A stretch of DNA of 64,000 bases from an uncultured Candidatus Saccharibacteria bacterium (lineage in GTDB: Bacteria; Patescibacteriota; Saccharimonadia; Saccharimonadales; JALRHH01): contig CAZPVS010000003.1 in assembly GCA_964590315.1 (NCBI GenBank), positions 16,699-80,698 on the forward strand. The letters are read 5' to 3'. Within the stretch, counting starts at the first letter, position 1. The number at the start of each line of letters is the position of its first letter. The notes beneath the pieces were generated by a model. It worked only from the letters and a program-made list of their open reading frames with translations, made no database searches and was not told the DNA's origin. Positions 1-64,000 of this stretch are shown piece by piece. The translations under genes were made by a program, and so were the position numbers.

Positions 1-1
1 C

Positions 2-472
2 GATAATACTGCCCTCCGTGCTATTTTGGCATCGACTGAGACCGCTCTCGAGACAAAAGACCGAGCGCTTGGTTCACTTGACATTGAATTCTCACAAACC
101 AGTGACGAAGGAATAGATATCGGTACCCGGTCTTACAGCTCGTTTTTGAAATGCCTCTACTTTGCCTGTTACGTCAGCAAGGAGCACTCTCAGGAACTGC
201 TTGAGTACCTTACGCAGACAACATTTGATAAACGACTCGTGGCAGGAATTCCAGATAAAGAAGTTAAGATTGCCCATAAAATAGGCGTGTATAATACGCA
301 AATACAAAGTGATTGCGGTATTATTTATCTTGCTAAGAACAACTACGTCTTGTGTGTCATGCTTCAGGGCAATGATGATGTGGTTACGAATAATCATATC
401 GCGGAGTTGTCTCGCGTCGTATATGAGTACGTAAAGACCCCGAGGTCCACAAGTACCAACACATCACAATAA
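2..472 (+). CDS. C-terminal part of a class A beta-lactamase/PBP-like serine hydrolase; the 5' end lies outside the window
   Basis: The frame is open from base 2, with no stop before the TTG listed at 26, so the gene is cut by the window edge. The tail has the layout ...RLVAGIP..V.IAHKIG...D.GIIY....Y.L.V.. expected for the KTG-box region of class A serine hydrolases, with HKIG in place of KTG. Confidence 0.45.
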   Translation, partial: DNTALRAILASTETALETKDRALGSLDIEFSQTSDEGIDIGTRSYSSFLKCLYFACYVSKEHSQELLEYLTQTTFDKRLVAGIPDKEVKIAHKIGVYNTQIQSDCGIIYLAKNNYVLCVMLQGNDDVVTNNHIAELSRVVYEYVKTPRSTSTNTSQ

Positions 473-493
473 AAACACGCTACCCCCGTCCTA

Positions 494-3400
494 TTACGGC
501 AGCGGACAATTTGCCTGACCGCCACTTTGCCGACATGGCGTGTCGAGTGGTTGCTGCTCTCCGCCTGTAAAGGTTTTACCATGCTTGAGACGCTTCGATG
601 GGTCAGAGGTAAAGAACAATGAAAGGTCGGCTATAGTGGGGCCTCTGTCTACATCTTCTGGGTAACCAAACGTCTTCGATGCATCAATAGTCACGAAGAA
701 ATAATAGTATCTCGCGCAAGTGACATTATTCCCCGATCCATCAAGTGGCGTGTACGAATTGACCGTGCCCAAGGTAACGTCTCCGAAGTTTGTTTCTTGA
801 CCCCATGTACTCATATCAGCCGTACCACAATCTGTCGGTACGCCATCATTGTCGTTCATGGAACGGTATTTAGCTTGCCAGCGGGCACCGATGGAGTTAT
901 CAATGCCATTCATTAACCAGGAATTTGGGAAAACGTCCGTATCTGCGTCAATCATCCGAGAATAAAGCGCCACTTGAGGTTGGGACTTAACAGTTGAGTA
1001 GTAGTGACGGTTTGTTGATAGTGGCGCAGTACAGCCTCCACCCATAGTGTATATTTTGCCCTTGTCATAAGCCACCGCAGCCCCGTAACGGTCACCACTA
1101 TAACGGACGTTTGTCTCATACCATTCCCCAACACCAGTTGGATTATTACCACTCGCAATAGTGGTATTGGCACTAATCGGTGTTACCAGAACCTTGGGAA
1201 TACATGTAGATGCCGCAGACCGACCACCTATCAGATAAATATAGCCATTGGCAGACACTGCCCTTGAGTCACGCAGAGGGGTAGGAAGACTTGTCGTATC
1301 CTGCCAGGCATCAACAGTACCGTCACTGTTGATTTGTGTGAACTGTACGTCATTCAGGTAATTTGTGCCGTCAAAACCACCAAATACATACAGGTTATTC
1401 GCGTATGCAGTCACTGCTGCGCCTGCTCGTCCCACATTAAATTGTGTGGTGGATGTCCACGATCCAGTAATGTTGCCGCCGCTATTTTGCTGTGGACTCA
1501 CGTATACCGTCGTTTGTGCAACATTGCTGACGTTTAAGCCGCCTACAAGGTAAATACGATTATTCCACACCGCAGTACTAAACTGTTTGCGGCCATTAGA
1601 TAATGTGGCGGTGGTCGTTCCCCACGTTGGGTTACCCGAACTGATGGAGGTCGTATAGTAATTCGAACTCGTCGTGCTTCCCCCGCTCGTCTGTCCCGCT
1701 ATCCAGTACAGTGTTCCGGCTACCGCTTCGAGCGACCCCCAGGCGCGACCCCCAGGCATACTACCCCCGGCAGCCCATGTTCCAACAGAACCATCGTTTG
1801 CGCTAATAGGCGCATATTCAACGCTACTGGTGACTGATGTACAGTCCGTAGCACTAATACAGCCGCCTCCGACATAGAGGTAGCCATTAAGGATGGCCGC
1901 GCTAGCCCCCCACCTATCCGTTGACGCAGTAAAGGTTTGGTCAGATTGAGCGGTAAAATTATTGACGGCTCCACTATCATTGTTATATAGCTGGAATGTT
2001 TGTACTTCTTCCTGCATATCAGTACAGCCGGCAGGCGCATAAAGCGCCGCACAACCGCCAATCGCATAGACATAGCCATTACTGACTGCCGCTCGCAAGT
2101 CCCATCGTGGAGTTACCACTACTCCCGAACTACTCCACGGCCCCATGTCCCCCGTACTGACATCGATTCTTGAGAATAATAAGTCCTGTAATGATTCTGC
2201 ACCACTATAGCCTGCTAACGAGTAGATGTACCCATTGTAGCCAAACGAGACGGCCCGTCGACGAACTGGATCCATCTGAGCAGTTGCAAATTGCCACACC
2301 CCACCAGATTGAGCCACGATATTATTGCTATCATCTATCTTTGCGAAAATAGTATCCTTACGGTTTGCGGCATAATTACTCCCGCATGGATCATTTGCAG
2401 AACCCACGGCAGAGCACGATCCACCAACAAGATAAATACGATTTGCATAAATAGTTCCGGCCATCAGGCCAAGGCCCTGATTGCCTCCATTGATGTTGTC
2501 GGCATCTATTTGGAGCTGGCCAGTGGTCGTACAGGTATTTACCGCACCTGCAGTGTCGATGTTACATTTAATCGTATCGGAGTGATATGTGCTACACCCG
2601 ATGCCACTTGTGGCACTACACCCACCAAGCATGTAGAGGTTGCCCGGGTTCGTTGCTACTGCCGCGGGGTTAGCACGAGTAAACATATACATATAGCCTC
2701 GGGCGTCATCCGCAGTGCCAGTCAAACCCACACTTGCAAACGTTTGTGATGTCCACGCGCCGGTTAGGGAACCATCGGCATTGAGGCCGACCCTCCATAT
2801 ACTACTTTGCCAGGCTAAAGAGTTGGTACCTCCGGCTACATAGATGACATTATTAAAGACAGCTGTACCGGCCGCTCCAAGGCCGGCGGTGCCATTGATA
2901 CGATTAGTGCTGTCGACACACCAATGTCCATATGAAGTACCTGAGCATGTCGACGGAGCAGCGAGCGCTCCTGTAGTTGATATGGCGGAATAAGAGATGT
3001 TACCACTCATGTTTGAGCTACAGGAGCTACTGGCCGTAACACACCCTCCGATGTTGTAAATAAAGCCGTTGTTGATAACAACCATGCTCGACATTTGGCC
3101 ACCTTGCCCTGCGCTGTCACCTGGCGGAGGCAGGTCACAGTTAGTTGGAGACCCGCCACTACAGGGGGCGGTCCCGCTCGGCTCTGAATTGTTGACCGTA
3201 CTCGCATCACCGTCGGGGTTAATGACACCATAATCCACATCTGCGAGTGTGGATATACAATTGCCACTTGAGGTATCCTGTTGGGCACAGCCTCCAAAAC
3301 GATATAGCCCTCCTTGCCATGCAATAAAGCTATAGCCTACCCGTTGATTAGATAAATTAAGAATCTCGTTCCATGGCGCTATTGAACCATCAGCATTAAT

Positions 3401-6076
3401 ACTGGCGAGCTGCGTCGTAGAGCTCACTGTTGTACAATACCCACTTCCATTGACTGCGGTACAGCCACCAGCCAAATATATGTATGCTCCCCAAACCGCA
3501 GAGAAATTACCGCCAAGCGTCGCTCGTGCCCCAGAGAAGCTCTCTGTCGCAATCCAAGCATTAAGTGACCCGCTACTGTTAATCTTTGCATAATACACGG
3601 CGCTGCGCATATTGGCGCTTGAAGTAGCTGCTCCCTCGAACCCTCCGATTGTATACAGCACATCATTATATATATGTACCGTATGCATATGCGTACCTGC
3701 TCCGGCCGGTAATGCAGTACCTGGGTTCCAGCTCCCAAGAGTACCCGTAGGATTGATATTGGCATACTCCACCGTTGTCACCCCACCGCTCGCGGCATTC
3801 GTTTGGCCACCTACCAGATATAATCGATTATTGTATGCTGCAGCAGCCAAATAACTCCTGGCGGTTCCACCGCTAAGACCCGTGTCACTATACCAATAGG
3901 CAGCTGTCCCGCCTGTCGGGTGCCATAATTGCGGTTCACCATTTGCCCCGAGCTTTGCAATATAAATTGTAGACGTGCGATTGCCGCTCCCATCCAGGCC
4001 ACCAATGACGTAGAGATAGCCGTTATATGCCACCATGCTATGCCCTCTTCTCGCGGAAGGCAGAGCGTATGCCGAATCACTACACCATCCGCTGCAGGCT
4101 CCTGCGCCCGGGTTGGGACTCTCTATAGCCAAGGAACTGGAATTGAACTTCGCCCAACTGACTTCGGTCTGCGTAGCAGTCGTATATGTAGCAGGATTGA
4201 TCGCAATCGTGCCACTCCCCCATTGGTCTGTAATTGATGTGTCCGCATAAGTTGCTGTACCCGTAGATACACCTGATGCCGGGGGAGTGTCGAGTGATGC
4301 AGCTGCATAGGCGCACCCTCCTGAGGCCGAGGAACGAGCAGAACCAATTTTGGTATGACCAGATGGTACCCACCCAGTCGCACTGGGATTATCATTATCT
4401 GCACCTGCAGCACGAATAATCAATGTTGCGTCATTGCTAGGAGTAATTGCCGGGAATACCGGCTGATTATTTGAAGCACCCGAGTTATTGGTCGTCGGAG
4501 TCGGAGTGACCGGAGTACTCGAATTGAAGTTTGTGACCCGCACAATTATGCCAGCCATCTGCTCACTCGCTGACGTAGTCCAAGTATAACTGGCCGCTTC
4601 GTTCCCCCCACTGACATTACTGCCAATCTTGTAATATCCTGAGAATTCCCCAGTGTCGGCGAACTCGGTCCACCCCCCACCTACTGGCTCAGTCATTGTT
4701 ACACTACGTCCTGCATTCTGGTCCTTGCACATAACAGCAATGTACAAATCACCAGCCGGTCGACTCGTAGGCATGTTCATTTGAAATGTCGTCCCGTTAC
4801 TCCCATCAAGCGTTTCTTGCTGGGCGACAATTTGTGGTTTAGACGGCCCTGTCCTTCCGCCCGACCGGTATACATAGCCCCCCGCGGCGGCTGTGGCCAC
4901 ATCCCACGCACCCTGGCTCATGTCCAGATTTTGCTCCCACGCATTGATACGGGCACCTGTCGTTTGACTCTTCTGAATCAGTTCGTTGTCGATATCAAAA
5001 TCGGTATTTGTTTCGTTATTACCGCGCATCAACTTGGCTGCAGTCTCTACATATATAGTCGGGTCAATTGAGAGTGGATAGTTTGCCTGTAGTAAGTTTG
5101 TGGTGACAATTTTTAGGGTAGTACCCTCGAGTTCGAAGTGGCTTTGCGCTTTTGAAGGCTGCTTCTCGGACTCAATAACGACTGGTGCAGGTACCCGGAA
5201 GAGCAGCTTGTTTTTCTTTGAATTTTGGCGCGCTTTTTCTAGTAACTGTTTGTCTGCGTCGGTTCCGGCAGAAACATTACCATTTATGGGTAGGTCGCTC
5301 CCGTATACACCGATAGAGCCGTCTTTCTCGAGACGAGCTTCTACGCCATTTGCAACGGTCAGTTCAAACTCAAACGTTATACTGTCTTTATCATAGCTCT
5401 CGAGGAGAATATCTTCTTTCACACTCGCCGAACGAGCAGTATACACGACATAACCATTCTGTTTCATGAGGCGATAGAAAATTTGATTGTCTTCTTTTTT
5501 GGCCTCGTCCAATCGGAATTTTGGCACCAGCCCAAAGTCAACATTGCTCATCTTGTCAGAGACTTGTACCCCTTTTGATGGGTCGGAACTAAATGAGGCC
5601 TCAAAACGAGGCTGATTACTACCGGAGGTGATAGATCCACTTGTACCGGCAAAATTCTCGTTATACACAAATTTCTCGTCTTGGGCATTTTCTTTCAGGA
5701 GTTTGCCAAATTCAATATTCTTTTTGGGTAACACGGCGCGCGCTTCTTCACTGACACGATACGGACGGTCTTCAATAAAAGGCTGCACAATGGTTGCAAC
5801 CACCGATAGCAAGAACATGCCGGCCACGCCGATAACATACGCACGGCGCAAGTAATTTTTGAATGGCCAACGGGCAAATTCGGATGCCTTGAATTTTGCC
5901 CATATAGACTGCCTCCTCTTAGAAGCAACTTTGCCTATAGAACGCACGAGCCAGTACTTCTGCCCACTATGTCGTTTTTTGTTCTTCGTAGGACGGTGGG
6001 ATGGGTCATCAGAACCATACAGACGGCCGTGCGGCTGCCGTGCATATGAACCTCTCGATGATTTTATGTTATCCAT
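494..6076 (-). CDS. Giant membrane-anchored multi-Kelch beta-propeller surface protein (Kelch A, 1860 aa)
   Basis: Uninterrupted 5.6-kb ORF. A basic N-tail is followed by a TM helix (VIGVAGMFLLSVVATIV, about 5780-5842). About 17 Kelch-type blades carry signatures such as YNGYLYVIGG, YNNRLYLVGG, WNNRIYLVGG and ANGYIYLIGG at roughly 50-60 aa spacing (about 1160-4060). It is a clear paralogue of 18010-22347, sharing the N-domain, the blades and the C-terminal motif. Confidence 0.9.
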   Translation of the reverse strand: MDNIKSSRGSYARQPHGRLYGSDDPSHRPTKNKKRHSGQKYWLVRSIGKVASKRRQSIWAKFKASEFARWPFKNYLRRAYVIGVAGMFLLSVVATIVQPFIEDRPYRVSEEARAVLPKKNIEFGKLLKENAQDEKFVYNENFAGTSGSITSGSNQPRFEASFSSDPSKGVQVSDKMSNVDFGLVPKFRLDEAKKEDNQIFYRLMKQNGYVVYTARSASVKEDILLESYDKDSITFEFELTVANGVEARLEKDGSIGVYGSDLPINGNVSAGTDADKQLLEKARQNSKKNKLLFRVPAPVVIESEKQPSKAQSHFELEGTTLKIVTTNLLQANYPLSIDPTIYVETAAKLMRGNNETNTDFDIDNELIQKSQTTGARINAWEQNLDMSQGAWDVATAAAGGYVYRSGGRTGPSKPQIVAQQETLDGSNGTTFQMNMPTSRPAGDLYIAVMCKDQNAGRSVTMTEPVGGGWTEFADTGEFSGYYKIGSNVSGGNEAASYTWTTSASEQMAGIIVRVTNFNSSTPVTPTPTTNNSGASNNQPVFPAITPSNDATLIIRAAGADNDNPSATGWVPSGHTKIGSARSSASGGCAYAAASLDTPPASGVSTGTATYADTSITDQWGSGTIAINPATYTTATQTEVSWAKFNSSSLAIESPNPGAGACSGWCSDSAYALPSARRGHSMVAYNGYLYVIGGLDGSGNRTSTIYIAKLGANGEPQLWHPTGGTAAYWYSDTGLSGGTARSYLAAAAYNNRLYLVGGQTNAASGGVTTVEYANINPTGTLGSWNPGTALPAGAGTHMHTVHIYNDVLYTIGGFEGAATSSANMRSAVYYAKINSSGSLNAWIATESFSGARATLGGNFSAVWGAYIYLAGGCTAVNGSGYCTTVSSTTQLASINADGSIAPWNEILNLSNQRVGYSFIAWQGGLYRFGGCAQQDTSSGNCISTLADVDYGVINPDGDASTVNNSEPSGTAPCSGGSPTNCDLPPPGDSAGQGGQMSSMVVINNGFIYNIGGCVTASSSCSSNMSGNISYSAISTTGALAAPSTCSGTSYGHWCVDSTNRINGTAGLGAAGTAVFNNVIYVAGGTNSLAWQSSIWRVGLNADGSLTGAWTSQTFASVGLTGTADDARGYMYMFTRANPAAVATNPGNLYMLGGCSATSGIGCSTYHSDTIKCNIDTAGAVNTCTTTGQLQIDADNINGGNQGLGLMAGTIYANRIYLVGGSCSAVGSANDPCGSNYAANRKDTIFAKIDDSNNIVAQSGGVWQFATAQMDPVRRRAVSFGYNGYIYSLAGYSGAESLQDLLFSRIDVSTGDMGPWSSSGVVVTPRWDLRAAVSNGYVYAIGGCAALYAPAGCTDMQEEVQTFQLYNNDSGAVNNFTAQSDQTFTASTDRWGASAAILNGYLYVGGGCISATDCTSVTSSVEYAPISANDGSVGTWAAGGSMPGGRAWGSLEAVAGTLYWIAGQTSGGSTTSSNYYTTSISSGNPTWGTTTATLSNGRKQFSTAVWNNRIYLVGGLNVSNVAQTTVYVSPQQNSGGNITGSWTSTTQFNVGRAGAAVTAYANNLYVFGGFDGTNYLNDVQFTQINSDGTVDAWQDTTSLPTPLRDSRAVSANGYIYLIGGRSAASTCIPKVLVTPISANTTIASGNNPTGVGEWYETNVRYSGDRYGAAVAYDKGKIYTMGGGCTAPLSTNRHYYSTVKSQPQVALYSRMIDADTDVFPNSWLMNGIDNSIGARWQAKYRSMNDNDGVPTDCGTADMSTWGQETNFGDVTLGTVNSYTPLDGSGNNVTCARYYYFFVTIDASKTFGYPEDVDRGPTIADLSLFFTSDPSKRLKHGKTFTGGEQQPLDTPCRQSGGQANCPLP
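4187..4819 (-). other. About 210-aa domain inserted in Kelch A and absent from Kelch B; related by motif pattern to the N-domain of the GDPD protein
   Basis: AGDLYIAVMC / GGGWTEF / ASYTWTT / PAITPSNDATLIIRAAG / SGVSTGTATY / WGSGTIAINP aligns in the same order with LGDWMIMMIV / TGDWTVL / ATYTFNQ / SSITTTSPDTLGIVLAF / TGPTGSATITY / NGLAAIIGIP of ORF 15798-17363. Confidence 0.45.
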
Positions 6077-6120
6077 CTCTGTTATTTGCCCTTCCCGAAG
6101 GACGTTTTTCTTATGCTTAT

Positions 6121-6148
6121 ATCATACCGTGTCTGACCCTGTTTTCAA
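6121..6148 (-). promoter_or_regulatory. Sigma70-like promoter candidate for Kelch A
   Basis: On the minus strand: TTGAAA (6148-6143), a 16-nt spacer, then TATGAT (6126-6121). It lies about 45 nt upstream of the ATG at 6076 and just downstream of the terminator hairpin. Confidence 0.35.
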
Positions 6149-6181
6149 AGTGTTTTGGAGAGATATGCTCTCCGTTCATCA

Positions 6182-6216
6182 GCACAAAACAAAAGAGAGG
6201 TGGGATAGTCCTCTCT
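6182..6216 (-). terminator. Rho-independent terminator downstream of fibre A
   Basis: Minus strand reads AGAGAGG-actatccca-CCTCTCT followed by TTTGTTTTGTG. The stem is 7 bp and perfectly paired, with a U-rich tail. Confidence 0.55.
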
Positions 6217-6552
6217 TTCGTCTACTAGGCACGCACAATTTGCGAGATGTGTGGTACACATGTTTGTTTTTGGTACGAGAGTGTCAAGAACTCGTACTAA
6301 GGTGGTTTTTGTTTTTCATGCTTCACTGCTTATTAGCAGAGAAACGTTCCCATTCGTCGGGACGGACGAATCAGAACCACCCATCATTGTGCGTGCCATT
6401 GTATCTGTTATGTCTACATGTAAGTTTATTTATGGTCCGCTCATAGTATTCCTCATAGGATTAATCATCGCGGTGCCGGTAATAAACAATGTGCTCATTG
6501 GCAGTCGTGGGATTCTTTGATGTTTCTGTAAGTTATTCATTTTATGCATCTC

Positions 6553-9500
6553 CTACGTATTACTAAAGGTGAAGTCTAAGTTTTCTACATATACATTCTT
6601 ATTGTTCCGAGCACTCATATTAATCTTGAAGATCACATAATCACCCGCCACGAAGCTACAACCTGTCTCATCACCCGTTTGTGATCGTTGCTCCCAGCTG
6701 TTAGAACTCTGCGTAATATTGGTACTGGATCCACATAATGAAATCGTTCCGCCACTGACGTTCTTGCGATAGACCTCCAGGTTGGCGAGTGCGTTAGTGT
6801 CACTGGCATCATCTCGGTAGGCGGTCAGTTTGATAGTATTTGCATCTAGGAAGCCCTTAAACGTAGATGGTAATTTGTAATTCACGTATATGCTGTAGGT
6901 CTGCAGGGTAGCCTGTGGTGAAGTCCAGCGGTAGTAACTGCGTGCCTCGCCTGAAGCACAGAAGGTGGTATTAACTGATAGGCCGCCGCCATTACCACAG
7001 AAGTCTGCTGTCATCGTACCAACGCCACTGCCATTGAGCACGGCACCTGCATACTCCGGTGTCAGGGTAATAATGTTGTCGGGAGCCGAGCCACAGGCAC
7101 CCCACCCATCAGACTCATAACACTGAATCCGACCGGTTGTTGTGTCGTAGTACATCGAACCATAGTAGGTGCTGTCTCCATTGGCAACCGGTGGGGCTGA
7201 TGACCGGTCAAGTGTAAACAATGTGATTGGTCCACCGTCGATACCACCACCAATTTGCACGTTGGAAGGCTGTGTCGTCGTATCGTTACGCATGAAGCTC
7301 AGGTTATCGATGTAGATTGTGCGAGCAGTCGCGTCTGTCTGACGAATGATTAAGTCTGGGTTTGTAGCGGTCGTACTATCGGTCGTAATCGTACAGGTTA
7401 TCTTCGTCCATACAGAGGTTGACAACGTCTGGGAGCTGTAGCTTGTACATGGCTCAATGTCAGTACCACCGTCGCGAGAGTAGGCCACTTGTAATGTACT
7501 GAATGTGCCTGCTGACAGCTTGGCCGTGAATGACACTTGGTACGTCGTGCTGACGACGGGGTTAGCAGTCAGATTGTTACGCACGCCGTCATTAGCCAGT
7601 GCGGTGGTAGTGACCGATACGCCTGCTTGACCGGTAACATATTGTCCAGCGGTTGTCGTGCGACTACGGGAGGCGCTCCCCACTGTTGTCCAGTCGGTGT
7701 TAAAGCTCGACGACGTTTCGGCGCCACCATTATCAGCAAGTTCAGTACCGCGATTGTTGACACTGAACAAGTTTGTTCCAATTGAGCTTTGTACCTCTAA
7801 AAGACCGCCATTTATCGGAGTTGTTCCATTGTTACGGATAGTAAATCCGTCGGCTGAACCACCGGACGCGTTGAGCACGATTTCTGCACCACCTGCAGAG
7901 GTTAAAGTGTTATTGTAGGCAGACTGAAGGTCAGTCGAACTTGATGCACCGGCAGCAGTCCAGTCGGTACCGTTCCATATGAGCGTAGCGGTACTGTTAG
8001 CTTTCATTGCAATATCAATCGGTGTTCGTGCCGCATTGAGTCTCATAGTGAAGTCAAGTGATCCACTCCGTGCAGATATGTACAGCACACGGCCAATAAC
8101 AGACTGTGCCGGATCAGGCACTGTCAGTACAGACCCAAGATTTGTGTTTGCCTTCACTGGTAACGAGCTGTAGAGGTCGACATTTCCTGCAGTGATAGAC
8201 GTACTGCTGGTAAATGCTTGTTCCGCAGCAGAAGTAAAGGCACTGGTAGAGAGGTTGACGAGGCCTTGCGAACCACTACCCGTTGCCGCACCTCCAGAGA
8301 TAGTTACTGAACCACCGTTGTTGTTTCCAGAGCCTGCAGCATCACCACCCTGCAGCACAAGCCCACCACCAGTATTACCTGTAGTAGAGCCGTTAGCCTG
8401 CCCTGCCCTGAGGGTCATCTGATAGCCCGCAGCGTTGGCGGTCGTGTTCTGCGCAACGCTCAAGGTGCGGTTAGCTCCCTGGGCGAAGGTAATATCACCC
8501 CCGGCCGTAATACTATCGTCCAGGTTAATGACCCCCGTGCCATTAGCAAGCAAAGTTAGATCCTGGTTCGTTCCGGTAGTAATATCAGTGGTCACACCGC
8601 TGAATACCATCTGGCCACTGAATAGCGCAGCAGCTGTTGACGTACTGTATATCGCATAGTTAGTACTGCCGCCCCCGTTACCCTGTATGTAAATACCGTA
8701 GTTGTTGGTCGTGCCACCGGCACCACTTGGCTGCGTAATATGCAGACCGTAGTTGTTCAGGGTGCCACCTGCGCCAGCTGCGGCTGTATTTGAGCCAACC
8801 TTGACGCCGTAGTTGTTCCAGGTGCCTGATGTATTGCCGCCGTGACCGTTTAGGTTGCCTACTTCGAGACCCATGTAATTGGTAATGGTGCCGGTGCCAG
8901 CAATGGACGGACCAGCAGCATACAGGGCGCGAGCATCAGTGACAACACCGGTAAAGCCAGCAGCGATATCGATACGGTTGTAGCCACCGTAAACGTCACC
9001 AATAGTGTAGTTACTGCCACTAAGGTTTGGAATGTTAATGAAACCGTAGACATTGGACAGTGAGCCGCCACTTGGATTAACACTGAATTGGTTCTGGATA
9101 CCGTAGACGGAGCTTGTGGTTGTGGTGTTCAGGGCGCCTCCAACAACCAGCTTAGAGTTGGTGATTGAGTTACCGTTGACACTCAGGCGGGTACTGTCCA
9201 CAGTGACTTCTGCGCCAGAACGACCAAGGGTGATGGCGGTTGCGGTAGTAGTACCAAGACTGAGGGTGCCAGCAGCTGAAACGTCAACGGTGGGAGTTAA
9301 GACACTGGTGTCAGCATAGAGGCTCCTCCAACTGAAAGCAGCAGAGCCAAGATCAATAGTGTTGTCTGCACCGGTAAGGAGACTAGTGTTAATGGCAACG
9401 CTGCTGAGGTTGGACAGTGCAGTGTTGGCACCAGCTCCCCCTGCTGCCGCACCAATCACCCGCCAGAGTGATGCACCACTATCATATGCCAGTTCTACGG

Positions 9501-12500
9501 AAGCGCCAGTCAGAATTGAGAGGTCGCTGCCAGTACCGGTAATGATGCGGTTCGCCGCGCTGGAACTTCCAGAGTTATTGCTTAAAGTGGCAGTGTTGGC
9601 ACCGATATTCATAAGGGTGATGATACGACCGTCCGTGCCACCAGCTATGCCAGTAATGGTCTGTGCGGAAGCGCCAGTAAGGCGGAAGAGCGCGCCGGTG
9701 CCAAAATCAACATTATTACTCGTTCCGGTGGTACTGAAATCAGTCCCCCGCTGGAAAGCAACATTGCCACCATTGGATATGGTCAGCCCGCCGTTCAAAG
9801 TGGTGGCCTGTGTCACCGTCAATGCCCCATTCACAGTTGTAGTGATACCGGTTCGGGAGATAGATACGGCATTAGCATTGGTTGTACCGAGATTGAGGGT
9901 GGCGGCACCACCGGTATCGACAGTTAGGGTGTTTGCTCCACCACTCCTAATACTTAAGGCACCGGAAGATACGAGGTTAGTGCTTGAACCAAGACTGACG
10001 GTGCCAGAACCAGCTTGGATCGTTAGATCACCAGCAGTCGTACTAACAGTACTTGCTGCGTTGCCAGTAATAGCAAAGTCATCTTGTGGGGTGAGGAGGT
10101 AGCTAGAGCCATTAGATTGCCCGGCGTAGATGGTGTTGGTGCCCGCGTCGCTAATACTACTAGCGCCGGTGCCAGAATAGATGTTGTCGGAGAGATAGGT
10201 GTTGTCTGAGGCGGCATCGTTAACCTCTATGGCGTACCCAGTGCCGGCAGTATCGGTAATAGTGTTGCTGGTGATGTGGGTACGGTCAGAGTCATTGACA
10301 TAGATGGAGGAGTGGGCGGTGCTGGCAGTATTGTCTTTGAGGTTGTTGCTGGTAATGGTGTTGTCGGTACCACTGGTGATGCGGATACCGCTGCTGCCGC
10401 TACTAACGACGTTGTTGTTGGCTACCATGGTGAAGAATGAGGCACTTAGCCAGATGCCATGACCAGTCATTCCAAAGAGTATGTTATTGGTGACAACGTT
10501 GCTCCGACCGTTGCCTATGTATATACCGTTGCCCGTGTTGGCCTGAAGGGTGTTGTTGGTGATGTTGTTGTAGGATGAAGTGTTGAGGCGGATACCGTCA
10601 CTGATGAAGTTGCTAATCCAGGTGTTGGTCACAATACCACCCTGACGACTACCGGATTGACTCCCCATACCTTCAAGGTAGATACCATACATGGTACCAG
10701 TCGTGTTCGTGGCTTTGTCACCATCCAACCGTACATCACGAATAACAACACCCGTACCAGTCGTGGTATCAGTGTTGGTGATCATGTTCTTGGTTTGGCC
10801 GGCGATGTTCGCAAATTGGATGAGGGTACCACGGCCAGCACCAGACAGCGTCGTGTTATTCGGAATAGAGATAACGTCATCAGTGGTGAAGGTACCTTCG
10901 AAGAGGTAGACCTTTCCGCCAGCGGCAGCAGTTAAGGCACTATTAATCTCTGTTTGGTCAGCAGTACCGTCTGCGACGTAGTCTGCACTGTCTTTGATGG
11001 CTTGGGAGGCGGTGCTGGGGGCGACGGTCTTAGTAGCAGTACTACGGTCTGCCTGCCACTTACCGTTACTGTAGGTTAGGAGACTCTTGGTGGTAGTGTC
11101 AAAGTAGAGCATGCCTTCGGTTGGGGAGGCAGGACGGGAGGCGGTGTTCCCGCCGGTGATGGTGAGGCTCTTACCTGCTGCCACAACAACATCACCATTG
11201 AAGGTAGCCGTACCCGTACCACTTGCAAACGTACCAGAGCTGGCAGATTGGTCGAAGTTGTACGCACCAGCCGCAAAGGTAAAGCCCGTAGCACCAGTAA
11301 TGGCACCAGCGGAGCTAATGTCTATGTTAGTGGTCTGGAGGCTAAAGGTACCAGAACCACCACCGATAGTAACAAGACCCGTGCTGGTACCGGTGTTTAT
11401 GTTGGTAGCGTTGTTGGCGTTAACGTTAATGTTAGTTACGCCTGTTACACCAACACTGGTACCAGATTGAAGTGCAATAGCACCAGCAGCAGAGTTACCA
11501 ATGCTAATGGCACCGGTTGAAGTACCAGTGTTAATGTTGGTGGTGTTGTTAGAGCTAACATTGAGGTTGAGGGTGCCACCAAGGATTGAGGTTGCACCGG
11601 TTACGGTAACTGTACCGTTAATACCTACGGTGTCGAGTGAATCACCGACGGTGAGACTATCTGCGTCGGCGTTGTTAGCAATTTGGATAGTGTCACAGGT
11701 TGCAGAGTTACATAGTGAAACAGCAGTCGTAGTTGCACCGTTACCAACGGCTAGTGTACCGCTACCACCACCAATGTAGTCGACCGCTGCGGTCAGGACA
11801 GAAGTGTCTGCATAGAGTGTACGCCAGCTGGCAGCAGTAGAGCCAAGATCAAGCGTGTTGTCTGCGTTGGCGAGAAGACTGAGGTTGACGGCTACGGTAC
11901 CACTGAGGTTAGAGAGTTGTTGGTTTGCACCGCCACCGGTTGTGGCAACACCACCAACTATACGCCAGAGACTTGCACCACTGTCATATATAAGAGTAGT
12001 TGACGCACCGGCAGGTAGGATGAGGTCAGCACCGGTACCGGTCGTAATGCGGTTAGCTGCTGATGAGCTACCCGAATCGTTAGACAGTGTGACGTTTGCG
12101 CTAGCGTCAGCATTAACTAGTGTGAGCATAAATCCATCACGGCCACCGGCAATACCCGTAATAGTCTGGGCTGCACCAGACGTGTCTAAGCGAACGAGAG
12201 AGGCACCGCCAAAGTCTACGTTGTTGGCAGAGCCGGCAGTGGTGTAATCTGCACCACGCTTTGTGGCAAGTGAACCAGTTATGTCGGTGGTGTCAGTGAC
12301 GGCGTTGCCGAGGGTGGTGTTGCCGTTAATCGTGACATTTTCATTCACAACAAGCGCACCATTTACCGTGAAGTTTGTACCACTGGCTCCAGCTGCGATA
12401 CTGCCATCGCCATTTACCTGGAATGATGTCGTGGCTCCATTGTTTGAAGTTGTCTTGAATACATACTGTCCGGCATTACTGCTTTGTATGTCAATTGATA

Positions 12501-14859
12501 CGCCGTTAGCAGACGCATTTGTAGTGTCAAGCACCCCTAGATTACCCGTACCTGCACCAGTCAGATTGAGTACTGCACCAGTAGACGCAGTGTACTGTTG
12601 GTTTAGGTTCAATATATTACTACTGTCATTGCATGTGCCAGCTGTCTGAGTACAGGTTGACTGGAGGTTGGCGAGCGCACCGGTAATGTTATAGGTTGCG
12701 CCAGCGTTGTTGACTGTATTGGATCTTACGAGGTTTAAGAATTGTCCAGAGTCGGTTCGAGTAGCCGCAGCGGTAAGTGTTCGGGTTGGCGTTACATTAA
12801 GATATGCACCGCTAAAGTCAGCTGTTATAGCAGATGCAGCGCCAGTAACGTTCAGCGCCTTACCTGTTGTGAAGCCATTTGCAGTAGTATTGAACAAGAA
12901 TCCATTACCTGTTGTGATACTTGTACCTGCTGCATTGAATGAAGACCCAGTTGAAGTACCCACAGCAGAGAAGCCTGTTCCGGCTGAACTGCTGCTTGCT
13001 GTGCCCAAGATGCTCAACCCACTGTTGACCGTATCGATGGTGAACACTGAGGCACCAGCGGCATTCGCGACATTAAGTGCAAAGTTGGTATTTTCAACAG
13101 AGCGTATTGCAACTGGTGCAGTAATAACCGAGCTGACCTGCAGTGTGCCAGTACTTGGTTGCATACCACTCTGGTTTACGCCCGAGTGCAAACCTATTCC
13201 GTCTATATATATAGTACGAGCAACTGCATCGTTTTGCATTATATAGATACTTGACGGCGCAGTGATGGTCGCTCCAGTAGTAAAGGTACAGTTTAGCCGA
13301 TACCAACCTGAGTTAGTCGCAGTCTGTACTGCGCAGTTAACGTTTGTACCAGAAACATCCTGTCGCCCCATAATAAATGCACTAACCGTTCCAGTACTAA
13401 TCCTGACAAATGCGGTGAGCGTATACTGAGTAGATGGTGTCAGAGTAACATCATATGAAGCACCTTGGTTAGCTCCAGTCGTAGTGAAGCTCATGCTGTT
13501 TGCTCCGTACAACTTCTGGGCAGTAGACTGCGTCGGTGCGCCCGCACCACCCTTTGATGCCCAGCCACTTACACCACTCTCAAATGATGAGTTAGGTATG
13601 AGATTCGTATATAGATCAGACGTGCCAGCAACCAGCACATCTTCAGCATCCTGATTCCGAATGACGAATGCCGATGAGTTGTCAGTGGAGGTTTGGATAG
13701 TAGTTTGTCCGCCGGTAAAGTTGATTGCCGTACCACTGAAGTTGAGCGTGTCAAGACTGTCACCCACGTTCACCGTGTCGGCATCTGTGTTGGTTGCAAC
13801 ATTGACTGTGTCACAACTTGCACTATTACATACAGAAATACTCGTGGCGGTACTATCGCCAATGCTGAGGGTGCCAGCGGCCCGAGTGTCTAGCGAGGAA
13901 GCAACCTGGAGGTTACCTGCGGCAGTAACGGCGGCGAGTACTGATCCGGCACTTGCCTGGAATTGCATGAGATCAACGGTCTGCCCGTTAGCAGCCCCAC
14001 GGATAACACCACCAATTGTTCCATTGGCTCCGCTATCGCGTGCCTGGATATTGAAGTTGGTCTGAGTTTGTACAACGGTATCGTTCTGGATGTAGTAGGC
14101 GGAGCCTGCGGCTGCTGGACAGTTACTCGCTGCACCATTGTAAACACAAATTGTACCCGGACTGCCTGTTGTTGCGAGGCTCGTATCCGGGAAAAGATAC
14201 GTTCTGTCTGCCGTTAAATTGCTGAAATCTACCGTACCCGTAAACGAACCCGTGTTTTTACTCAACGTCTCCGCGCTGTCGGCAACGGTTGCTCGGAACG
14301 CAAATGGGACGCTCGTCAGCCTGATGCGGGGAGTCATCTCTCCATCCCATCCTGGAGCACCCGTACCACCAATGTTCATGGTGAGCCAGAGCTGCTGGTT
14401 CCAGATGTTGGTAGGAAGTGAAGTTACGTCACCGAGGTAGGCGCTTAGGTAACCGTTCTTGACCTGAATCTTGTTTCCGGCTGTGCGCGTCTCTGTCCAC
14501 AAACATGCAGCATCACCAGTACACGAACCCTGGGATGAGCCGGAGCTACTACTAGCGTTGTACAGTTTGAACTCAACGTTGTACGTTCCATCGGCAACCA
14601 GACTACCGGAACTGTTGAGGAGACGTGCCTGGAAATTAAGTGTGGTAGGCGCAGCGGCATTGACGACAGGTGGGCTCGTGCGCGTAATAGAAACAACAGA
14701 GGTCAAGACTACCATGGTCAGTAACGCAACAAACACCCTCATCCACATGCGTGCGAGGGTGTGACGTAACAGTACTCGTGTTGGAGTTGGTTTTGACACT
14801 TTGTTTGGTAGTTGTTTGTATTGGCTTTTTGAAACTTTTTGTTCTTTGACCACGAGCAT
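6553..14859 (-). CDS. Giant membrane-anchored fibre/adhesin (fibre A, 2768 aa) with a parallel beta-helix and two CBM-like modules
   Basis: Uninterrupted 8.3-kb ORF. A basic N-tail is followed by a TM helix (FVALLTMVVLTSVVSI, about 14686-14745). The body is T/S/G/N/A-rich with very few charged residues and contains paired-Cys modules (CNSASCDT, CNSATCDT). Other elements: PbH1-type beta-helix repeats, two N..FE.G...W beta-sandwich modules, and an internal diverged duplication (about 9300-9780 versus 11800-12270). The C-terminal roughly 150 aa are homologous to the C-terminus of fibre B. Confidence 0.9.
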   Translation of the reverse strand: MLVVKEQKVSKSQYKQLPNKVSKPTPTRVLLRHTLARMWMRVFVALLTMVVLTSVVSITRTSPPVVNAAAPTTLNFQARLLNSSGSLVADGTYNVEFKLYNASSSSGSSQGSCTGDAACLWTETRTAGNKIQVKNGYLSAYLGDVTSLPTNIWNQQLWLTMNIGGTGAPGWDGEMTPRIRLTSVPFAFRATVADSAETLSKNTGSFTGTVDFSNLTADRTYLFPDTSLATTGSPGTICVYNGAASNCPAAAGSAYYIQNDTVVQTQTNFNIQARDSGANGTIGGVIRGAANGQTVDLMQFQASAGSVLAAVTAAGNLQVASSLDTRAAGTLSIGDSTATSISVCNSASCDTVNVATNTDADTVNVGDSLDTLNFSGTAINFTGGQTTIQTSTDNSSAFVIRNQDAEDVLVAGTSDLYTNLIPNSSFESGVSGWASKGGAGAPTQSTAQKLYGANSMSFTTTGANQGASYDVTLTPSTQYTLTAFVRISTGTVSAFIMGRQDVSGTNVNCAVQTATNSGWYRLNCTFTTGATITAPSSIYIMQNDAVARTIYIDGIGLHSGVNQSGMQPSTGTLQVSSVITAPVAIRSVENTNFALNVANAAGASVFTIDTVNSGLSILGTASSSSAGTGFSAVGTSTGSSFNAAGTSITTGNGFLFNTTANGFTTGKALNVTGAASAITADFSGAYLNVTPTRTLTAAATRTDSGQFLNLVRSNTVNNAGATYNITGALANLQSTCTQTAGTCNDSSNILNLNQQYTASTGAVLNLTGAGTGNLGVLDTTNASANGVSIDIQSSNAGQYVFKTTSNNGATTSFQVNGDGSIAAGASGTNFTVNGALVVNENVTINGNTTLGNAVTDTTDITGSLATKRGADYTTAGSANNVDFGGASLVRLDTSGAAQTITGIAGGRDGFMLTLVNADASANVTLSNDSGSSSAANRITTGTGADLILPAGASTTLIYDSGASLWRIVGGVATTGGGANQQLSNLSGTVAVNLSLLANADNTLDLGSTAASWRTLYADTSVLTAAVDYIGGGSGTLAVGNGATTTAVSLCNSATCDTIQIANNADADSLTVGDSLDTVGINGTVTVTGATSILGGTLNLNVSSNNTTNINTGTSTGAISIGNSAAGAIALQSGTSVGVTGVTNINVNANNATNINTGTSTGLVTIGGGSGTFSLQTTNIDISSAGAITGATGFTFAAGAYNFDQSASSGTFASGTGTATFNGDVVVAAGKSLTITGGNTASRPASPTEGMLYFDTTTKSLLTYSNGKWQADRSTATKTVAPSTASQAIKDSADYVADGTADQTEINSALTAAAGGKVYLFEGTFTTDDVISIPNNTTLSGAGRGTLIQFANIAGQTKNMITNTDTTTGTGVVIRDVRLDGDKATNTTGTMYGIYLEGMGSQSGSRQGGIVTNTWISNFISDGIRLNTSSYNNITNNTLQANTGNGIYIGNGRSNVVTNNILFGMTGHGIWLSASFFTMVANNNVVSSGSSGIRITSGTDNTITSNNLKDNTASTAHSSIYVNDSDRTHITSNTITDTAGTGYAIEVNDAASDNTYLSDNIYSGTGASSISDAGTNTIYAGQSNGSSYLLTPQDDFAITGNAASTVSTTAGDLTIQAGSGTVSLGSSTNLVSSGALSIRSGGANTLTVDTGGAATLNLGTTNANAVSISRTGITTTVNGALTVTQATTLNGGLTISNGGNVAFQRGTDFSTTGTSNNVDFGTGALFRLTGASAQTITGIAGGTDGRIITLMNIGANTATLSNNSGSSSAANRIITGTGSDLSILTGASVELAYDSGASLWRVIGAAAGGAGANTALSNLSSVAINTSLLTGADNTIDLGSAAFSWRSLYADTSVLTPTVDVSAAGTLSLGTTTATAITLGRSGAEVTVDSTRLSVNGNSITNSKLVVGGALNTTTTSSVYGIQNQFSVNPSGGSLSNVYGFINIPNLSGSNYTIGDVYGGYNRIDIAAGFTGVVTDARALYAAGPSIAGTGTITNYMGLEVGNLNGHGGNTSGTWNNYGVKVGSNTAAAGAGGTLNNYGLHITQPSGAGGTTNNYGIYIQGNGGGSTNYAIYSTSTAAALFSGQMVFSGVTTDITTGTNQDLTLLANGTGVINLDDSITAGGDITFAQGANRTLSVAQNTTANAAGYQMTLRAGQANGSTTGNTGGGLVLQGGDAAGSGNNNGGSVTISGGAATGSGSQGLVNLSTSAFTSAAEQAFTSSTSITAGNVDLYSSLPVKANTNLGSVLTVPDPAQSVIGRVLYISARSGSLDFTMRLNAARTPIDIAMKANSTATLIWNGTDWTAAGASSSTDLQSAYNNTLTSAGGAEIVLNASGGSADGFTIRNNGTTPINGGLLEVQSSIGTNLFSVNNRGTELADNGGAETSSSFNTDWTTVGSASRSRTTTAGQYVTGQAGVSVTTTALANDGVRNNLTANPVVSTTYQVSFTAKLSAGTFSTLQVAYSRDGGTDIEPCTSYSSQTLSTSVWTKITCTITTDSTTATNPDLIIRQTDATARTIYIDNLSFMRNDTTTQPSNVQIGGGIDGGPITLFTLDRSSAPPVANGDSTYYGSMYYDTTTGRIQCYESDGWGACGSAPDNIITLTPEYAGAVLNGSGVGTMTADFCGNGGGLSVNTTFCASGEARSYYRWTSPQATLQTYSIYVNYKLPSTFKGFLDANTIKLTAYRDDASDTNALANLEVYRKNVSGGTISLCGSSTNITQSSNSWEQRSQTGDETGCSFVAGDYVIFKINMSARNNKNVYVENLDFTFSNT
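7292..7745 (-). other. CBM4/9-like beta-sandwich module 2 of fibre A
   Basis: ELADNGGAETSSSFNTDWTTVG....TYQVSFTAKLSAG....WTKITCTITT....ARTIYIDNLSFM. This has the same layout as module 1 and as carbohydrate-binding jelly-roll modules. Confidence 0.5.
9807..10758. repeat. 952-bp tract 100% identical to 23047-23998 (copy in fibre A)
   Basis: Line-by-line comparison shows no mismatch at a constant offset of 13,240 bp. The first mismatch is at 10759/23999. Weaker homology continues to about 11170/24410. At the low-coordinate edge identity stops abruptly. Confidence 0.95.
10120..10925 (-). other. Right-handed parallel beta-helix (PbH1/pectate-lyase-like repeats) of fibre A
   Basis: GGKVYLFEGTFTTDDVISIPNNTTLSGAGRGTLIQF...VVIRDVRLDG...NTWISNFISDGIRLNTSSYNNITNNTLQANTGNGIYIGNGRSNVVTNNILFGMTGHGIWL...NNVVSSGSSGIRITSGTDNTITSNNLKDN...ITSNTITDTAGTGYAIEVND. 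These are repeats of about 22 aa with an N/I/T ladder, as in tailspike and polysaccharide-lyase beta-helices. Confidence 0.7.
13186..13608 (-). other. CBM4/9-like beta-sandwich module 1 of fibre A
   Basis: NLIPNSSFESGVSGWASKGG....SMSFTTTGANQGASYDVTLTPSTQYTLTAFVRISTG....GWYRLNCTFTT....ARTIYIDGIGLH. Confidence 0.55.
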
Positions 14860-15797
14860 CCCTACTCGATAGATCCTGATTTAAACCATAGTCTTGATAT
14901 CCCTAGCAAGATCATGGTGGGCAGGCGTTTTGTTTGCCTGCCCTTTTGTAGTTTCGCTTTTTGCCAAGTTTTGTTGTCCCTAGGTACCACTTGTGAGGAG
15001 AATGAACCTATGTGACCATTATCACTCTTAACCTTATAAAGTTCAAGTAAAAGTGTTCAAAATATTGTGTTCATGATTACACAAATAATTATTGGTTATT
15101 ATTGGTGTTTATATAGTCATTACAACAACAAAATAAAGTATTCTAGTGTTATATGTCAGAATCATCCGATCATTACCATTTAATCTTGAACCATCATATG
15201 TTGTGTTTTTTGCTATGTACTTTACATAGGAGGTTCCTCTACCCAAAGTTTTCCACAAGCACTTTGGCCTATTCCCTTCATCTGATGGCATACGGACAAA
15301 TAGTAGCTGTACCATGCGGCGACCTGAGCAGAACAACCATATAGACGGGACTAATAGCCGCCGAGTGCGTCTCGTCTAGAGCCTTCTCAGAATAGCTACG
15401 CTCACGGAAATGTTGTAAAGTGGCGAGGGGAAGTACTGGTTGTCCAAGATATCGTGTATCACATCCTGAATGGGCGCGCGGTTCTCGAGGAAATTCACTC
15501 CATATGGGTGCTTGTTTATTTGCCGGCTCAGAGACATGACGACTGACAGTCGACGTGTCGTACAGCACCAACATACAAAGTACTTTGATCACGCATGGTG
15601 TTGTATTTTATGTTATGTTTAGTTGTAGTTTAGTACATTAACCCTTACAGTCATCTGTGTTTCTGAATACATTACATTATAGAATATATTCATTTATGTT
15701 GCGTTTTCTGCAACGTAACTTTGAAGACACGCATTAAGCATGAACGCTCCTCTCTGATGCCGCATATTCTGAATTCATTTATGGCATATGGAACTGA

Positions 15798-17363
15798 CTA
15801 AAGAATATTAGTCGGTGGGGTAATAAGCTTAACGCCTGACACCATCAATCCGTCTGCACCTTTCGTGAGCGCCGTGGTTGCGGCAGCGCTATTCGGGCAT
15901 ATGTGACCGATGACAGGCTTACCGTAAGATTTTATGGTATCCCACGTAGGCTGATCAGCGTTATAGTCCATTCCTAGGATTGACCACCTGCCCTGATATG
16001 TCGCAAAATTCGCTTCATCCGCCTGATAAAAGTAGCCCCAGGTCGTATACCCCCTATCACTGAAGTCTTTGGCCGGCCCTGTTGTATTTGCTACATTGCC
16101 TCCCACGCCGTAGTATTTGCCGACGATACGGCTGGTAGACCCCGGCAAAGTGTCAAGATAATCCAATAATTCTGCTCGGAATACCGCACTGAGGTATTTT
16201 GGATCGACGAAGAGCACATGCGTGCTGTAATACATATCTATAAGCTCTTCGATACGCATATAAGGACGATTAGGCTGCGTGGGATTATTGACTGCGACGG
16301 AGCCCAGGATCTCATAACCCTGGACTTGGGCCCATGTCAGTGTCGTCTGGTCAACTCCAGTTACTCCTGAGGTCCGATCCATGGTTTGGTCATGGAGCCC
16401 AAAGAAAACACCGTCTATTGTTCTCCCTACCGATATTTCTAGTGCAGGATACCCGTACAGAGCAGATTGACCATAGGCGAATAAAGACATCTCTGGGAAA
16501 TCACGTGACCCTCCGCGGTGCGCAATGTAAAAGGTGTCTTGGGCAAGCATATGGGTAACTGACGTATAGCCTGGTCTGACAATCTTCATTCCGCCAGGTT
16601 CAATTAAACCTCCCCCGCCATCTGAGACCTGGAAACGAGCATCTACAAGTACGGTACCGTTACTGACCTTGATAGGGAGTCCGATGGGGCCAGGAGGTGC
16701 GGCTGGTATGCCGATGATAGCAGCAAGCCCGTTGTGAGTATGTGGATTTGGGTAGGTTATGGTAGCTGAGCCAGTAGGGCCCGTCGTGGGGAATGGTTTC
16801 TCTGCTACAAGGGTTGATACATCAATGCCAAGATCGACATGATGCTTCGTAAAATTAGAAACGGTTATCTGCTCTGCGGTTTCTGTGGCTATGGTGCGTT
16901 CAAATGCGAGAACGATACCCAGGGTATCGGGAGAAGTGGTCGTGATGGACGATGCTACTGCCGTTGTCGTAGTTCCAGTAGCAGCGCGGGTATCAAACGA
17001 GCCGATTACCCAATTCGCAACGACACCCCCATCACCTCCCCAAACGAATCGACTATAGGTACCATTCGTGTCGGCTGTCTGATTGAATGTGTAGGTGGCT
17101 GCAGGATTGTCGCATATACGCGCCCAGACACCGACGGACATGGTCCCAGAACCAACCTGGCCAAAAGGACGCAACACCGTCCAGTCGCCTGTGATACTCG
17201 GAATTCTCATAGCCGTACCCGTCCCTGAAACAATCATCATTATCATCCAGTCACCAAGGGCGATGATGGAGCCGTTTCTATTAGCATTTGGATCGACGGT
17301 AAAAGTTGCTCCCGACCCGTTCGCTACGATATCCGTATAACCCGTAATTGTTGGCATTGCCAT
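15798..17363 (-). CDS. Two-domain protein: N-terminal beta-sandwich-like domain plus C-terminal glycerophosphodiester phosphodiesterase (GDPD) domain
   Basis: The C-terminal part (about 15801-16532) carries the GDPD signature FYIAHRGGSRDFPEMSLFAYGQSALYGYPALEISVGRTIDGVFFGLHDQTMDRTSG (HR...E...E.S/D...HD). The N-terminal roughly 220 aa have no catalytic motif and resemble the Kelch A insert. No signal peptide or TM helix is evident. The start lies 6 nt after the stop of the upstream ORF. Confidence 0.85.
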   Translation of the reverse strand: MAMPTITGYTDIVANGSGATFTVDPNANRNGSIIALGDWMIMMIVSGTGTAMRIPSITGDWTVLRPFGQVGSGTMSVGVWARICDNPAATYTFNQTADTNGTYSRFVWGGDGGVVANWVIGSFDTRAATGTTTTAVASSITTTSPDTLGIVLAFERTIATETAEQITVSNFTKHHVDLGIDVSTLVAEKPFPTTGPTGSATITYPNPHTHNGLAAIIGIPAAPPGPIGLPIKVSNGTVLVDARFQVSDGGGGLIEPGGMKIVRPGYTSVTHMLAQDTFYIAHRGGSRDFPEMSLFAYGQSALYGYPALEISVGRTIDGVFFGLHDQTMDRTSGVTGVDQTTLTWAQVQGYEILGSVAVNNPTQPNRPYMRIEELIDMYYSTHVLFVDPKYLSAVFRAELLDYLDTLPGSTSRIVGKYYGVGGNVANTTGPAKDFSDRGYTTWGYFYQADEANFATYQGRWSILGMDYNADQPTWDTIKSYGKPVIGHICPNSAAATTALTKGADGLMVSGVKLITPPTNIL

Positions 17364-17369
17364 ATCAGG

Positions 17370-17657
17370 CTATAGCCCCGTTATTGAAACGACTACCGTG
17401 TTGACGGGTAAGGCCGGAGCATCAGCGTACTCGTTATATACCATAATTTTTGCACCGACGTCTGTTGCGTCTGCCTTTAAATCAAGAGCACCCTGAAGGC
17501 CTGTCACATCTGTAATATCATGAGAATGACTATTGTTAGCTTTATTCTCCCACTTAGATAGCGTGGCATTATAGCCGAGGACTTGGTTGTCCTGAGGATT
17601 ATTAAGTGCTACGTCGTCTGCACCCGATATGTTTCCCCCAACTGGACTGAACGACAT
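17370..17657 (-). CDS. Small phage tail-fibre-like protein with an HxH motif (95 aa)
   Basis: NNSHSHDITDVTGLQGALDLKA matches the H.H..DI.GLQ.ALD.K motif that recurs in phage tail fibre and minor tail proteins. A GAGGT Shine-Dalgarno sits about 8 nt upstream of the ATG. The gene is probably co-transcribed with the GDPD gene (6-nt gap). Confidence 0.65.
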   Translation of the reverse strand: MSFSPVGGNISGADDVALNNPQDNQVLGYNATLSKWENKANNSHSHDITDVTGLQGALDLKADATDVGAKIMVYNEYADAPALPVNTVVVSITGL

Positions 17658-17697
17658 GGCCGATACCTCATATTTATTTCAACCTGATCTTGCATAA

Positions 17698-17726
17698 ACA
17701 ATAGCAATTATGCCCGGGGTAGTCAA
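17698..17726 (-). promoter_or_regulatory. Sigma70-like promoter candidate for the HxH/GDPD cassette
   Basis: On the minus strand: TTGACT (17726-17721), a 17-nt spacer, then TATTGT (17703-17698). It lies between the terminator at 17756-17792 and the ATG at 17657. Confidence 0.35.
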
Positions 17727-17755
17727 TCTACCTATGAGGAGCGCCAGTAAGGCAC

Positions 17756-17792
17756 TAAAAAAGCAGGGATTGCGAGATTCCCTGCTTTTATT
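17756..17792 (-). terminator. Rho-independent (bidirectional-looking) terminator downstream of Kelch B
   Basis: AAAAAGCAGGGA-ttgcgagat-TCCCTGCTTTT. An 8-bp GC-rich stem is flanked by an A-tract and a T-tract. On the minus strand the stem is followed by TTTTTTAGTG. Confidence 0.6.
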
Positions 17793-18009
17793 GTAGTGCG
17801 TTTTTGTTTTTGTTTGGTTTGGAGTTTTCTGGTTTTGGTGCGTACCGTTCTGTGACGAACATATCGCTCAGCAAAACCTGATAATGATTATGATTGATTG
17901 TTTACAAGGATGCAAGTGCTTTTGAATAAAAAAGTGATTCATTTTCCACAGGTATGTACACATGTATTATCACCTCTGTAAAGTAATCCGTACGGAGCAA
18001 CAATACTAC

Positions 18010-21000
18010 CTATTGGCTCAGTTTGCATGTATCAAGTGGCTGCTGTGTCTCGTTGTAAAACCATTTACCACCAAATAAACGTTTATTGGGTGGCGGCACC
18101 GTGGGTGACGTATAGTAGACAGTAACGTCAGTCACCTCACTCTGTACCGATCCCCCGCCAACCGTAGCTGTTTCAGAGTCATCAAGAATTAATGTAATCC
18201 ACACATAATTTACCGTACCGGCGGCACATGCCAATGGTGGCTCAGATCCTGATCCCTGACTTGCCCCTGCTGCTGCAGAAAGTACCCCGTCAGAACCAGC
18301 TGTTTTATATTGCAACGAACTTTGTCCACTCAGTGTTCCGTTAAAATATACTGAATCAAAATCGAGTGCACCGCCAAGTTCTACGAGCTTAGAATAATGT
18401 GATATACGGGGTGTAATTTTAAGTGGTGCGTACTGAACATCATTAAAGTATGTGGGCACCGAATCTAAGCCTCCTGCCAAGTACAGTCGGCCTCCGTATA
18501 TAGCCACACCGCTGTCTGAACGAGGGTTAGTGAACATTTCTCTGTTTGTGCGCCATGTTCCGAGCGTTCCGTTAGCATTTATTGGCGCGTACTCCGTATT
18601 GAGCTGGTTTCCGACGGTATTTGTTCCCGTAAGTACGTACAATGATCCGTTGACAGCCTCCATTTTATGATAGCCTCTATCTGTCAAAAGATCGGCTGCA
18701 TAGTTCCAGCTTCCTATACTGCCATTGCTATTCAGGGGCGCGTACTGAACATCGCGATAGTAATTACCTGCTGAGTCTCTGCCCCCAGATAGATATATGT
18801 ATCCGTTATAAGCGGTTGTTCCGACAACCATACGAGATCCAGAAAAACTCGTACTAGCCGCCCATGTTCCTACGGTTCCATCTGTATTGATAGGTGCATA
18901 ATATGTCGTATCGTAGTAGGTAGCTCCATCACGCCCTCCTACTATATATAGGTAATTGTTATAGGCGGCGCTACCTGCATTGCCTCTCTTCGGGACACTC
19001 CCTGAAGAAAGATTCATAGTAGCAGGCGATGTCCATGCGCTTAAGCTGCCGTCACTATTTATGGTTGCGTACTCATAGGTATTAAGCCGCGTACCTCCGG
19101 TAGTTTCTCCGGTATATACATACACTCGATTGCCAGACACCCCAATCCCAAAATTATTCCGGGCAGTATTTAGGCTACTCCTTGCCGTCCAAGTACCGAG
19201 GCTGCCATCAGCATTAATTGGAGCAGAGTACACGTCATCAAGATACCCATCGGTTGGGTTATATCCCCCTACCGTGAAGAGATACCCCCTTGCGGCAAAT
19301 ATGTTGCCTCCGGAAAATCCATTTGTGTATATACTGCTGAGTCCTGTCGAAGTTGACCAAGCACCTATTGCGCCACTCCCCCCATTATTTAACCTAAAGC
19401 TGTATACTTTGCGATTTTGCGTCGTTGAATCGAATCCAGTTCTTCCGTTTATAAGAAAGACTTTGTCCTCTGAAACTGCTATAGCGTGCATTGCCTGTGC
19501 GTTTGTCATGCTCTGACCCACCGTCCAGCTACCCAAAGTACCATCAGAATTAATCTTTGCATATTCGACGCTATCAAGCACTGTTGCGTTATTGTCATCG
19601 CCACCTGCCACGTACAAGTAGCCGTTATAAGCGACTGCTTTATGACGTTGCCGTGCTGTATTAAGGGTGCTCGCACTTGACCATGTGGTGATACCGCCGC
19701 CGCTCGTAAGCTCTGTGTAATGAACTCTATCTTCGACGGCTCCGGCTCTCTGCCCACCGATAACGTACAAATACTTGCCATAAACCACAGCGGCCTCGTA
19801 GACACGCTGAATAGGAATTGTCTGTCCTGCTCCGTTGAGGAGCGTCCAGCTACCTACACTTCCGTCACTATTAATGGGCGCAGAGTATATCTTGTCATTG
19901 TCGGTATCGGTGTCTCCTAGTTGATAAATATAGCCGTTGTATGCGACAGCAGGATGACCAGCAACTGCAGCGGGATAGTTTGTTGCATTCGTAGTCCATG
20001 TACTCATTCCGCAGCCGGAGTTATTAAGCGTGGTGTACTGAATTGTATCAAGGGAGACTCCGTCGCTACCGCCAATCAAATAAATCCGTCCGTTGTAAAA
20101 TGCAAATCCAAAGTTTGATGTACCATAATTCATATATCGTGTGGGTGCTACGGCAGTCCAGGTGCCTAACGTATTAGCGCTCGAAATTGACGAATAGTAC
20201 ACCGTTGTAGAATAACCACCACCTGATCCACTATAGCCACCGACTAAATACATACAGCCCTTGTATGCAATTGCTGCGCCACCTGCTCTTCCTAAGTTAA
20301 TATTTACGGGTGACGTCGTGGAAGTACCGGTATCTGTTTCTGTCGTATAGTCCTGATTATGCCCCTGTGGGTTAATTGAAGCATATTGGACAGTATCCCT
20401 AGGTGCTCCATCCGTACCACCTGAAATATACAAATAACCCTTATACGCGACAAGAGCTGGGCCCCATACCTCATACGCTATATTACTCATCGTTCTTGGT
20501 TTGTCCACCGCCCCACTGGCAGTTACAAGAGCATATGTTGAGCCAGCAGTGCTATTAACGCCACCTGCCGTATATAGGTACCCATTATACGAAGTATATC
20601 CAAAGCGATAGTCTGTCTGAGGATAATTGTCCGCGACCGAGTTCGTCACCCAGGCTCCACTGTCAATACCTCCGGTTGCATTGATGGGCGCATATTGGAT
20701 GTCCGCATAAACTGTAGATCCCTCCAGGGTACCCCTTGTCACGTATAAGTAGCCGTTATAGGCAAACACTCCTGGATCCATTCTTATATTCGTAAATGAC
20801 GTGGTAGTCTGCCAAGCTGCGGTATCACCATTAGCTTTCAGGGCTGCAAACTGCACGGTTGCCGTGGGGGTTGATGAATTCCCACAGTTCGAAGTTGTTG
20901 TATTATTACCACCTGCAGCATACAGGTACCCGTTGTACACTGCGTACCCTGCCCGACAGACACCAAGCGACATGGTATTGGCGCTTGTCATCCAAGAGCC

Positions 21001-22347
21001 TACGGTTCCATCAGAGTTTATTTTGGCGTATTCCAGACTATCAAGAGCACCAATACTGTTGTTGAAACCCCCGTACACATATAGGTAGCCGTTGTATGCA
21101 GCAGCACCTAGGTAATAGCGGCCTGTCGTAAAAGAGGTGGTTGCGTTCCAGGCGCCAAGAGTCCCATCGACTGCGATTACGGAATAATACACAGTGTTAT
21201 AATTATTTGCGCTCGAGTTACGTCCCCCTAACGAATACATATAACCGTTATACGCGACCATCGCGTGAGTATAATTCGACCCTGGAAGAGCATAGGTCTG
21301 GCTCCAGTCGCCTGCCCTGCCACCAGTAGGTTCTGTGCGTTCTATCTGATTGGCTGTGCCGTACTCTATGTTGTCTTCGTTGTTTCCAGTCAAAAAATCA
21401 CTTGAGCTTGTCACAACGACGCTGGGGTCAAGGGAAAGCGGGTATGTTAGTTCTTCTAGTCCATCAGCGATAATACGTAGTCTGTTATCGTTCAAATAGA
21501 AGCGTGTCTCTGCACCCTTGCCATGCTGATCCTTAATATCTGGGGCTGGTATAGCAAATAGGAGGTGATTCTTGGGCGCTGTCTCCCGAGCATTCTGTAC
21601 CTTTACGCGGTCTTCATCACTGCCATACGTTACATTGCCGAATAGTGAAATATCTGCCGAATATATCCCTACCGAACCGTCCTGTTGCAGACGAGCTTCA
21701 AGCGTTTTGGGTAGCTTAAGATCGTAACTGTACTCAAGTTTTTCTCCTATGAAATGATTGAGTACAATGTCTTCTTTTATACCGTTCGTTTTAGCTGTGT
21801 ATACGATCTGTCCGCCATTACCGAATGGATAAATAATGCGTCCATCCCATAACTTGCCCTCTTGCATTTCAAAGTCTGGGGTCATGGTAAACGATTGTCC
21901 AGCCTGGTTATCGTAGAACGTAATCCCGCTGCTTGCATCAAGTGGCAAATCTACAGAGTACAGACTGTCGTCTTTCTCGCCTCCGCCCCCAACTTGCTTT
22001 CTCAGCTGACCGAGCGCTTCAGACACACCCTCCGCATCAGTTCCCTGCTGCTGTGCAATTGATGCTGCCTGGACAGCCTTGCCCGCCTTATTAAAGCTCC
22101 ACGCCCGTTTCTCAGCATCATACGCAAACTTTTGACTGAGATTGGGATTGGCAGATCCAACAACTTTCTCTGCCTGGGCACTCAAAGTATATTGTTCGAC
22201 ATCATGAATGAAGCCCAGAACGGGCATCAACATGCTCCATAGAAATACCGTGACAATAAAAAGGCGGAATAATCGGCCATGCCCAACGTGGTGGGTAATT
22301 CCCCTGCTCCCAAGTATGCGTAGTTTATTTTGCTTTTTGGTATTCAT
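18010..22347 (-). CDS. Giant membrane-anchored multi-Kelch beta-propeller surface protein (Kelch B, 1445 aa)
   Basis: Uninterrupted ORF starting 16 nt after the stop of fibre B. It has a TM helix (LFRLFIVTVFLWSMLMPVLGF) and an N-domain homologous to that of Kelch A. About 18 blades follow (YNGYMYSLGG, YNGYLYVYGG, YNGYLYAAGG, YKGYLYISGG, YNNYLYIVGG ...; about 18480-21300). The C-terminus reads NKRLFGGKWFYNETQQPLDT. Confidence 0.9.
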   Translation of the reverse strand: MNTKKQNKLRILGSRGITHHVGHGRLFRLFIVTVFLWSMLMPVLGFIHDVEQYTLSAQAEKVVGSANPNLSQKFAYDAEKRAWSFNKAGKAVQAASIAQQQGTDAEGVSEALGQLRKQVGGGGEKDDSLYSVDLPLDASSGITFYDNQAGQSFTMTPDFEMQEGKLWDGRIIYPFGNGGQIVYTAKTNGIKEDIVLNHFIGEKLEYSYDLKLPKTLEARLQQDGSVGIYSADISLFGNVTYGSDEDRVKVQNARETAPKNHLLFAIPAPDIKDQHGKGAETRFYLNDNRLRIIADGLEELTYPLSLDPSVVVTSSSDFLTGNNEDNIEYGTANQIERTEPTGGRAGDWSQTYALPGSNYTHAMVAYNGYMYSLGGRNSSANNYNTVYYSVIAVDGTLGAWNATTSFTTGRYYLGAAAYNGYLYVYGGFNNSIGALDSLEYAKINSDGTVGSWMTSANTMSLGVCRAGYAVYNGYLYAAGGNNTTTSNCGNSSTPTATVQFAALKANGDTAAWQTTTSFTNIRMDPGVFAYNGYLYVTRGTLEGSTVYADIQYAPINATGGIDSGAWVTNSVADNYPQTDYRFGYTSYNGYLYTAGGVNSTAGSTYALVTASGAVDKPRTMSNIAYEVWGPALVAYKGYLYISGGTDGAPRDTVQYASINPQGHNQDYTTETDTGTSTTSPVNINLGRAGGAAIAYKGCMYLVGGYSGSGGGYSTTVYYSSISSANTLGTWTAVAPTRYMNYGTSNFGFAFYNGRIYLIGGSDGVSLDTIQYTTLNNSGCGMSTWTTNATNYPAAVAGHPAVAYNGYIYQLGDTDTDNDKIYSAPINSDGSVGSWTLLNGAGQTIPIQRVYEAAVVYGKYLYVIGGQRAGAVEDRVHYTELTSGGGITTWSSASTLNTARQRHKAVAYNGYLYVAGGDDNNATVLDSVEYAKINSDGTLGSWTVGQSMTNAQAMHAIAVSEDKVFLINGRTGFDSTTQNRKVYSFRLNNGGSGAIGAWSTSTGLSSIYTNGFSGGNIFAARGYLFTVGGYNPTDGYLDDVYSAPINADGSLGTWTARSSLNTARNNFGIGVSGNRVYVYTGETTGGTRLNTYEYATINSDGSLSAWTSPATMNLSSGSVPKRGNAGSAAYNNYLYIVGGRDGATYYDTTYYAPINTDGTVGTWAASTSFSGSRMVVGTTAYNGYIYLSGGRDSAGNYYRDVQYAPLNSNGSIGSWNYAADLLTDRGYHKMEAVNGSLYVLTGTNTVGNQLNTEYAPINANGTLGTWRTNREMFTNPRSDSGVAIYGGRLYLAGGLDSVPTYFNDVQYAPLKITPRISHYSKLVELGGALDFDSVYFNGTLSGQSSLQYKTAGSDGVLSAAAGASQGSGSEPPLACAAGTVNYVWITLILDDSETATVGGGSVQSEVTDVTVYYTSPTVPPPNKRLFGGKWFYNETQQPLDTCKLSQ

Positions 22348-22363
22348 GTTGATTCTATTGTAC

Positions 22364-25300
22364 TTAATATTTACCGAGATAGTTAAGGGTTAAGTTACCG
22401 ACTCTCACATCACCATTCTGCGGTGACTGCACACGAATACGTAAGGTCATGTAGTCACCTGCCGTGTACGTACCGCTGCTCAACGTACAAGCGGTATTAT
22501 TTGCTGTCCATGTGCTGGTGCTGCCAGGTGTTACGCTGACGAAGTTACAGATGACAGAATCGGTAGAGTCACGAGCCTCCAGTGTAATTGTGCCGTTGGT
22601 AGTGTTTGATGTGTAGCCAGTGATAGAGAGCGGATTGCTCGCCCAGGTATCAAAGTCCTTGGGAATCGGCACCTGCACGACGATATCATAGCTCTGGTTG
22701 GTAGCTTGGGTAGTCGTCCACTTATAGTAATTCATTCTATTAGTGATATCGTAGCCACTGGTCATCGTACCAGTGTTGTTACTCATAGTACCGGCATCGA
22801 GTACTGAGCCTTGATACTCTGCTGCGTAGCGAATCGTCTCGGCATTTCGTGCAGTTCCTGCCAGGACAATTCCGCTGCCCGATAGGGTGATAGTATTGCC
22901 ACTATTGCCGACAACAACTTGCATGCCTGAGGTGTTCGCGGTGAGCAGCGCGACATTACCGGCAGTCTGTACCAGGAACGCTGAGGCTGACGTGGTGGTC
23001 ACAGAAGTGTTGCCATTAAGTGACGCCGTGCTGTTGGCAGTTAGACCCTGTGTCACCGTCAATGCCCCATTCACAGTTGTAGTGATACCGGTTCGGGAGA
23101 TAGATACGGCATTAGCATTGGTTGTACCGAGATTGAGGGTGGCGGCACCACCGGTATCGACAGTTAGGGTGTTTGCTCCACCACTCCTAATACTTAAGGC
23201 ACCGGAAGATACGAGGTTAGTGCTTGAACCAAGACTGACGGTGCCAGAACCAGCTTGGATCGTTAGATCACCAGCAGTCGTACTAACAGTACTTGCTGCG
23301 TTGCCAGTAATAGCAAAGTCATCTTGTGGGGTGAGGAGGTAGCTAGAGCCATTAGATTGCCCGGCGTAGATGGTGTTGGTGCCCGCGTCGCTAATACTAC
23401 TAGCGCCGGTGCCAGAATAGATGTTGTCGGAGAGATAGGTGTTGTCTGAGGCGGCATCGTTAACCTCTATGGCGTACCCAGTGCCGGCAGTATCGGTAAT
23501 AGTGTTGCTGGTGATGTGGGTACGGTCAGAGTCATTGACATAGATGGAGGAGTGGGCGGTGCTGGCAGTATTGTCTTTGAGGTTGTTGCTGGTAATGGTG
23601 TTGTCGGTACCACTGGTGATGCGGATACCGCTGCTGCCGCTACTAACGACGTTGTTGTTGGCTACCATGGTGAAGAATGAGGCACTTAGCCAGATGCCAT
23701 GACCAGTCATTCCAAAGAGTATGTTATTGGTGACAACGTTGCTCCGACCGTTGCCTATGTATATACCGTTGCCCGTGTTGGCCTGAAGGGTGTTGTTGGT
23801 GATGTTGTTGTAGGATGAAGTGTTGAGGCGGATACCGTCACTGATGAAGTTGCTAATCCAGGTGTTGGTCACAATACCACCCTGACGACTACCGGATTGA
23901 CTCCCCATACCTTCAAGGTAGATACCATACATGGTACCAGTCGTGTTCGTGGCTTTGTCACCATCCAACCGTACATCACGAATAACAACACCCGTACCCG
24001 TCGTAGTATCGGTGTTGGTGATCATGTTCTTGGTTTGGCCGGCGATGTTCGCAAACTGGATGAGGGTACCACGGCCAGCACCAGACAAGGTGGTGTTATT
24101 CGGGATAGAGATAACGTCATCAGTAGTAAAGGTACCTTCGAAGAGGTAGACCTTACCGCCAGCGGCAGCAGTTAAGGCACTGTTAATTTCTGTTTGGTCG
24201 CTCGTACCATCAGCTACGTAGTCGGCGCTGTCTTTAATAGCTTGGGAGGCATTACTCGGGGCAACCGTCTTGGTAGCAGTGGTTCTATCTGCCTGCCACT
24301 TACCGTTACTGTAGGTCAGGAGACTCTTGGTGGTAGTGTCAAAGTAGATCATGCCTTCGGTTGGAGAGCCTGGGCGGGAGGCGGTGTTACCGCCGGTGAT
24401 GGTGAGGGATTGGGAGGCGGCGAGGATGACGTTACCGTTAAACTGAGCGGTACTGTCTGTGGTAAAGGCCTGCGTCACTGTCAGTGCGCCGGCATTGATC
24501 GTGGTGATGCCAGCTTTACCGAGGGTGATAGCGGTTGCAGTAGTGGCACCAAGACTGAGCGTGCCGGCAGCGGCTGTGTCAACTGCAGGAGTTAAGACAC
24601 TCGTATCAGCGTAGAGGCTTCTCCAGCTAAAGGCAGCAGAGCCAAGGTCAATAGTATTGTCTGCACCGGTGAGGAGGCTGGTGTTAATGGCGACGGAGGA
24701 GAGGTTAGAGAGACTTTGGTTAGCAGCACCACCGGTAGTGGCACTTGAGCCTACTACACGCCAGCGCACTGTAGCGGAATCATACAATAGCTGAATAGTA
24801 GAACCGGCAGGAACAGTCAAGTCACCACCAGTACCGGTAATAATGCGGTTCACGTTCGTGCCACCACTTTCGTTGCGCACAATTAGCGACTGAGCCGCAG
24901 CGTTAACCAACGTAAGCAGCCTGCCATCTACAGGATTTGCGATACTCGTCAAAGTCTGAGTAGATGCACCAGTAAAGCGGAATAATACTCCAGAGCCTAG
25001 ATTAAGGTCGTTCAGAGTGCCTGTAGTGGAAATATTAGTGGTGTTACGCTGGAAGGCTACGTTGCCGACGTCGGTGACAGTCAGGGAGCCACTAATTTGA
25101 GTATTCTTATTTAGATTGATCTGAGTGGCGTTACTTGAGCCAATATTCAGTGCTGTTGCAGTGGCAGTATCAAGCAATGGCGTAACAACCGCCGTATCCG
25201 CCCGACCAGTACCGGAGATCCAGTAGTCTGCCGAGGACTGCTGTGCTAGGTTCTGGTTCTGGATGTAGTTACCAGAGCCTGAGCCAGCCGCAAACACCGC

Positions 25301-28300
25301 ACACGTTAATGTATCACCGACAGCCGTCACTGCTTCACCCGCATTACATCCGGTTGGGTAGTTCTGGAGGCCTGTCCAGTCAATGGTCAGGTTGTTAGCG
25401 ACTTCGCTATCACTCCAGGTGAAACCAAGTAAGCCAGAGTTAGTTAATTCATCCTTAGTGATGGTAGCGCCAAGCTTAGTAACGTTGGCACTGAGGGCAG
25501 CATCATCAACCGTACTGGTTGCACCAATGGTGAGCGTGTCAGAGACATTCACATCAGGTAGGGTGCCGGTAACGTGAGTACCTAAGTTAATCTGGTTAGC
25601 GGTAATGACCTGCCCGGCGAGACTCAGGTAGTTCTGCCCGGCGAGGGTGACGTCACCCGTGTTCGTACCGGAGCTACTACCGGAGAAGTTAGAGGCAGAG
25701 ATAGCGCCGGTAAAGCTACCGGTACCATCGACGGTTAGGTTACCACCAAGTAGTTCAAGGTTGCGGGTGTTAGCAATCTCGAGCGTAGAAACGTTCTGCG
25801 CAAGCCAGCTGTCTCCAATTGTGTTGGCACCGGTGAAGACTGCTAATGCACCGCTCGTACCGGATCCGGTAATCGTACCACCGGCTGCACCGTTATCATC
25901 GGCACAAGTGATGTTGCCAGAAGCATCAGTAGTGAGGACGCCACCGTTCGCGAAGGTCGTACAATTAAAGCCGCCCAGACGAATGTTACCGGCTGAGCTT
26001 AATATAATGTCGCCACTGGTTGAAGTCTGGAGGGTCAGATCAGCACCCGTACGGTTAATGGTACTAACGAAGTCGAGTTGTGACTCAATGCTGAAGATTG
26101 TACCGCTCAGGTCAAGGTCGTTGCCGGCGGTGTAGGTCGTATCAGTGTCGCTCGTCGCAAACACCGCACACGTCAGCGTGTCACCAACAGCCGTCACTGC
26201 TTCACCCGCATTACAGCCGGTTGGGTAGTTCTGAAGGCCTGTCCAGTCAATGGTCAGGTTGTTAGCGACTTCGCTATCACTCCAGGTGAAACCAAGTAAG
26301 CCAGAGTTAGTTAATTCATCCTTAGTGATGGTAGCGCCAAGCTTAGTAACGTTGGCACTGAGGGCAGCATCATCAACCGTACTGGTTGCACCAATGGTGA
26401 GCGTGTCAGAGACATTCACATCAGGTAGGGTGCCGGTAACTTCAGCGGCAAGATCAACACTCGTACCCAAGGTTGTCTCAAGAACACCAGCAACGACCTG
26501 AAGGCCGGTACCACTGAGATCCGTAAATGCATCACTGTTAAAGGTGAAGGTATCACCTGCTTCAACCGTAAGGCCACCGTTCAGGGTAATGAGACCGGTG
26601 AAGGTCTTGTTGCCGGCAAAGGTTTGGGCGCCAGTGGTCACAATGCCTGCTTCAGTAGCAGAGGCGGTACCGACAGTGAGGGAGATTTGGTCGGGGGCTG
26701 TTCCTGTATTTAGATTCCAGGTGACACCAGCAGTCGTACCGGAAGCGGTGGTGTTCACAAAGTTAGCACTATCGGCGTTTGTACCATTTACTTGTACATC
26801 GTCTCCGACGCCTGCCCCACCAGCATCGCTTCCACATACCAAGTTGCCAGAGGCATCGGTATCAATAGAATCACAATTGCTCAATCCAGAAACTCGGAGG
26901 TTTGCTGCGCCTGCACCACTGTTGTCTATGGCAAATGTTGTGTTGGCTGCATCAGCGAGATCGAATACAAAAGTTCCGGAGGCAGTCCGACGGATAGTTG
27001 TATCTGATGCATCAATTGTTAGAATGTTACTACCGGCATCCAGCGTAAGCGCCCCAGTACTTTGGAGCAATGGCGTGACGACAGCCGTGTCTGCCCGACC
27101 GGTACCGGAAATCCAGTAATCTGCCGAGGACTGTTGTGCTAGGTTCTGGTTCTGGATGTAATTACCTGAACCGGAGCCAGCTGCAAACACCGCACACGTC
27201 AGCGTGTCACCAACAGCCGTCACTGCTTCACCCGCATTACAGCCGGTTGGGTAGTTCTGAAGGCCTGTCCAGTCAATGGTCAGGTTGTTAGCGACTTCGC
27301 TATCACTCCAGGTGAAACCAAGTAAGCCAGAGTTAGTTAATTCATCCTTAGTGATGGTAGCGCCAAGCTTAGTAACGTTGGCACTGAGGGCAGCATCATC
27401 AACCGTACTGGTTGCACCAATGGTGAGGGTGTCAGAGACGTTCGCGTCAGGCAGGGTACCGGTAACTTCAGCGGTAAGATCAACACTCGTACCTAAGGTT
27501 GTCTCGAGTACGCCTGCCACAACCTGAAGGCCGGTACCACTGAGATCAGTAAATGCATCGCTATTAAAGGTGAAGGTGTCGCCTGCTTCAACCGTAAGGC
27601 CACCGTTCAGGGTGATGAGACCGGTGAAGGTCTTGTTGCCGGCAAAGGTTTGGGCACCAGTGGTCACGATGCCTGCTTCGGTAGCAGAGGCGGTGCCGAC
27701 GGTGAGGGAGATTTGGTCGGGGTCACTGACATTATTTAAGCCCCATGTGATGGCGGCAGCAGTACCTGTGGCAGTGGTATCTACGAAGTTTGCCCCGCTC
27801 GCACCAGTTCCGTTGACGCTTACATCATCGCCAAGCCCCCCTGATCCAGCGTCAGTTGCACAGACCCATTGATTCGAACCATTATATTTTAATATTTCGC
27901 CACTGACACAATCAATTAACGAGAGTCCGTTTCCGTCTACCTCCAGACCCTTGCTAGACTGAACCATCAGAGTCAGAACATTAGTACTTACCTGAAGACC
28001 GTTTCCGGTTAGGTCAGTAAACGCATCGCCGTTGAAAGTAATAGTGTCCCCAGTTTCAATTGCTAATCCACCATTTAATGTTGTAAGTCCAGCTACAGAT
28101 AAGGTACCCGTGAGACTGCTCACGCTAGAAATAGTCTGTCCGTTGTATGTTCCTGCTACAACATTGCCATTGCTCGCAACATCAAAGTTTGTGAAGTCAA
28201 TTACAACATTTGTGCCCTGGAGCGTGTTTGCATTAAGGTTGAGGTTACCAGTGAGTGTAAGTCCAGCAAAAGTAGGTGCAGCAGTTGTATCAATATTTTG

Positions 28301-30388
28301 TACAGTGTTTACGCTATAGCTACCGTTGGCTCCTCCATCACTTGTACTAAAGTTAGTCCCATTGAAACTGAGGGTACGCTCAGCACTCAGGCCCGCATCC
28401 AAGGCGAGCGTAAGATACTGCGCACTTGCCGTCGCATTTCCACCCGCCGAACCTGAACAGTTTCCAAGATCCCGTATACAGAACTCCCCTGAACCATCTG
28501 GCAGACTAAAAGTACGAGCTCCTGTTAAGGCCGACGTACTTAATGTTGCGGTATATCCGTTTCCGTATAACGTTAGAGCACCGTCCTGAAGTGCGGTACC
28601 CAGAGTAGCGCTTCCGCCCTGGACTATCAAATCAATCCCTGTAGTAACTGCAGTGCCGTCATCAGTAATCGACGAGTCCGTGAGCGACTGAGAACCGTCG
28701 AACTTGGCGACTTGGTTAGTGGTACCACCTACAGTGGTTACACCACCCCCTGCGCCTGCACAGTTTCCAGTACTGAGACAGATGGTTCCACTTGCATCAG
28801 GTAAGGTGTACGTCCTGTCAGCAGACAAGTCGCCAACATCAAGTGAACCGAAATATATGCCACCACTACTCTCTAGCACTCGCAACTCGCTACTCGCATT
28901 ATTAAGTACGATGTCGAAGGCACCTGTTTGACTCCAGTCAGATGTCAAAGCTGTGAGCGCAATCGTTGGCGTTGAACCCTCTCCTGCTGCGCCAACACTG
29001 ATTCCATTCCCAGCTACGAGGCTTGCAACGTAGTTTCCTGTAGTATCAACGCCCAAAGCCACGCTATTTGGCTGTATGGTGGTCACGCCAGCACTTGTAA
29101 TAGCAATATCTCCGCTCATTGCGACAAAGACGGGTACACCACCCACATTTCCAAGGAGTAGCTGTCCTGCCCCAGGAGCAGCCGTAGCACTTATCGCACC
29201 GCTGCCGCTACCGAGCAATACACCGTTTGTAATAAAGCTGGAAGCGCCGGTACCACCACTGGTTACAGGAAGGTCAGTTGCAAGTGCTAGGCTATTTGCA
29301 CTGATGTCAGCGCTAACAGAGAGAGAACCACTGATTGATACCGTACCAAGCGCCTGAGAAATTAATGAGTTTGCTATGGTTTGTGCTGCTGTAAAAACCG
29401 GTATAAATCCACTAGTGCCCCCCGGTGTGGAGACGCCACCTCCGCCGCCGCCATCGTCGTCACTACAGATAATCTGTCCGGTACCATTCGTCGTCAAACT
29501 GCCACCATTCAGGTTACCACTACAGTTAACGCCGAGTGTGACCGTGCCGTTTACACTAAAATTGCTAGTCAGCAATAGATTGGCAAATGTGGGAGAACTG
29601 CCTGTTGCGATATCCTGCGGCGTGGTTATCGTAATGACACCGTTACCTGTCGTGACAGATATTCTGTTCGCAGCACCCTGTAAGCTCAGGGACCCCGCCT
29701 GACCGTTGAGCCTCGTCGCTTCAGGCACAACCGGTACCACAATCTGCCCGACGAGATTCTCAATCTGTTCAACTTGGGCTAATGATGCGTAACCACAATT
29801 ATTACTGTCAATACACAAGGTGCCACTTACGTCTGGCAAGGTAAACGTTTGATCAGCACTCAGATTCTGAGGTCGAATAACGGCTGCAAAGCCACTATTC
29901 ACTACTTGAAGCTCGCCGCGAGTCACGATATCACCGTTCACTACAAAAGTCTGATTAGCACCCTGTAGTTCTTTAGGCGGAGTATTATCAATTGGTGTTT
30001 CCAGACTGACATCCTGCGTTGACACATCTGCTAAGTTTGAAGAAGGAACGCCCTGGTCGTCATGCCTCAGAATAAAAAGACTCGACGCACCAGTGGCGAG
30101 AACAATAAATCCGGTAATAACCAACGAAACCACGGTGGCTTTTCTTCGCGAAAATGGTACTGACTTGAACAATGACGTATTGGTGGCTGCACTTCCCGAA
30201 GTCTGGCCCTTCTCATGAACTTCCAGCAAGTCAACGGGGTAAATGTCTGAGTTACCTGCATAGCTAGACACAGGTGCATAAGCATCTGGTCTATCAAGAG
30301 CATCAGGTGTAACCCTAGGGTTATCCTGCGCAAATCGGGGAAGTTTGTTGTCTTCCATTTTGATATTTGAATATTTGTTTGGATGCAT
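22364..30388 (-). CDS. Giant membrane-anchored fibre/adhesin (fibre B, 2674 aa) with a parallel beta-helix and mosaic internal repeats
   Basis: Uninterrupted 8.0-kb ORF. An N-tail of about 80 aa is followed by a TM helix (VVSLVITGFIVLATGASSLFIL, about 30065-30142). The body is T/S/G/N/A-rich. It shares with fibre A the beta-helix (partly 100% identical DNA), the LSNLS...LYADTSVLT / FQR..(D/N)...WR module and the C-terminal domain. It shares the GLE.DGNGLSLIDC.SGE.LKYNGS.QWVCA and SDTLTIG..STV.DAALS.NVTKLG modules with fibre C. An alternative start is MEDNK at 30358. Confidence 0.9.
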   Translation of the reverse strand: MHPNKYSNIKMEDNKLPRFAQDNPRVTPDALDRPDAYAPVSSYAGNSDIYPVDLLEVHEKGQTSGSAATNTSLFKSVPFSRRKATVVSLVITGFIVLATGASSLFILRHDDQGVPSSNLADVSTQDVSLETPIDNTPPKELQGANQTFVVNGDIVTRGELQVVNSGFAAVIRPQNLSADQTFTLPDVSGTLCIDSNNCGYASLAQVEQIENLVGQIVVPVVPEATRLNGQAGSLSLQGAANRISVTTGNGVITITTPQDIATGSSPTFANLLLTSNFSVNGTVTLGVNCSGNLNGGSLTTNGTGQIICSDDDGGGGGGVSTPGGTSGFIPVFTAAQTIANSLISQALGTVSISGSLSVSADISANSLALATDLPVTSGGTGASSFITNGVLLGSGSGAISATAAPGAGQLLLGNVGGVPVFVAMSGDIAITSAGVTTIQPNSVALGVDTTGNYVASLVAGNGISVGAAGEGSTPTIALTALTSDWSQTGAFDIVLNNASSELRVLESSGGIYFGSLDVGDLSADRTYTLPDASGTICLSTGNCAGAGGGVTTVGGTTNQVAKFDGSQSLTDSSITDDGTAVTTGIDLIVQGGSATLGTALQDGALTLYGNGYTATLSTSALTGARTFSLPDGSGEFCIRDLGNCSGSAGGNATASAQYLTLALDAGLSAERTLSFNGTNFSTSDGGANGSYSVNTVQNIDTTAAPTFAGLTLTGNLNLNANTLQGTNVVIDFTNFDVASNGNVVAGTYNGQTISSVSSLTGTLSVAGLTTLNGGLAIETGDTITFNGDAFTDLTGNGLQVSTNVLTLMVQSSKGLEVDGNGLSLIDCVSGEILKYNGSNQWVCATDAGSGGLGDDVSVNGTGASGANFVDTTATGTAAAITWGLNNVSDPDQISLTVGTASATEAGIVTTGAQTFAGNKTFTGLITLNGGLTVEAGDTFTFNSDAFTDLSGTGLQVVAGVLETTLGTSVDLTAEVTGTLPDANVSDTLTIGATSTVDDAALSANVTKLGATITKDELTNSGLLGFTWSDSEVANNLTIDWTGLQNYPTGCNAGEAVTAVGDTLTCAVFAAGSGSGNYIQNQNLAQQSSADYWISGTGRADTAVVTPLLQSTGALTLDAGSNILTIDASDTTIRRTASGTFVFDLADAANTTFAIDNSGAGAANLRVSGLSNCDSIDTDASGNLVCGSDAGGAGVGDDVQVNGTNADSANFVNTTASGTTAGVTWNLNTGTAPDQISLTVGTASATEAGIVTTGAQTFAGNKTFTGLITLNGGLTVEAGDTFTFNSDAFTDLSGTGLQVVAGVLETTLGTSVDLAAEVTGTLPDVNVSDTLTIGATSTVDDAALSANVTKLGATITKDELTNSGLLGFTWSDSEVANNLTIDWTGLQNYPTGCNAGEAVTAVGDTLTCAVFATSDTDTTYTAGNDLDLSGTIFSIESQLDFVSTINRTGADLTLQTSTSGDIILSSAGNIRLGGFNCTTFANGGVLTTDASGNITCADDNGAAGGTITGSGTSGALAVFTGANTIGDSWLAQNVSTLEIANTRNLELLGGNLTVDGTGSFTGAISASNFSGSSSGTNTGDVTLAGQNYLSLAGQVITANQINLGTHVTGTLPDVNVSDTLTIGATSTVDDAALSANVTKLGATITKDELTNSGLLGFTWSDSEVANNLTIDWTGLQNYPTGCNAGEAVTAVGDTLTCAVFAAGSGSGNYIQNQNLAQQSSADYWISGTGRADTAVVTPLLDTATATALNIGSSNATQINLNKNTQISGSLTVTDVGNVAFQRNTTNISTTGTLNDLNLGSGVLFRFTGASTQTLTSIANPVDGRLLTLVNAAAQSLIVRNESGGTNVNRIITGTGGDLTVPAGSTIQLLYDSATVRWRVVGSSATTGGAANQSLSNLSSVAINTSLLTGADNTIDLGSAAFSWRSLYADTSVLTPAVDTAAAGTLSLGATTATAITLGKAGITTINAGALTVTQAFTTDSTAQFNGNVILAASQSLTITGGNTASRPGSPTEGMIYFDTTTKSLLTYSNGKWQADRTTATKTVAPSNASQAIKDSADYVADGTSDQTEINSALTAAAGGKVYLFEGTFTTDDVISIPNNTTLSGAGRGTLIQFANIAGQTKNMITNTDTTTGTGVVIRDVRLDGDKATNTTGTMYGIYLEGMGSQSGSRQGGIVTNTWISNFISDGIRLNTSSYNNITNNTLQANTGNGIYIGNGRSNVVTNNILFGMTGHGIWLSASFFTMVANNNVVSSGSSGIRITSGTDNTITSNNLKDNTASTAHSSIYVNDSDRTHITSNTITDTAGTGYAIEVNDAASDNTYLSDNIYSGTGASSISDAGTNTIYAGQSNGSSYLLTPQDDFAITGNAASTVSTTAGDLTIQAGSGTVSLGSSTNLVSSGALSIRSGGANTLTVDTGGAATLNLGTTNANAVSISRTGITTTVNGALTVTQGLTANSTASLNGNTSVTTTSASAFLVQTAGNVALLTANTSGMQVVVGNSGNTITLSGSGIVLAGTARNAETIRYAAEYQGSVLDAGTMSNNTGTMTSGYDITNRMNYYKWTTTQATNQSYDIVVQVPIPKDFDTWASNPLSITGYTSNTTNGTITLEARDSTDSVICNFVSVTPGSTSTWTANNTACTLSSGTYTAGDYMTLRIRVQSPQNGDVRVGNLTLNYLGKY
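23047..23998. repeat. 952-bp tract 100% identical to 9807-10758 (copy in fibre B)
   Basis: See 9807-10758. The offset is 13,240 bp and the orientation is the same. Confidence 0.95.
23360..24165 (-). other. Right-handed parallel beta-helix of fibre B
   Basis: The protein sequence matches the fibre A beta-helix: identical through the conversion tract and nearly identical beyond it. Confidence 0.7.
25290..25573. repeat. Copy 3 of a 284-bp near-identical coding module in fibre B
   Basis: Encodes (V)TGTLPDVNVSDTLTIGATSTVDDAALSANVTKLGATITKDELTNSGLLGFTWSDSEVANNLTIDWTGLQNYPTGCNAGEAVTAVGDTLTCAVFA. The same DNA recurs at 26157-26440 and 27183-27466 with only a few substitutions. Confidence 0.9.
26157..26440. 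repeat. Copy 2 of the 284-bp module; part of a unit with 1026-bp periodicity
   Basis: It is offset exactly 1026 bp from the copy at 27183. High identity continues to about 26700 versus 27726. Confidence 0.9.
27183..27466. repeat. Copy 1 of the 284-bp module
   Basis: See above. The adjacent roughly 120 bp (27063-27182, AGSGSGNYIQNQNLAQQSSADYWISGTGRADTAVVTPLL) is duplicated next to copy 3 at about 25170-25289. Confidence 0.9.
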
Positions 30389-30503
30389 TTGATACGCAAA
30401 TGCCTGTCAGCCTCACGAGGCAGACTATCCCACTACTACTGTAGTCGTATCTATAGGAATAAACAATACTTATCCACAGGTATTGAATAAATTATGAGTT
30501 CGT

Positions 30504-31331
30504 TTAGATCCATAAAATACCGTAAATTGCAGCAAGACCAATAGCCAGCACCAGCAATGCAATAGCCACTACACGTACTAACTCTTGTACGATTATCCTG
30601 CGAGCAAGCGGATTTCTTCCGAGAGAAGTTATCGCGCTGGATACTGCGCCATATATGATACCGCCTTCCGCAACAAGCACAATGAAGAAAATTATCAGTG
30701 CAATAATGACTCGAATCTCACCGACATCTCTTCCTACTATGGACCTTCCTAATCGCTCTAAAGAAGAGTCTGCGTCAGTGGAGCCTACAAGTGAACTCTT
30801 GTGATCAAGGTTAACACGAATTTTATCTATACGGACATTCACGCTAGTGCCCGACTTATCAATTGACTGGTTTGATGTAATATTATCATCAAAATCTTCC
30901 AGAGCACTGCCGATCACTGCGCCCATTGTACCGTCTGCGACAACCAACACTCCCTTGAGGGGTGAGACCGCAAGAAGATCCCCTCTCCTTGGTATTCCAT
31001 TTATATCGCTCACATACGCGTCTACTTCCCCGTCAGACTGCACATATACTTGGGCCGCCCCAGAACCTGTTGTAACAAAGTTTTCTGAAGGATTAACCGC
31101 AACCCCAATTACGCGACTTTCGCTATCAGCTGTTGCTCTCTCGACTTTTGGATTGTCAGCCTGCCCGTCACTACTTAACGCAACTGCCATACCAGGTTGT
31201 AAGTCTTGGTCATCAGAGGCATAGCCACGCGCCATCGCCCATACCGTACCGGCCTGAAAGATCAGTAGAGTTGCTATGGTGATTGCGCCTACTGCTGCCT
31301 TACCGATGTTGACGTGTAGAATATTTATCAT
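30504..31331 (-). CDS. Secreted/membrane protein of unknown function, directly upstream of fibre B
   Basis: The ORF is open to 31382, but MINILHVNIGKAAVGAITIATLLIFQAGTVWA (start 31331) gives a normal-length signal peptide. The C-terminal part has two hydrophobic helices (IRVIIALIIFFIVLVAEGGIIYGAV, VVAIALLVLAIGLAAIYGILWI). No recognisable catalytic motif was found. Confidence 0.55.
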   Translation of the reverse strand: MINILHVNIGKAAVGAITIATLLIFQAGTVWAMARGYASDDQDLQPGMAVALSSDGQADNPKVERATADSESRVIGVAVNPSENFVTTGSGAAQVYVQSDGEVDAYVSDINGIPRRGDLLAVSPLKGVLVVADGTMGAVIGSALEDFDDNITSNQSIDKSGTSVNVRIDKIRVNLDHKSSLVGSTDADSSLERLGRSIVGRDVGEIRVIIALIIFFIVLVAEGGIIYGAVSSAITSLGRNPLARRIIVQELVRVVAIALLVLAIGLAAIYGILWI

Positions 31332-31384
31332 CTTCAATTCTATTAATTTACCATAAGTATGATGGCCTTTGAGGAACAACACAA

Positions 31385-31418
31385 GAGCAACAAAATAGCC
31401 CCGACTATACGGGGCTAT
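31385..31418 (-). terminator. Rho-independent terminator after rplU
   Basis: Minus strand reads ATAGCCCCG-tatagt-CGGGGCTAT followed by TTTGTTGCTCTT. Confidence 0.6.
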
Positions 31419-31446
31419 TTAAGTATCTGCGATTACTATAGTTATA

Positions 31447-31755
31447 CTATGCGATCTTTGTCACTTTTACACGGGTTTGTCGCTGGCGATGCCCCTTCAC
31501 GGTGTGCACACGCTTCTTGGCCTTATAGCGGATAGATGTCACTTTGTCGGCTTTTAATTCAGCGTCAACAATCTCCACTGTAACCTTCACTCCACTTACT
31601 TCTGGGGTGCCGACAGTCGCTTTTTGACCATCAATAACAAGAAGGGCGGCAAATTCAGCAGTTTTGCCTTCCTGTTTTAAGAGTTCGATATCGAGGATTT
31701 CATCCTCTGCGACGAGGTACTGCTTGCCACCGGTCGCAATTACTGCTTTTTTCAT
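31447..31755 (-). CDS. rplU: 50S ribosomal protein L21
   Basis: MKKAVIATGGKQYLVAEDEILDIELL...VTSIRYKAKKRVHTVKGHRQRQTRVKVTKI is the typical L21 sequence and length (102 aa). Confidence 0.92.
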   Translation of the reverse strand: MKKAVIATGGKQYLVAEDEILDIELLKQEGKTAEFAALLVIDGQKATVGTPEVSGVKVTVEIVDAELKADKVTSIRYKAKKRVHTVKGHRQRQTRVKVTKIA

Positions 31756-31822
31756 GAACTTCTCTTTAATTAAAATTTGATACCAAGAAAGTTTAACAGA
31801 TTAGCGATCTTCTGTAAAGAGG

Positions 31823-34681
31823 CTAAACCCTGTTGAGGCTTATGCTCAGTTGCATGTCTTCGATTTTTACGTCTGTCGAATAATCAAATACTCCCCTAAT
31901 GACTATCTCTTTAGCGAGCGTCTCGTCAGCAATGACCGCTTTGTGTTCTTTGATGGTCAGTTGAATCTCCTCGTCTTCACTACGAAGGACTAGATTAATC
32001 CGGTCGTCGACTTTAAGCCCTGCTGCCTTACGAGCACTCTGCACGTTACGAATAATCTCGCGCATAAGACCTTCTCGTTTTAAGTCTGCGGTGATTTCGG
32101 TATCAAGAGATACCTCGGCACCCAGCTTAACTGTTTTGACATTTAATTCATCTTTGAGTATTTCTTCGAAGTCTACAAATTCCCCGAGGCTGGGGACAGT
32201 TACGCTTGCAAGTGGCTGCCTCACCTTCAAACGGCTTGCAGCACGTAAGCTCAGTCCTTGTGTGACATAATCACGAACTGTCTCCATATCCTTCACAACA
32301 AGCTCATTGACATGTCCAGCGGACAGCCAATCTTCCAGATGCACGCTTTGACCGTTGGTCAACTTCTGGAATAGCTCCTCCGCCAAGAATGGCGTGAATG
32401 GCGCCAAAACGTAACTCAAGCGCACCAGCACATAATGGAGGGTCTTGTAGGCCATCGCTTTATCGATATCGTCCCCGCTCTTCCAGAAACGACGCCTGGA
32501 ACGACGAACGTACCAGTTAGAGGCGTCCTCTAGGAAGGGCAAGATAGGTTTCACGGCATTCGGAATGTCATATTGCTCCATCCGTTTTTCAACCTCCCCC
32601 ACCAACTGATGCAATCGACTGATAATCCACTGGTCGAGAGGGTTCGTACAGTCAGCAGAGGGGTCTTCAAGCTTGCCGTTCCACTCCCAGTTGTCTACCT
32701 CCGCGTACATCGTGAAGAAGTCGTACATATTCCAGACCATGGTTAGTTTACGTGCGACGTCGGCCACGTCCTTATCCTGTAAGGAGAAGTCTTCCCCGTT
32801 CAAAACAGGGCTGGACAACAGTAAGAAACGAAGTGAATCTGCACTATAAGTATCCATTACCTCATTTGGATCGGTGTAGTTTCCGTAACTCTTACTCATC
32901 TTACGGCCATCATTACCAGCAACAGTACCGGTTACGATGACGTTTTTGAATGCATTTCTTCCGAACAACCCAACGCTGACTGCATGCACATAGTAAAACC
33001 ATGCCCGAACCTGACTAATGTATTCAACGATAAAGTCGCCCGGGAAGTTCGCTTCAAATTTTTCGATATTTTCAAATGGATAATGGAATTGTGCAAAAGG
33101 CATACTACCCGCCTCAAACCAGCTGTCCATTACCTTATCAATCCTCTTATAGTTGACTCCATCTATTGTAAATGTGACATCGTCAATCCATGGCCGATGA
33201 TAGTCATCGAGTCGCTTGCCAGAAAGCTGTTCCAGCTCATCAAATGATCCAATCACTTTTCTTACAACGTTTCCATCTGCATCTGTTCCTTCCCAAATGG
33301 GAATTGGTGCCGCCCAAAAACGGTCACGAGATAAGTTCCAGTCAGGTGCCGATTGAACAGTTTTTTCAAATCGACCATGTTTAATATGTTCTGGAAACCA
33401 GTTTATATGCTCAGTATTCTCCTCGAGCATTAATTGTTTTTGGCCCTGAATATCCATAAACCAACTAGGGTGTGCACGATACATTAATTTGGTACCGCAG
33501 CGATGACAATGCGGATAACTGTGACGGATGTAGTCAATCTTCCACACAATTCCCCGTTCATGGAGTTGTTTGGCGATTTGCTTATTGATTTCCCACACAT
33601 ATGCGCCCTGCCAATCAAGCTCAATAAAGTGTCCTGTTTCATCAATACTATGCACCACCGGAATGTTGTGCTGCTGGGCTAGCATAAAGTCTTCTTCACC
33701 GTAGGCTGGCGCAAGATGAACGATGCCAGTACCGTCTTCGTCGCTTACATAATCTGCGGCCCAGATACGGTGCGCATTCTTGCCCCTATCGATAAACAAC
33801 GGTTCGTAACTCTTGCCGACGAGGTCTTTACCTTTTAGTTCGCGAACGATAGTGTAGCTTAACGGCTTGTGCTTGTCATCTTGGAGGACTTTACTCAGCA
33901 ATTCTTTGGCGAGTACAAATTGCTCACCCTCTACGCGTACCTCAACATAGTGCAGTTGTTCATTGACTGCTAGAGCCGTGTTTGCTGGAAGTGTCCAGGG
34001 AGTTGTCGTCCATGCCAAAAGAGTAGTACCATCAGTAAGTTTGAATTTAACGTACACTGAGGGATCTGTGACATCTTGGTAGGCCCCTGCATCCATTGTC
34101 ACCTCTGCCTTTGAGAGGGGCGTCGCATCCTGGGTGCAGTACATCAAAACCTTTTCGCCCTCGTATATTTTCCCTGCCTCATATAATTTCTTGAAAGCCC
34201 ACCAAACGCTCTCCATATACTCATTATCCATGGTCTTATAAGCACCCTTGAAATCTACCCACCGTCCGATACGATCGATAGTATCCTCCCATAAAGAGCT
34301 GGTCTGGACCATGTTCTCCCGAGCGGCAATAATGTACTTCTCAAGTCCGTACGCAAGCACCTCGTCCTTACCCTTTATACCAAGCTTTTTTTCAGTATAT
34401 GTTTCAGCGGGCAGACCATGACAGTCCCACCCCCATACACGCTCTACACGCTTGCCTTTCATCGTCCAAAAACGAGGTACCGCATCTTTAACAATAGAGC
34501 TCAGTAAGGTTCCGTGGTGTGGCACACCGGTAATAAAAGGAGGGCCATCATAAAACACATAGCTGTTGGCAGCGGATCGTTGCTCTACTGACTTCTCGAA
34601 TGTCTTGTTCTTCTTCCATTGCTGCACCAAATCTTTTTCATATTCTATGGCACGTCGGCGTGTTCCTGACCTGAACTTCAT
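31823..34681 (-). CDS. ileS: Isoleucyl-tRNA synthetase (type 2)
   Basis: FYDGPPFITGVPHHGTLL (HIGH region), GWDCHGLPAE and GRKMSKSYGNY (KMSKS). Length 952 aa. An AGGAG Shine-Dalgarno lies 6 nt upstream. The upstream T-box leader carries a candidate AUC specifier. Confidence 0.93.
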   Translation of the reverse strand: MKFRSGTRRRAIEYEKDLVQQWKKNKTFEKSVEQRSAANSYVFYDGPPFITGVPHHGTLLSSIVKDAVPRFWTMKGKRVERVWGWDCHGLPAETYTEKKLGIKGKDEVLAYGLEKYIIAARENMVQTSSLWEDTIDRIGRWVDFKGAYKTMDNEYMESVWWAFKKLYEAGKIYEGEKVLMYCTQDATPLSKAEVTMDAGAYQDVTDPSVYVKFKLTDGTTLLAWTTTPWTLPANTALAVNEQLHYVEVRVEGEQFVLAKELLSKVLQDDKHKPLSYTIVRELKGKDLVGKSYEPLFIDRGKNAHRIWAADYVSDEDGTGIVHLAPAYGEEDFMLAQQHNIPVVHSIDETGHFIELDWQGAYVWEINKQIAKQLHERGIVWKIDYIRHSYPHCHRCGTKLMYRAHPSWFMDIQGQKQLMLEENTEHINWFPEHIKHGRFEKTVQSAPDWNLSRDRFWAAPIPIWEGTDADGNVVRKVIGSFDELEQLSGKRLDDYHRPWIDDVTFTIDGVNYKRIDKVMDSWFEAGSMPFAQFHYPFENIEKFEANFPGDFIVEYISQVRAWFYYVHAVSVGLFGRNAFKNVIVTGTVAGNDGRKMSKSYGNYTDPNEVMDTYSADSLRFLLLSSPVLNGEDFSLQDKDVADVARKLTMVWNMYDFFTMYAEVDNWEWNGKLEDPSADCTNPLDQWIISRLHQLVGEVEKRMEQYDIPNAVKPILPFLEDASNWYVRRSRRRFWKSGDDIDKAMAYKTLHYVLVRLSYVLAPFTPFLAEELFQKLTNGQSVHLEDWLSAGHVNELVVKDMETVRDYVTQGLSLRAASRLKVRQPLASVTVPSLGEFVDFEEILKDELNVKTVKLGAEVSLDTEITADLKREGLMREIIRNVQSARKAAGLKVDDRINLVLRSEDEEIQLTIKEHKAVIADETLAKEIVIRGVFDYSTDVKIEDMQLSISLNRV

Positions 34682-34700
34682 CGTGTTCTCCTTTTTACAT

Positions 34701-34879
34701 ATAAAAAAGCCCCTAATCGCGCAGGAGCTCCGGCATTACCAGTCGGGGCGGTACCATCCTGCTTGGGACTTACTTGCTGCTATAACGGGCGTACCCGTCG
34801 GGTTCTACTAGGCCGCAGTGGCTGTTCTTCCCGCTCCTCATGGTTGATAGCCATTCAAACGGATTTCCAGATTGTTGTG
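34701..34879 (-). promoter_or_regulatory. T-box leader (tRNA-Ile-responsive riboswitch) of ileS
   Basis: All elements are read on the minus strand. The T-box sequence is CAGGAUGGUACCGCC (plus-strand 34745-34761), compare the consensus AGGGUGGUACCGCG. The F-box is CCGUUA (34783-34788). A small hairpin AUGG-CUAUCAA-CCAU has AUC followed by A in its loop (AUC = 34846-34848). A GC-clamped hairpin GCCCC...GGGGC is followed by UUUUUUAU (34703-34749), immediately 5' of the Shine-Dalgarno and ATG. Confidence 0.65.
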
Positions 34880-34885
34880 TCCTAC

Positions 34886-34914
34886 ATTGTAGATCAATTT
34901 GCAACAGGCTGCAA
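34886..34914 (-). promoter_or_regulatory. Sigma70-like promoter candidate for the ileS leader
   Basis: On the minus strand: TTGCAG (34914-34909), a 17-nt spacer, then TACAAT (34891-34886). Confidence 0.4.
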
Positions 34915-35184
34915 CTAACCACGAGCAAATGCAGCTACTTCGTTCATCAGGGGCAGTTGGGAGCCTGACCAAAATTGTACGAGTTGGCCGTCCTCACGAA
35001 TAACCATAATAGTAGGGTACTGTGTTATATCGTATACGCGTGCAAGCCCATCTCCTTCGCGGGTCTCTACACTTATAAGCTCCGGGTGTACATTCTGTTG
35101 TTGCTGTATATCGTGCGCAAACTCTTCTACGGAGCGAGCAAATTCAGACTGAGGATGATACAAAATGACGACTCTCATATACAT
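34915..35184 (-). CDS. Small thioredoxin-fold-like protein without a CxxC motif (hypothetical)
   Basis: 89-aa ORF. VVILYHP....VYDITQYPTIMVIREDGQLV resembles the beta-alpha-beta/cis-Pro region of thioredoxin-like proteins, but no redox cysteines are present. Confidence 0.4.
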   Translation of the reverse strand: MYMRVVILYHPQSEFARSVEEFAHDIQQQQNVHPELISVETREGDGLARVYDITQYPTIMVIREDGQLVQFWSGSQLPLMNEVAAFARG

Positions 35185-35212
35185 GAGTCTACCATAACCG
35201 CTTTAAGAGAGG

Positions 35213-35755
35213 CTAGTTTTGGCGGATCATTGTGTAGGCAGAGGTCAGCCTGCGATGTGCAAGCTGTGCATAGAGTCGAGGACTAAATGAGCCCCACTCA
35301 CCTAATTGCTTGCGTTGGCGGAGGCTTAAGAAAGGCTTCAGTGTGTCAATAACATCCTGGTCTATCTTTCGTCCCACTCGTACGGCTTCATCGACGAGTA
35401 GGCGCGTCAGGCGCGTCAGAGCATACATCGTATCTGCTTCTGTATACGTACGAGGTAATTGTTCGCCTTTTATCATACGTGCTACGAGTCCAACACTGTG
35501 GACTAAAATAGCGCGCTGTTCCCGCAAGAGGTGACGGCGCATATGCGGATATTCTTGTAGCGTGTCCTGCGCGACCCTGGCAGTGGCCAAAGTTTCGTCC
35601 AGGTTAATAAGCTCTTCTTCTATATGAATTTCTTCATTCCACAGCGGATGATTTCTTGTGGTGCGTACTGCACGCTGCAAATCGACAGCTGACAACTCTG
35701 CCAGCTTCTTCAGTGCGTTCTTCAAGGTAAATACCCTCCCTTCATGCACAAGCAA
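35213..35755 (-). CDS. Hypothetical helical protein (180 aa)
   Basis: Clean ORF in the same orientation as its neighbours. No motif was recognised. Confidence 0.5.
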   Translation of the reverse strand: MLVHEGRVFTLKNALKKLAELSAVDLQRAVRTTRNHPLWNEEIHIEEELINLDETLATARVAQDTLQEYPHMRRHLLREQRAILVHSVGLVARMIKGEQLPRTYTEADTMYALTRLTRLLVDEAVRVGRKIDQDVIDTLKPFLSLRQRKQLGEWGSFSPRLYAQLAHRRLTSAYTMIRQN

Positions 35756-35879
35756 TAATCATACCGGATGAGGCATATATTGTCAATATAAGGGCGCTCC
35801 ATAATCAGCATAACCACAATTAAGATATCATTAAAGATATTACCCTTGTTGGTGTATTTACAATCAAAACTAGCCACGC

Positions 35880-35908
35880 AAGAAAAATAACGGGGATTTC
35901 TCCCCGCT
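35880..35908 (-). terminator. Rho-independent terminator after nrdJ
   Basis: Minus strand reads AGCGGGGA-gaaa-TCCCCGTT followed by ATTTTTCTT. Confidence 0.6.
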
Positions 35909-35942
35909 ATTTCACTATCTGCCGTGTAATGGGCTACTTACT

Positions 35943-38708
35943 CTACGAACAACCTGTTGTAGAACCACAACTGGTACAGACATAACAGCTTCCTGCTTTT
36001 TGCGTTTGATTACCGCAGTTGTAGCAAAGAGGAGCTGTATTATCCGCCTTCGTAGCTTTTGCTGGCTGCGCGTCGGATGGGGTCCGCGGAGATTCTTCTT
36101 GCACAACCGTGGGTGTGGTTTCCGAAGCAGCCACCGATGTCACAACCTCATCAAGTAAGCTCGTTTGCTCTTCTGGCATGTCCTCGATAGAAGCAAGACC
36201 AAGTTCTAAGCGCTCATCAAATGATAAATAACTCAGAGCAAGTCGTTTTGCAACGTAGTCCATGAGAGATGAAGCAGTTCGGATATCTGGATCGTCCGTG
36301 ATACCCGATGGGGCAAATGACATGCTTGTGAACGACTTGACATAGTCCTTAAGCGGTACGCCATATTGTAAGCCGTGGCTCAATGAGATTGCTAGAGCAT
36401 CCATAAAGCCAGCAAGTGTTGAACCCTGCTTAGCGAGCCGCATGAATACTTCACCCGGACGTCCGTCGTCATACTCACCAACAGTTAGATAGCCATGACT
36501 ACCGGCGACTGTGAAGGAGAATGTCTTGGAATTACGAGCTTTCGGTAGCGGCGTACGTATAGCACCCTTAACGATGAACTTATCGTTCAGTGATTCAATG
36601 GTAACGTCTTCCTTCTTGTCGCTGCCTTCTTTTTTGGCCATAGAAAGTGGTTGCGCAACCTTACAGTTGTCACGGTAGATAGCTACAGCCTTAAGTCCAA
36701 GCTTCCATGAATCAATATGCAGCTGCTCAACATCTTCTACGGTTGCCGATTCTGGCATGTTTACTGTCTTACTAATAGCACCTGAGATAAACGGCTGTAC
36801 GGCTGCCATCATTTTGACATGACCAAGGTAATGAATCGAGTTATCGCCCATTGAACACGCAAAGACATTCTCATGCTGTTTCTTGAGGTGAGGAGCGTTG
36901 ATTATTGTTTTTTCTACATCGATGTAATTAACAATATCGTCTACTTGCTCCTTGTTGTAGCCAAGCACCTTGAGTGCGCGTGGTACTGTCTGGTTCACGA
37001 TACTCATCGTGCCACCACCGACCAGTTTTTTGACTTTAACAAGCCCGAGGTCTGGCTCAATCCCCGTGGTGTCACAGTCCATCATAAGACCAATCGTACC
37101 GGTCGGAGCCAGCACGGATGCCTGTGAGTTGCGAACACCGTATTGCGTACCTAGTTCTACTGCCTCATCCCAAGAGGTTGCGGCAGCACTAAGTAGCTCT
37201 TCAGAGACAAGTCCTGGATTAATATCATTCACTGCAGCCCGATGCTGCTTGAGAACGCTGAGCATGCCTTCACGGTCTTTGTGAAAGCCACTGAATGGAC
37301 CGACACGATTAGCAATCTTAGCACTTGTAGCATACGCGTGGCCTGTCATGAGGGCGGTAATAGCGGCGGCCTGGGCACGACCTTCTTCGGAATCATATGG
37401 CAGACCCTGGGCCATAAGCAATGCGCCAAGGTTAGCATAGCCAATACCTAACTCACGATATGCCTTTGCATTTTTCGTATTGCTTTCTGTCGGATATTCA
37501 CTGTATCCCACAAGTATTTCTTGGGCAGTGAATATGAGCTCTACGGTGTGCTTGAAAGCCTCGATGTCAAATGAGCCATCCTCTTTGAGGTATCTCAAGA
37601 GATTAATGGATGCTAGGTTACAGGCCGAATTATCAAGGTGCATGTACTCACTACATGGGTTAGAAGCATTGATACGGCCTGCATTCGGGGTTGTGTGCCA
37701 CTTATTAATGGTTGTGTCGAACTGCATACCCGGATCGGCACACTCCCACGCTGCTTCAGCAAATTGGCGGAACAAATCGCGGGCTCGCACAGTCTTAACT
37801 GTCTTACCGGTAGTGACAGCCCGTAAATCCCAATTCTCATCGTTTGTAACCGCGTTCATGAAGTCGTCGCTGACACGAACCGAGTTGTTTGCGTTTTGAT
37901 ACTGTACGGAGAAATTGTCCTTGCCATCAAGACTCATATCAAAACCATTTTCTTGGAGCACTCGAGCCTTGCGTTCCTCAATCGCCTTACACCATATAAA
38001 CTCTTCAACATCTGGATGATCGGCGTTGAGAATAACCATCTTGGCGGCCCGACGAGTTTTACCACCACTCTTGATTGCACCTGCCGAGGCATCCGCGCCT
38101 CGCATAAAACTCAGGGGACCTGAGGCAGTACCGGCGCTCTTACCAAGCTTTTCAGCTGATGAACGGATGGTACTCAAATTGAGTCCAGCACCAGAACCAC
38201 CCTTGAACACCATACCCTCTTCCTTGTACCAGTTGAGAATTGAGGGCATTGTGTCTTCGACCGCCAGAATGAAACAAGCACTTGCTTGCTGCGAGCGGTC
38301 TGGGGCGCCAATATTGAACCACACCGGTGAGTTAAAAGCAGCTCGCTGCGTTGCAAGAATATATTTCAGTTCTTCACGGAAGTCTTCTGCTTCTGCTTCT
38401 GTTTCAAAATAACTTTCTTGCAAACCCTGTCGTGTTACCGTATCGACAACACGGTCGATAAGCTTCTTAAGACTATCTTCACGTTCTTTTGTTCCAGGGG
38501 TGCCCGAAAAGTACTTTTGCGCAACAATATTGATAGCGTTCAGGGACCAACCTTCAGGAAAGTCCACGCCGAGCTGTTCAAAAACAGGCTTACCGGTCAT
38601 GGGGTTCATGATAACCGAGTCTCTTTTTACCCATTTCAGTTGATCGTATGCTTTGCTTTTAGGGGGCGTAAATAAACGCCTGCGTCCCAGGATGGTGTTT
38701 TGTCCCAT
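35943..38708 (-). CDS. nrdJ: Adenosylcobalamin-dependent (class II) ribonucleotide reductase
   Basis: FNSPVWFNIG, ACFILAVEDTM and ASNPCSEYMHLDNSACNLASINL (active-site Cys loop of B12-dependent RNRs). The C-terminal zinc ribbon is CYNCGNQTQKAGSCYVCTSCG. A GAGGG Shine-Dalgarno precedes the ATG. Confidence 0.9.
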   Translation of the reverse strand: MGQNTILGRRRLFTPPKSKAYDQLKWVKRDSVIMNPMTGKPVFEQLGVDFPEGWSLNAINIVAQKYFSGTPGTKEREDSLKKLIDRVVDTVTRQGLQESYFETEAEAEDFREELKYILATQRAAFNSPVWFNIGAPDRSQQASACFILAVEDTMPSILNWYKEEGMVFKGGSGAGLNLSTIRSSAEKLGKSAGTASGPLSFMRGADASAGAIKSGGKTRRAAKMVILNADHPDVEEFIWCKAIEERKARVLQENGFDMSLDGKDNFSVQYQNANNSVRVSDDFMNAVTNDENWDLRAVTTGKTVKTVRARDLFRQFAEAAWECADPGMQFDTTINKWHTTPNAGRINASNPCSEYMHLDNSACNLASINLLRYLKEDGSFDIEAFKHTVELIFTAQEILVGYSEYPTESNTKNAKAYRELGIGYANLGALLMAQGLPYDSEEGRAQAAAITALMTGHAYATSAKIANRVGPFSGFHKDREGMLSVLKQHRAAVNDINPGLVSEELLSAAATSWDEAVELGTQYGVRNSQASVLAPTGTIGLMMDCDTTGIEPDLGLVKVKKLVGGGTMSIVNQTVPRALKVLGYNKEQVDDIVNYIDVEKTIINAPHLKKQHENVFACSMGDNSIHYLGHVKMMAAVQPFISGAISKTVNMPESATVEDVEQLHIDSWKLGLKAVAIYRDNCKVAQPLSMAKKEGSDKKEDVTIESLNDKFIVKGAIRTPLPKARNSKTFSFTVAGSHGYLTVGEYDDGRPGEVFMRLAKQGSTLAGFMDALAISLSHGLQYGVPLKDYVKSFTSMSFAPSGITDDPDIRTASSLMDYVAKRLALSYLSFDERLELGLASIEDMPEEQTSLLDEVVTSVAASETTPTVVQEESPRTPSDAQPAKATKADNTAPLCYNCGNQTQKAGSCYVCTSCGSTTGCS

Positions 38709-38845
38709 AGTACCCTCACTTATAGGTTTAATGATTGTTTTGTTGTTTGTTTAGAGTTCGCGGGTCTCTCTCGAGCTTATGTAAGAACCAAGTTTTTATG
38801 ATTCATCTAGAAACTCTTTTCCGCTTAGCTCCCCTCGACTCTGGT

Positions 38846-38871
38846 ATGAAAAACGGTGGAGTACTTCCACC
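38846..38871 (-). terminator. Terminator-like hairpin between nrdR and nrdJ
   Basis: Minus strand reads GGTGGA-agtac-TCCACC followed by GTTTTTC. It is nested inside a longer possible stem AGCTCCCC...GGGGAGCT (38827-38887). Confidence 0.45.
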
Positions 38872-38900
38872 AGAAGCGGGGGGAGCTATTAAGACTATTT

Positions 38901-39374
38901 TTACGTCTTAACACTCCCTGTTTTTCTTTCGCGAATTTGGATTAGTTCGCGTTCAAAGCCAGCTATATCCTTGAAGCGTCGATAAACACTTGCGAACCGG
39001 ACATAGGCAACTTCATTTAATACTGCAAGCCGTTCCATCACTATTTCTCCAACTTTCGAGCTCGCTACTTCTTGATCGCCGCATGCATGAATGGTTTGTT
39101 CAATATCGCTGACTAATCTTTCGAGTTGGAGGCTGGTAACAGGTGTCTTTTCTGCTGCTCGATACAGACCAGCTAATAGCTTCTCGCGATTAAACAGCTC
39201 CCTATTGCCATTGTTCTTAACGACGATTATCTGAGGTCGCTCAACCCGTTCATACGTCGTGAAGCGATGGTGGCACTGTTCACATGATCTCCGTCGTCGA
39301 ATTGCTTCTCCGTCAGTGACATCTCGAGATTCTATAACTTTAGTATCGGCATGCTGACATTGGCTACATTTCAT
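38901..39374 (-). CDS. nrdR: Transcriptional repressor NrdR
   Basis: MKCSQCQHADTKVIESR....RRRRSCEQCHHRFTTYE is the zinc ribbon, followed by an ATP-cone. The ATG at 39374 has a GGAGG 5 nt upstream. The GTG at 39380 listed in the ORF track abuts that Shine-Dalgarno and is unlikely to be used. Confidence 0.9.
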   Translation of the reverse strand: MKCSQCQHADTKVIESRDVTDGEAIRRRRSCEQCHHRFTTYERVERPQIIVVKNNGNRELFNREKLLAGLYRAAEKTPVTSLQLERLVSDIEQTIHACGDQEVASSKVGEIVMERLAVLNEVAYVRFASVYRRFKDIAGFERELIQIRERKTGSVKT

Positions 39375-39470
39375 ACACACCTCCTTTGTCTGTATCGGTA
39401 TACTCCGCGGAGAATACTTGAATAGACAAATTATGTATTCATTTTGAACGTACCAGTGCTATAAGCTAAT

Positions 39471-39486
39471 CCCCATATATAGCGCT
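39471..39486 (-). promoter_or_regulatory. Weak NrdR-box-like AT-rich element upstream of nrdR
   Basis: Minus strand GCGCTATATATGGGGA matches about 11 of 16 positions of the NrdR box consensus acaCwAtATaTwGtgt. It is only one copy and an imperfect palindrome. Confidence 0.2.
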
Positions 39487-39544
39487 TGTAGTTATAAGCA
39501 TAGCCCCACCCATGGCGTTTTGCAAGTAAATAACGGTGTATTAT

Positions 39545-40873
39545 TTACTTGTCTTTTTCTTCGGTAGAATCGTCTTTTTTATCAGCGGATTCTGTCTGAC
39601 CGCGCAGTTTTTTAAGCCGGCGCAAAAATGAAGGTTTTTCTAGCTCTTCATCGTCATGCTCAAAGAGATTTCCCACTACCGGTTCGGTCGGAGTTTGATG
39701 CTCATGTTTTTGAGAATCCTCTTCGTTTGAGTCGATGGACCAGATATTAGGCAATGGAGCATCAGAGTTGAATCCATCTCTGTCTTCTTTACCTGATTCT
39801 AAATTAACGTCCATGTCTTTCATGAGACTATCTTCCACCTTTGTCTCAGAAGATGGTACGGTGACGGCAGATGCTGATTCTACGTTCTGTTGTTGGGGCG
39901 CACGTTCCTGAAAATATGAAGCATCAAAGCCCGTTGCGACAACGGTAATGATGACCTCTCCCTCGAGCTCAGGGTTGATAGTCGCCCCAAAAATAATATT
40001 GGCATCAGGGTCTGCAGCGGTGGTGATTGTCTCTGCGGCAACATTAATTTCATGCATGGACATGTCCATGCCGCCGATAACGTTAAAGAGTACGCCACGG
40101 GCACCATCTATGGAAACTTCAAGCAGTGGTGATTCTACGGCTTGCTGAGCAGCCTTCACTGCTCGGTCCTCACCAGAGGCGCGACCAATACCCATAAGGG
40201 CAGACCCGGCATTGCTCATGACGGCTTTGACATCCGCAAAGTCCAGGTTGATGAGACCATGTACCGTAATCAAATCAGAGATCCCCTGCACGCCTTGACG
40301 CAATACATCATCCGCTACCTTAAATGCTTCGAGAAGTGGTGTTGAACGGTCAATAGTCTGTAGGAGACGATCGTTCGGAATAACTATCAAGGTGTCTGCC
40401 GCACTCCGCAGATTCGCTACGGCCGCCTCAGCGTTACGGCGTCGTTTATCACCTTCGAATGCAAATGGTTTTGTTGCGAATCCTACAACAAGTGCTCCTG
40501 CCTCTTTCGCTGCTTCTGCCACTACGTGACCAGCGCCACTGCCGGTACCGCCACCGGCACCAAGCGTAATGAACACCATGTCGGCACCAGATACTACTTT
40601 TTTAATCTCGTCGATAGATTCCAGTGCGGCACGCTCACCCACAACAGGATCAGCACCTGCGCCTAGACCCCGCGTTGTATCACTGCCAATATGGATTTTA
40701 ACTTGTGCTTCGGAGAAATGAAGTGCCTGGGCATCAGTATTAATGGCGATGAACTCTACGTTTTCTACCCCCGCTTCAATCATACGGTTAACCGCGGCAC
40801 CACCAGCACCCCCCACACCAATAACCTTAATACGCGCAAACGTTTCGATAGCCGGTGCAACTTGTTGTGGCAT
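39545..40873 (-). CDS. ftsZ: Cell division GTPase FtsZ
   Basis: [42 protein letters not shown] and [11 protein letters not shown], followed by an acidic disordered C-tail. Confidence 0.95.
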
Positions 40874-41012
40874 GCCTTGATTTCCTTCCTTATGGACGTT
40901 ATACGAATAATACCGTTAGGAAACAGGAGTTATCCATGTTTTCTGAGTAATACATCGTAAACTATGTTATAGGAGGAGTATACCCGATGATGCGCTTGCA
41001 TTCAATTACTGA

Positions 41013-42242
41013 CTAGCGCTTAAACCTGCGGAATAACCCCTCGACCATTCCAAACACACTGGCATTTGGCTGACCACCATTCATCGCATCCGATGGCACA
41101 AGCAGCATATCGAGCATCATAAGACCGACTGAAGCGGCATATGACGGGTCCTGAACGGTATCAATCAGCCCACCCATTGGCTGGAGGGTTCCGACTCGTG
41201 CAGCAAGTTGGAGCTTGTCTTTCGCAAATTCTGCAAGACCGGGCAACTTAGCGGTACCACCGACGAGCACCACTCCTCCTGGGAGTTTCCGTGAACGATG
41301 AATTTTCTTCAGTTCTTTGTCAACGAGTTCGAGTAGTTCTTCTATACGCGCTTCTGTGATGAGATGTACATCATCGGCAACGAACTCGTGCTTTGTTCCA
41401 GCGACCTCCACAGTCATAGTACCGCTTGGTCGATCCGAGGCAAGACTTGCATGCTTCAATTTTACGTGCTCAGCAACATCAAGGTCTGTTTTCAATCCGA
41501 TTGCCAAATCATTTGTAACATTGATACCCCCGACAGGTAATACGGCCACGTGTTGCACCTCGCCATCCTCAATCACCACAATATTCGTCGTACCAGCCCC
41601 GATGTCGAGCAATAAGGTGCCTGATTCTTTTTGTTGGCGGTTCAGTACCGCCTCGGCAGCTGCAAGACTGGACACGGTCCGATGCATGGGGTGGACCTTC
41701 GCTCGTTCCATAACAAGATCGAGGTTTCGTAGATTAGGAGTCGATGCGGTCACGATATGAGTGTCTACTTCGAGCCTTACACCATGCATACCAACTGGGT
41801 CCTTGATATTTTCCTGGCCATCAACACTGTAATTCTTGGCAAAAACTTGGATTATTTCACGATTTGGTGGGAGCTGAACAATAGTTGCAGCCTCTTCCAC
41901 ACGTAAGCGATCGTTGGCGTCTATTTCACGATTAGCGGCACTGATTGCAATAACTCCCTCAGAGTTAATACCTGCTACGTGTGAGCCATTGACATTCACT
42001 GTCGCACTTTGCACATGTACTCCTGACACGCGCTCGGCTTCTGTAACTGCTTGTACAATTGCATCAACAACATCATCAACATGCACAATAGAACCTTTAC
42101 GCATGCCCAAATTAGCGGAGCTACCGTGACCAATCACGGACAGGCGCGTCGGATCCGCTGCGTCTACCATACCCACGACACAGCGAACCATACTAGTTCC
42201 TATGTCGAGTCCGAAATAATGTTGCGATGACTGATCGCGCAT
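41013..42242 (-). CDS. ftsA: Cell division protein FtsA
   Basis: FGLDIGTSMVRCVVG, LLLDIGAGTTNIVV and GGVVLVGGTAKLPG are actin-fold phosphate and adenosine motifs. The ORF is open to 42278, but MRDQSS (42242) is the first ATG. Confidence 0.88.
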   Translation of the reverse strand: MRDQSSQHYFGLDIGTSMVRCVVGMVDAADPTRLSVIGHGSSANLGMRKGSIVHVDDVVDAIVQAVTEAERVSGVHVQSATVNVNGSHVAGINSEGVIAISAANREIDANDRLRVEEAATIVQLPPNREIIQVFAKNYSVDGQENIKDPVGMHGVRLEVDTHIVTASTPNLRNLDLVMERAKVHPMHRTVSSLAAAEAVLNRQQKESGTLLLDIGAGTTNIVVIEDGEVQHVAVLPVGGINVTNDLAIGLKTDLDVAEHVKLKHASLASDRPSGTMTVEVAGTKHEFVADDVHLITEARIEELLELVDKELKKIHRSRKLPGGVVLVGGTAKLPGLAEFAKDKLQLAARVGTLQPMGGLIDTVQDPSYAASVGLMMLDMLLVPSDAMNGGQPNASVFGMVEGLFRRFKR

Positions 42243-42279
42243 GCAAGCAGTATACCGCTTAAGGATTGAGAGAAGCAAG

Positions 42280-43032
42280 CTAAAGTGTCGTTAAGATCTC
42301 AGCACCATTATCAGTAATCAGAACTGTGTGTTCAAAATGCGCCGCGAACGAGTCATCTTGTGTCAAAATTGTCCAATCATCTTGAGCGATATACACTTTG
42401 TCCGTCCCTAGAGTTGCCATAGGCTCTATAGCTATCGTCATTCCAGACTTAAGCATATCTCCACTGTTGGCTTTGCCATAATTCGGAATGTTCGGATCTT
42501 CGTGTAATTCATGGCCTACCCCGTGACCAACTAAATCACGAACAATGCCGTATCCACCCGTGCGTAATACCGTTTCAATGGCGTTGCCGATTGTCCCTAT
42601 CCGCACCCCATCTCGCACAGCATCAATACCGGCATACATTGACCGTTCAGTAGTTGCCACCAAGTCATGAACACGCCGAGGGGCGTCTCCTACTACGACA
42701 CTCGTGGCAGCATCGGTAATCATACCCCTGTATAAAACACCAAAATCCATACTCACTATATCACCGTTGTTTATCTCTTTTGTTGTACGAGGGATACCAT
42801 GCACAACTTCGTTATTAACGGATACACAGAGTACATCTGGGAACCCCTGATAGCCTAAGAATGCTGGTTTTCCGCCCAGTTTATCAAGCTCTCTCCGTGC
42901 CTCATCCGCTAAGTCCTGGGTGGTCATATTGGCACTAATGACGGTACGTAGGTGTGCAAGTACTGTAGCAAGCATCTTGCCGCTTTCGCGCATTGCGGTA
43001 ATTTCATCAGTGGTCTTAATCTTGGTGTACAT
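42280..43032 (-). CDS. map: Methionine aminopeptidase type I
   Basis: VCVSVNNEVVHGIP, DIVSMDFG, GHGVGHELHE and MTIAIEP are the metal-ligand motifs. Confidence 0.92.
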   Translation of the reverse strand: MYTKIKTTDEITAMRESGKMLATVLAHLRTVISANMTTQDLADEARRELDKLGGKPAFLGYQGFPDVLCVSVNNEVVHGIPRTTKEINNGDIVSMDFGVLYRGMITDAATSVVVGDAPRRVHDLVATTERSMYAGIDAVRDGVRIGTIGNAIETVLRTGGYGIVRDLVGHGVGHELHEDPNIPNYGKANSGDMLKSGMTIAIEPMATLGTDKVYIAQDDWTILTQDDSFAAHFEHTVLITDNGAEILTTL

Positions 43033-43576
43033 CAGTAAGCCCTGTGGAAGCTATCGCTCGCACGATGTCCTCGTGAATCGCTTCTACTTCACCTTCGCCA
43101 TTAACTTCAAACACCGGTACGCCACTCTCCTTAAACTCTGCAATGATTGGTTGCGTGGCTAGTTCATATTCACGGAACCGTTCCAGAATAACCGCCTTCT
43201 GATCATCTTGACGGCCACGAGACAGCAGGCGCTCTAATACTACCTCTTCAGAGGCCTGTAAGTGTATGACAGCCGTAATGTGTAACTGGCCATGCTTACG
43301 TTGAGTCAATAACCAGTCGGCTTGCGCTACGGTACGGGGAAAGCCATCCATAACAAACTCATGGTGCGTATCAACAATACGAAATATCTTTTGAACTAGC
43401 GAAATAATTTCCGCATCATCGAGTAATTTTCCTTCAAGCATCTGCCGTCGGCGCTGACCGCTTATAAGCATTCGGAGAAACTCACCCGTGGAAAGCCATG
43501 GATAGCCGAGTCGATCCGCAAGTAAACGACCCTGTGCGCTTTTGCCGGAACCGGCAACGCCCATAAATACAATCAT
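43016..43576 (-). CDS. adk: Adenylate kinase (short, lid-less form)
   Basis: P-loop GVAGSGKSAQ, FVMDGFPRTVAQADWL and RLLSRGRQDDQKAVILERFREY. It sits in the classical position next to map. The P-loop deviates from GxPGxGKGTQ. Confidence 0.7.
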   Translation of the reverse strand: MIVFMGVAGSGKSAQGRLLADRLGYPWLSTGEFLRMLISGQRRRQMLEGKLLDDAEIISLVQKIFRIVDTHHEFVMDGFPRTVAQADWLLTQRKHGQLHITAVIHLQASEEVVLERLLSRGRQDDQKAVILERFREYELATQPIIAEFKESGVPVFEVNGEGEVEAIHEDIVRAIASTGLTDVHQD

Positions 43577-44037
43577 GTTGAGGCGATCCTCGCTTTCACA
43601 GCTGCTGCTATACGAGCACCGTCAGCACCGGAACCAGCAAGCATCTTCACCTTGCCTATAGCCTGACCCATCCGTTCTTTCGTAATACCACCTAGCTCTT
43701 GCTCGACAACGGCAACAAACGAAGCTATTTCTTCATCAGTGGCTTGGGCGGGCAGATACTGTTCGATCACTCGTTTCTCGGCCAGTTCGGAATCAGCCTT
43801 CTGATGATTACCCCCCTGCTTGTAGAGATCGGCACTTTCTTGACGTTTTTTGGCTTCTTTTGAGAAAAGGTCAATGATCTCAATGTCGCTTAGACCCGTA
43901 TCACGGATGCCCTTTGCCACTTCAGCATACAAAATAGCACTCTTTAGGCCTCTAAGGGTAGTGGTCAGCTCTTTATCACCACTGAGCATAGCGGTTTTTA
44001 AATCGCGAGTTAGTTGGTCTTTAATATTCATCCCCAT
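43573..44037 (-). CDS. GatB/YqeY domain protein
   Basis: MNIKDQLTRDLKTAMLSGDKELTTTLRGLKSAILYAEV...EQYLP is the typical YqeY N-terminus and length. Confidence 0.8.
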   Translation of the reverse strand: MGMNIKDQLTRDLKTAMLSGDKELTTTLRGLKSAILYAEVAKGIRDTGLSDIEIIDLFSKEAKKRQESADLYKQGGNHQKADSELAEKRVIEQYLPAQATDEEIASFVAVVEQELGGITKERMGQAIGKVKMLAGSGADGARIAAAVKARIAST

Positions 44038-44065
44038 AAGTGTACCAGAGATTTCACCCCTGATA

Positions 44066-44094
44066 CAAATGAAAAGGACCCGCTATCGGGTCCC
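44066..44094 (-). terminator. Rho-independent terminator directly after rpsU
   Basis: Minus strand reads GGACCCG-atag-CGGGTCC followed by TTTTCATTTG. Confidence 0.65.
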
Positions 44095-44099
44095 TTTCA

Positions 44100-44315
44100 T
44101 TACTTGCCGCCTAGTTTGATCTTCTTGATCTTTATGCTTTTACGCTCTCGACGGATGATTGCTTTCTCGCGACGATCACGCTTGCTGAGCGGCTTTTCGA
44201 AGTACTGTGCTTGTTTAGCGGCAGTAATAACACCAGCCTGCTGAACTTTACGCGTAAAGCGACGCAGCAAATTTTCTGTAGATTCTTTAGAATCTTTACG
44301 GGTTACTTGTATCAT
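44100..44315 (-). CDS. rpsU: 30S ribosomal protein S21
   Basis: MIQVTRKDSKESTENLLRRFTRKVQQAGVI...RRERK. A typical basic 71-aa S21. Confidence 0.9.
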   Translation of the reverse strand: MIQVTRKDSKESTENLLRRFTRKVQQAGVITAAKQAQYFEKPLSKRDRREKAIIRRERKSIKIKKIKLGGK

Positions 44316-44353
44316 GCGAACTATTCTATCCTAACAGGGGGAATTTTGCAACA

Positions 44354-44647
44354 TTAGCTGTTGATTTGCTTGTTTTTTTGCGTTATTCGTTGTGACTTCA
44401 ACACTATACTCTGTAATTCTTTAAAGATTGCGAAGTGCTTATTGGTCGAATATATCTTGGTATTACCTTGACGTTCTGATACGAGAAAACCAATTTTCTC
44501 TAGACGCTTAAGTTCTCTCTGGATATTACCCGCATCTTCTTTGATAAGCTTTGCAAGACCCCTTACATGGGTCTTAAAGTCGGGGTATTTGGCATAGACT
44601 ACAATAATCTTGCGTCTCACACGGGATGTAATAAATACGTCTAACAT
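44354..44647 (-). CDS. Small winged-helix (ArsR-like) transcriptional regulator
   Basis: SRVRRKIIVVYAKYPDFKTHVRGLAKLIKEDAGNIQRELKRLEKIGFLVSERQGNTKIYS has a wHTH layout. The ORF is open to 44710. I prefer MLDVF (44647), which leaves a 93-bp divergent promoter region shared with priA. Confidence 0.6.
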   Translation of the reverse strand: MLDVFITSRVRRKIIVVYAKYPDFKTHVRGLAKLIKEDAGNIQRELKRLEKIGFLVSERQGNTKIYSTNKHFAIFKELQSIVLKSQRITQKNKQINS

Positions 44648-44740
44648 AAGCTCTTCTATTGTTATTCGAACAACGTCAAGTATACGGCAGCCCGTCACGT
44701 ATTTCAACACATTTTCGCAACAAGACTTATAATATTAGAT

Positions 44741-46678
44741 ATGTATTTCTATGAGGTGCTTATAAGCAGCCAGCGTTATCATGGGAGCGAACCACTGACC
44801 TACAGTAGCCACGAGCAACTACACAGTGGCGCAGTTGTCGTCGTACCTATGGGTCCCAAAACCGTATTGGGCATAGTGATCCGGCAGACGACTCAGCCCA
44901 CCTTTGTGACAAAATCGATTATATCAATTACCAGCACTCAACCATTACCTCCCCAGATACTAGCACTCCACCACTGGCTTCTTACGTACTACCCTGCTCC
45001 GTTAGGCCTGGTAACACAGCTGTTCCTACCGAGCTCACTCACCACAAAAGCCCGCAAGAAAACAGTACCGCATGAATCGTCACACCCACTACCCCAGGAC
45101 ATGCCCCCGCTTACCGATGAACAGGCATCTGTCGTCAACGCCATATCGGCTCAGGATGGTTCTTTCTTACTTCATGGTGATACGGGCAGCGGCAAAACCC
45201 GTGTCTACATGGAGTTGGCAAAACAGAGTCTTGAAGCAGGTAAGTCCGTTTGCGTACTCACGCCTGAGATTGGCCTTACCCCGCAATTAGTCTCGAGTTT
45301 TGAATCAGCCTTCCCTGGGCATGTTCATACAATCCACTCTACCCAAACTCCCGCGCAGCGCCGAGATAGCTGGCAAGCAATCATGAAGAATAGCGGGCCT
45401 CAGATCGTCATAGGACCGCGTTCAGCTCTTTTCTCTCCACTTAGCGACGTTGGCCTCGTGGTGGTCGATGAGGCCCATGACACCGCTTACAAACAAGAAC
45501 AGATGCCGTATTACCAGGCAACACGAGTAGCTGCAAAGCTGGCCGAGCTGCATGGAGCAAAATTGGTTCTTGGCACGGCGACACCCTTAGTGCAGGACTA
45601 TTACGCTTTTGTGGCTAAGAAACTACCGATACTCCGGATGGAACATCTGGCGATAGGTAAAGCTCATCCTAATACCCTGTCTATTGTTGATGTAAAAGAG
45701 CGGGAGAATTTTAGCCGCTCGCCATGGTTATCAAATATGCTTCTTAATGAGATAGGCGTAGCCCTTCGAGATGGTATGCAAAGTCTCATTTTCCTAAACA
45801 GACGGGGTACTGCCCGGTTGGTGCTTTGTAAGCAGTGCGGCTGGCAAGCAACCTGCCCCCATTGTGATTTACCCCTCACCTATCACGGTGATCATTACCA
45901 CCTCCGGTGCCATACGTGCGGGTATACTTCTACACCGCCCAGTGACTGCCCGACCTGTCATTCCACAGACATCCAGTTCAAGAGTGTAGGGACAAAGACA
46001 ATCGTGGATGAACTGACTAAAAAGTTTCCGGGGGCGCGTATTCAACGATTTGACAGTGATACGCTCAAATCTGAGCGTCTTGAATCCAATTATGAAGCAA
46101 TTAGGACGGGCGCAGTGGACATTCTTGTTGGCACACAAATGCTCACCAAGGGGCTCGACCTACCGCGCCTGCAGTTTGTTGGTGTTGTTGCCGCAGATAC
46201 CAGTCTATACTTCCCGGACTACACTGCTGAAGAACGCACGTATCAAATGCTCCGCCAAGTAATGGGGCGCGTCGGACGAGGCCACCAGGCAGGTTCTGTC
46301 GTGGTGCAAACATACTATCCTCAGAGTCCGACTATCCAAGCCGCCGTTCATAATAATTACGAGTTGTTCTACGAGGCACAGTTGAAGGAGAGAGAAATAT
46401 ATGGGTTCCCCCCTTATTACTTTATACTCAAAATTAGCGTAGAACGAGCAAATGCGACAGGGGCTACCCGTGCAGCGCATGAGCTGGCCGAGCACATACT
46501 GCGTCATGGATATTTGATTACAGTCAGCGGCCCTTCGCCAGCATTTATTGAGAAAGCTCATAACAAATATCGCTGGCAACTTATTATCAAAGCCAAACAG
46601 CGAAGCGAACTTGTCAAAATAATCAAAAAACTGCCAAAAAACTGTCAGTATGACATAGATCCCAGCAATTTGTTGTAG
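44741..46678 (+). CDS. priA: Primosomal protein N' (replication restart helicase PriA)
   Basis: GDTGSGKT (Walker A), VVVDEAHD and the Cys-rich zinc-binding insert CKQCGWQATCPHCDLPLTYH....CHTCG....CPTC. Confidence 0.92.
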   Translation: MYFYEVLISSQRYHGSEPLTYSSHEQLHSGAVVVVPMGPKTVLGIVIRQTTQPTFVTKSIISITSTQPLPPQILALHHWLLTYYPAPLGLVTQLFLPSSLTTKARKKTVPHESSHPLPQDMPPLTDEQASVVNAISAQDGSFLLHGDTGSGKTRVYMELAKQSLEAGKSVCVLTPEIGLTPQLVSSFESAFPGHVHTIHSTQTPAQRRDSWQAIMKNSGPQIVIGPRSALFSPLSDVGLVVVDEAHDTAYKQEQMPYYQATRVAAKLAELHGAKLVLGTATPLVQDYYAFVAKKLPILRMEHLAIGKAHPNTLSIVDVKERENFSRSPWLSNMLLNEIGVALRDGMQSLIFLNRRGTARLVLCKQCGWQATCPHCDLPLTYHGDHYHLRCHTCGYTSTPPSDCPTCHSTDIQFKSVGTKTIVDELTKKFPGARIQRFDSDTLKSERLESNYEAIRTGAVDILVGTQMLTKGLDLPRLQFVGVVAADTSLYFPDYTAEERTYQMLRQVMGRVGRGHQAGSVVVQTYYPQSPTIQAAVHNNYELFYEAQLKEREIYGFPPYYFILKISVERANATGATRAAHELAEHILRHGYLITVSGPSPAFIEKAHNKYRWQLIIKAKQRSELVKIIKKLPKNCQYDIDPSNLL

Positions 46679-46731
46679 CCTTAACCACAAGCATTTCTCT
46701 CACCTTCTCATCTGAGCTATACTACACAGCA

Positions 46732-47310
46732 ATGAATAAAGACGACATTATCACACTGCCTCATGCGCATCTACGCGAACGTTCCAAGAAGATAGGTATA
46801 ATTAGTAAAGAAATAGTACAGCTAATCGCAGATATGCAAGCTGCGACCCTCGACTGGGAAGATAGCCGAGCACATGAAGTGGGTGTTGCTTTGGCGGCAG
46901 TACAAATTGATGTTCTGCTGCGAGTTGTGGTTATCCGTAATAATTTTGACGACAAAAACGACCGAACATTTCAAGTGTTCATCAATCCCGAAATCACCAA
47001 GTACGAAGGTAAACTCATTGAGGATTATGAAGGATGTCTGAGCATCAAGGATGTCTACGGCCGCGTGAAGCGCTACGAAAAAGTGCGCGTAAAAGCCCTC
47101 GACGAACACGGCCAACCAATTCGCCTGACAGCTGATGGCTTTTTAGCTCGAGTTTTTCAGCACGAGATTGACCACACAAACGGTATTGTATTCATTGACC
47201 ACATCAAAGAAGACCCCACGGCATTCTTCAGACTTGATGCTCAGGGTCATCTAGAACCGCTCGATTACGATAATGAAGTAGTGTCTAATAAAGATCTATG
47301 GACAGATTAA
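46732..47310 (+). CDS. def: Peptide deformylase
   Basis: GVALAAVQI, EGCLS and HEIDH motifs. Confidence 0.93.
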   Translation: MNKDDIITLPHAHLRERSKKIGIISKEIVQLIADMQAATLDWEDSRAHEVGVALAAVQIDVLLRVVVIRNNFDDKNDRTFQVFINPEITKYEGKLIEDYEGCLSIKDVYGRVKRYEKVRVKALDEHGQPIRLTADGFLARVFQHEIDHTNGIVFIDHIKEDPTAFFRLDAQGHLEPLDYDNEVVSNKDLWTD

Positions 47311-48218
47311 TGGATTCATCCCGCTCAATCGTCTTCTTTGGAAGTGGTCCCGTTGCTGCAAAATCACTTGAACTCCTTTCTGAAAGTTTCACAATCGAGG
47401 CTGTCATTACAAAGCCCAAGCCTGCACATCATCGAGGCGATTTCCCCGTCTTGGTCAGTGCAGAAAGAAGAGATATCCCTGTATATACCGTATCAACACG
47501 AGTAGAACTGTCTGAACTGATCGCGACGAGCCCCTTCAAGAGCAAACTTGGCGTGCTCATCGACTTCGGCATAATTGTCGCGCAAGATGTCATTGATTAT
47601 TTCCCCTCCGGCATACTCAATAGCCATTTCTCCATCCTGCCAGAATGGCGAGGTGCTGACCCTATTACATTTGCCATCTTAAGCGGCCAAGAAAGTACTG
47701 GTGTGACACTGATGTTCCTCGTAGAGGCAATGGACGAAGGTCCAATATATACCTACGGTGAACTACCTCTGGATGGGACGGAGACAACACCCATACTGAC
47801 AGATAAACTTATTGAACTGAGCGACAAGCTACTGAAGAAATCCCTACCGCACATACTTCCAGGTTCATTTTCAGTATCAGATCAGGATGTAACCAAACGC
47901 ACCACGAGCTACTCACGAAAGCTCACAAAAAATGATGGTATCATTGATTGGCAAAAATCAGCTGAAGTAATCGAACGTGAGGTTCGTGCATTTATTGACT
48001 GGCCGAAAAGCACAACCCGCTTGGCCAACAAGGATGTGATACTGACACATGTTCGTGTTGTGGGGGGCCATGGCGCTCCTGGCACCGCGAAGATTGTTGA
48101 CAGAGAACTTCTCATCTACTGCGGTACTGATGCATTAGTGATTGAACGCCTCAAGCCAGCAGGCAAACAAGAAATGACCGGCACTTCTTTCATTGCCGGT
48201 CATCATCATCTACTGTAA
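47310..48218 (+). CDS. fmt: Methionyl-tRNA formyltransferase
   Basis: IVFFGSGPVAAKSL, NSHFSILPEWRGADPI and a C-terminal beta-barrel domain. The start ATG at 47310 overlaps the def stop (TAATG). The alternative ATG at 47298 is also in frame. Confidence 0.88.
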   Translation: MDSSRSIVFFGSGPVAAKSLELLSESFTIEAVITKPKPAHHRGDFPVLVSAERRDIPVYTVSTRVELSELIATSPFKSKLGVLIDFGIIVAQDVIDYFPSGILNSHFSILPEWRGADPITFAILSGQESTGVTLMFLVEAMDEGPIYTYGELPLDGTETTPILTDKLIELSDKLLKKSLPHILPGSFSVSDQDVTKRTTSYSRKLTKNDGIIDWQKSAEVIEREVRAFIDWPKSTTRLANKDVILTHVRVVGGHGAPGTAKIVDRELLIYCGTDALVIERLKPAGKQEMTGTSFIAGHHHLL

Positions 48219-48226
48219 GGATACAG

Positions 48227-48547
48227 TTACTGCGGCTGTTGAGAAGCAGCAACAATCTGAGGAGCGGTCGCTTTAATCTCAGTTTTCAGCTTTTCAAGTT
48301 CCTGAGCAACAACTTGCTTATAATCAGGGAAATTTGTTTCCAGCCATTTTAGTGCACCAGTCTCATCGTTCGCATCAATGAAGGATTCAAATTCATCAAG
48401 TTGTTCGTTCGTCATCTGTTGAGCAAGAGTCATGCCAACTCTCATCTCAAGCGTTTCGTAAATATGACCGAGCATTACTTTTTTATCCTCAGGTAGTAGG
48501 CTACCGAGACCCAATTCTTGTAGTAGGTTATCGTCGAGTTTGAACAT
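48227..48547 (-). CDS. Small conserved-looking helical protein of unknown function (106 aa)
   Basis: Clean ORF convergent with fmt. Acidic and helical, with no motif recognised. Confidence 0.5.
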   Translation of the reverse strand: MFKLDDNLLQELGLGSLLPEDKKVMLGHIYETLEMRVGMTLAQQMTNEQLDEFESFIDANDETGALKWLETNFPDYKQVVAQELEKLKTEIKATAPQIVAASQQPQ

Positions 48548-48571
48548 AGCTGTGTAGAGACCTTTCTTGTG

Positions 48572-49990
48572 TTATTTTATCATCAGATACGCTATGGTGC
48601 CCAGGGTAATAATAACAAGTGCTGCCCAGAAGCCATTTTTTGCTGCCCGACGGTAGCTATCAGCCATCTGCCCATTCGGTGCCATGGGCAAGCCTTCTTC
48701 CGGATAGTCCATCTGTTGCTGAAGCGCACGAGCTTGAGCCTCGCGGTGTTGCTCGCCAGCTTGTTTGGCCACTATTGCACCGACCGACACAGCACCCGCA
48801 GTAACAGTTGAATCGTCCTTGACCTCATGGCTTCTTTCGAATGCCATCTCTACTGGCGCATCATGCTCAGCAGCATCTGCAACTTGCTCCATTATCTTGC
48901 GAGACTCAACATCTGGTACATATTCTACTGCTGTTAGTTTCTCCTGCTGCGCTCTGGGGGAGACTTCAGGGGTCGTCCTGTTCCGCTCGTTCCTTGCTTG
49001 GACAAGTGGTGCTTCAGGTGCAGGCAACGTTTCTCTGTTCGTTAGTGATGGTTGCGCTTCTTGTCGTGTGGGCATAATAGTCTGTGAACGTTCTGACGTT
49101 ATTCCTCGTTCTTGTTTTAGGCGATTCAGCTGCTCCTGATTCTGCTGTACCAGTGAGCTAAGCTCTTGCTGGACTCGCTGTCCTTGCTTGGCCTCATGTT
49201 CAATTTTAGTAACTTTAGTGGTAAATGCCTTCTCGATTCGGCGATCTGCCTTCTTTCGTGCCAAATACTCTAAACCCACCGCTGCGAGCGGTAATGCTGT
49301 GCCAACACCCCGTTCAATAACTACTTCTCTTTCAACGGAGTCTGTTTGATGATAGGGGGTAGTGTGTAGTTGGTCATGAGGAATTGTACGGTCCGCCTGT
49401 TGAACAAGCATCGGAGGTACCGCATCCTCAGGGTTAAGCGCCCTATTATCTGGTGTTCGTATATCCTCAGGCTGATGAGAGGCTTCTGCACGTGTACGCA
49501 GTGGCGACTGTTGCTCGATTTCACCCTGCAAAATCTCCGCCCCCTGCTCCTCGCTGGTACTGCTCATACGATTACCATCCACATCGGTAGACTGGCCCTC
49601 TAGCAATTCCTCAGACGCACTCGGATGTAGTCCATCTCCTTGTTCCGTACGAATCAAACTATCGGAACTAACTGCTTCGCCGCGGGGCGTAGACTGCCAT
49701 GCAAACCATACGTCAGGGTTAAATCGAGACGTGCTCTCACCTTTCGCTTCATGACCATCAGGTGGGGTTACGACGCTCTTAAAGACACTCCTGAAAAATT
49801 TCCGCCACTTCTTTGGCTTTTCATCTTCATCCGCGTCCTCTTCTTCGACTTCGTGGGTGTCACCAATTAATTCTCGACGACGGAGGAGGTACTGTGACAA
49901 AAAATCACCCCCTCGTCGTTTCTTCGGAGAGGATTCGGTGTTTTTCCCGTCCTGTTCCGCAGGACCAACCTGACGATTTTCCATAATCAA
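48572..49990 (-). CDS. Highly charged, low-complexity protein with a C-terminal TM anchor (472 aa)
   Basis: E/R/Q/P-rich sequence with a coiled-coil-like stretch (QELSSLVQQNQEQLNRLKQERG). The only clear hydrophobic helix is at the extreme C-terminus (FWAALVIITLGTIAYLMIK). Confidence 0.6.
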   Translation of the reverse strand: MIMENRQVGPAEQDGKNTESSPKKRRGGDFLSQYLLRRRELIGDTHEVEEEDADEDEKPKKWRKFFRSVFKSVVTPPDGHEAKGESTSRFNPDVWFAWQSTPRGEAVSSDSLIRTEQGDGLHPSASEELLEGQSTDVDGNRMSSTSEEQGAEILQGEIEQQSPLRTRAEASHQPEDIRTPDNRALNPEDAVPPMLVQQADRTIPHDQLHTTPYHQTDSVEREVVIERGVGTALPLAAVGLEYLARKKADRRIEKAFTTKVTKIEHEAKQGQRVQQELSSLVQQNQEQLNRLKQERGITSERSQTIMPTRQEAQPSLTNRETLPAPEAPLVQARNERNRTTPEVSPRAQQEKLTAVEYVPDVESRKIMEQVADAAEHDAPVEMAFERSHEVKDDSTVTAGAVSVGAIVAKQAGEQHREAQARALQQQMDYPEEGLPMAPNGQMADSYRRAAKNGFWAALVIITLGTIAYLMIK

Positions 49991-50007
49991 TATATATTAT
50001 ATAACTT

Positions 50008-51762
50008 TTAGAGAGTTCTTGCAATAACTTCTCTCGTGAAGAGCTCGATATGATCACCTATCTGAAGATCAACCCGTGAAGTTGTTGCCAAACTCATGCC
50101 ACACATTTCCCCTTCGAAGACCTCTTTCGCTTCTTGGGGACCTCGCTGGAGCTTGGTGATATTAACAGCGGCAAGAACTTCACCATCTCGAACAACCCGT
50201 GCGAGCGCTGGTGTGACTAACTTGCCTTTCGTCACTTCTCCACCGCAAATGATTTCGTTTTTTGTTGTCTTGAATACACCTTTCACGACAAGTCGGCCGA
50301 GGTCGGTTTCTACTACCTCTGGGGCAAGAAGTTTAGTTAATTCCTCTTTTGCATCATCGATAAGTTCATATATGACTTTGTATATCCGGACAGCGACCTT
50401 ATCTCTGTTCGCAAGCTGCTTGATATTATTAGCCATCGTCACATTAAAACCGTACAGTATAGCGCCGCTAGAATGAGCCAAAGTAACATCATTCTCGCCA
50501 ATAGCGCCCACGCCCGATCCCACCACTCGAATAGCGACTTCACTCGTATCGAGTGCCTTCAGGCTATCAATAACTGAGGTTAGAGAGCCTTGGACGTCTG
50601 CTTTTACAATGATGTTTAGTTCGTTTAGTTCGTTATTTCGATTAATGAGCCGGATGAGTTCATTACTGTTCATTTCAAGCCGACCGCTTGCTTTGACACG
50701 ACCAGCATAGACTGCTGCTTGCTGACGAGCTGTTTTCTCATCTTTTACAAATTCAAATTCGTCCCCAAATTCGGGCAACTCTTTAAAGCCAGTAATTCGT
50801 ACCGGGGTGGATGGAAGGGCCTCCTTGATGGGGATACCTTGTGTTGTTTCGAGATTACGAATACGGGCATACGTACCGCCAGCCACAATGAAATCGCTCG
50901 CGTGGAGTACTCCTGCTTCAACCAATGCTTCTGCAACAGCACCGCGGCCCTGCTCCATATGTGCCTCAATAATAAGACCCGTGGCCGGTACGTCGACATC
51001 AGCCTTTAGTTCCTCGACATCTGCAACGAGTAACACCATATCCAATAGCTCTTTAACACCGTGGCCGGTTTTCGCGGACACTTCTTGTACGACTGTGTCA
51101 CCGCCCCATTCTTCTACAAGCAAATTCTGCTCAGCAAGTTGTTGCTTGACGCGGTTAGCATCGGCACCTTCTTTATCCATTTTGTTAATGGCAACGACAA
51201 TCTTAACATTTGCTTTCCGCGCAAATCGAATCGCTTCAAGTGTTTGCGGCTTAATACCGTCATCACCCGCAACAACAATCACCACTAGATCTGTAAGTCG
51301 AGCACCGTGCTCTCTGATAGCAGCGAATGCTTCATGCCCAGGTGTATCAAGAAATGTTATTTTGCGGTCACCGTGACTAATCTGATAGGCAGAAATGTGC
51401 TGGGTAATACCTCCTGCTTCACCTTTAGCAACCTGCGCGCCACGAATAGCATCCAGTAGGCTTGTCTTGCCGTGGTCGACATGTCCCATTACTGCAACCA
51501 CCGGTGGGCGAGATTGCGCCTTGTCACTTGCCGTCTTCTTGACCCGGGGGGCAACTTCTTCGGCTTCTTTGTGCTTCAGCTCAATATCAAGCCCCAGCTC
51601 ACCAACAATAATCTGAGCCGTATCAAAGTCGATACGCTCATTAACGGTTGCCATTACTCCATTCTTGAACAGCTCAGTTATAAGCTTAGTTACCGGCAGC
51701 ATCAGCTTATCGGCGAGGTCACCGACGGTAGTCATATCTTCGATTTCAATTTGAGTCGCCAT
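50008..51762 (-). CDS. infB: Translation initiation factor IF-2 (short form)
   Basis: [30 protein letters not shown] and NKMD are the G-domain motifs. The C-terminal beta-barrel domains are typical. Confidence 0.95.
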
Positions 51763-51812
51763 GCTTTCCTCGTCCTTTCTGGCATGCTGCCGGTTAAAAG
51801 CCTACATTACGA

Positions 51813-52880
51813 TTATTTAGCGTCTTTGAGACTTAGTGCAATCTTACGGCCTTCGGTATCGATGTCGAGTACCTTGAATTTTTTCTTCTCATTCAGCTGG
51901 AAGATTTTCTCTGGGTCAGCCCCTTCGTCATCAGACATCTCTGATACGTGCACAAGAGCCTCAACAGATGAACTCAACTGTACGAATGCACCAAATGGTG
52001 TAATCCGCGTAACCTTGCCCTCTACAGTATCACCCTTGGTGAAGGCCTTAACTTCCTGGAGCCATGGGTCTTCGCTCATTTGCTTCAGGCTCAGGCTGAG
52101 ACGATCCTTGTCGATTGCAATAATCTTTGCCTCGACCGTCTGACCGTTCTTGACATAGTTGCGTGGATCTTCAACACGTTCCCAAGATATTTCAGAAATG
52201 TGTATTAATCCTTCGATACCATCGACATTCACGAAAGCGCCAAAGTCAATAACACCAGTAACGACACCTTCCACCGTGTCCCCTACCTTGAGTTTTGCAA
52301 AGCGTGATGCCATGTCGTCTTTTACTGCTTCTTTCTCAGAGAAGATAAGCTTGTTATCTTTACGAGAGATGTCCAAAATACGGACACGAAGCTGCTTATT
52401 AGTGAGGGCATTCAGCTTTTGTAGGATTTCATCCTTATCAGCACCCGATACCCGTGGGTAATGTCCGGCAGCAAGCTGAGAAACAGGCAAGAAGCCTCGG
52501 ATTCCTTCGAGCTCTACCAAAAGTCCACCACGGTTGGCATCGTAAGGAGTAATATCGATAATCTCTTGATCATCGAAGACTCGTTGCAACTCATCCCAAC
52601 CACGATCTTTTGCTGCACGACGCATACTCAAGAGCGCGTGCCCCTCGTCGAGTTCTGGGTCGACGATAGAAGTTACTATTGTCTGCCCCTCTTCGAGTTG
52701 TTGACCATGACCAATCTCTCGGCGCATAACAACACCTACACCGTTGGCTCCTAGATCAACCCATACCTCGTTCTTTCGAACAGAGGTGACAACACCTTCT
52801 ACGACGTCGCCTGTTTTTAATTGTTGAATGTCACTCTGGGCGAGCAAGTCGTCCATCGTGATAGTACTTGATTCTGACAT
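51813..52880 (-). CDS. rpsA: 30S ribosomal protein S1 (four S1 domains)
   Basis: Four repeats of the S1 OB-fold pattern (G..V.G.V......G..V.L..(V/I).G......(S/I)). Confidence 0.9.
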   Translation of the reverse strand: MSESSTITMDDLLAQSDIQQLKTGDVVEGVVTSVRKNEVWVDLGANGVGVVMRREIGHGQQLEEGQTIVTSIVDPELDEGHALLSMRRAAKDRGWDELQRVFDDQEIIDITPYDANRGGLLVELEGIRGFLPVSQLAAGHYPRVSGADKDEILQKLNALTNKQLRVRILDISRKDNKLIFSEKEAVKDDMASRFAKLKVGDTVEGVVTGVIDFGAFVNVDGIEGLIHISEISWERVEDPRNYVKNGQTVEAKIIAIDKDRLSLSLKQMSEDPWLQEVKAFTKGDTVEGKVTRITPFGAFVQLSSSVEALVHVSEMSDDEGADPEKIFQLNEKKKFKVLDIDTEGRKIALSLKDAK

Positions 52881-53018
52881 GTATTACATGCCTCCTTATA
52901 GATGTATTTCCCTAAAAATACCAATAAGAGCATTCAGCCCTCATTGGTACTTTTGTGGTTATCATAGATTATAGCCTGAAAACAGATAGAAAGCAAAGAT
53001 GACAAGTGTTGGCCATGG

Positions 53019-53843
53019 ATGTACACTAAGGGTATGTATGCAGCAGTCGATATTGGCGGCACAAAAACCCTCATCGCCACCTTCAACAAAGAGGGCGAGC
53101 CAACTGAACAAATAAAGTTTCCGACTCCCCCAGATTATGGGGATTTTATCGAGGAGTTGGCCAATAACGTTGCTAAATTATCAACAAAAGAATTCGACCT
53201 TATTGCTGTTGCGGCCCCAGGAAAAATCGATCACGGCCGAGGCTATCTTCTTGCGGGCGGTAATATACCCTGGAAAAATGTTCCACTTCAAGCTGATCTC
53301 GAAAAGAAATTTCACACCCCTGTAATCTTAGAAAATGATGCAAAAACAGCTGCCGTGGCTGAAGCTGTCGCAGCTGGATCAAACTATGAAACTGTCGTGT
53401 ATATCACGGTAAGCACCGGTATCGGTATCGGGGTATGTGTTAAAGGCAAACTAGATCATACGCTGCTTGATGCCGAGCCGGGAAAAATGATGGTGGAAGA
53501 CAATGACCGAATGGTGCCCTGGGAGTCCATTGCTTCAGGAAGATCGATTGTAGCAACCTATGGCAAACGAGCGAGCGACTTAGACGACCCTGAGGCATGG
53601 CAACGCATTGCACACAATATCGCTAAAGGCCTACTCGCAATTATTGCCATTGTTCAGCCGGATCTTATCGTTTTTGGCGGGGGCGTAGGCAGTCATTTTG
53701 AGAAATTTGAACAGCCACTGCTTCAGGAATTACAAAAATACGAGAACCCGCTCGCCCCCACGCCACCGTTAAAAATGTCCACACACCCTGAAGAAGCTGT
53801 AATTTATGGTTGTTATGAGCTTGCAAGACAGCGCACACAATAA
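53019..53843 (+). CDS. ROK-family sugar kinase (glucokinase-like)
   Basis: AAVDIGGTKTLIATF is the ATP-binding DxGGT motif. ILENDAKTAAVAE and TVSTGIGIGV are ROK/ASKHA-like. An alternative start is at 53034. Confidence 0.8.
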   Translation: MYTKGMYAAVDIGGTKTLIATFNKEGEPTEQIKFPTPPDYGDFIEELANNVAKLSTKEFDLIAVAAPGKIDHGRGYLLAGGNIPWKNVPLQADLEKKFHTPVILENDAKTAAVAEAVAAGSNYETVVYITVSTGIGIGVCVKGKLDHTLLDAEPGKMMVEDNDRMVPWESIASGRSIVATYGKRASDLDDPEAWQRIAHNIAKGLLAIIAIVQPDLIVFGGGVGSHFEKFEQPLLQELQKYENPLAPTPPLKMSTHPEEAVIYGCYELARQRTQ

Positions 53844-54345
53844 ACTACTCGGAAAAGTAGCTCCTTTTATCCCAGATGTCAGTTTTGTGTGCAGTACTGC
53901 TTTTTACTGGTCTCCTCAACGTCAGATAATTGGATATAGCCCACAATCTCTGGAGACCCCAGAAGGCGTCTGGTCGCTTATCCACGAGGTTGCTCATGCT
54001 AACCTACAGCACCAGAACTATGAGAACGATTTTGAGCTGCTGCGCTTAGAAGTAGCTGCATGGCAACGAGCCAAAGAAATTGCGCAGTCAGTTGGTATTA
54101 CACTTGACGAGGACCACGTGCAGGATTGTCTCGATACATATCGAGATTGGCTCCATAAGCGGAGCACCTGCCCTACTTGTGGTAATGTCGGTTTACAGCA
54201 TACTTCGTCTACCTACCAATGCCATAATTGCCATTCGGCATGGACTGTGACAACAGCCCGCTTTTGTCGTCCCTACCGCAAGAAAAAGACCACCACGATA
54301 GAAAAATCGCTCAGCCCACCAACGGACCAAGCGACGTTTCATTAA
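53806..54345 (+). CDS. HExxH / zinc-ribbon protein of unknown function
   Basis: LIHEVAHANLQH is an HExxH motif, followed by CPTCG....YQCHNCH. The ORF overlaps the end of the ROK gene. An alternative start is at 53815. Confidence 0.5.
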   Translation: MVVMSLQDSAHNKLLGKVAPFIPDVSFVCSTAFYWSPQRQIIGYSPQSLETPEGVWSLIHEVAHANLQHQNYENDFELLRLEVAAWQRAKEIAQSVGITLDEDHVQDCLDTYRDWLHKRSTCPTCGNVGLQHTSSTYQCHNCHSAWTVTTARFCRPYRKKKTTTIEKSLSPPTDQATFH

Positions 54346-54358
54346 AACAAGAGTGTGA

Positions 54359-54556
54359 TTACTCTGCTTTTTTGGTGCGACGACTAATGCGGCCGCCTTT
54401 TGCGCCTGCAAGTCGAGCTAACTCACGGTTAGCAAAGAAACCGCCAGTTCGACCCTTCTTGCCGCCCTGTGCACCGATCTTTGCGTAAAAGTCAGCACCA
54501 TATTTTGCTTTGTTAGTTGTTGCGGCAGCTTTGCCGCCAGCTTTCGTTCCTGCCAT
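54359..54556 (-). CDS. KGG-repeat general stress protein (65 aa)
   Basis: MAGTKAGGKAAATTNKAKYGADFYAKIGAQGGKKGRTGGFFANRELARLAGAKGG has a KGG/GsiB-like repeat pattern. The ATG at 54556 is preceded by GGGAGG. The longer ORF-track start at 54601 has no Shine-Dalgarno. Confidence 0.7.
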   Translation of the reverse strand: MAGTKAGGKAAATTNKAKYGADFYAKIGAQGGKKGRTGGFFANRELARLAGAKGGRISRRTKKAE

Positions 54557-54592
54557 TGTATTGGCCTCCCAAATTAATTTAGAGAAATAAAA

Positions 54593-54637
54593 AGAGAGCA
54601 TTCCGGTTGGTTATACGGAATCGCCCTCTCTTTTTTA
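54593..54637. terminator. Symmetric terminator-like hairpin between ORF 54700-55314 and the KGG gene
   Basis: AGAGAGCATTCCGG-ttggttata-CGGAATCGCCCTCTCT is flanked by an A-tract (5') and TTTTTTATTT (3') on the plus strand, and is equally U-tailed on the minus strand. Confidence 0.45.
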
Positions 54638-54660
54638 TTTCTTCTTTCGAAGATATAAAA

Positions 54661-54689
54661 ATAGTATCATACTATTGCTTATATGTCAA
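54661..54689 (-). promoter_or_regulatory. Sigma70-like promoter candidate upstream of the KGG gene leader
   Basis: On the minus strand: TTGACA (54689-54684), a 17-nt spacer, then TACTAT (54666-54661). Confidence 0.35.
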
Positions 54690-54699
54690 TAAGCTTCTG

Positions 54700-55314
54700 C
54701 TAATTCGTTGTAGGAGGTGGGGAGGTGTTCTGCTGAGGAGTTAGCGTCACCACGGCCACAACCTTATTGGAACTCGGTCGATACACGACAACCTTACGAG
54801 ACTTCGCAAAAAAAAGCATCTTATCACCATCCCTGACATCAGCCAGTACCGCATTATCTTTTTTAACCTTTTCGGCGTCAGATACATTAGCCACTGTTGG
54901 CAACTCATTCAATGGCAATTCCACAAACTTGCTCACTGCTTCGTAGTATTTCTCTGATTCAGATCGCGTAGCGTCAGTAGCCCCAAGGGTTTGAGGCATC
55001 TCATTACTATTGCTCCTGCTTATAAATACAGCGGCCGTGAAAAGTACCAGCAGACACCCAACAGCTGCAAAGGCTAAGGCGCGCATAGAAACGGTTACGC
55101 TCCTCTTGGTTGGAGTATGTGCTTCTGATGTCTGTGGAACAGCCACAGCGGTTGGAAGGGGCTCAGAAGCCCCAACGGGTATCGGTTTTGAGGTCTGAGT
55201 TGGGGAGGCCATCTGTTCTGCTGCCTTTAGCACGGGCGTACTTTCCGCTACAAGCTCAGCGGGATATTCAATAACCTTCGGTTCGGCTGGCATTTTGACT
55301 CGTACGCGTGGCAC
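54700..55314 (-). CDS. Single-pass membrane protein of unknown function, directly downstream of fibre C
   Basis: A Pro/Thr-rich N-part is followed by a TM helix (ALAFAAVGCLLVLFTAAVFI) and then a C-domain of about 110 aa. The start lies 46 nt after the fibre C stop. Confidence 0.55.
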   Translation of the reverse strand: MPRVRVKMPAEPKVIEYPAELVAESTPVLKAAEQMASPTQTSKPIPVGASEPLPTAVAVPQTSEAHTPTKRSVTVSMRALAFAAVGCLLVLFTAAVFISRSNSNEMPQTLGATDATRSESEKYYEAVSKFVELPLNELPTVANVSDAEKVKKDNAVLADVRDGDKMLFFAKSRKVVVYRPSSNKVVAVVTLTPQQNTSPPPTTN

Positions 55315-55360
55315 AGTCCCCTCTTCTTTCCGCTTATTCTATAGGGCACATTGTACTGGC

Positions 55361-58300
55361 TTACGGGTTAGCGGGCAAGGTCTGACTTAGCTGAGGCGCT
55401 TTCACCCCGAGAGCGATCCATGAGAACTGTAACTGTTCAGTAGCGGGCGCGTTCACGATGATATCAAAACCTTCGGTCGTGACATTTGCGTAGCTATATT
55501 GGGCGAACTTACTGTCAAGAGAAACTGAGATAACTGGCGACTGGGTAAAAGGCTTAGTAAATGTTACGTGAACAATATCCTGCCCTGCCTCAATCCTTGC
55601 GTAGCCACCAGTGTTGTTGCTAAATGTTACGCTGTCATTAAAGGCGACATCCTCACTAAAGATCACGCTGCTACCAAAACTTACCAGTTGCTCAAAGAAG
55701 ACTTCTGCGCGGAAGTTGGCTTGACCCTCAACCGTGAGTGCACCTTGGCTGAACAGATCAGTGGTTACGGTCATGGTATCAACGATAAGATCATCGAAGC
55801 GAACAGGATCGCCATTACTGTTGGTGAATCCTGAGTTCTCGAGGTTTGTAACACGAGCCTGTAAGTCCTCAATGTCTTGCTGCAGTAGTCCAAGTTCGTC
55901 CACTGTTTCAGCCAGTTCCTGTACTGACTTGAGGGTGTACATATTCAGTGCGTCATAGTCAACACGGTAGTAGCCGTCATCTTCCTGATGTACAAGCTCT
56001 GGGAAAACCTGAGCCAATTCCTGCGCAATCACACCAGCCTGACGCTCAGAATCACATCCAATATTATTCTCTTCAAAGAAAGTATTCTGACAATCAAAGT
56101 CAAAATTAACTGCCCTAATTTCCTTCAATCTGTCGAGCGTTGAACCATTGATGTCTATAACATTTGTCTTAAGTCTGCCGTCTGAAAGTCCGTCTGCCTG
56201 ACAGGTTCCAGACAGAGTAACACCATCGGTGATCGTAAACGAATCAAGGTAGTTGTTGTTGCCACAGCTAATATCTAGGCCATTTGCCGCTGACAGTGAG
56301 GCACCAGAAATTGCGCCGCTCGCACTAATTGTAGTGGCATTGCTGATTGCTCCGGCAGTACTGATGTCAAGGCCTGTAGAGGCGACGGCGAAGGTGTTAC
56401 TACCGCCACCTAGCGTAATTGCGCCCGTACTAGAACCGGTGCTTATGTTAGTAGCGAAGTTAGAGCTAGCGTTTAAGCTGACTGCGGCTCCCGTGATAGT
56501 AAGACCAAGGCTACCCTGCAGCAGACCGGCACCACTGTTAACGCCTACTGCGGTAACTGCGCCCGCGGCACTTACCTGGAAGGCATTGCCCGTACCTGCT
56601 ATTAGCGTGCCTGACGCATCAAAGTTACCGGTAACATTAGTGTTATCCTGTAATTCAATTGTGCTGGCACTGTTTAGAATAATCTGGTTAGCACTTGTCA
56701 GTGTAATGTCATTCCCCGCTCCTGTGCTTGTTAGGGTTGCAGTACTACCCTGTAATAACAGTGCCTCGCCAGTCGCACCTACTGTCATAGCACCACCAGG
56801 TGTGATGGATAATACGCCAGTGGAAGTAATGCTCCCGCCATTTGCAGCAATCGCACCTGTAAAGGTAGCGCCGGCACCTGTAAAGGTAGTCGTGGCCGCC
56901 ATACCAATTGTTCCTGAGGTCGTAATACTATCCGCACCGACATCGATCGCACCAAAGTTTGCAGTAATAGAACCAGCATCGAGTGCACCCGTTCCAATTA
57001 TACCCGTGTAGCTACCCGATATATTACCTGACTGAAGAGTCCCTGCTACTTCGGCTGTGGCCAGGTCAATAGCATTAGTAGTTGAGCCAGAGCCTACGAA
57101 ATTACTAGCGGTAAGCGTGTCGCTTACATCGGCATCAGTGATCGATGCACACGTAAGGTTGCCGTTGGCTGCTATGGCGTTCGCGAACTGGTTGGCGGAA
57201 CAGTCAGAAGGGTTAGCAGCGAGTGCAGAAGCCGTGGTAGCCAGGTCTACAGTTAGGTTGTTTGGGATGTCGGCATCTGTTAATGCAGCACAGCTGAGGT
57301 TGCCGCTGGCGTCAATAGCGGTAGCAAACTGGTTAGCCGAACAATCACTTGGATTAGAAGCCAACGCGGCAGCAGTGGATGAGTTACCCGTGAGTGCCCC
57401 TATAAAGCTCCCGGCAGTAACGCTCCCGTCAAGTACCAGATTAGTATTAAACGACCCGTTGTTATTACTCAAGTTAACCGTTAGGTCAGCGGCACCAAGG
57501 TCAGCTGCTGCAGCCTGGAGGTTGTAAGCACGCAATGTCCCTGTTACTTCACTTGTCGCTAGATCAATTGCTGAGCCAAGTTTTGTAACGTTTGAGGACA
57601 ATGCTGCATCCGCTACGGTACTTGAGGAACCGATAGTGAGCGTGTCGCTTACATCGGCATCAGTGATCGATGCACACGTAAGGTTGCCGTTGGCTGCTAT
57701 GGCGTTCGCAAACTGGTTGGCGGAACAGTCGCTTGGGTTAGAAACAAGGGCGGTTGCCGTTGAGGCGTTGCCAGTTAAAGCGCCCGTAACATTGCCGGTA
57801 ACATTACCTGTCAGGTCACCCGTTACATCACCAGTGACATTCCCTGTGAGTGCCCCCACGAACGAAGACGCTGTCACTACCCCATCAATCATCAAGTTAG
57901 TGTTGAACGAGCCGTTAGTGTTACCCAGGTTAATGTTTACGTCTGCAGCCCCCAAGTCAGCCGCTACCACCTGAAGGTTAGTTGCCCTGAGGTAGCCCGA
58001 AACTTCTGTCGTGGCCAGATCGATTGCATTTGTAGTACTACCAGAGCCAACGAAGAGACTGGCTGTCAGCGTGTCGCTGACATCAGCATCAGTGATCGAT
58101 GCACACGTAAGATTGCCGTTGGCGGAAATCGTAGTTGCAAACTGATTTGCACTACAGTCGCTTGGATTAGACGCCAACGCAGAAGCCGTAGTGGCAAGGT
58201 CAACCGTAATATTGTTCGGAACATCAGCATCCGTTATGGCGGCACAGCTTAAGTTTCCATTGGCTGCGATCGTGGTAGCGAATTGGTTGGTGGAACAGTC

Positions 58301-61300
58301 GCTGGGGTTGGCTGCAAGGGCGGTTGCGGTGTCTGCGTTCCCTGTTACATTGCCCGTTATATTTCCTACAACATTGCCGTTGAGGTTACCCACAAAGCTT
58401 GCCGCAGTAACCGTTCCGTCAAGCGTTAGATTCGTGACAAAAGCGCCGTTGCTGTTGCTAAGTACAATATCTACGTTGGCGGCGCCAAGGTCCATTGCCG
58501 ATGACTGTAGGTTACTCGCACGTAGGTTACCGGCTACCTCAGCTGTAGCTAGGTCTACTGCGTTAGTAGTACTACCCGAACCCACCAAATTACTAGCGGT
58601 TAGCGTGTCACTAACATCGGCGTCGGTAAGACTAACACAGGTCAAATTGCCATTGGCGGAAATTGCGTTAGCGAACTGGTTAGCACTACAGTCAGAAGGG
58701 TTAGCTGCCAAAGCCGAAGCGGCAGTTGCGAGATCTACAGTGATGCTGTTAGGTACGTCAGCATCAGTGATGCTTGCACAAGCTAGATTCCCATTAGCAG
58801 CTATAGTTGTAGCAAACTGGTTGGCCGAACAGTCGGAGGGATTGGTAGCGAGAGCAGTTGCGGTATCAGCGTTACCGGTGACGTTTCCAGTCAGATTACC
58901 TGTTACATTCCCCGTAACATTACCGGTCAGATTGCCGCTAAAGGTGGCGGCAGTAATAGTCCCATCCACCGTTAGGTTGGTAACAAATGACCCATTACTG
59001 TTACTCAGGATAATATCTACGTTTGAAGCTCCCAGATCCGCTGCACCGGCTTGTAGGCTCGTAGCCCGCAAATTACCCGCAACCTCAGCTGAAGCCAGGT
59101 CTACAGCGTTGGTGGTACTTCCAGAGCCCACAAAGTTACTAGCGGTTAGTGTGTCAGACACGTACGTATCAGTTAATACCGTACCGTTCCATGTACCGGA
59201 GCTAATGGTCCCACCAGACACAGACAGGCCATTCACTGCTGTAGCGCTCAGACTACCACCGGACACAGAACCACCACTAAGAGTCCCTCCGGATATGGTG
59301 GCCCCATTCACAGTCCCTGATGTAGTAATACCGGACGTGTTAACCCCAAAATAGGTCGTGGAACCATCATCATTCTGAACTGACAGTAAGTTCACCCCGA
59401 TAGGAGTAGCAGCATCCCTAATTCGCAAACCACCGTCAGCTGAACTTAGGTTAATAATAGCGTTACTACCATCAACATCGTTGTTGTACGTGTCCTGTAG
59501 AGTTGGTGCCGAACCAGTACCGTTATCGGCCGCACAGACCCATTGGCCCGAACCGTTATACTTGAGAACCTCACCAGATGAACAGTCGATGAGCGAAAGG
59601 CCATTGCCATCAGACTCAATCCCCTTATTGGCCTGGACATTAGCTGCAACAGATATGGAGCCCGCGCCATTAGAAACCGTTACACCATTGCCTTGCGTAA
59701 TTGTTGCCAGGCTAAAGCCTGAACCATTCCCAATAAGTAATTGGCCATTCAAGGCAGATGATGCGTTAACCCCGGTACCACCATACTGCGCACCAATCAT
59801 CGTCCCATTCCAAGTACCAGAAGTTATGGTACCCACAGAGGTAATATCACCGAGATTGCCGCTAGTTATAAGCGTACCAGAAGCATCAGGCGCAGTAAGG
59901 GTGCGTGTGGTTGCGGTGCTAATACCGCTCAGCTGTAATACAACCTGCTTACTGTTGTCTGTGTTGTCCCTGATAGTAAATGCATTATCGGTGAACAGCC
60001 AGGCCCCAGTAATTGTTTCACTCTGATTGCGCCTTGTAACACCAGAGTTGACATAATCAATACTCACGTTACCCTCGCCTGCCGGAGTTTCGGAAACATC
60101 GAAGTCCGCACCGAGGAAATCAAGTGTACTAACAGCACTGCTCACGGTCGTATCATTTTCTTGCACACTCAGTGAACCGCTATTAGCGTCAACCGAACAT
60201 ATCCAACTCGTCCCATTCCACTTCAGTATCTCGTTAGTATTACAGCCACCTATGAGCCGCAGCCCATCTGAGGCTACTTCGAGACCAGAGTTAGAGCTTG
60301 TGGTGCCAGTAGTGCCAGCGGTAGTCACATCGAGTGCAATACTCACACCTGCCGACTCACTGCCAGATCCAGATACCGTGAGACCATTACCCCCCGTCAA
60401 AGACGCCACATAGTTCCCCGTCGTATCAGTACCGAGCGCAACACTATCAGCACCAATCGTGACAACACCCATGTTTGTAATAGATAGATCACCACTCATT
60501 GAACGTGATATCCATGATGTACCATTTGCAACAAGTAAGTTCCCGTTCGTCGCTGTTGTATCACCTAAATTGGTACCATTAATTTTTACAACACTCGGGC
60601 TTGGGTAGCTCCCAGAAAGATCACCTGAGGCACTTCCACCAGGGGTAACTCCGCTAATTGTAGTATTTACGACATTACTTATTCGCCCCTTGGCATCAAC
60701 GGTGATAACAGGAACCTCAGTAGCACTTCCATAACTATTTGCAGTAACTCCCGTACTTACCAATGTCAAAGCACCTAAATTACTGAGTGTCGCATCACCA
60801 CTCAGCGATACAAAACCTGGAGTGCCCCCGACACCCGCCACCAATAACTGACCATTCGTCCCGGCTGCCGTTGATTGAAGGGCCCCAGTACCATTACCGT
60901 AAACGATGCCATTGCTTGTAAAGCTTGCTACCCCCGTACCGCCATATTGCACGCCAATAGTAGACCCCTGCCAGACGCCACTCGTCAGCGTACCAACACT
61001 GGTGATATCAGTTAAGTTACCTGTACTAATGACTGTTCCACTAGCGTCAGGAGCAGATAACGTGCGAGTAATACCGCTTGTAAGGGCCGACAGTTCGAGG
61101 ACAAGCTTCTTGGTGGTGTCTGAGTTGTCCTGAAGCGTGAAACTGCTGTCATTAAAGCTCCAATTACCGCTAACTACTTCAGTAGCGGTGCGCCTAGTGA
61201 GGCCAGAGTTAGTGTAGTCGATTGCTACATTCGCCTGGCTACCGCTGGCAGTAACCGCAAAATCATTACCATCATAATTAGTCGAGGAAGCACCGCTGAC

Positions 61301-63433
61301 TATTGTGGTACCGTTTTCCTTTACATCCGTAGTACCAACGCCAGAATTGTCCGCGCTACACAGCCAGTTAGTCCCGTTCCACTTAAGTAACTCTCCGGGA
61401 TTACAACCCCCGATCAATCGTAAACCGTCTGAACCTATTTCTAAGCCAGAATTAGAGCTTATAGTGCCTGTTATACCAGATGTTATTACATCGAGCGCCA
61501 GAGTCACTCCTGCGCCCTCTCCGGAGCCCGTAGCAGTTAGCCCAGTACTTCCCGTAATAGTCGCGACGTAGCTTCCGACAGTATCAGTACCGAGCGCTAC
61601 TGCATCAGCAGTAATGGCGAAACCACTACTAAAACTACCGGAAATATCGCCACTTGCAGGTGTTTCGATAGTATTTACATAGATGGGATCAAGAGTCGTC
61701 GTGTAATTGGTCGTTAAGAGTACGTTACTGCCTAGACGAATGCGAGCCTGACCAGTACCTAGATTCTGTACTGAAAATTCCGTATTTGAGGCACTTGTAG
61801 GTCCAAATTCTAGTTGCGTTGTATTTGTAACAACTACCCCTCCATCAGATGACTGGACGTCAAAAGTACTACCAGAGTTCTCGTTTGCACAAACCCAGGC
61901 GCTACCACTCCAGCGCATAATCTGGCCTGTGCCACAACCACCTAAAAGTCGAAGGCCTTGAGTCGTTACCTCAAGGCCGGAGTTAGATGAAGTAGTGCTA
62001 GTACTACCGCTGGATGCCAAAGTCACCTCTAGTGCATCACTGTCAATATGAGTGCTCCAACCAGTTGCTACGTCCAGCGTCGTAATTGTGCCCGAGGTGC
62101 TTCCAAGAAGGCCGCTACCTGCCACAATGTCTCCTGCGCTACCCGTACCAGCAGGGCCCTGTGGGCCTGTTGGGCCTGCAGGTCCGGCTGGGCCTTGAGC
62201 ACCTGTAGCACCTCGGGCACCAGTAGCGCCTGTTGACCCGCTTCCTAGCCTCGAAGAGAGAGAAGAAAGCAGCGACTGCGACAGGTCTTCATACTGAATA
62301 GTGCCATTTGCAATAAGAGCCGAGGTAATTGGCAGAACAGAGAGATCGCCCTCCCGAGTACCTGGCTTTTTACCTTGTACGGCTTGGCTATTAAGGTTGC
62401 CTACGACCGTCTCATCAGCGACTTTTATATACGAGCTATCAGGAATGCTTAACGCGTTGCTGGGCACGATGTCGCCTTGGCCATCAACGCTGAATAGCTG
62501 ATCACCGGTCGCAGTTCCACTTTCTGGGCTAATCCTGTTCCTTAAGTCAGGGTTGACAACTTCTACGATGTTCAACGCCGGATCAGTAATTGGGCTCATC
62601 ACCCATGCGAGCAATGATTGGTCTTTCTCCGACTTCTGTCCCTGCCCTTGATCCTGTCTCCAACCCAGTATTCGTGCCATTGAATCAGGGAACAGCAGGA
62701 AGAGCGTTGTCACTATCATAACCAATGCCAAAAACAGCGTAACTAACCCTAGTAGTGCTTTCTGCCATAACCTCCACTCACGCACCGGAGTAAGCTTCGG
62801 CACTGATTGCCTTGGTGCTCTGCGAGGTTGATTACTCTTACCAGCCGTCTGAGCATTACTGGATTGTGGGGAACCAACATAATTAATACTCGAACTTACC
62901 CCTGTTGACGCAAGACTTTGCATAGGTATTTTCATTGCTTCTTCAAAGCCAGCAACGGGTATGTTAATAGGTGTCGTTACCCGTGGGACAGTAGCATACT
63001 CGAGGCTATCCTGTTGCTGAGCATTATCGTTATGGGCCGATTCCTCAGATGCTACCTCGATCGCCTTCTCAAACTTCTCACCATTGACGTAAGCAACAAC
63101 ACTCTCACGGTCAAAAAGTCGCTTTCCCCTTTCATCCCTAACCGACAATATAGATCCCGATGACTCCAGTCGACGTACTGTTGACGCAGAGACACTAAGC
63201 AGCTCGGCTACCTCTGTCGTTGAAAGCGGTTGGGTAGATTTGAAAGATTCAAGCTCATCTACTGCGAAGTAACGGTTTTTACCATCCAGACGAAGGGCGT
63301 GTAGTTGACCTGCCTTTTCCTTACGGCGAATAGTGTCAATGGAAACACCAAGAATAGATGCTGCTTCACCAACCGTAACATAATCACGGTATTCATGGTC
63401 TTCATGGTCTTCTTGAGGTGTTATTTCTTCCAT
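55361..63433 (-). CDS. Giant HTH-TM-fibre fusion protein (fibre C, 2690 aa). Modules in order: 2x MerR/excisionase-type HTH, TM helix, collagen-like tract, tandem Cys-pair repeats, Peptidase_S74 chaperone domain, coiled coil, H-type-lectin-like end
   Basis: Single uninterrupted 8.1-kb ORF. See the sub-features below for each module. Confidence 0.9.
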   Translation of the reverse strand: MEEITPQEDHEDHEYRDYVTVGEAASILGVSIDTIRRKEKAGQLHALRLDGKNRYFAVDELESFKSTQPLSTTEVAELLSVSASTVRRLESSGSILSVRDERGKRLFDRESVVAYVNGEKFEKAIEVASEESAHNDNAQQQDSLEYATVPRVTTPINIPVAGFEEAMKIPMQSLASTGVSSSINYVGSPQSSNAQTAGKSNQPRRAPRQSVPKLTPVREWRLWQKALLGLVTLFLALVMIVTTLFLLFPDSMARILGWRQDQGQGQKSEKDQSLLAWVMSPITDPALNIVEVVNPDLRNRISPESGTATGDQLFSVDGQGDIVPSNALSIPDSSYIKVADETVVGNLNSQAVQGKKPGTREGDLSVLPITSALIANGTIQYEDLSQSLLSSLSSRLGSGSTGATGARGATGAQGPAGPAGPTGPQGPAGTGSAGDIVAGSGLLGSTSGTITTLDVATGWSTHIDSDALEVTLASSGSTSTTSSNSGLEVTTQGLRLLGGCGTGQIMRWSGSAWVCANENSGSTFDVQSSDGGVVVTNTTQLEFGPTSASNTEFSVQNLGTGQARIRLGSNVLLTTNYTTTLDPIYVNTIETPASGDISGSFSSGFAITADAVALGTDTVGSYVATITGSTGLTATGSGEGAGVTLALDVITSGITGTISSNSGLEIGSDGLRLIGGCNPGELLKWNGTNWLCSADNSGVGTTDVKENGTTIVSGASSTNYDGNDFAVTASGSQANVAIDYTNSGLTRRTATEVVSGNWSFNDSSFTLQDNSDTTKKLVLELSALTSGITRTLSAPDASGTVISTGNLTDITSVGTLTSGVWQGSTIGVQYGGTGVASFTSNGIVYGNGTGALQSTAAGTNGQLLVAGVGGTPGFVSLSGDATLSNLGALTLVSTGVTANSYGSATEVPVITVDAKGRISNVVNTTISGVTPGGSASGDLSGSYPSPSVVKINGTNLGDTTATNGNLLVANGTSWISRSMSGDLSITNMGVVTIGADSVALGTDTTGNYVASLTGGNGLTVSGSGSESAGVSIALDVTTAGTTGTTSSNSGLEVASDGLRLIGGCNTNEILKWNGTSWICSVDANSGSLSVQENDTTVSSAVSTLDFLGADFDVSETPAGEGNVSIDYVNSGVTRRNQSETITGAWLFTDNAFTIRDNTDNSKQVVLQLSGISTATTRTLTAPDASGTLITSGNLGDITSVGTITSGTWNGTMIGAQYGGTGVNASSALNGQLLIGNGSGFSLATITQGNGVTVSNGAGSISVAANVQANKGIESDGNGLSLIDCSSGEVLKYNGSGQWVCAADNGTGSAPTLQDTYNNDVDGSNAIINLSSADGGLRIRDAATPIGVNLLSVQNDDGSTTYFGVNTSGITTSGTVNGATISGGTLSGGSVSGGSLSATAVNGLSVSGGTISSGTWNGTVLTDTYVSDTLTASNFVGSGSTTNAVDLASAEVAGNLRATSLQAGAADLGASNVDIILSNSNGSFVTNLTVDGTITAATFSGNLTGNVTGNVTGNLTGNVTGNADTATALATNPSDCSANQFATTIAANGNLACASITDADVPNSITVDLATAASALAANPSDCSANQFANAISANGNLTCVSLTDADVSDTLTASNLVGSGSTTNAVDLATAEVAGNLRASNLQSSAMDLGAANVDIVLSNSNGAFVTNLTLDGTVTAASFVGNLNGNVVGNITGNVTGNADTATALAANPSDCSTNQFATTIAANGNLSCAAITDADVPNNITVDLATTASALASNPSDCSANQFATTISANGNLTCASITDADVSDTLTASLFVGSGSTTNAIDLATTEVSGYLRATNLQVVAADLGAADVNINLGNTNGSFNTNLMIDGVVTASSFVGALTGNVTGDVTGDLTGNVTGNVTGALTGNASTATALVSNPSDCSANQFANAIAANGNLTCASITDADVSDTLTIGSSSTVADAALSSNVTKLGSAIDLATSEVTGTLRAYNLQAAAADLGAADLTVNLSNNNGSFNTNLVLDGSVTAGSFIGALTGNSSTAAALASNPSDCSANQFATAIDASGNLSCAALTDADIPNNLTVDLATTASALAANPSDCSANQFANAIAANGNLTCASITDADVSDTLTASNFVGSGSTTNAIDLATAEVAGTLQSGNISGSYTGIIGTGALDAGSITANFGAIDVGADSITTSGTIGMAATTTFTGAGATFTGAIAANGGSITSTGVLSITPGGAMTVGATGEALLLQGSTATLTSTGAGNDITLTSANQIILNSASTIELQDNTNVTGNFDASGTLIAGTGNAFQVSAAGAVTAVGVNSGAGLLQGSLGLTITGAAVSLNASSNFATNISTGSSTGAITLGGGSNTFAVASTGLDISTAGAISNATTISASGAISGASLSAANGLDISCGNNNYLDSFTITDGVTLSGTCQADGLSDGRLKTNVIDINGSTLDRLKEIRAVNFDFDCQNTFFEENNIGCDSERQAGVIAQELAQVFPELVHQEDDGYYRVDYDALNMYTLKSVQELAETVDELGLLQQDIEDLQARVTNLENSGFTNSNGDPVRFDDLIVDTMTVTTDLFSQGALTVEGQANFRAEVFFEQLVSFGSSVIFSEDVAFNDSVTFSNNTGGYARIEAGQDIVHVTFTKPFTQSPVISVSLDSKFAQYSYANVTTEGFDIIVNAPATEQLQFSWIALGVKAPQLSQTLPANP
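55403..55591 (-). other. H-type-lectin-like C-terminal domain of fibre C
   Basis: VHVTFTKPFTQSPVISVSLDSKF....VTTEGFDIIVNAP....QLQFSWIALG has the same pattern as Helix pomatia agglutinin-type lectin domains (ITFASPY..PPVVLLSITQLD....VSPTGF....SISWISI). Confidence 0.5.
55889..56188 (-). other. Peptidase_S74 / intramolecular chaperone (endosialidase and tail-fibre C-terminal) domain
   Basis: LSDGRLKTNVIDINGSTLDRLKEIRAVNFDF.......AGVIAQELAQVFPELVHQEDDGYYRVDYDALNMYTLKSVQELA matches the sDrRLKenI...l..l.pv.y.......GfiAQEv..v.Pe.V....dG...vdY..l....i.AiqeL pattern. Confidence 0.75.
57060..59170. repeat. About 4.5 tandem coding repeats (429-545 bp period) inside fibre C
   Basis: The anchor sequence gcgtgtcgct.acatc.gcatcagtgatcgatgcacacgtaag.ttgccgttggc recurs at 57115, 57640 and 58069, with diverged copies at 58603 and about 59148. 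Each unit encodes SDTLTASNxVGSGSTTNAxDLAxAEVAGxLRAxxLQ, then a variable (G-N/D-x-T)n tract, then one or two NPSDCSANQFAxxIxANGNLxCAxxTDADV modules. There are 7 NPSDCS modules in total. Confidence 0.85.
62132..62245 (-). other. Collagen-like G-X-Y tract
   Basis: GSTGATGARGATGAQGPAGPAGPTGPQGPAG gives about 10 uninterrupted Gly-X-Y triplets. Confidence 0.8.
62690..62761 (-). other. Single TM helix of fibre C
   Basis: The sequence RLWQK-ALLGLVTLFLALVMIVTTLFLLF-PD has basic residues on the N-side, which places the HTH region in the cytoplasm by the positive-inside rule. Confidence 0.7.
63088..63382 (-). other. Two tandem MerR/excisionase-family (HTH_17-like) helix-turn-helix domains
   Basis: YVTVGEAASILGVSIDTIRRKEKAGQLHALRLDGKNRYFAVDELESF and LSTTEVAELLSVSASTVRRLESSGSILSVRDERGKRLFDRESVVAYV both fit the lT..EaA..LgVS..T(i/v)rR....G.l........r.f....(l/v) pattern. 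Confidence 0.75.
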
Positions 63434-63797
63434 CGTTTTTGTGTAAGATTTGTATTCGATGTTTGCTTTTCTCGGCTAGAAAGCTTATGCATAAGTATAT
63501 TAACTACTGAGGCTGTGCAAGTCCTTCTGTAATTATTGTACTCAGTGTCTCCCTATGCCTGGGCTATCAGGCACAGAGGTGAGGCCTCGTCTTGAGCGGC
63601 ATGACTTCTTAAATTGTGACTGCTTTTATAGCAAATTTCACCCATAAAATATTTCATATTTTGAGAAGAATTGCGTAGATAATTTTATCAGCTTTAATTG
63701 TGTGCAATACATACCAGCCACAGATACGGAGCAGAAACAGCACGCTAATCTAAATTAATACCCTAAATACTTATTATGACATATATTTTTTATCGGA

Positions 63798-63830
63798 TTA
63801 TCCACAAGCGATGGAGGGGTGTGGATAGTA
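63798..63830. promoter_or_regulatory. Inverted pair of DnaA-box-like 9-mers in an AT-rich non-coding region
   Basis: TTATCCACA (63798-63806) is a perfect match to the consensus. TGTGGATAG (63822-63830) is the reverse complement CTATCCACA with 1 mismatch. Confidence 0.3.
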
Positions 63831-64000
63831 GCCATCCATTATCCGGTTTTACAAAGCGTCCTAAGTATATATTTCACTGCACAGCCGTCCTCACAAGAAA
63901 TTTCACGTAACCCTACTCGTGAAAACTTTTGCTACTATATCTGCGTTTATATCATATATGATCTAGCACTCCTTTATGAACCTACCATATATGATATATC

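Follow-up and report, generated by a model that had tools for sequence, protein, structure and literature searches.

Two giant genes in the stretch of Saccharibacteria DNA analysed here (64,000 nucleotides, hereafter the window) share one segment of 952 bp without a single difference, while the remainder of the two genes cannot be aligned. This raises the question of how the identical segment came to reside in both. Saccharibacteria live attached to other bacteria as their hosts, and the genes this lifestyle requires include some for extracellular proteins that bind or degrade glycans (PMC10633639). Moreover, they show natural competence, incoming DNA being integrated through homologous recombination when flanks of 0.5-1 kb are present (PMC10633639). 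A preliminary description of the locus had seen two fibre genes, in which a putative, tailspike-like enzymatic core is homogenised by recent conversion or recombination.

Results

The two genes encode giant, membrane-anchored surface proteins. Gene B (6553..14859, minus strand) specifies a protein of 2768 aa with an N-terminal TM anchor (aa 38-60) and CBM_4_9 domains, and gene D (22364..30388, minus strand) a protein of 2674 aa with a TM anchor at aa 84-107 and three tandem units of ~342 aa. Each harbors one copy of a shared module of 455 codons, located at aa 1230-1684 in B and aa 1993-2447 in D. A giant Kelch-repeat gene, A (494..6076, minus strand, with Pfam Kelch matches), lies downstream of B, and its paralogue, gene C (18010-22347), lies downstream of D; the A and C proteins are 26-28% identical over their whole length, with no similarity left at the nucleotide level. 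The C-terminal domain of B (6565..7071, minus strand) is homologous to that encoded by 22379-22834 of D (28% aa identity, BLASTP E = 2e-10), and this divergence gives the age of the B/D paralogy against which the module has to be seen. The comparison of A with C shows that B+A and D+C are ancient tandem duplicates of a fibre and Kelch gene pair. Given the 28% identity of the C-terminal domain and the 26-28% identity of A and C, the 98.7% aa identity of the module copies (96.8% at the nucleotide level) has to be secondary. The regions around the module had been described as diverging flanking modules; in fact, the flank architectures differ, and homology is only ancient, being that of the C-terminal domain.

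The surroundings of B and D are chromosomal. Their neighbours include IleRS, RNR, FtsZ, FtsA, IF-2, PriA and S1, and the same synteny is found in other Saccharibacteria chromosomes. Matches to PHROG families are weak and partial (phrog_7458, E = 2e-6 over 86 residues), and a collection of 2.9 million viral contigs yielded one distant match to the module. Together with the N-terminal TM anchors, these findings led us to reject a phage origin, and the initial view of phage tailspike or fibre genes gives way to one of membrane-anchored giant surface proteins on a Saccharibacteria chromosome. With regard to an involvement of tRNAs or integration sites, there are no tRNAs within the window.

We then compared the two module copies. 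Self-BLASTN, the check proposed in the preliminary description, reproduced the 952-bp identity: positions 9807..10758 (minus strand, B codons 1367-1684) match 23047..23998 (minus strand, D codons 2130-2447) letter for letter, in the same orientation and at an offset of 13,240, corresponding to module codons 139-455. Over the 233 synonymous sites of this tract, dS is 0. The full alignment (9807-11167 vs 23047-24407) spans 1361 bp at 96.84% identity, with 43 mismatches and no gaps, and the probability of all 43 falling by chance within 409 of the 1361 sites is 3.5e-23. As described before, the first mismatch is at 10759/23999 and the low-coordinate edge is abrupt. Both proteins share the residues ...TTVNGALTVTQ, beyond which their sequences differ, and below 9807 identity drops immediately to a background of about 25-30%; because both genes are on the minus strand, this sharp edge is the C-terminal side. 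At the high-coordinate edge, the nucleotide alignment breaks off at 11168-11175, close to the previously estimated 11170/24410, and weak protein similarity continues for ~13 codons. The substitutions had been called mostly synonymous, which is borne out by 36 mismatching sites at third-codon positions and by Nei-Gojobori counts, in which about 37 of the differences between the module copies are synonymous and 10 non-synonymous.

All of these differences reside in the 5' part of the module (10759..11172 in B and its partner 23999..24412 in D, both minus strand; module codons 1-138; 43-47 mismatches), which holds an RP..P..G..YFDT neck and the first helix rungs. In these 414 bp adjoining the exact tract, pS is 0.37 (37 synonymous differences at ~101 synonymous sites) and dN is 0.03. 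Divergence is distributed unevenly: in successive blocks starting from the exact tract, dS is 0, 0.31, saturated and 0.24. The one-sided identity gradient noted earlier is thus not monotonic but a mosaic, and the block structure points to several exchange events. Within the hyper-divergent block (10960..11049, minus strand, module codons 42-71; D partner 24200-24289), 18 of the 30 codons differ at their third position although the protein sequence is maintained (permutation p = 0.002), and a slightly wider block, codons 41-75, has a pS of 0.77 and a dN of 0.065. A maximum chi-square breakpoint test over the whole module returned a permutation p < 2e-4.

B and D have a second module in common, here termed 'X' (9223..9417, minus strand, in B; 24518-24712 in D), which represents the more diverged homologous patch initially placed at about 9300-9420 vs 24596-24720. 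It is C-terminal to the helix in B and N-terminal to it in D, at an offset of 15,295 bp. The copies are 82.6% identical at the nucleotide level with a dS of 0.76, and the two proteins agree completely over the first 42 aa of these 65 codons. 'X' records an earlier exchange between B and D that was not collinear.

To what kind of protein the module belongs is indicated by profile, model and fold comparisons. The module matches the Pfam families Beta_helix, NosD and Pect-lyase_RHGA_epim, scoring 56.3 bits against PF13229 (curated cut-off 25.9), 51.7 against PF05048 (23.6) and 30.2 against PF12708 (27). The AF2 model has a mean pLDDT of 81.5, rising above 90 over residues ~60-350, which include the rungs. 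Foldseek returned 153 PDB matches with E <= 1e-3, the best 50 of the 153 all being parallel beta-helix proteins, and ranked AlgE4/AlgE6 first, followed by tailspikes. On the strength of profiles and model, the module is a right-handed parallel beta-helix of carbohydrate-active type, and the parallel beta-helix with tailspike-like relatives that had been proposed is well supported. The helix proper extends over 10123..10914 (minus strand, module residues ~87-350; D copy 23363-24154). The exact tract covers ~80% of it (10123-10758), so that the tract does include most of the helix, as had been stated, but it is not confined to it and also takes in 316 bp of post-helix linker.

The AlgE A-modules (PDB 2pyg, 5lw3) came first both by sequence (E = 2.4e-6) and by fold (E = 1e-10), and they are likewise right-handed parallel beta-helices of carbohydrate-active type. 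In contrast to AlgE, the module lacks Ca-binding R-modules, and its identity to the A-modules is 17-19%. We take the AlgE4 catalytic set to be Y149/D152/H154/D178, comprising the motif YG(F/I)DPH(D/E) plus Asp178. In the HMMER alignment, the module has D, R, N and G at the positions of Y149, D152, H154 and D178, and we rejected an AlgE-type mannuronan C5-epimerase as the identity of the module. Of the "putative enzymatic core" the beta-helix fold stands; any enzymatic activity is putative, and conservation does not extend to the catalytic residues of AlgE4. With phage tailspikes such as CBA120 TSP2, Det7, Sf6 and phi29 gp12, the module has the fold class in common.

We extended the comparison to other genomes. 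Among 5.8 billion proteins and in genome, metagenome and viral collections, no relative of the module exceeded 53% full-length or 79% partial aa identity. Module copies within a genome are mostly just 42-60% identical in aa sequence, which argues against simple conservation. Between genomes, the helix body is the fastest-evolving part of the module (38-52% aa); compared with the module of the window, L055 has a neck that is 77% identical and a helix body that is only 38% identical. L057, the closest relative that could be retrieved (IleRS 83% aa), shares the synteny, but its giant gene is only 38% identical at the N-terminus, too little for orthologues to be traced. A B-type C-terminal region follows the helix module in L009 and L055, and a D-type C-terminal domain does so in L005. 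Since each has a counterpart behind a helix module elsewhere, both flank architectures of the window are probably genuine.

Identity patterns resembling that of B and D recur in these genomes. In the MAG CAZHVV, a short-read co-assembly, two giant genes on separate contigs have only this module in common, with an exact core of ~590 bp from which identity decays to both sides. In the Nanopore MAG CAVUPG, module pairs contain exact runs of 238-346 bp within sequence of 77-90% identity, and the tandem units of gene D itself show the same pattern of exact runs in diverged sequence. The footprint of B and D thus has independent counterparts in other Saccharibacteria assemblies, one of them long-read. 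The B and D modules of the window and the CAZHVV modules L007 and L010 each group by genome, whereas other module copies group across genomes; this genome-wise clustering of paralogues could also stem from independent recent module duplications.

Discussion

The preliminary reading of the tract as the product of a recent conversion or recombination event remains the best one, with a dS of 0 beside diverged blocks and a significant breakpoint test. Specifically, we consider recent ectopic gene conversion between the B and D modules, superimposed on older exchanges, to be the probable origin of the identical copies. The absence of differences in 952 bp, set against a pS of 0.37 next door, is not the work of protein-level selection. 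The B/D paralogues go back to an ancient tandem duplication in which a giant beta-helix fibre gene and the giant Kelch-repeat gene behind it were copied together. Earlier and shorter exchanges would have left the blocks of intermediate age (dS 0.24-0.31) on either side of a 90-bp block that kept the original saturated divergence. One module copy would then have been overwritten by the other via homologous recombination without reciprocal exchange, a mechanism that, like its recency, we infer from the pattern. Such a conversion, proceeding either within the chromosome or via the cell's own DNA re-taken up by natural transformation, would have erased every difference over at least 952 bp. Its tract would end inside the module at codon 138/139, and the opposite end would be hidden, identity reaching the last base of the module. 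As to which gene was the donor, GC3 is uninformative, the background being equal in B and D. The sharp breakpoint that had been proposed is indeed a sharp edge, but since the shared module itself stops there it is not demonstrable as a conversion endpoint. An exact tract that reaches the end of homology is somewhat unexpected for conversion, which requires homology on two sides.

This feature would also fit a variant in which the helix body and linker were recently copied from one gene into the other as a module replacement or insertion, and not by conversion of a pre-existing full-length homologue. Homology in the older neck (codons 1-138) would have served on one side, and on the other the module end would have been joined illegitimately or through short homology (homology-facilitated illegitimate recombination or domain shuffling). 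Identity stops abruptly at the exact module boundary with no residual homology past it, a GITTxxxGALTVTQ-like motif at other module ends in D could offer short homology, and the module order is not the same in B and D. Moreover, the 77% neck and 38% body of L055 imply that neck and body have separate histories elsewhere. However, modules of this family normally consist of neck and body together, so that the recipient probably had a homologous body already. The junction offers microhomology of no more than a few bases, and the exact core in CAZHVV has decaying homology on both sides, as in ordinary conversion. On balance, we regard a replacement of this kind as unlikely. We also discarded GALTVTQ as a site-specific exchange point, as shared sequence in the CAZHVV pair stops elsewhere than at this motif.

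Slightly less probable still is an assembly or polishing artefact, in which real copies of ~95-99% identity were homogenised, through collapsing of de Bruijn bubbles or polishing with multi-mapped short reads, or in which the repeat was mis-traversed and the flanks swapped. Sparse SNPs in long repeats are typically erased by assemblers and polishers, and the parallel case in CAZHVV derives from a short-read co-assembly. The adjoining 409 bp nevertheless retain codon-structured differences, which shows that two real copies exist, and both flank combinations are present in other genomes. The same type of mosaic is seen in the Nanopore MAG, where exact runs reach 346 bp, and the conclusion would be unchanged even at 99% identity.

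That both genes imported the same foreign segment, by transformation from another strain or from phage, seems very improbable to us. The natural competence of Saccharibacteria (PMC10633639) would provide the means, and the GC3 of the module (0.56-0.62) is higher than that of the rest of both genes (0.47-0.48), but GC3 is equally high in the variable neck and composition does not mark the tract. Such an import would require that an identical segment was integrated twice, independently and up to the same right-hand end, and the protein, genome, metagenome and viral collections searched held no relative of the module above 79% aa identity, and that only a partial one. A nucleotide-level constraint (embedded RNA, regulatory element or overlapping gene) holding 952 bp invariant, as the plus-strand antisense ORFs 9359-10102 and 10657-10935 might suggest, is effectively refuted, given that antisense ORFs are common opposite Thr/Ser/Gly/Asn-rich genes, that helix bodies diverge fastest between genomes, and that no such constraint can give zero change at 233 synonymous sites beside saturated ones. 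A diversity-generating retroelement was likewise rejected: C/T transitions dominate both ways and all substitution types are present, where mismatches would be expected at template adenines only, and the repeat is 1.36 kb long instead of ~100-150 bp.

Gene conversion between paralogues is a known type of event, a close parallel being the ectopic conversion between the paralogous adhesin/outer-membrane protein genes babA, babB and babC of Helicobacter pylori (reviewed in PMC4552749, PMC3960876). Its occurrence in the Saccharibacteria lineage appears to be undescribed. As in the bab system, the partners here are two full-length, expressed-looking surface-protein paralogues at separate loci, and copying of segments by homologous recombination yields chimeric or mosaic genes with sharp steps in identity. 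Unlike the bab genes, B and D are giant (8 kb) multi-module fibre genes of a CPR epibiont that share one internal module of ~1.4 kb, with the remainder not alignable; a phase-variable repeat is absent, and the event is known here from one genome. In Mycoplasma genitalium mgpB/mgpC with MgPar and in Neisseria pilE/pilS, silent truncated donor cassettes generate diversity. Common to these systems and the present one are a small-genome, host-attached bacterium, surface-exposed parts of attachment proteins and mosaic blocks. B and D, by contrast, are each a complete gene, and what the exchange has visibly produced is homogenisation; self-BLASTN found no cassette archive in the window. Phage tail-fibre mosaicism resembles the locus in the swapping of modules at linker boundaries, and neighbouring giant genes carry fibre-like pieces (BppL_N-like in D, Peptidase_S74 in E). 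It differs in that our partners are paralogues within one genome, not different phages, and code for membrane-anchored proteins in a chromosomal, cellular setting.

If both fibres carry the same module through recent conversion, this module is a good candidate for a host-surface recognition element, and displaying one putative glycan-recognition module on both fibres may have adaptive value. More speculatively, and with rather low confidence, the giant fibre genes of Saccharibacteria, and perhaps those of other CPR epibionts, may constitute a recombination network through which glycan-recognition helix modules are copied time and again between fibres of different build. The exact cores in other diverged modules and the fast divergence of the giant gene (38% aa vs 83% for IleRS) are compatible with such a network. 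If it exists, a favourable host-surface specificity could spread across the fibres of a cell, chimeric fibres could come from repeat-mediated deletion, and the system would do for cells what tail-fibre mosaicism does for phages, serving the host-range adaptation of an obligate epibiont.

Recombination of this kind is textbook in mechanism, and the case is informative more than surprising in a little-studied group. The locus may serve as a natural marker for the pace of intragenomic recombination on attachment proteins of a reduced-genome epibiont. The exact repeat had also been thought able to delete or invert-swap the intervening 13 kb. Deletion of 13,240 bp is possible, whereas direct repeats cannot invert the interval between them. 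The 952-bp direct repeat is a likely site both of mis-assembly and of real 13.2-kb losses, and, as predicted from the reading frames, deletion between the repeats could yield an in-frame chimera of 3531 aa.

Genes B and D share an exact 952-bp tract

Two very long ORFs on the minus strand, the beta-helix fibre genes B (6553-14859, 2768 aa) and D (22364-30388, 2674 aa), each hold one copy of a repeat that is, by a wide margin, the strongest of the window in self-BLASTN. The ungapped alignment pairs 9807-11167 with 23047-24407 (1361 bp, 96.84% identity, 43 mismatches). As the preliminary description had stated, 9807-10758 equals 23047-23998 base for base (952 bp, same orientation, offset 13,240 bp), the first mismatch lies at 10759/23999, and identity falls to background level immediately below 9807. 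The probability that chance would confine all 43 mismatches to 409 of the 1361 positions is 3.5e-23. Since B and D are read from the minus strand, the sharp edge is the C-terminal and the decaying edge the N-terminal side of the shared segment.

This segment is a module of 455 codons (B aa 1230-1684, 9808-11172; D aa 1993-2447, 23048-24412; both minus strand) that matches Pfam Beta_helix, NosD and Pect-lyase_RHGA_epim, all above threshold. Its AlphaFold2 model (pLDDT 81.5) shows a right-handed parallel beta-helix at residues ~87-350, followed by ~105 Ser/Thr/Gly-rich residues of low confidence. Among solved structures, the AlgE4/AlgE6 mannuronan epimerase A-modules come closest, with an alginate epimerase/lyase, phage tailspikes, GH87 glucanases and the adhesin PfbA next; in an alignment to AlgE4, the catalytic residues of that enzyme are not conserved. 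By its modelled fold, the module is a putative carbohydrate-active beta-helix of unproven activity. The exact tract, initially placed inside the helix, does cover most of it (~80%, 10123-10758) but runs on for 316 bp up to the module end. GC3 is 0.56-0.62 in the module compared to 0.47-0.48 in the remainder of B and D, which could reflect GC-biased conversion or differing codon usage.

An anciently shared module was probably overwritten in steps

The B/D mismatches in the module are mainly synonymous, at third-codon positions, and fall on one side of the tract. Block-wise Nei-Gojobori estimates, listed in the coding direction, reveal a mosaic and not the monotonic gradient proposed earlier: dS is 0.24 for codons 1-40 (dN 0.057), saturated for codons 41-75 (pS 0.77, dN 0.065), 0.31 for codons 76-138 (dN 0) and 0 for codons 139-455 (dN 0). 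Permutation supported both the hyper-divergent block at codons 42-71 (10960-11049; p = 0.002) and the main identity step (p < 2e-4).

The locus arose by ancient tandem duplication of a gene pair in which a beta-helix fibre gene precedes a Kelch-repeat giant; the two resulting pairs are D-C and B-A. The Kelch-repeat giants A (494-6076, partner of B) and C (18010-22347, partner of D) are homologous lengthwise at just 26-28% aa identity, and B and D have a C-terminal domain in common (28%); neither homology left a nucleotide-level trace in self-BLASTN of the window. Against this background, the 98.7% aa identity of the module, together with its saturated block, argues that it has resided in both genes since long ago and has been overwritten in several steps, the newest of which would be a recent conversion over at least 952 bp. 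The second homologous patch noted before, module 'X', was recovered (9223-9417 vs 24518-24712, 82.6%, dS 0.76); its B and D copies flank the helix on opposite sides, so module exchanges are not limited to collinear positions. The fibre and Kelch pairing is also seen in the complete Saccharibacteria genome CP064993.

Alternative explanations for the tract

Identity stops at ...GTGACACAGG / TTVNGALTVTQ, past which B and D DNA is unrelated. A conversion tract is visible only as far as homology reaches, and since this edge coincides with the end of the shared module, the single sharp breakpoint proposed earlier is not demonstrable. Perfect identity right up to the boundary leaves room for the main rival, module replacement through one homologous and one short-homology junction; a similar GITTxxxGALTVTQ motif ends the preceding module in D, whereas the module pair of another Saccharibacteria MAG, CAZHVV, ends without such a motif. 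Assembly or polishing could also have wiped out sparse real differences within the 952 bp, which would change "identical" to "nearly identical" and leave the interpretation as it is. A mis-joined assembly is indirectly argued against by relatives in which a helix module precedes a B-type C-terminal region (L009, L055) or a D-type C-terminal domain (L005), and by neck differences (codons 1-138) that follow codon structure, indicating two genuine copies. A single young duplication cannot yield 0 differences beside dS 0.3 beside saturation. Mutagenesis like that of diversity-generating retroelements is excluded, as every substitution type is present with no adenine specificity.

Stepwise conversion is the type of process known from ectopic conversion of H. 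pylori bab adhesin paralogues (PMC4552749, PMC3960876); in terms of protein architecture, it is also similar to the swapping of modules among phage tail fibres. Full-text literature searches turned up no account of gene conversion in Saccharibacteria; the B/D tract illustrates a known mechanism cleanly and with good support, in a lineage that has received little study. Recombination between the repeats would delete 13,240 bp, removing the D C-terminal domain, gene C, the gene for a 521-aa GDPD-domain (glycerophosphodiester phosphodiesterase) protein between the two pairs (15798-17363, minus strand) and the 1229 N-terminal codons of B. The predicted product is an in-frame 3531-aa chimera. Deletion, as suggested earlier, is thus predicted, but the inversion suggested alongside it is impossible because the repeats are direct.

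Similar patterns occur in other Saccharibacteria

In CAZHVV, the module is the sole part common to two giant genes on separate contigs (1162 bp, 91.3%), with an exact core of ~590 bp and identity decaying on either side. Module pairs of neighbouring giant genes in CAVUPG, one of the Microflora Danica MAGs, which are based on Nanopore sequencing (PMC12313526), contain exact runs of 238-346 bp within 77-90% identity. Similar profiles were found at L012, L036 and L055 (CP064993.1; a 968-bp tandem pair at 96.4%) and in three tandem units of gene D (25173-27793, minus strand, ~1026 bp or ~342 aa each, 91-97.5% nt identity), whose exact runs of 167-245 bp leave a mosaic footprint as in the B/D tract. 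Within-genome copies mostly share just 42-60% aa identity and some cluster with copies of other genomes, so homogenisation is sporadic and no general property. Between genomes, the helix body usually diverges fastest (38-52% aa, with the neck reaching 77-79%), which makes perfect B/D identity there more telling.

The module relative at L055 10883-12077 is itself a mosaic (neck 77% aa, helix body only 38%, vs the window module) and is spread across multiple short gene calls, a sign of possible frameshifts or of a pseudogene. At L057 (CAZXDT010000001.1, 15016-22859), from the closest relative that could be retrieved, IleRS shares 83% aa identity with that of the window, whereas the syntenic giant gene (3313 aa, three helix regions) reaches just 38% aa at its N-terminus and has rearranged module content, pointing to extremely rapid turnover of fibres. 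Saccharibacteria show natural competence, and homologous recombination through arms of 0.5-1 kb integrates DNA into their genomes (PMC10633639), making the needed machinery plausible.

Chromosomal setting of the giant genes

The window is bacterial chromosome and not phage DNA, and encodes IleRS, class II RNR, FtsZ, FtsA and further cellular genes (methionine aminopeptidase, PriA, formyltransferase, IF-2, S1). Relatives found were Saccharibacteria (TM7/Patescibacteria) MAGs throughout, in several of which a giant beta-helix gene also adjoins the IleRS-RNR-FtsZ neighbourhood. All five giant window proteins carry exactly one strongly hydrophobic segment near the N-terminus and are probably membrane-anchored extracellular fibres. 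Gene D gave sub-threshold matches to BppL_N, the N-terminal domain of a phage baseplate receptor-binding protein. The 2690-aa product of the giant gene E (55361-63433, minus strand) arranges its domains in an unusual way. It opens with a pair of HTH_17/MerR DNA-binding domains (aa 20-118), continues through one TM helix (aa ~222-253), a collagen-like GxY run and then long internal repeats (57042-59156), and carries close to its C-terminus a Peptidase_S74 'chaperone of endosialidase' domain (aa 2417-2482) of the sort known from phage tail fibres. It is odd to find a DNA-binding head, which would be cytoplasmic, on a giant extracellular phage-fibre-like protein.
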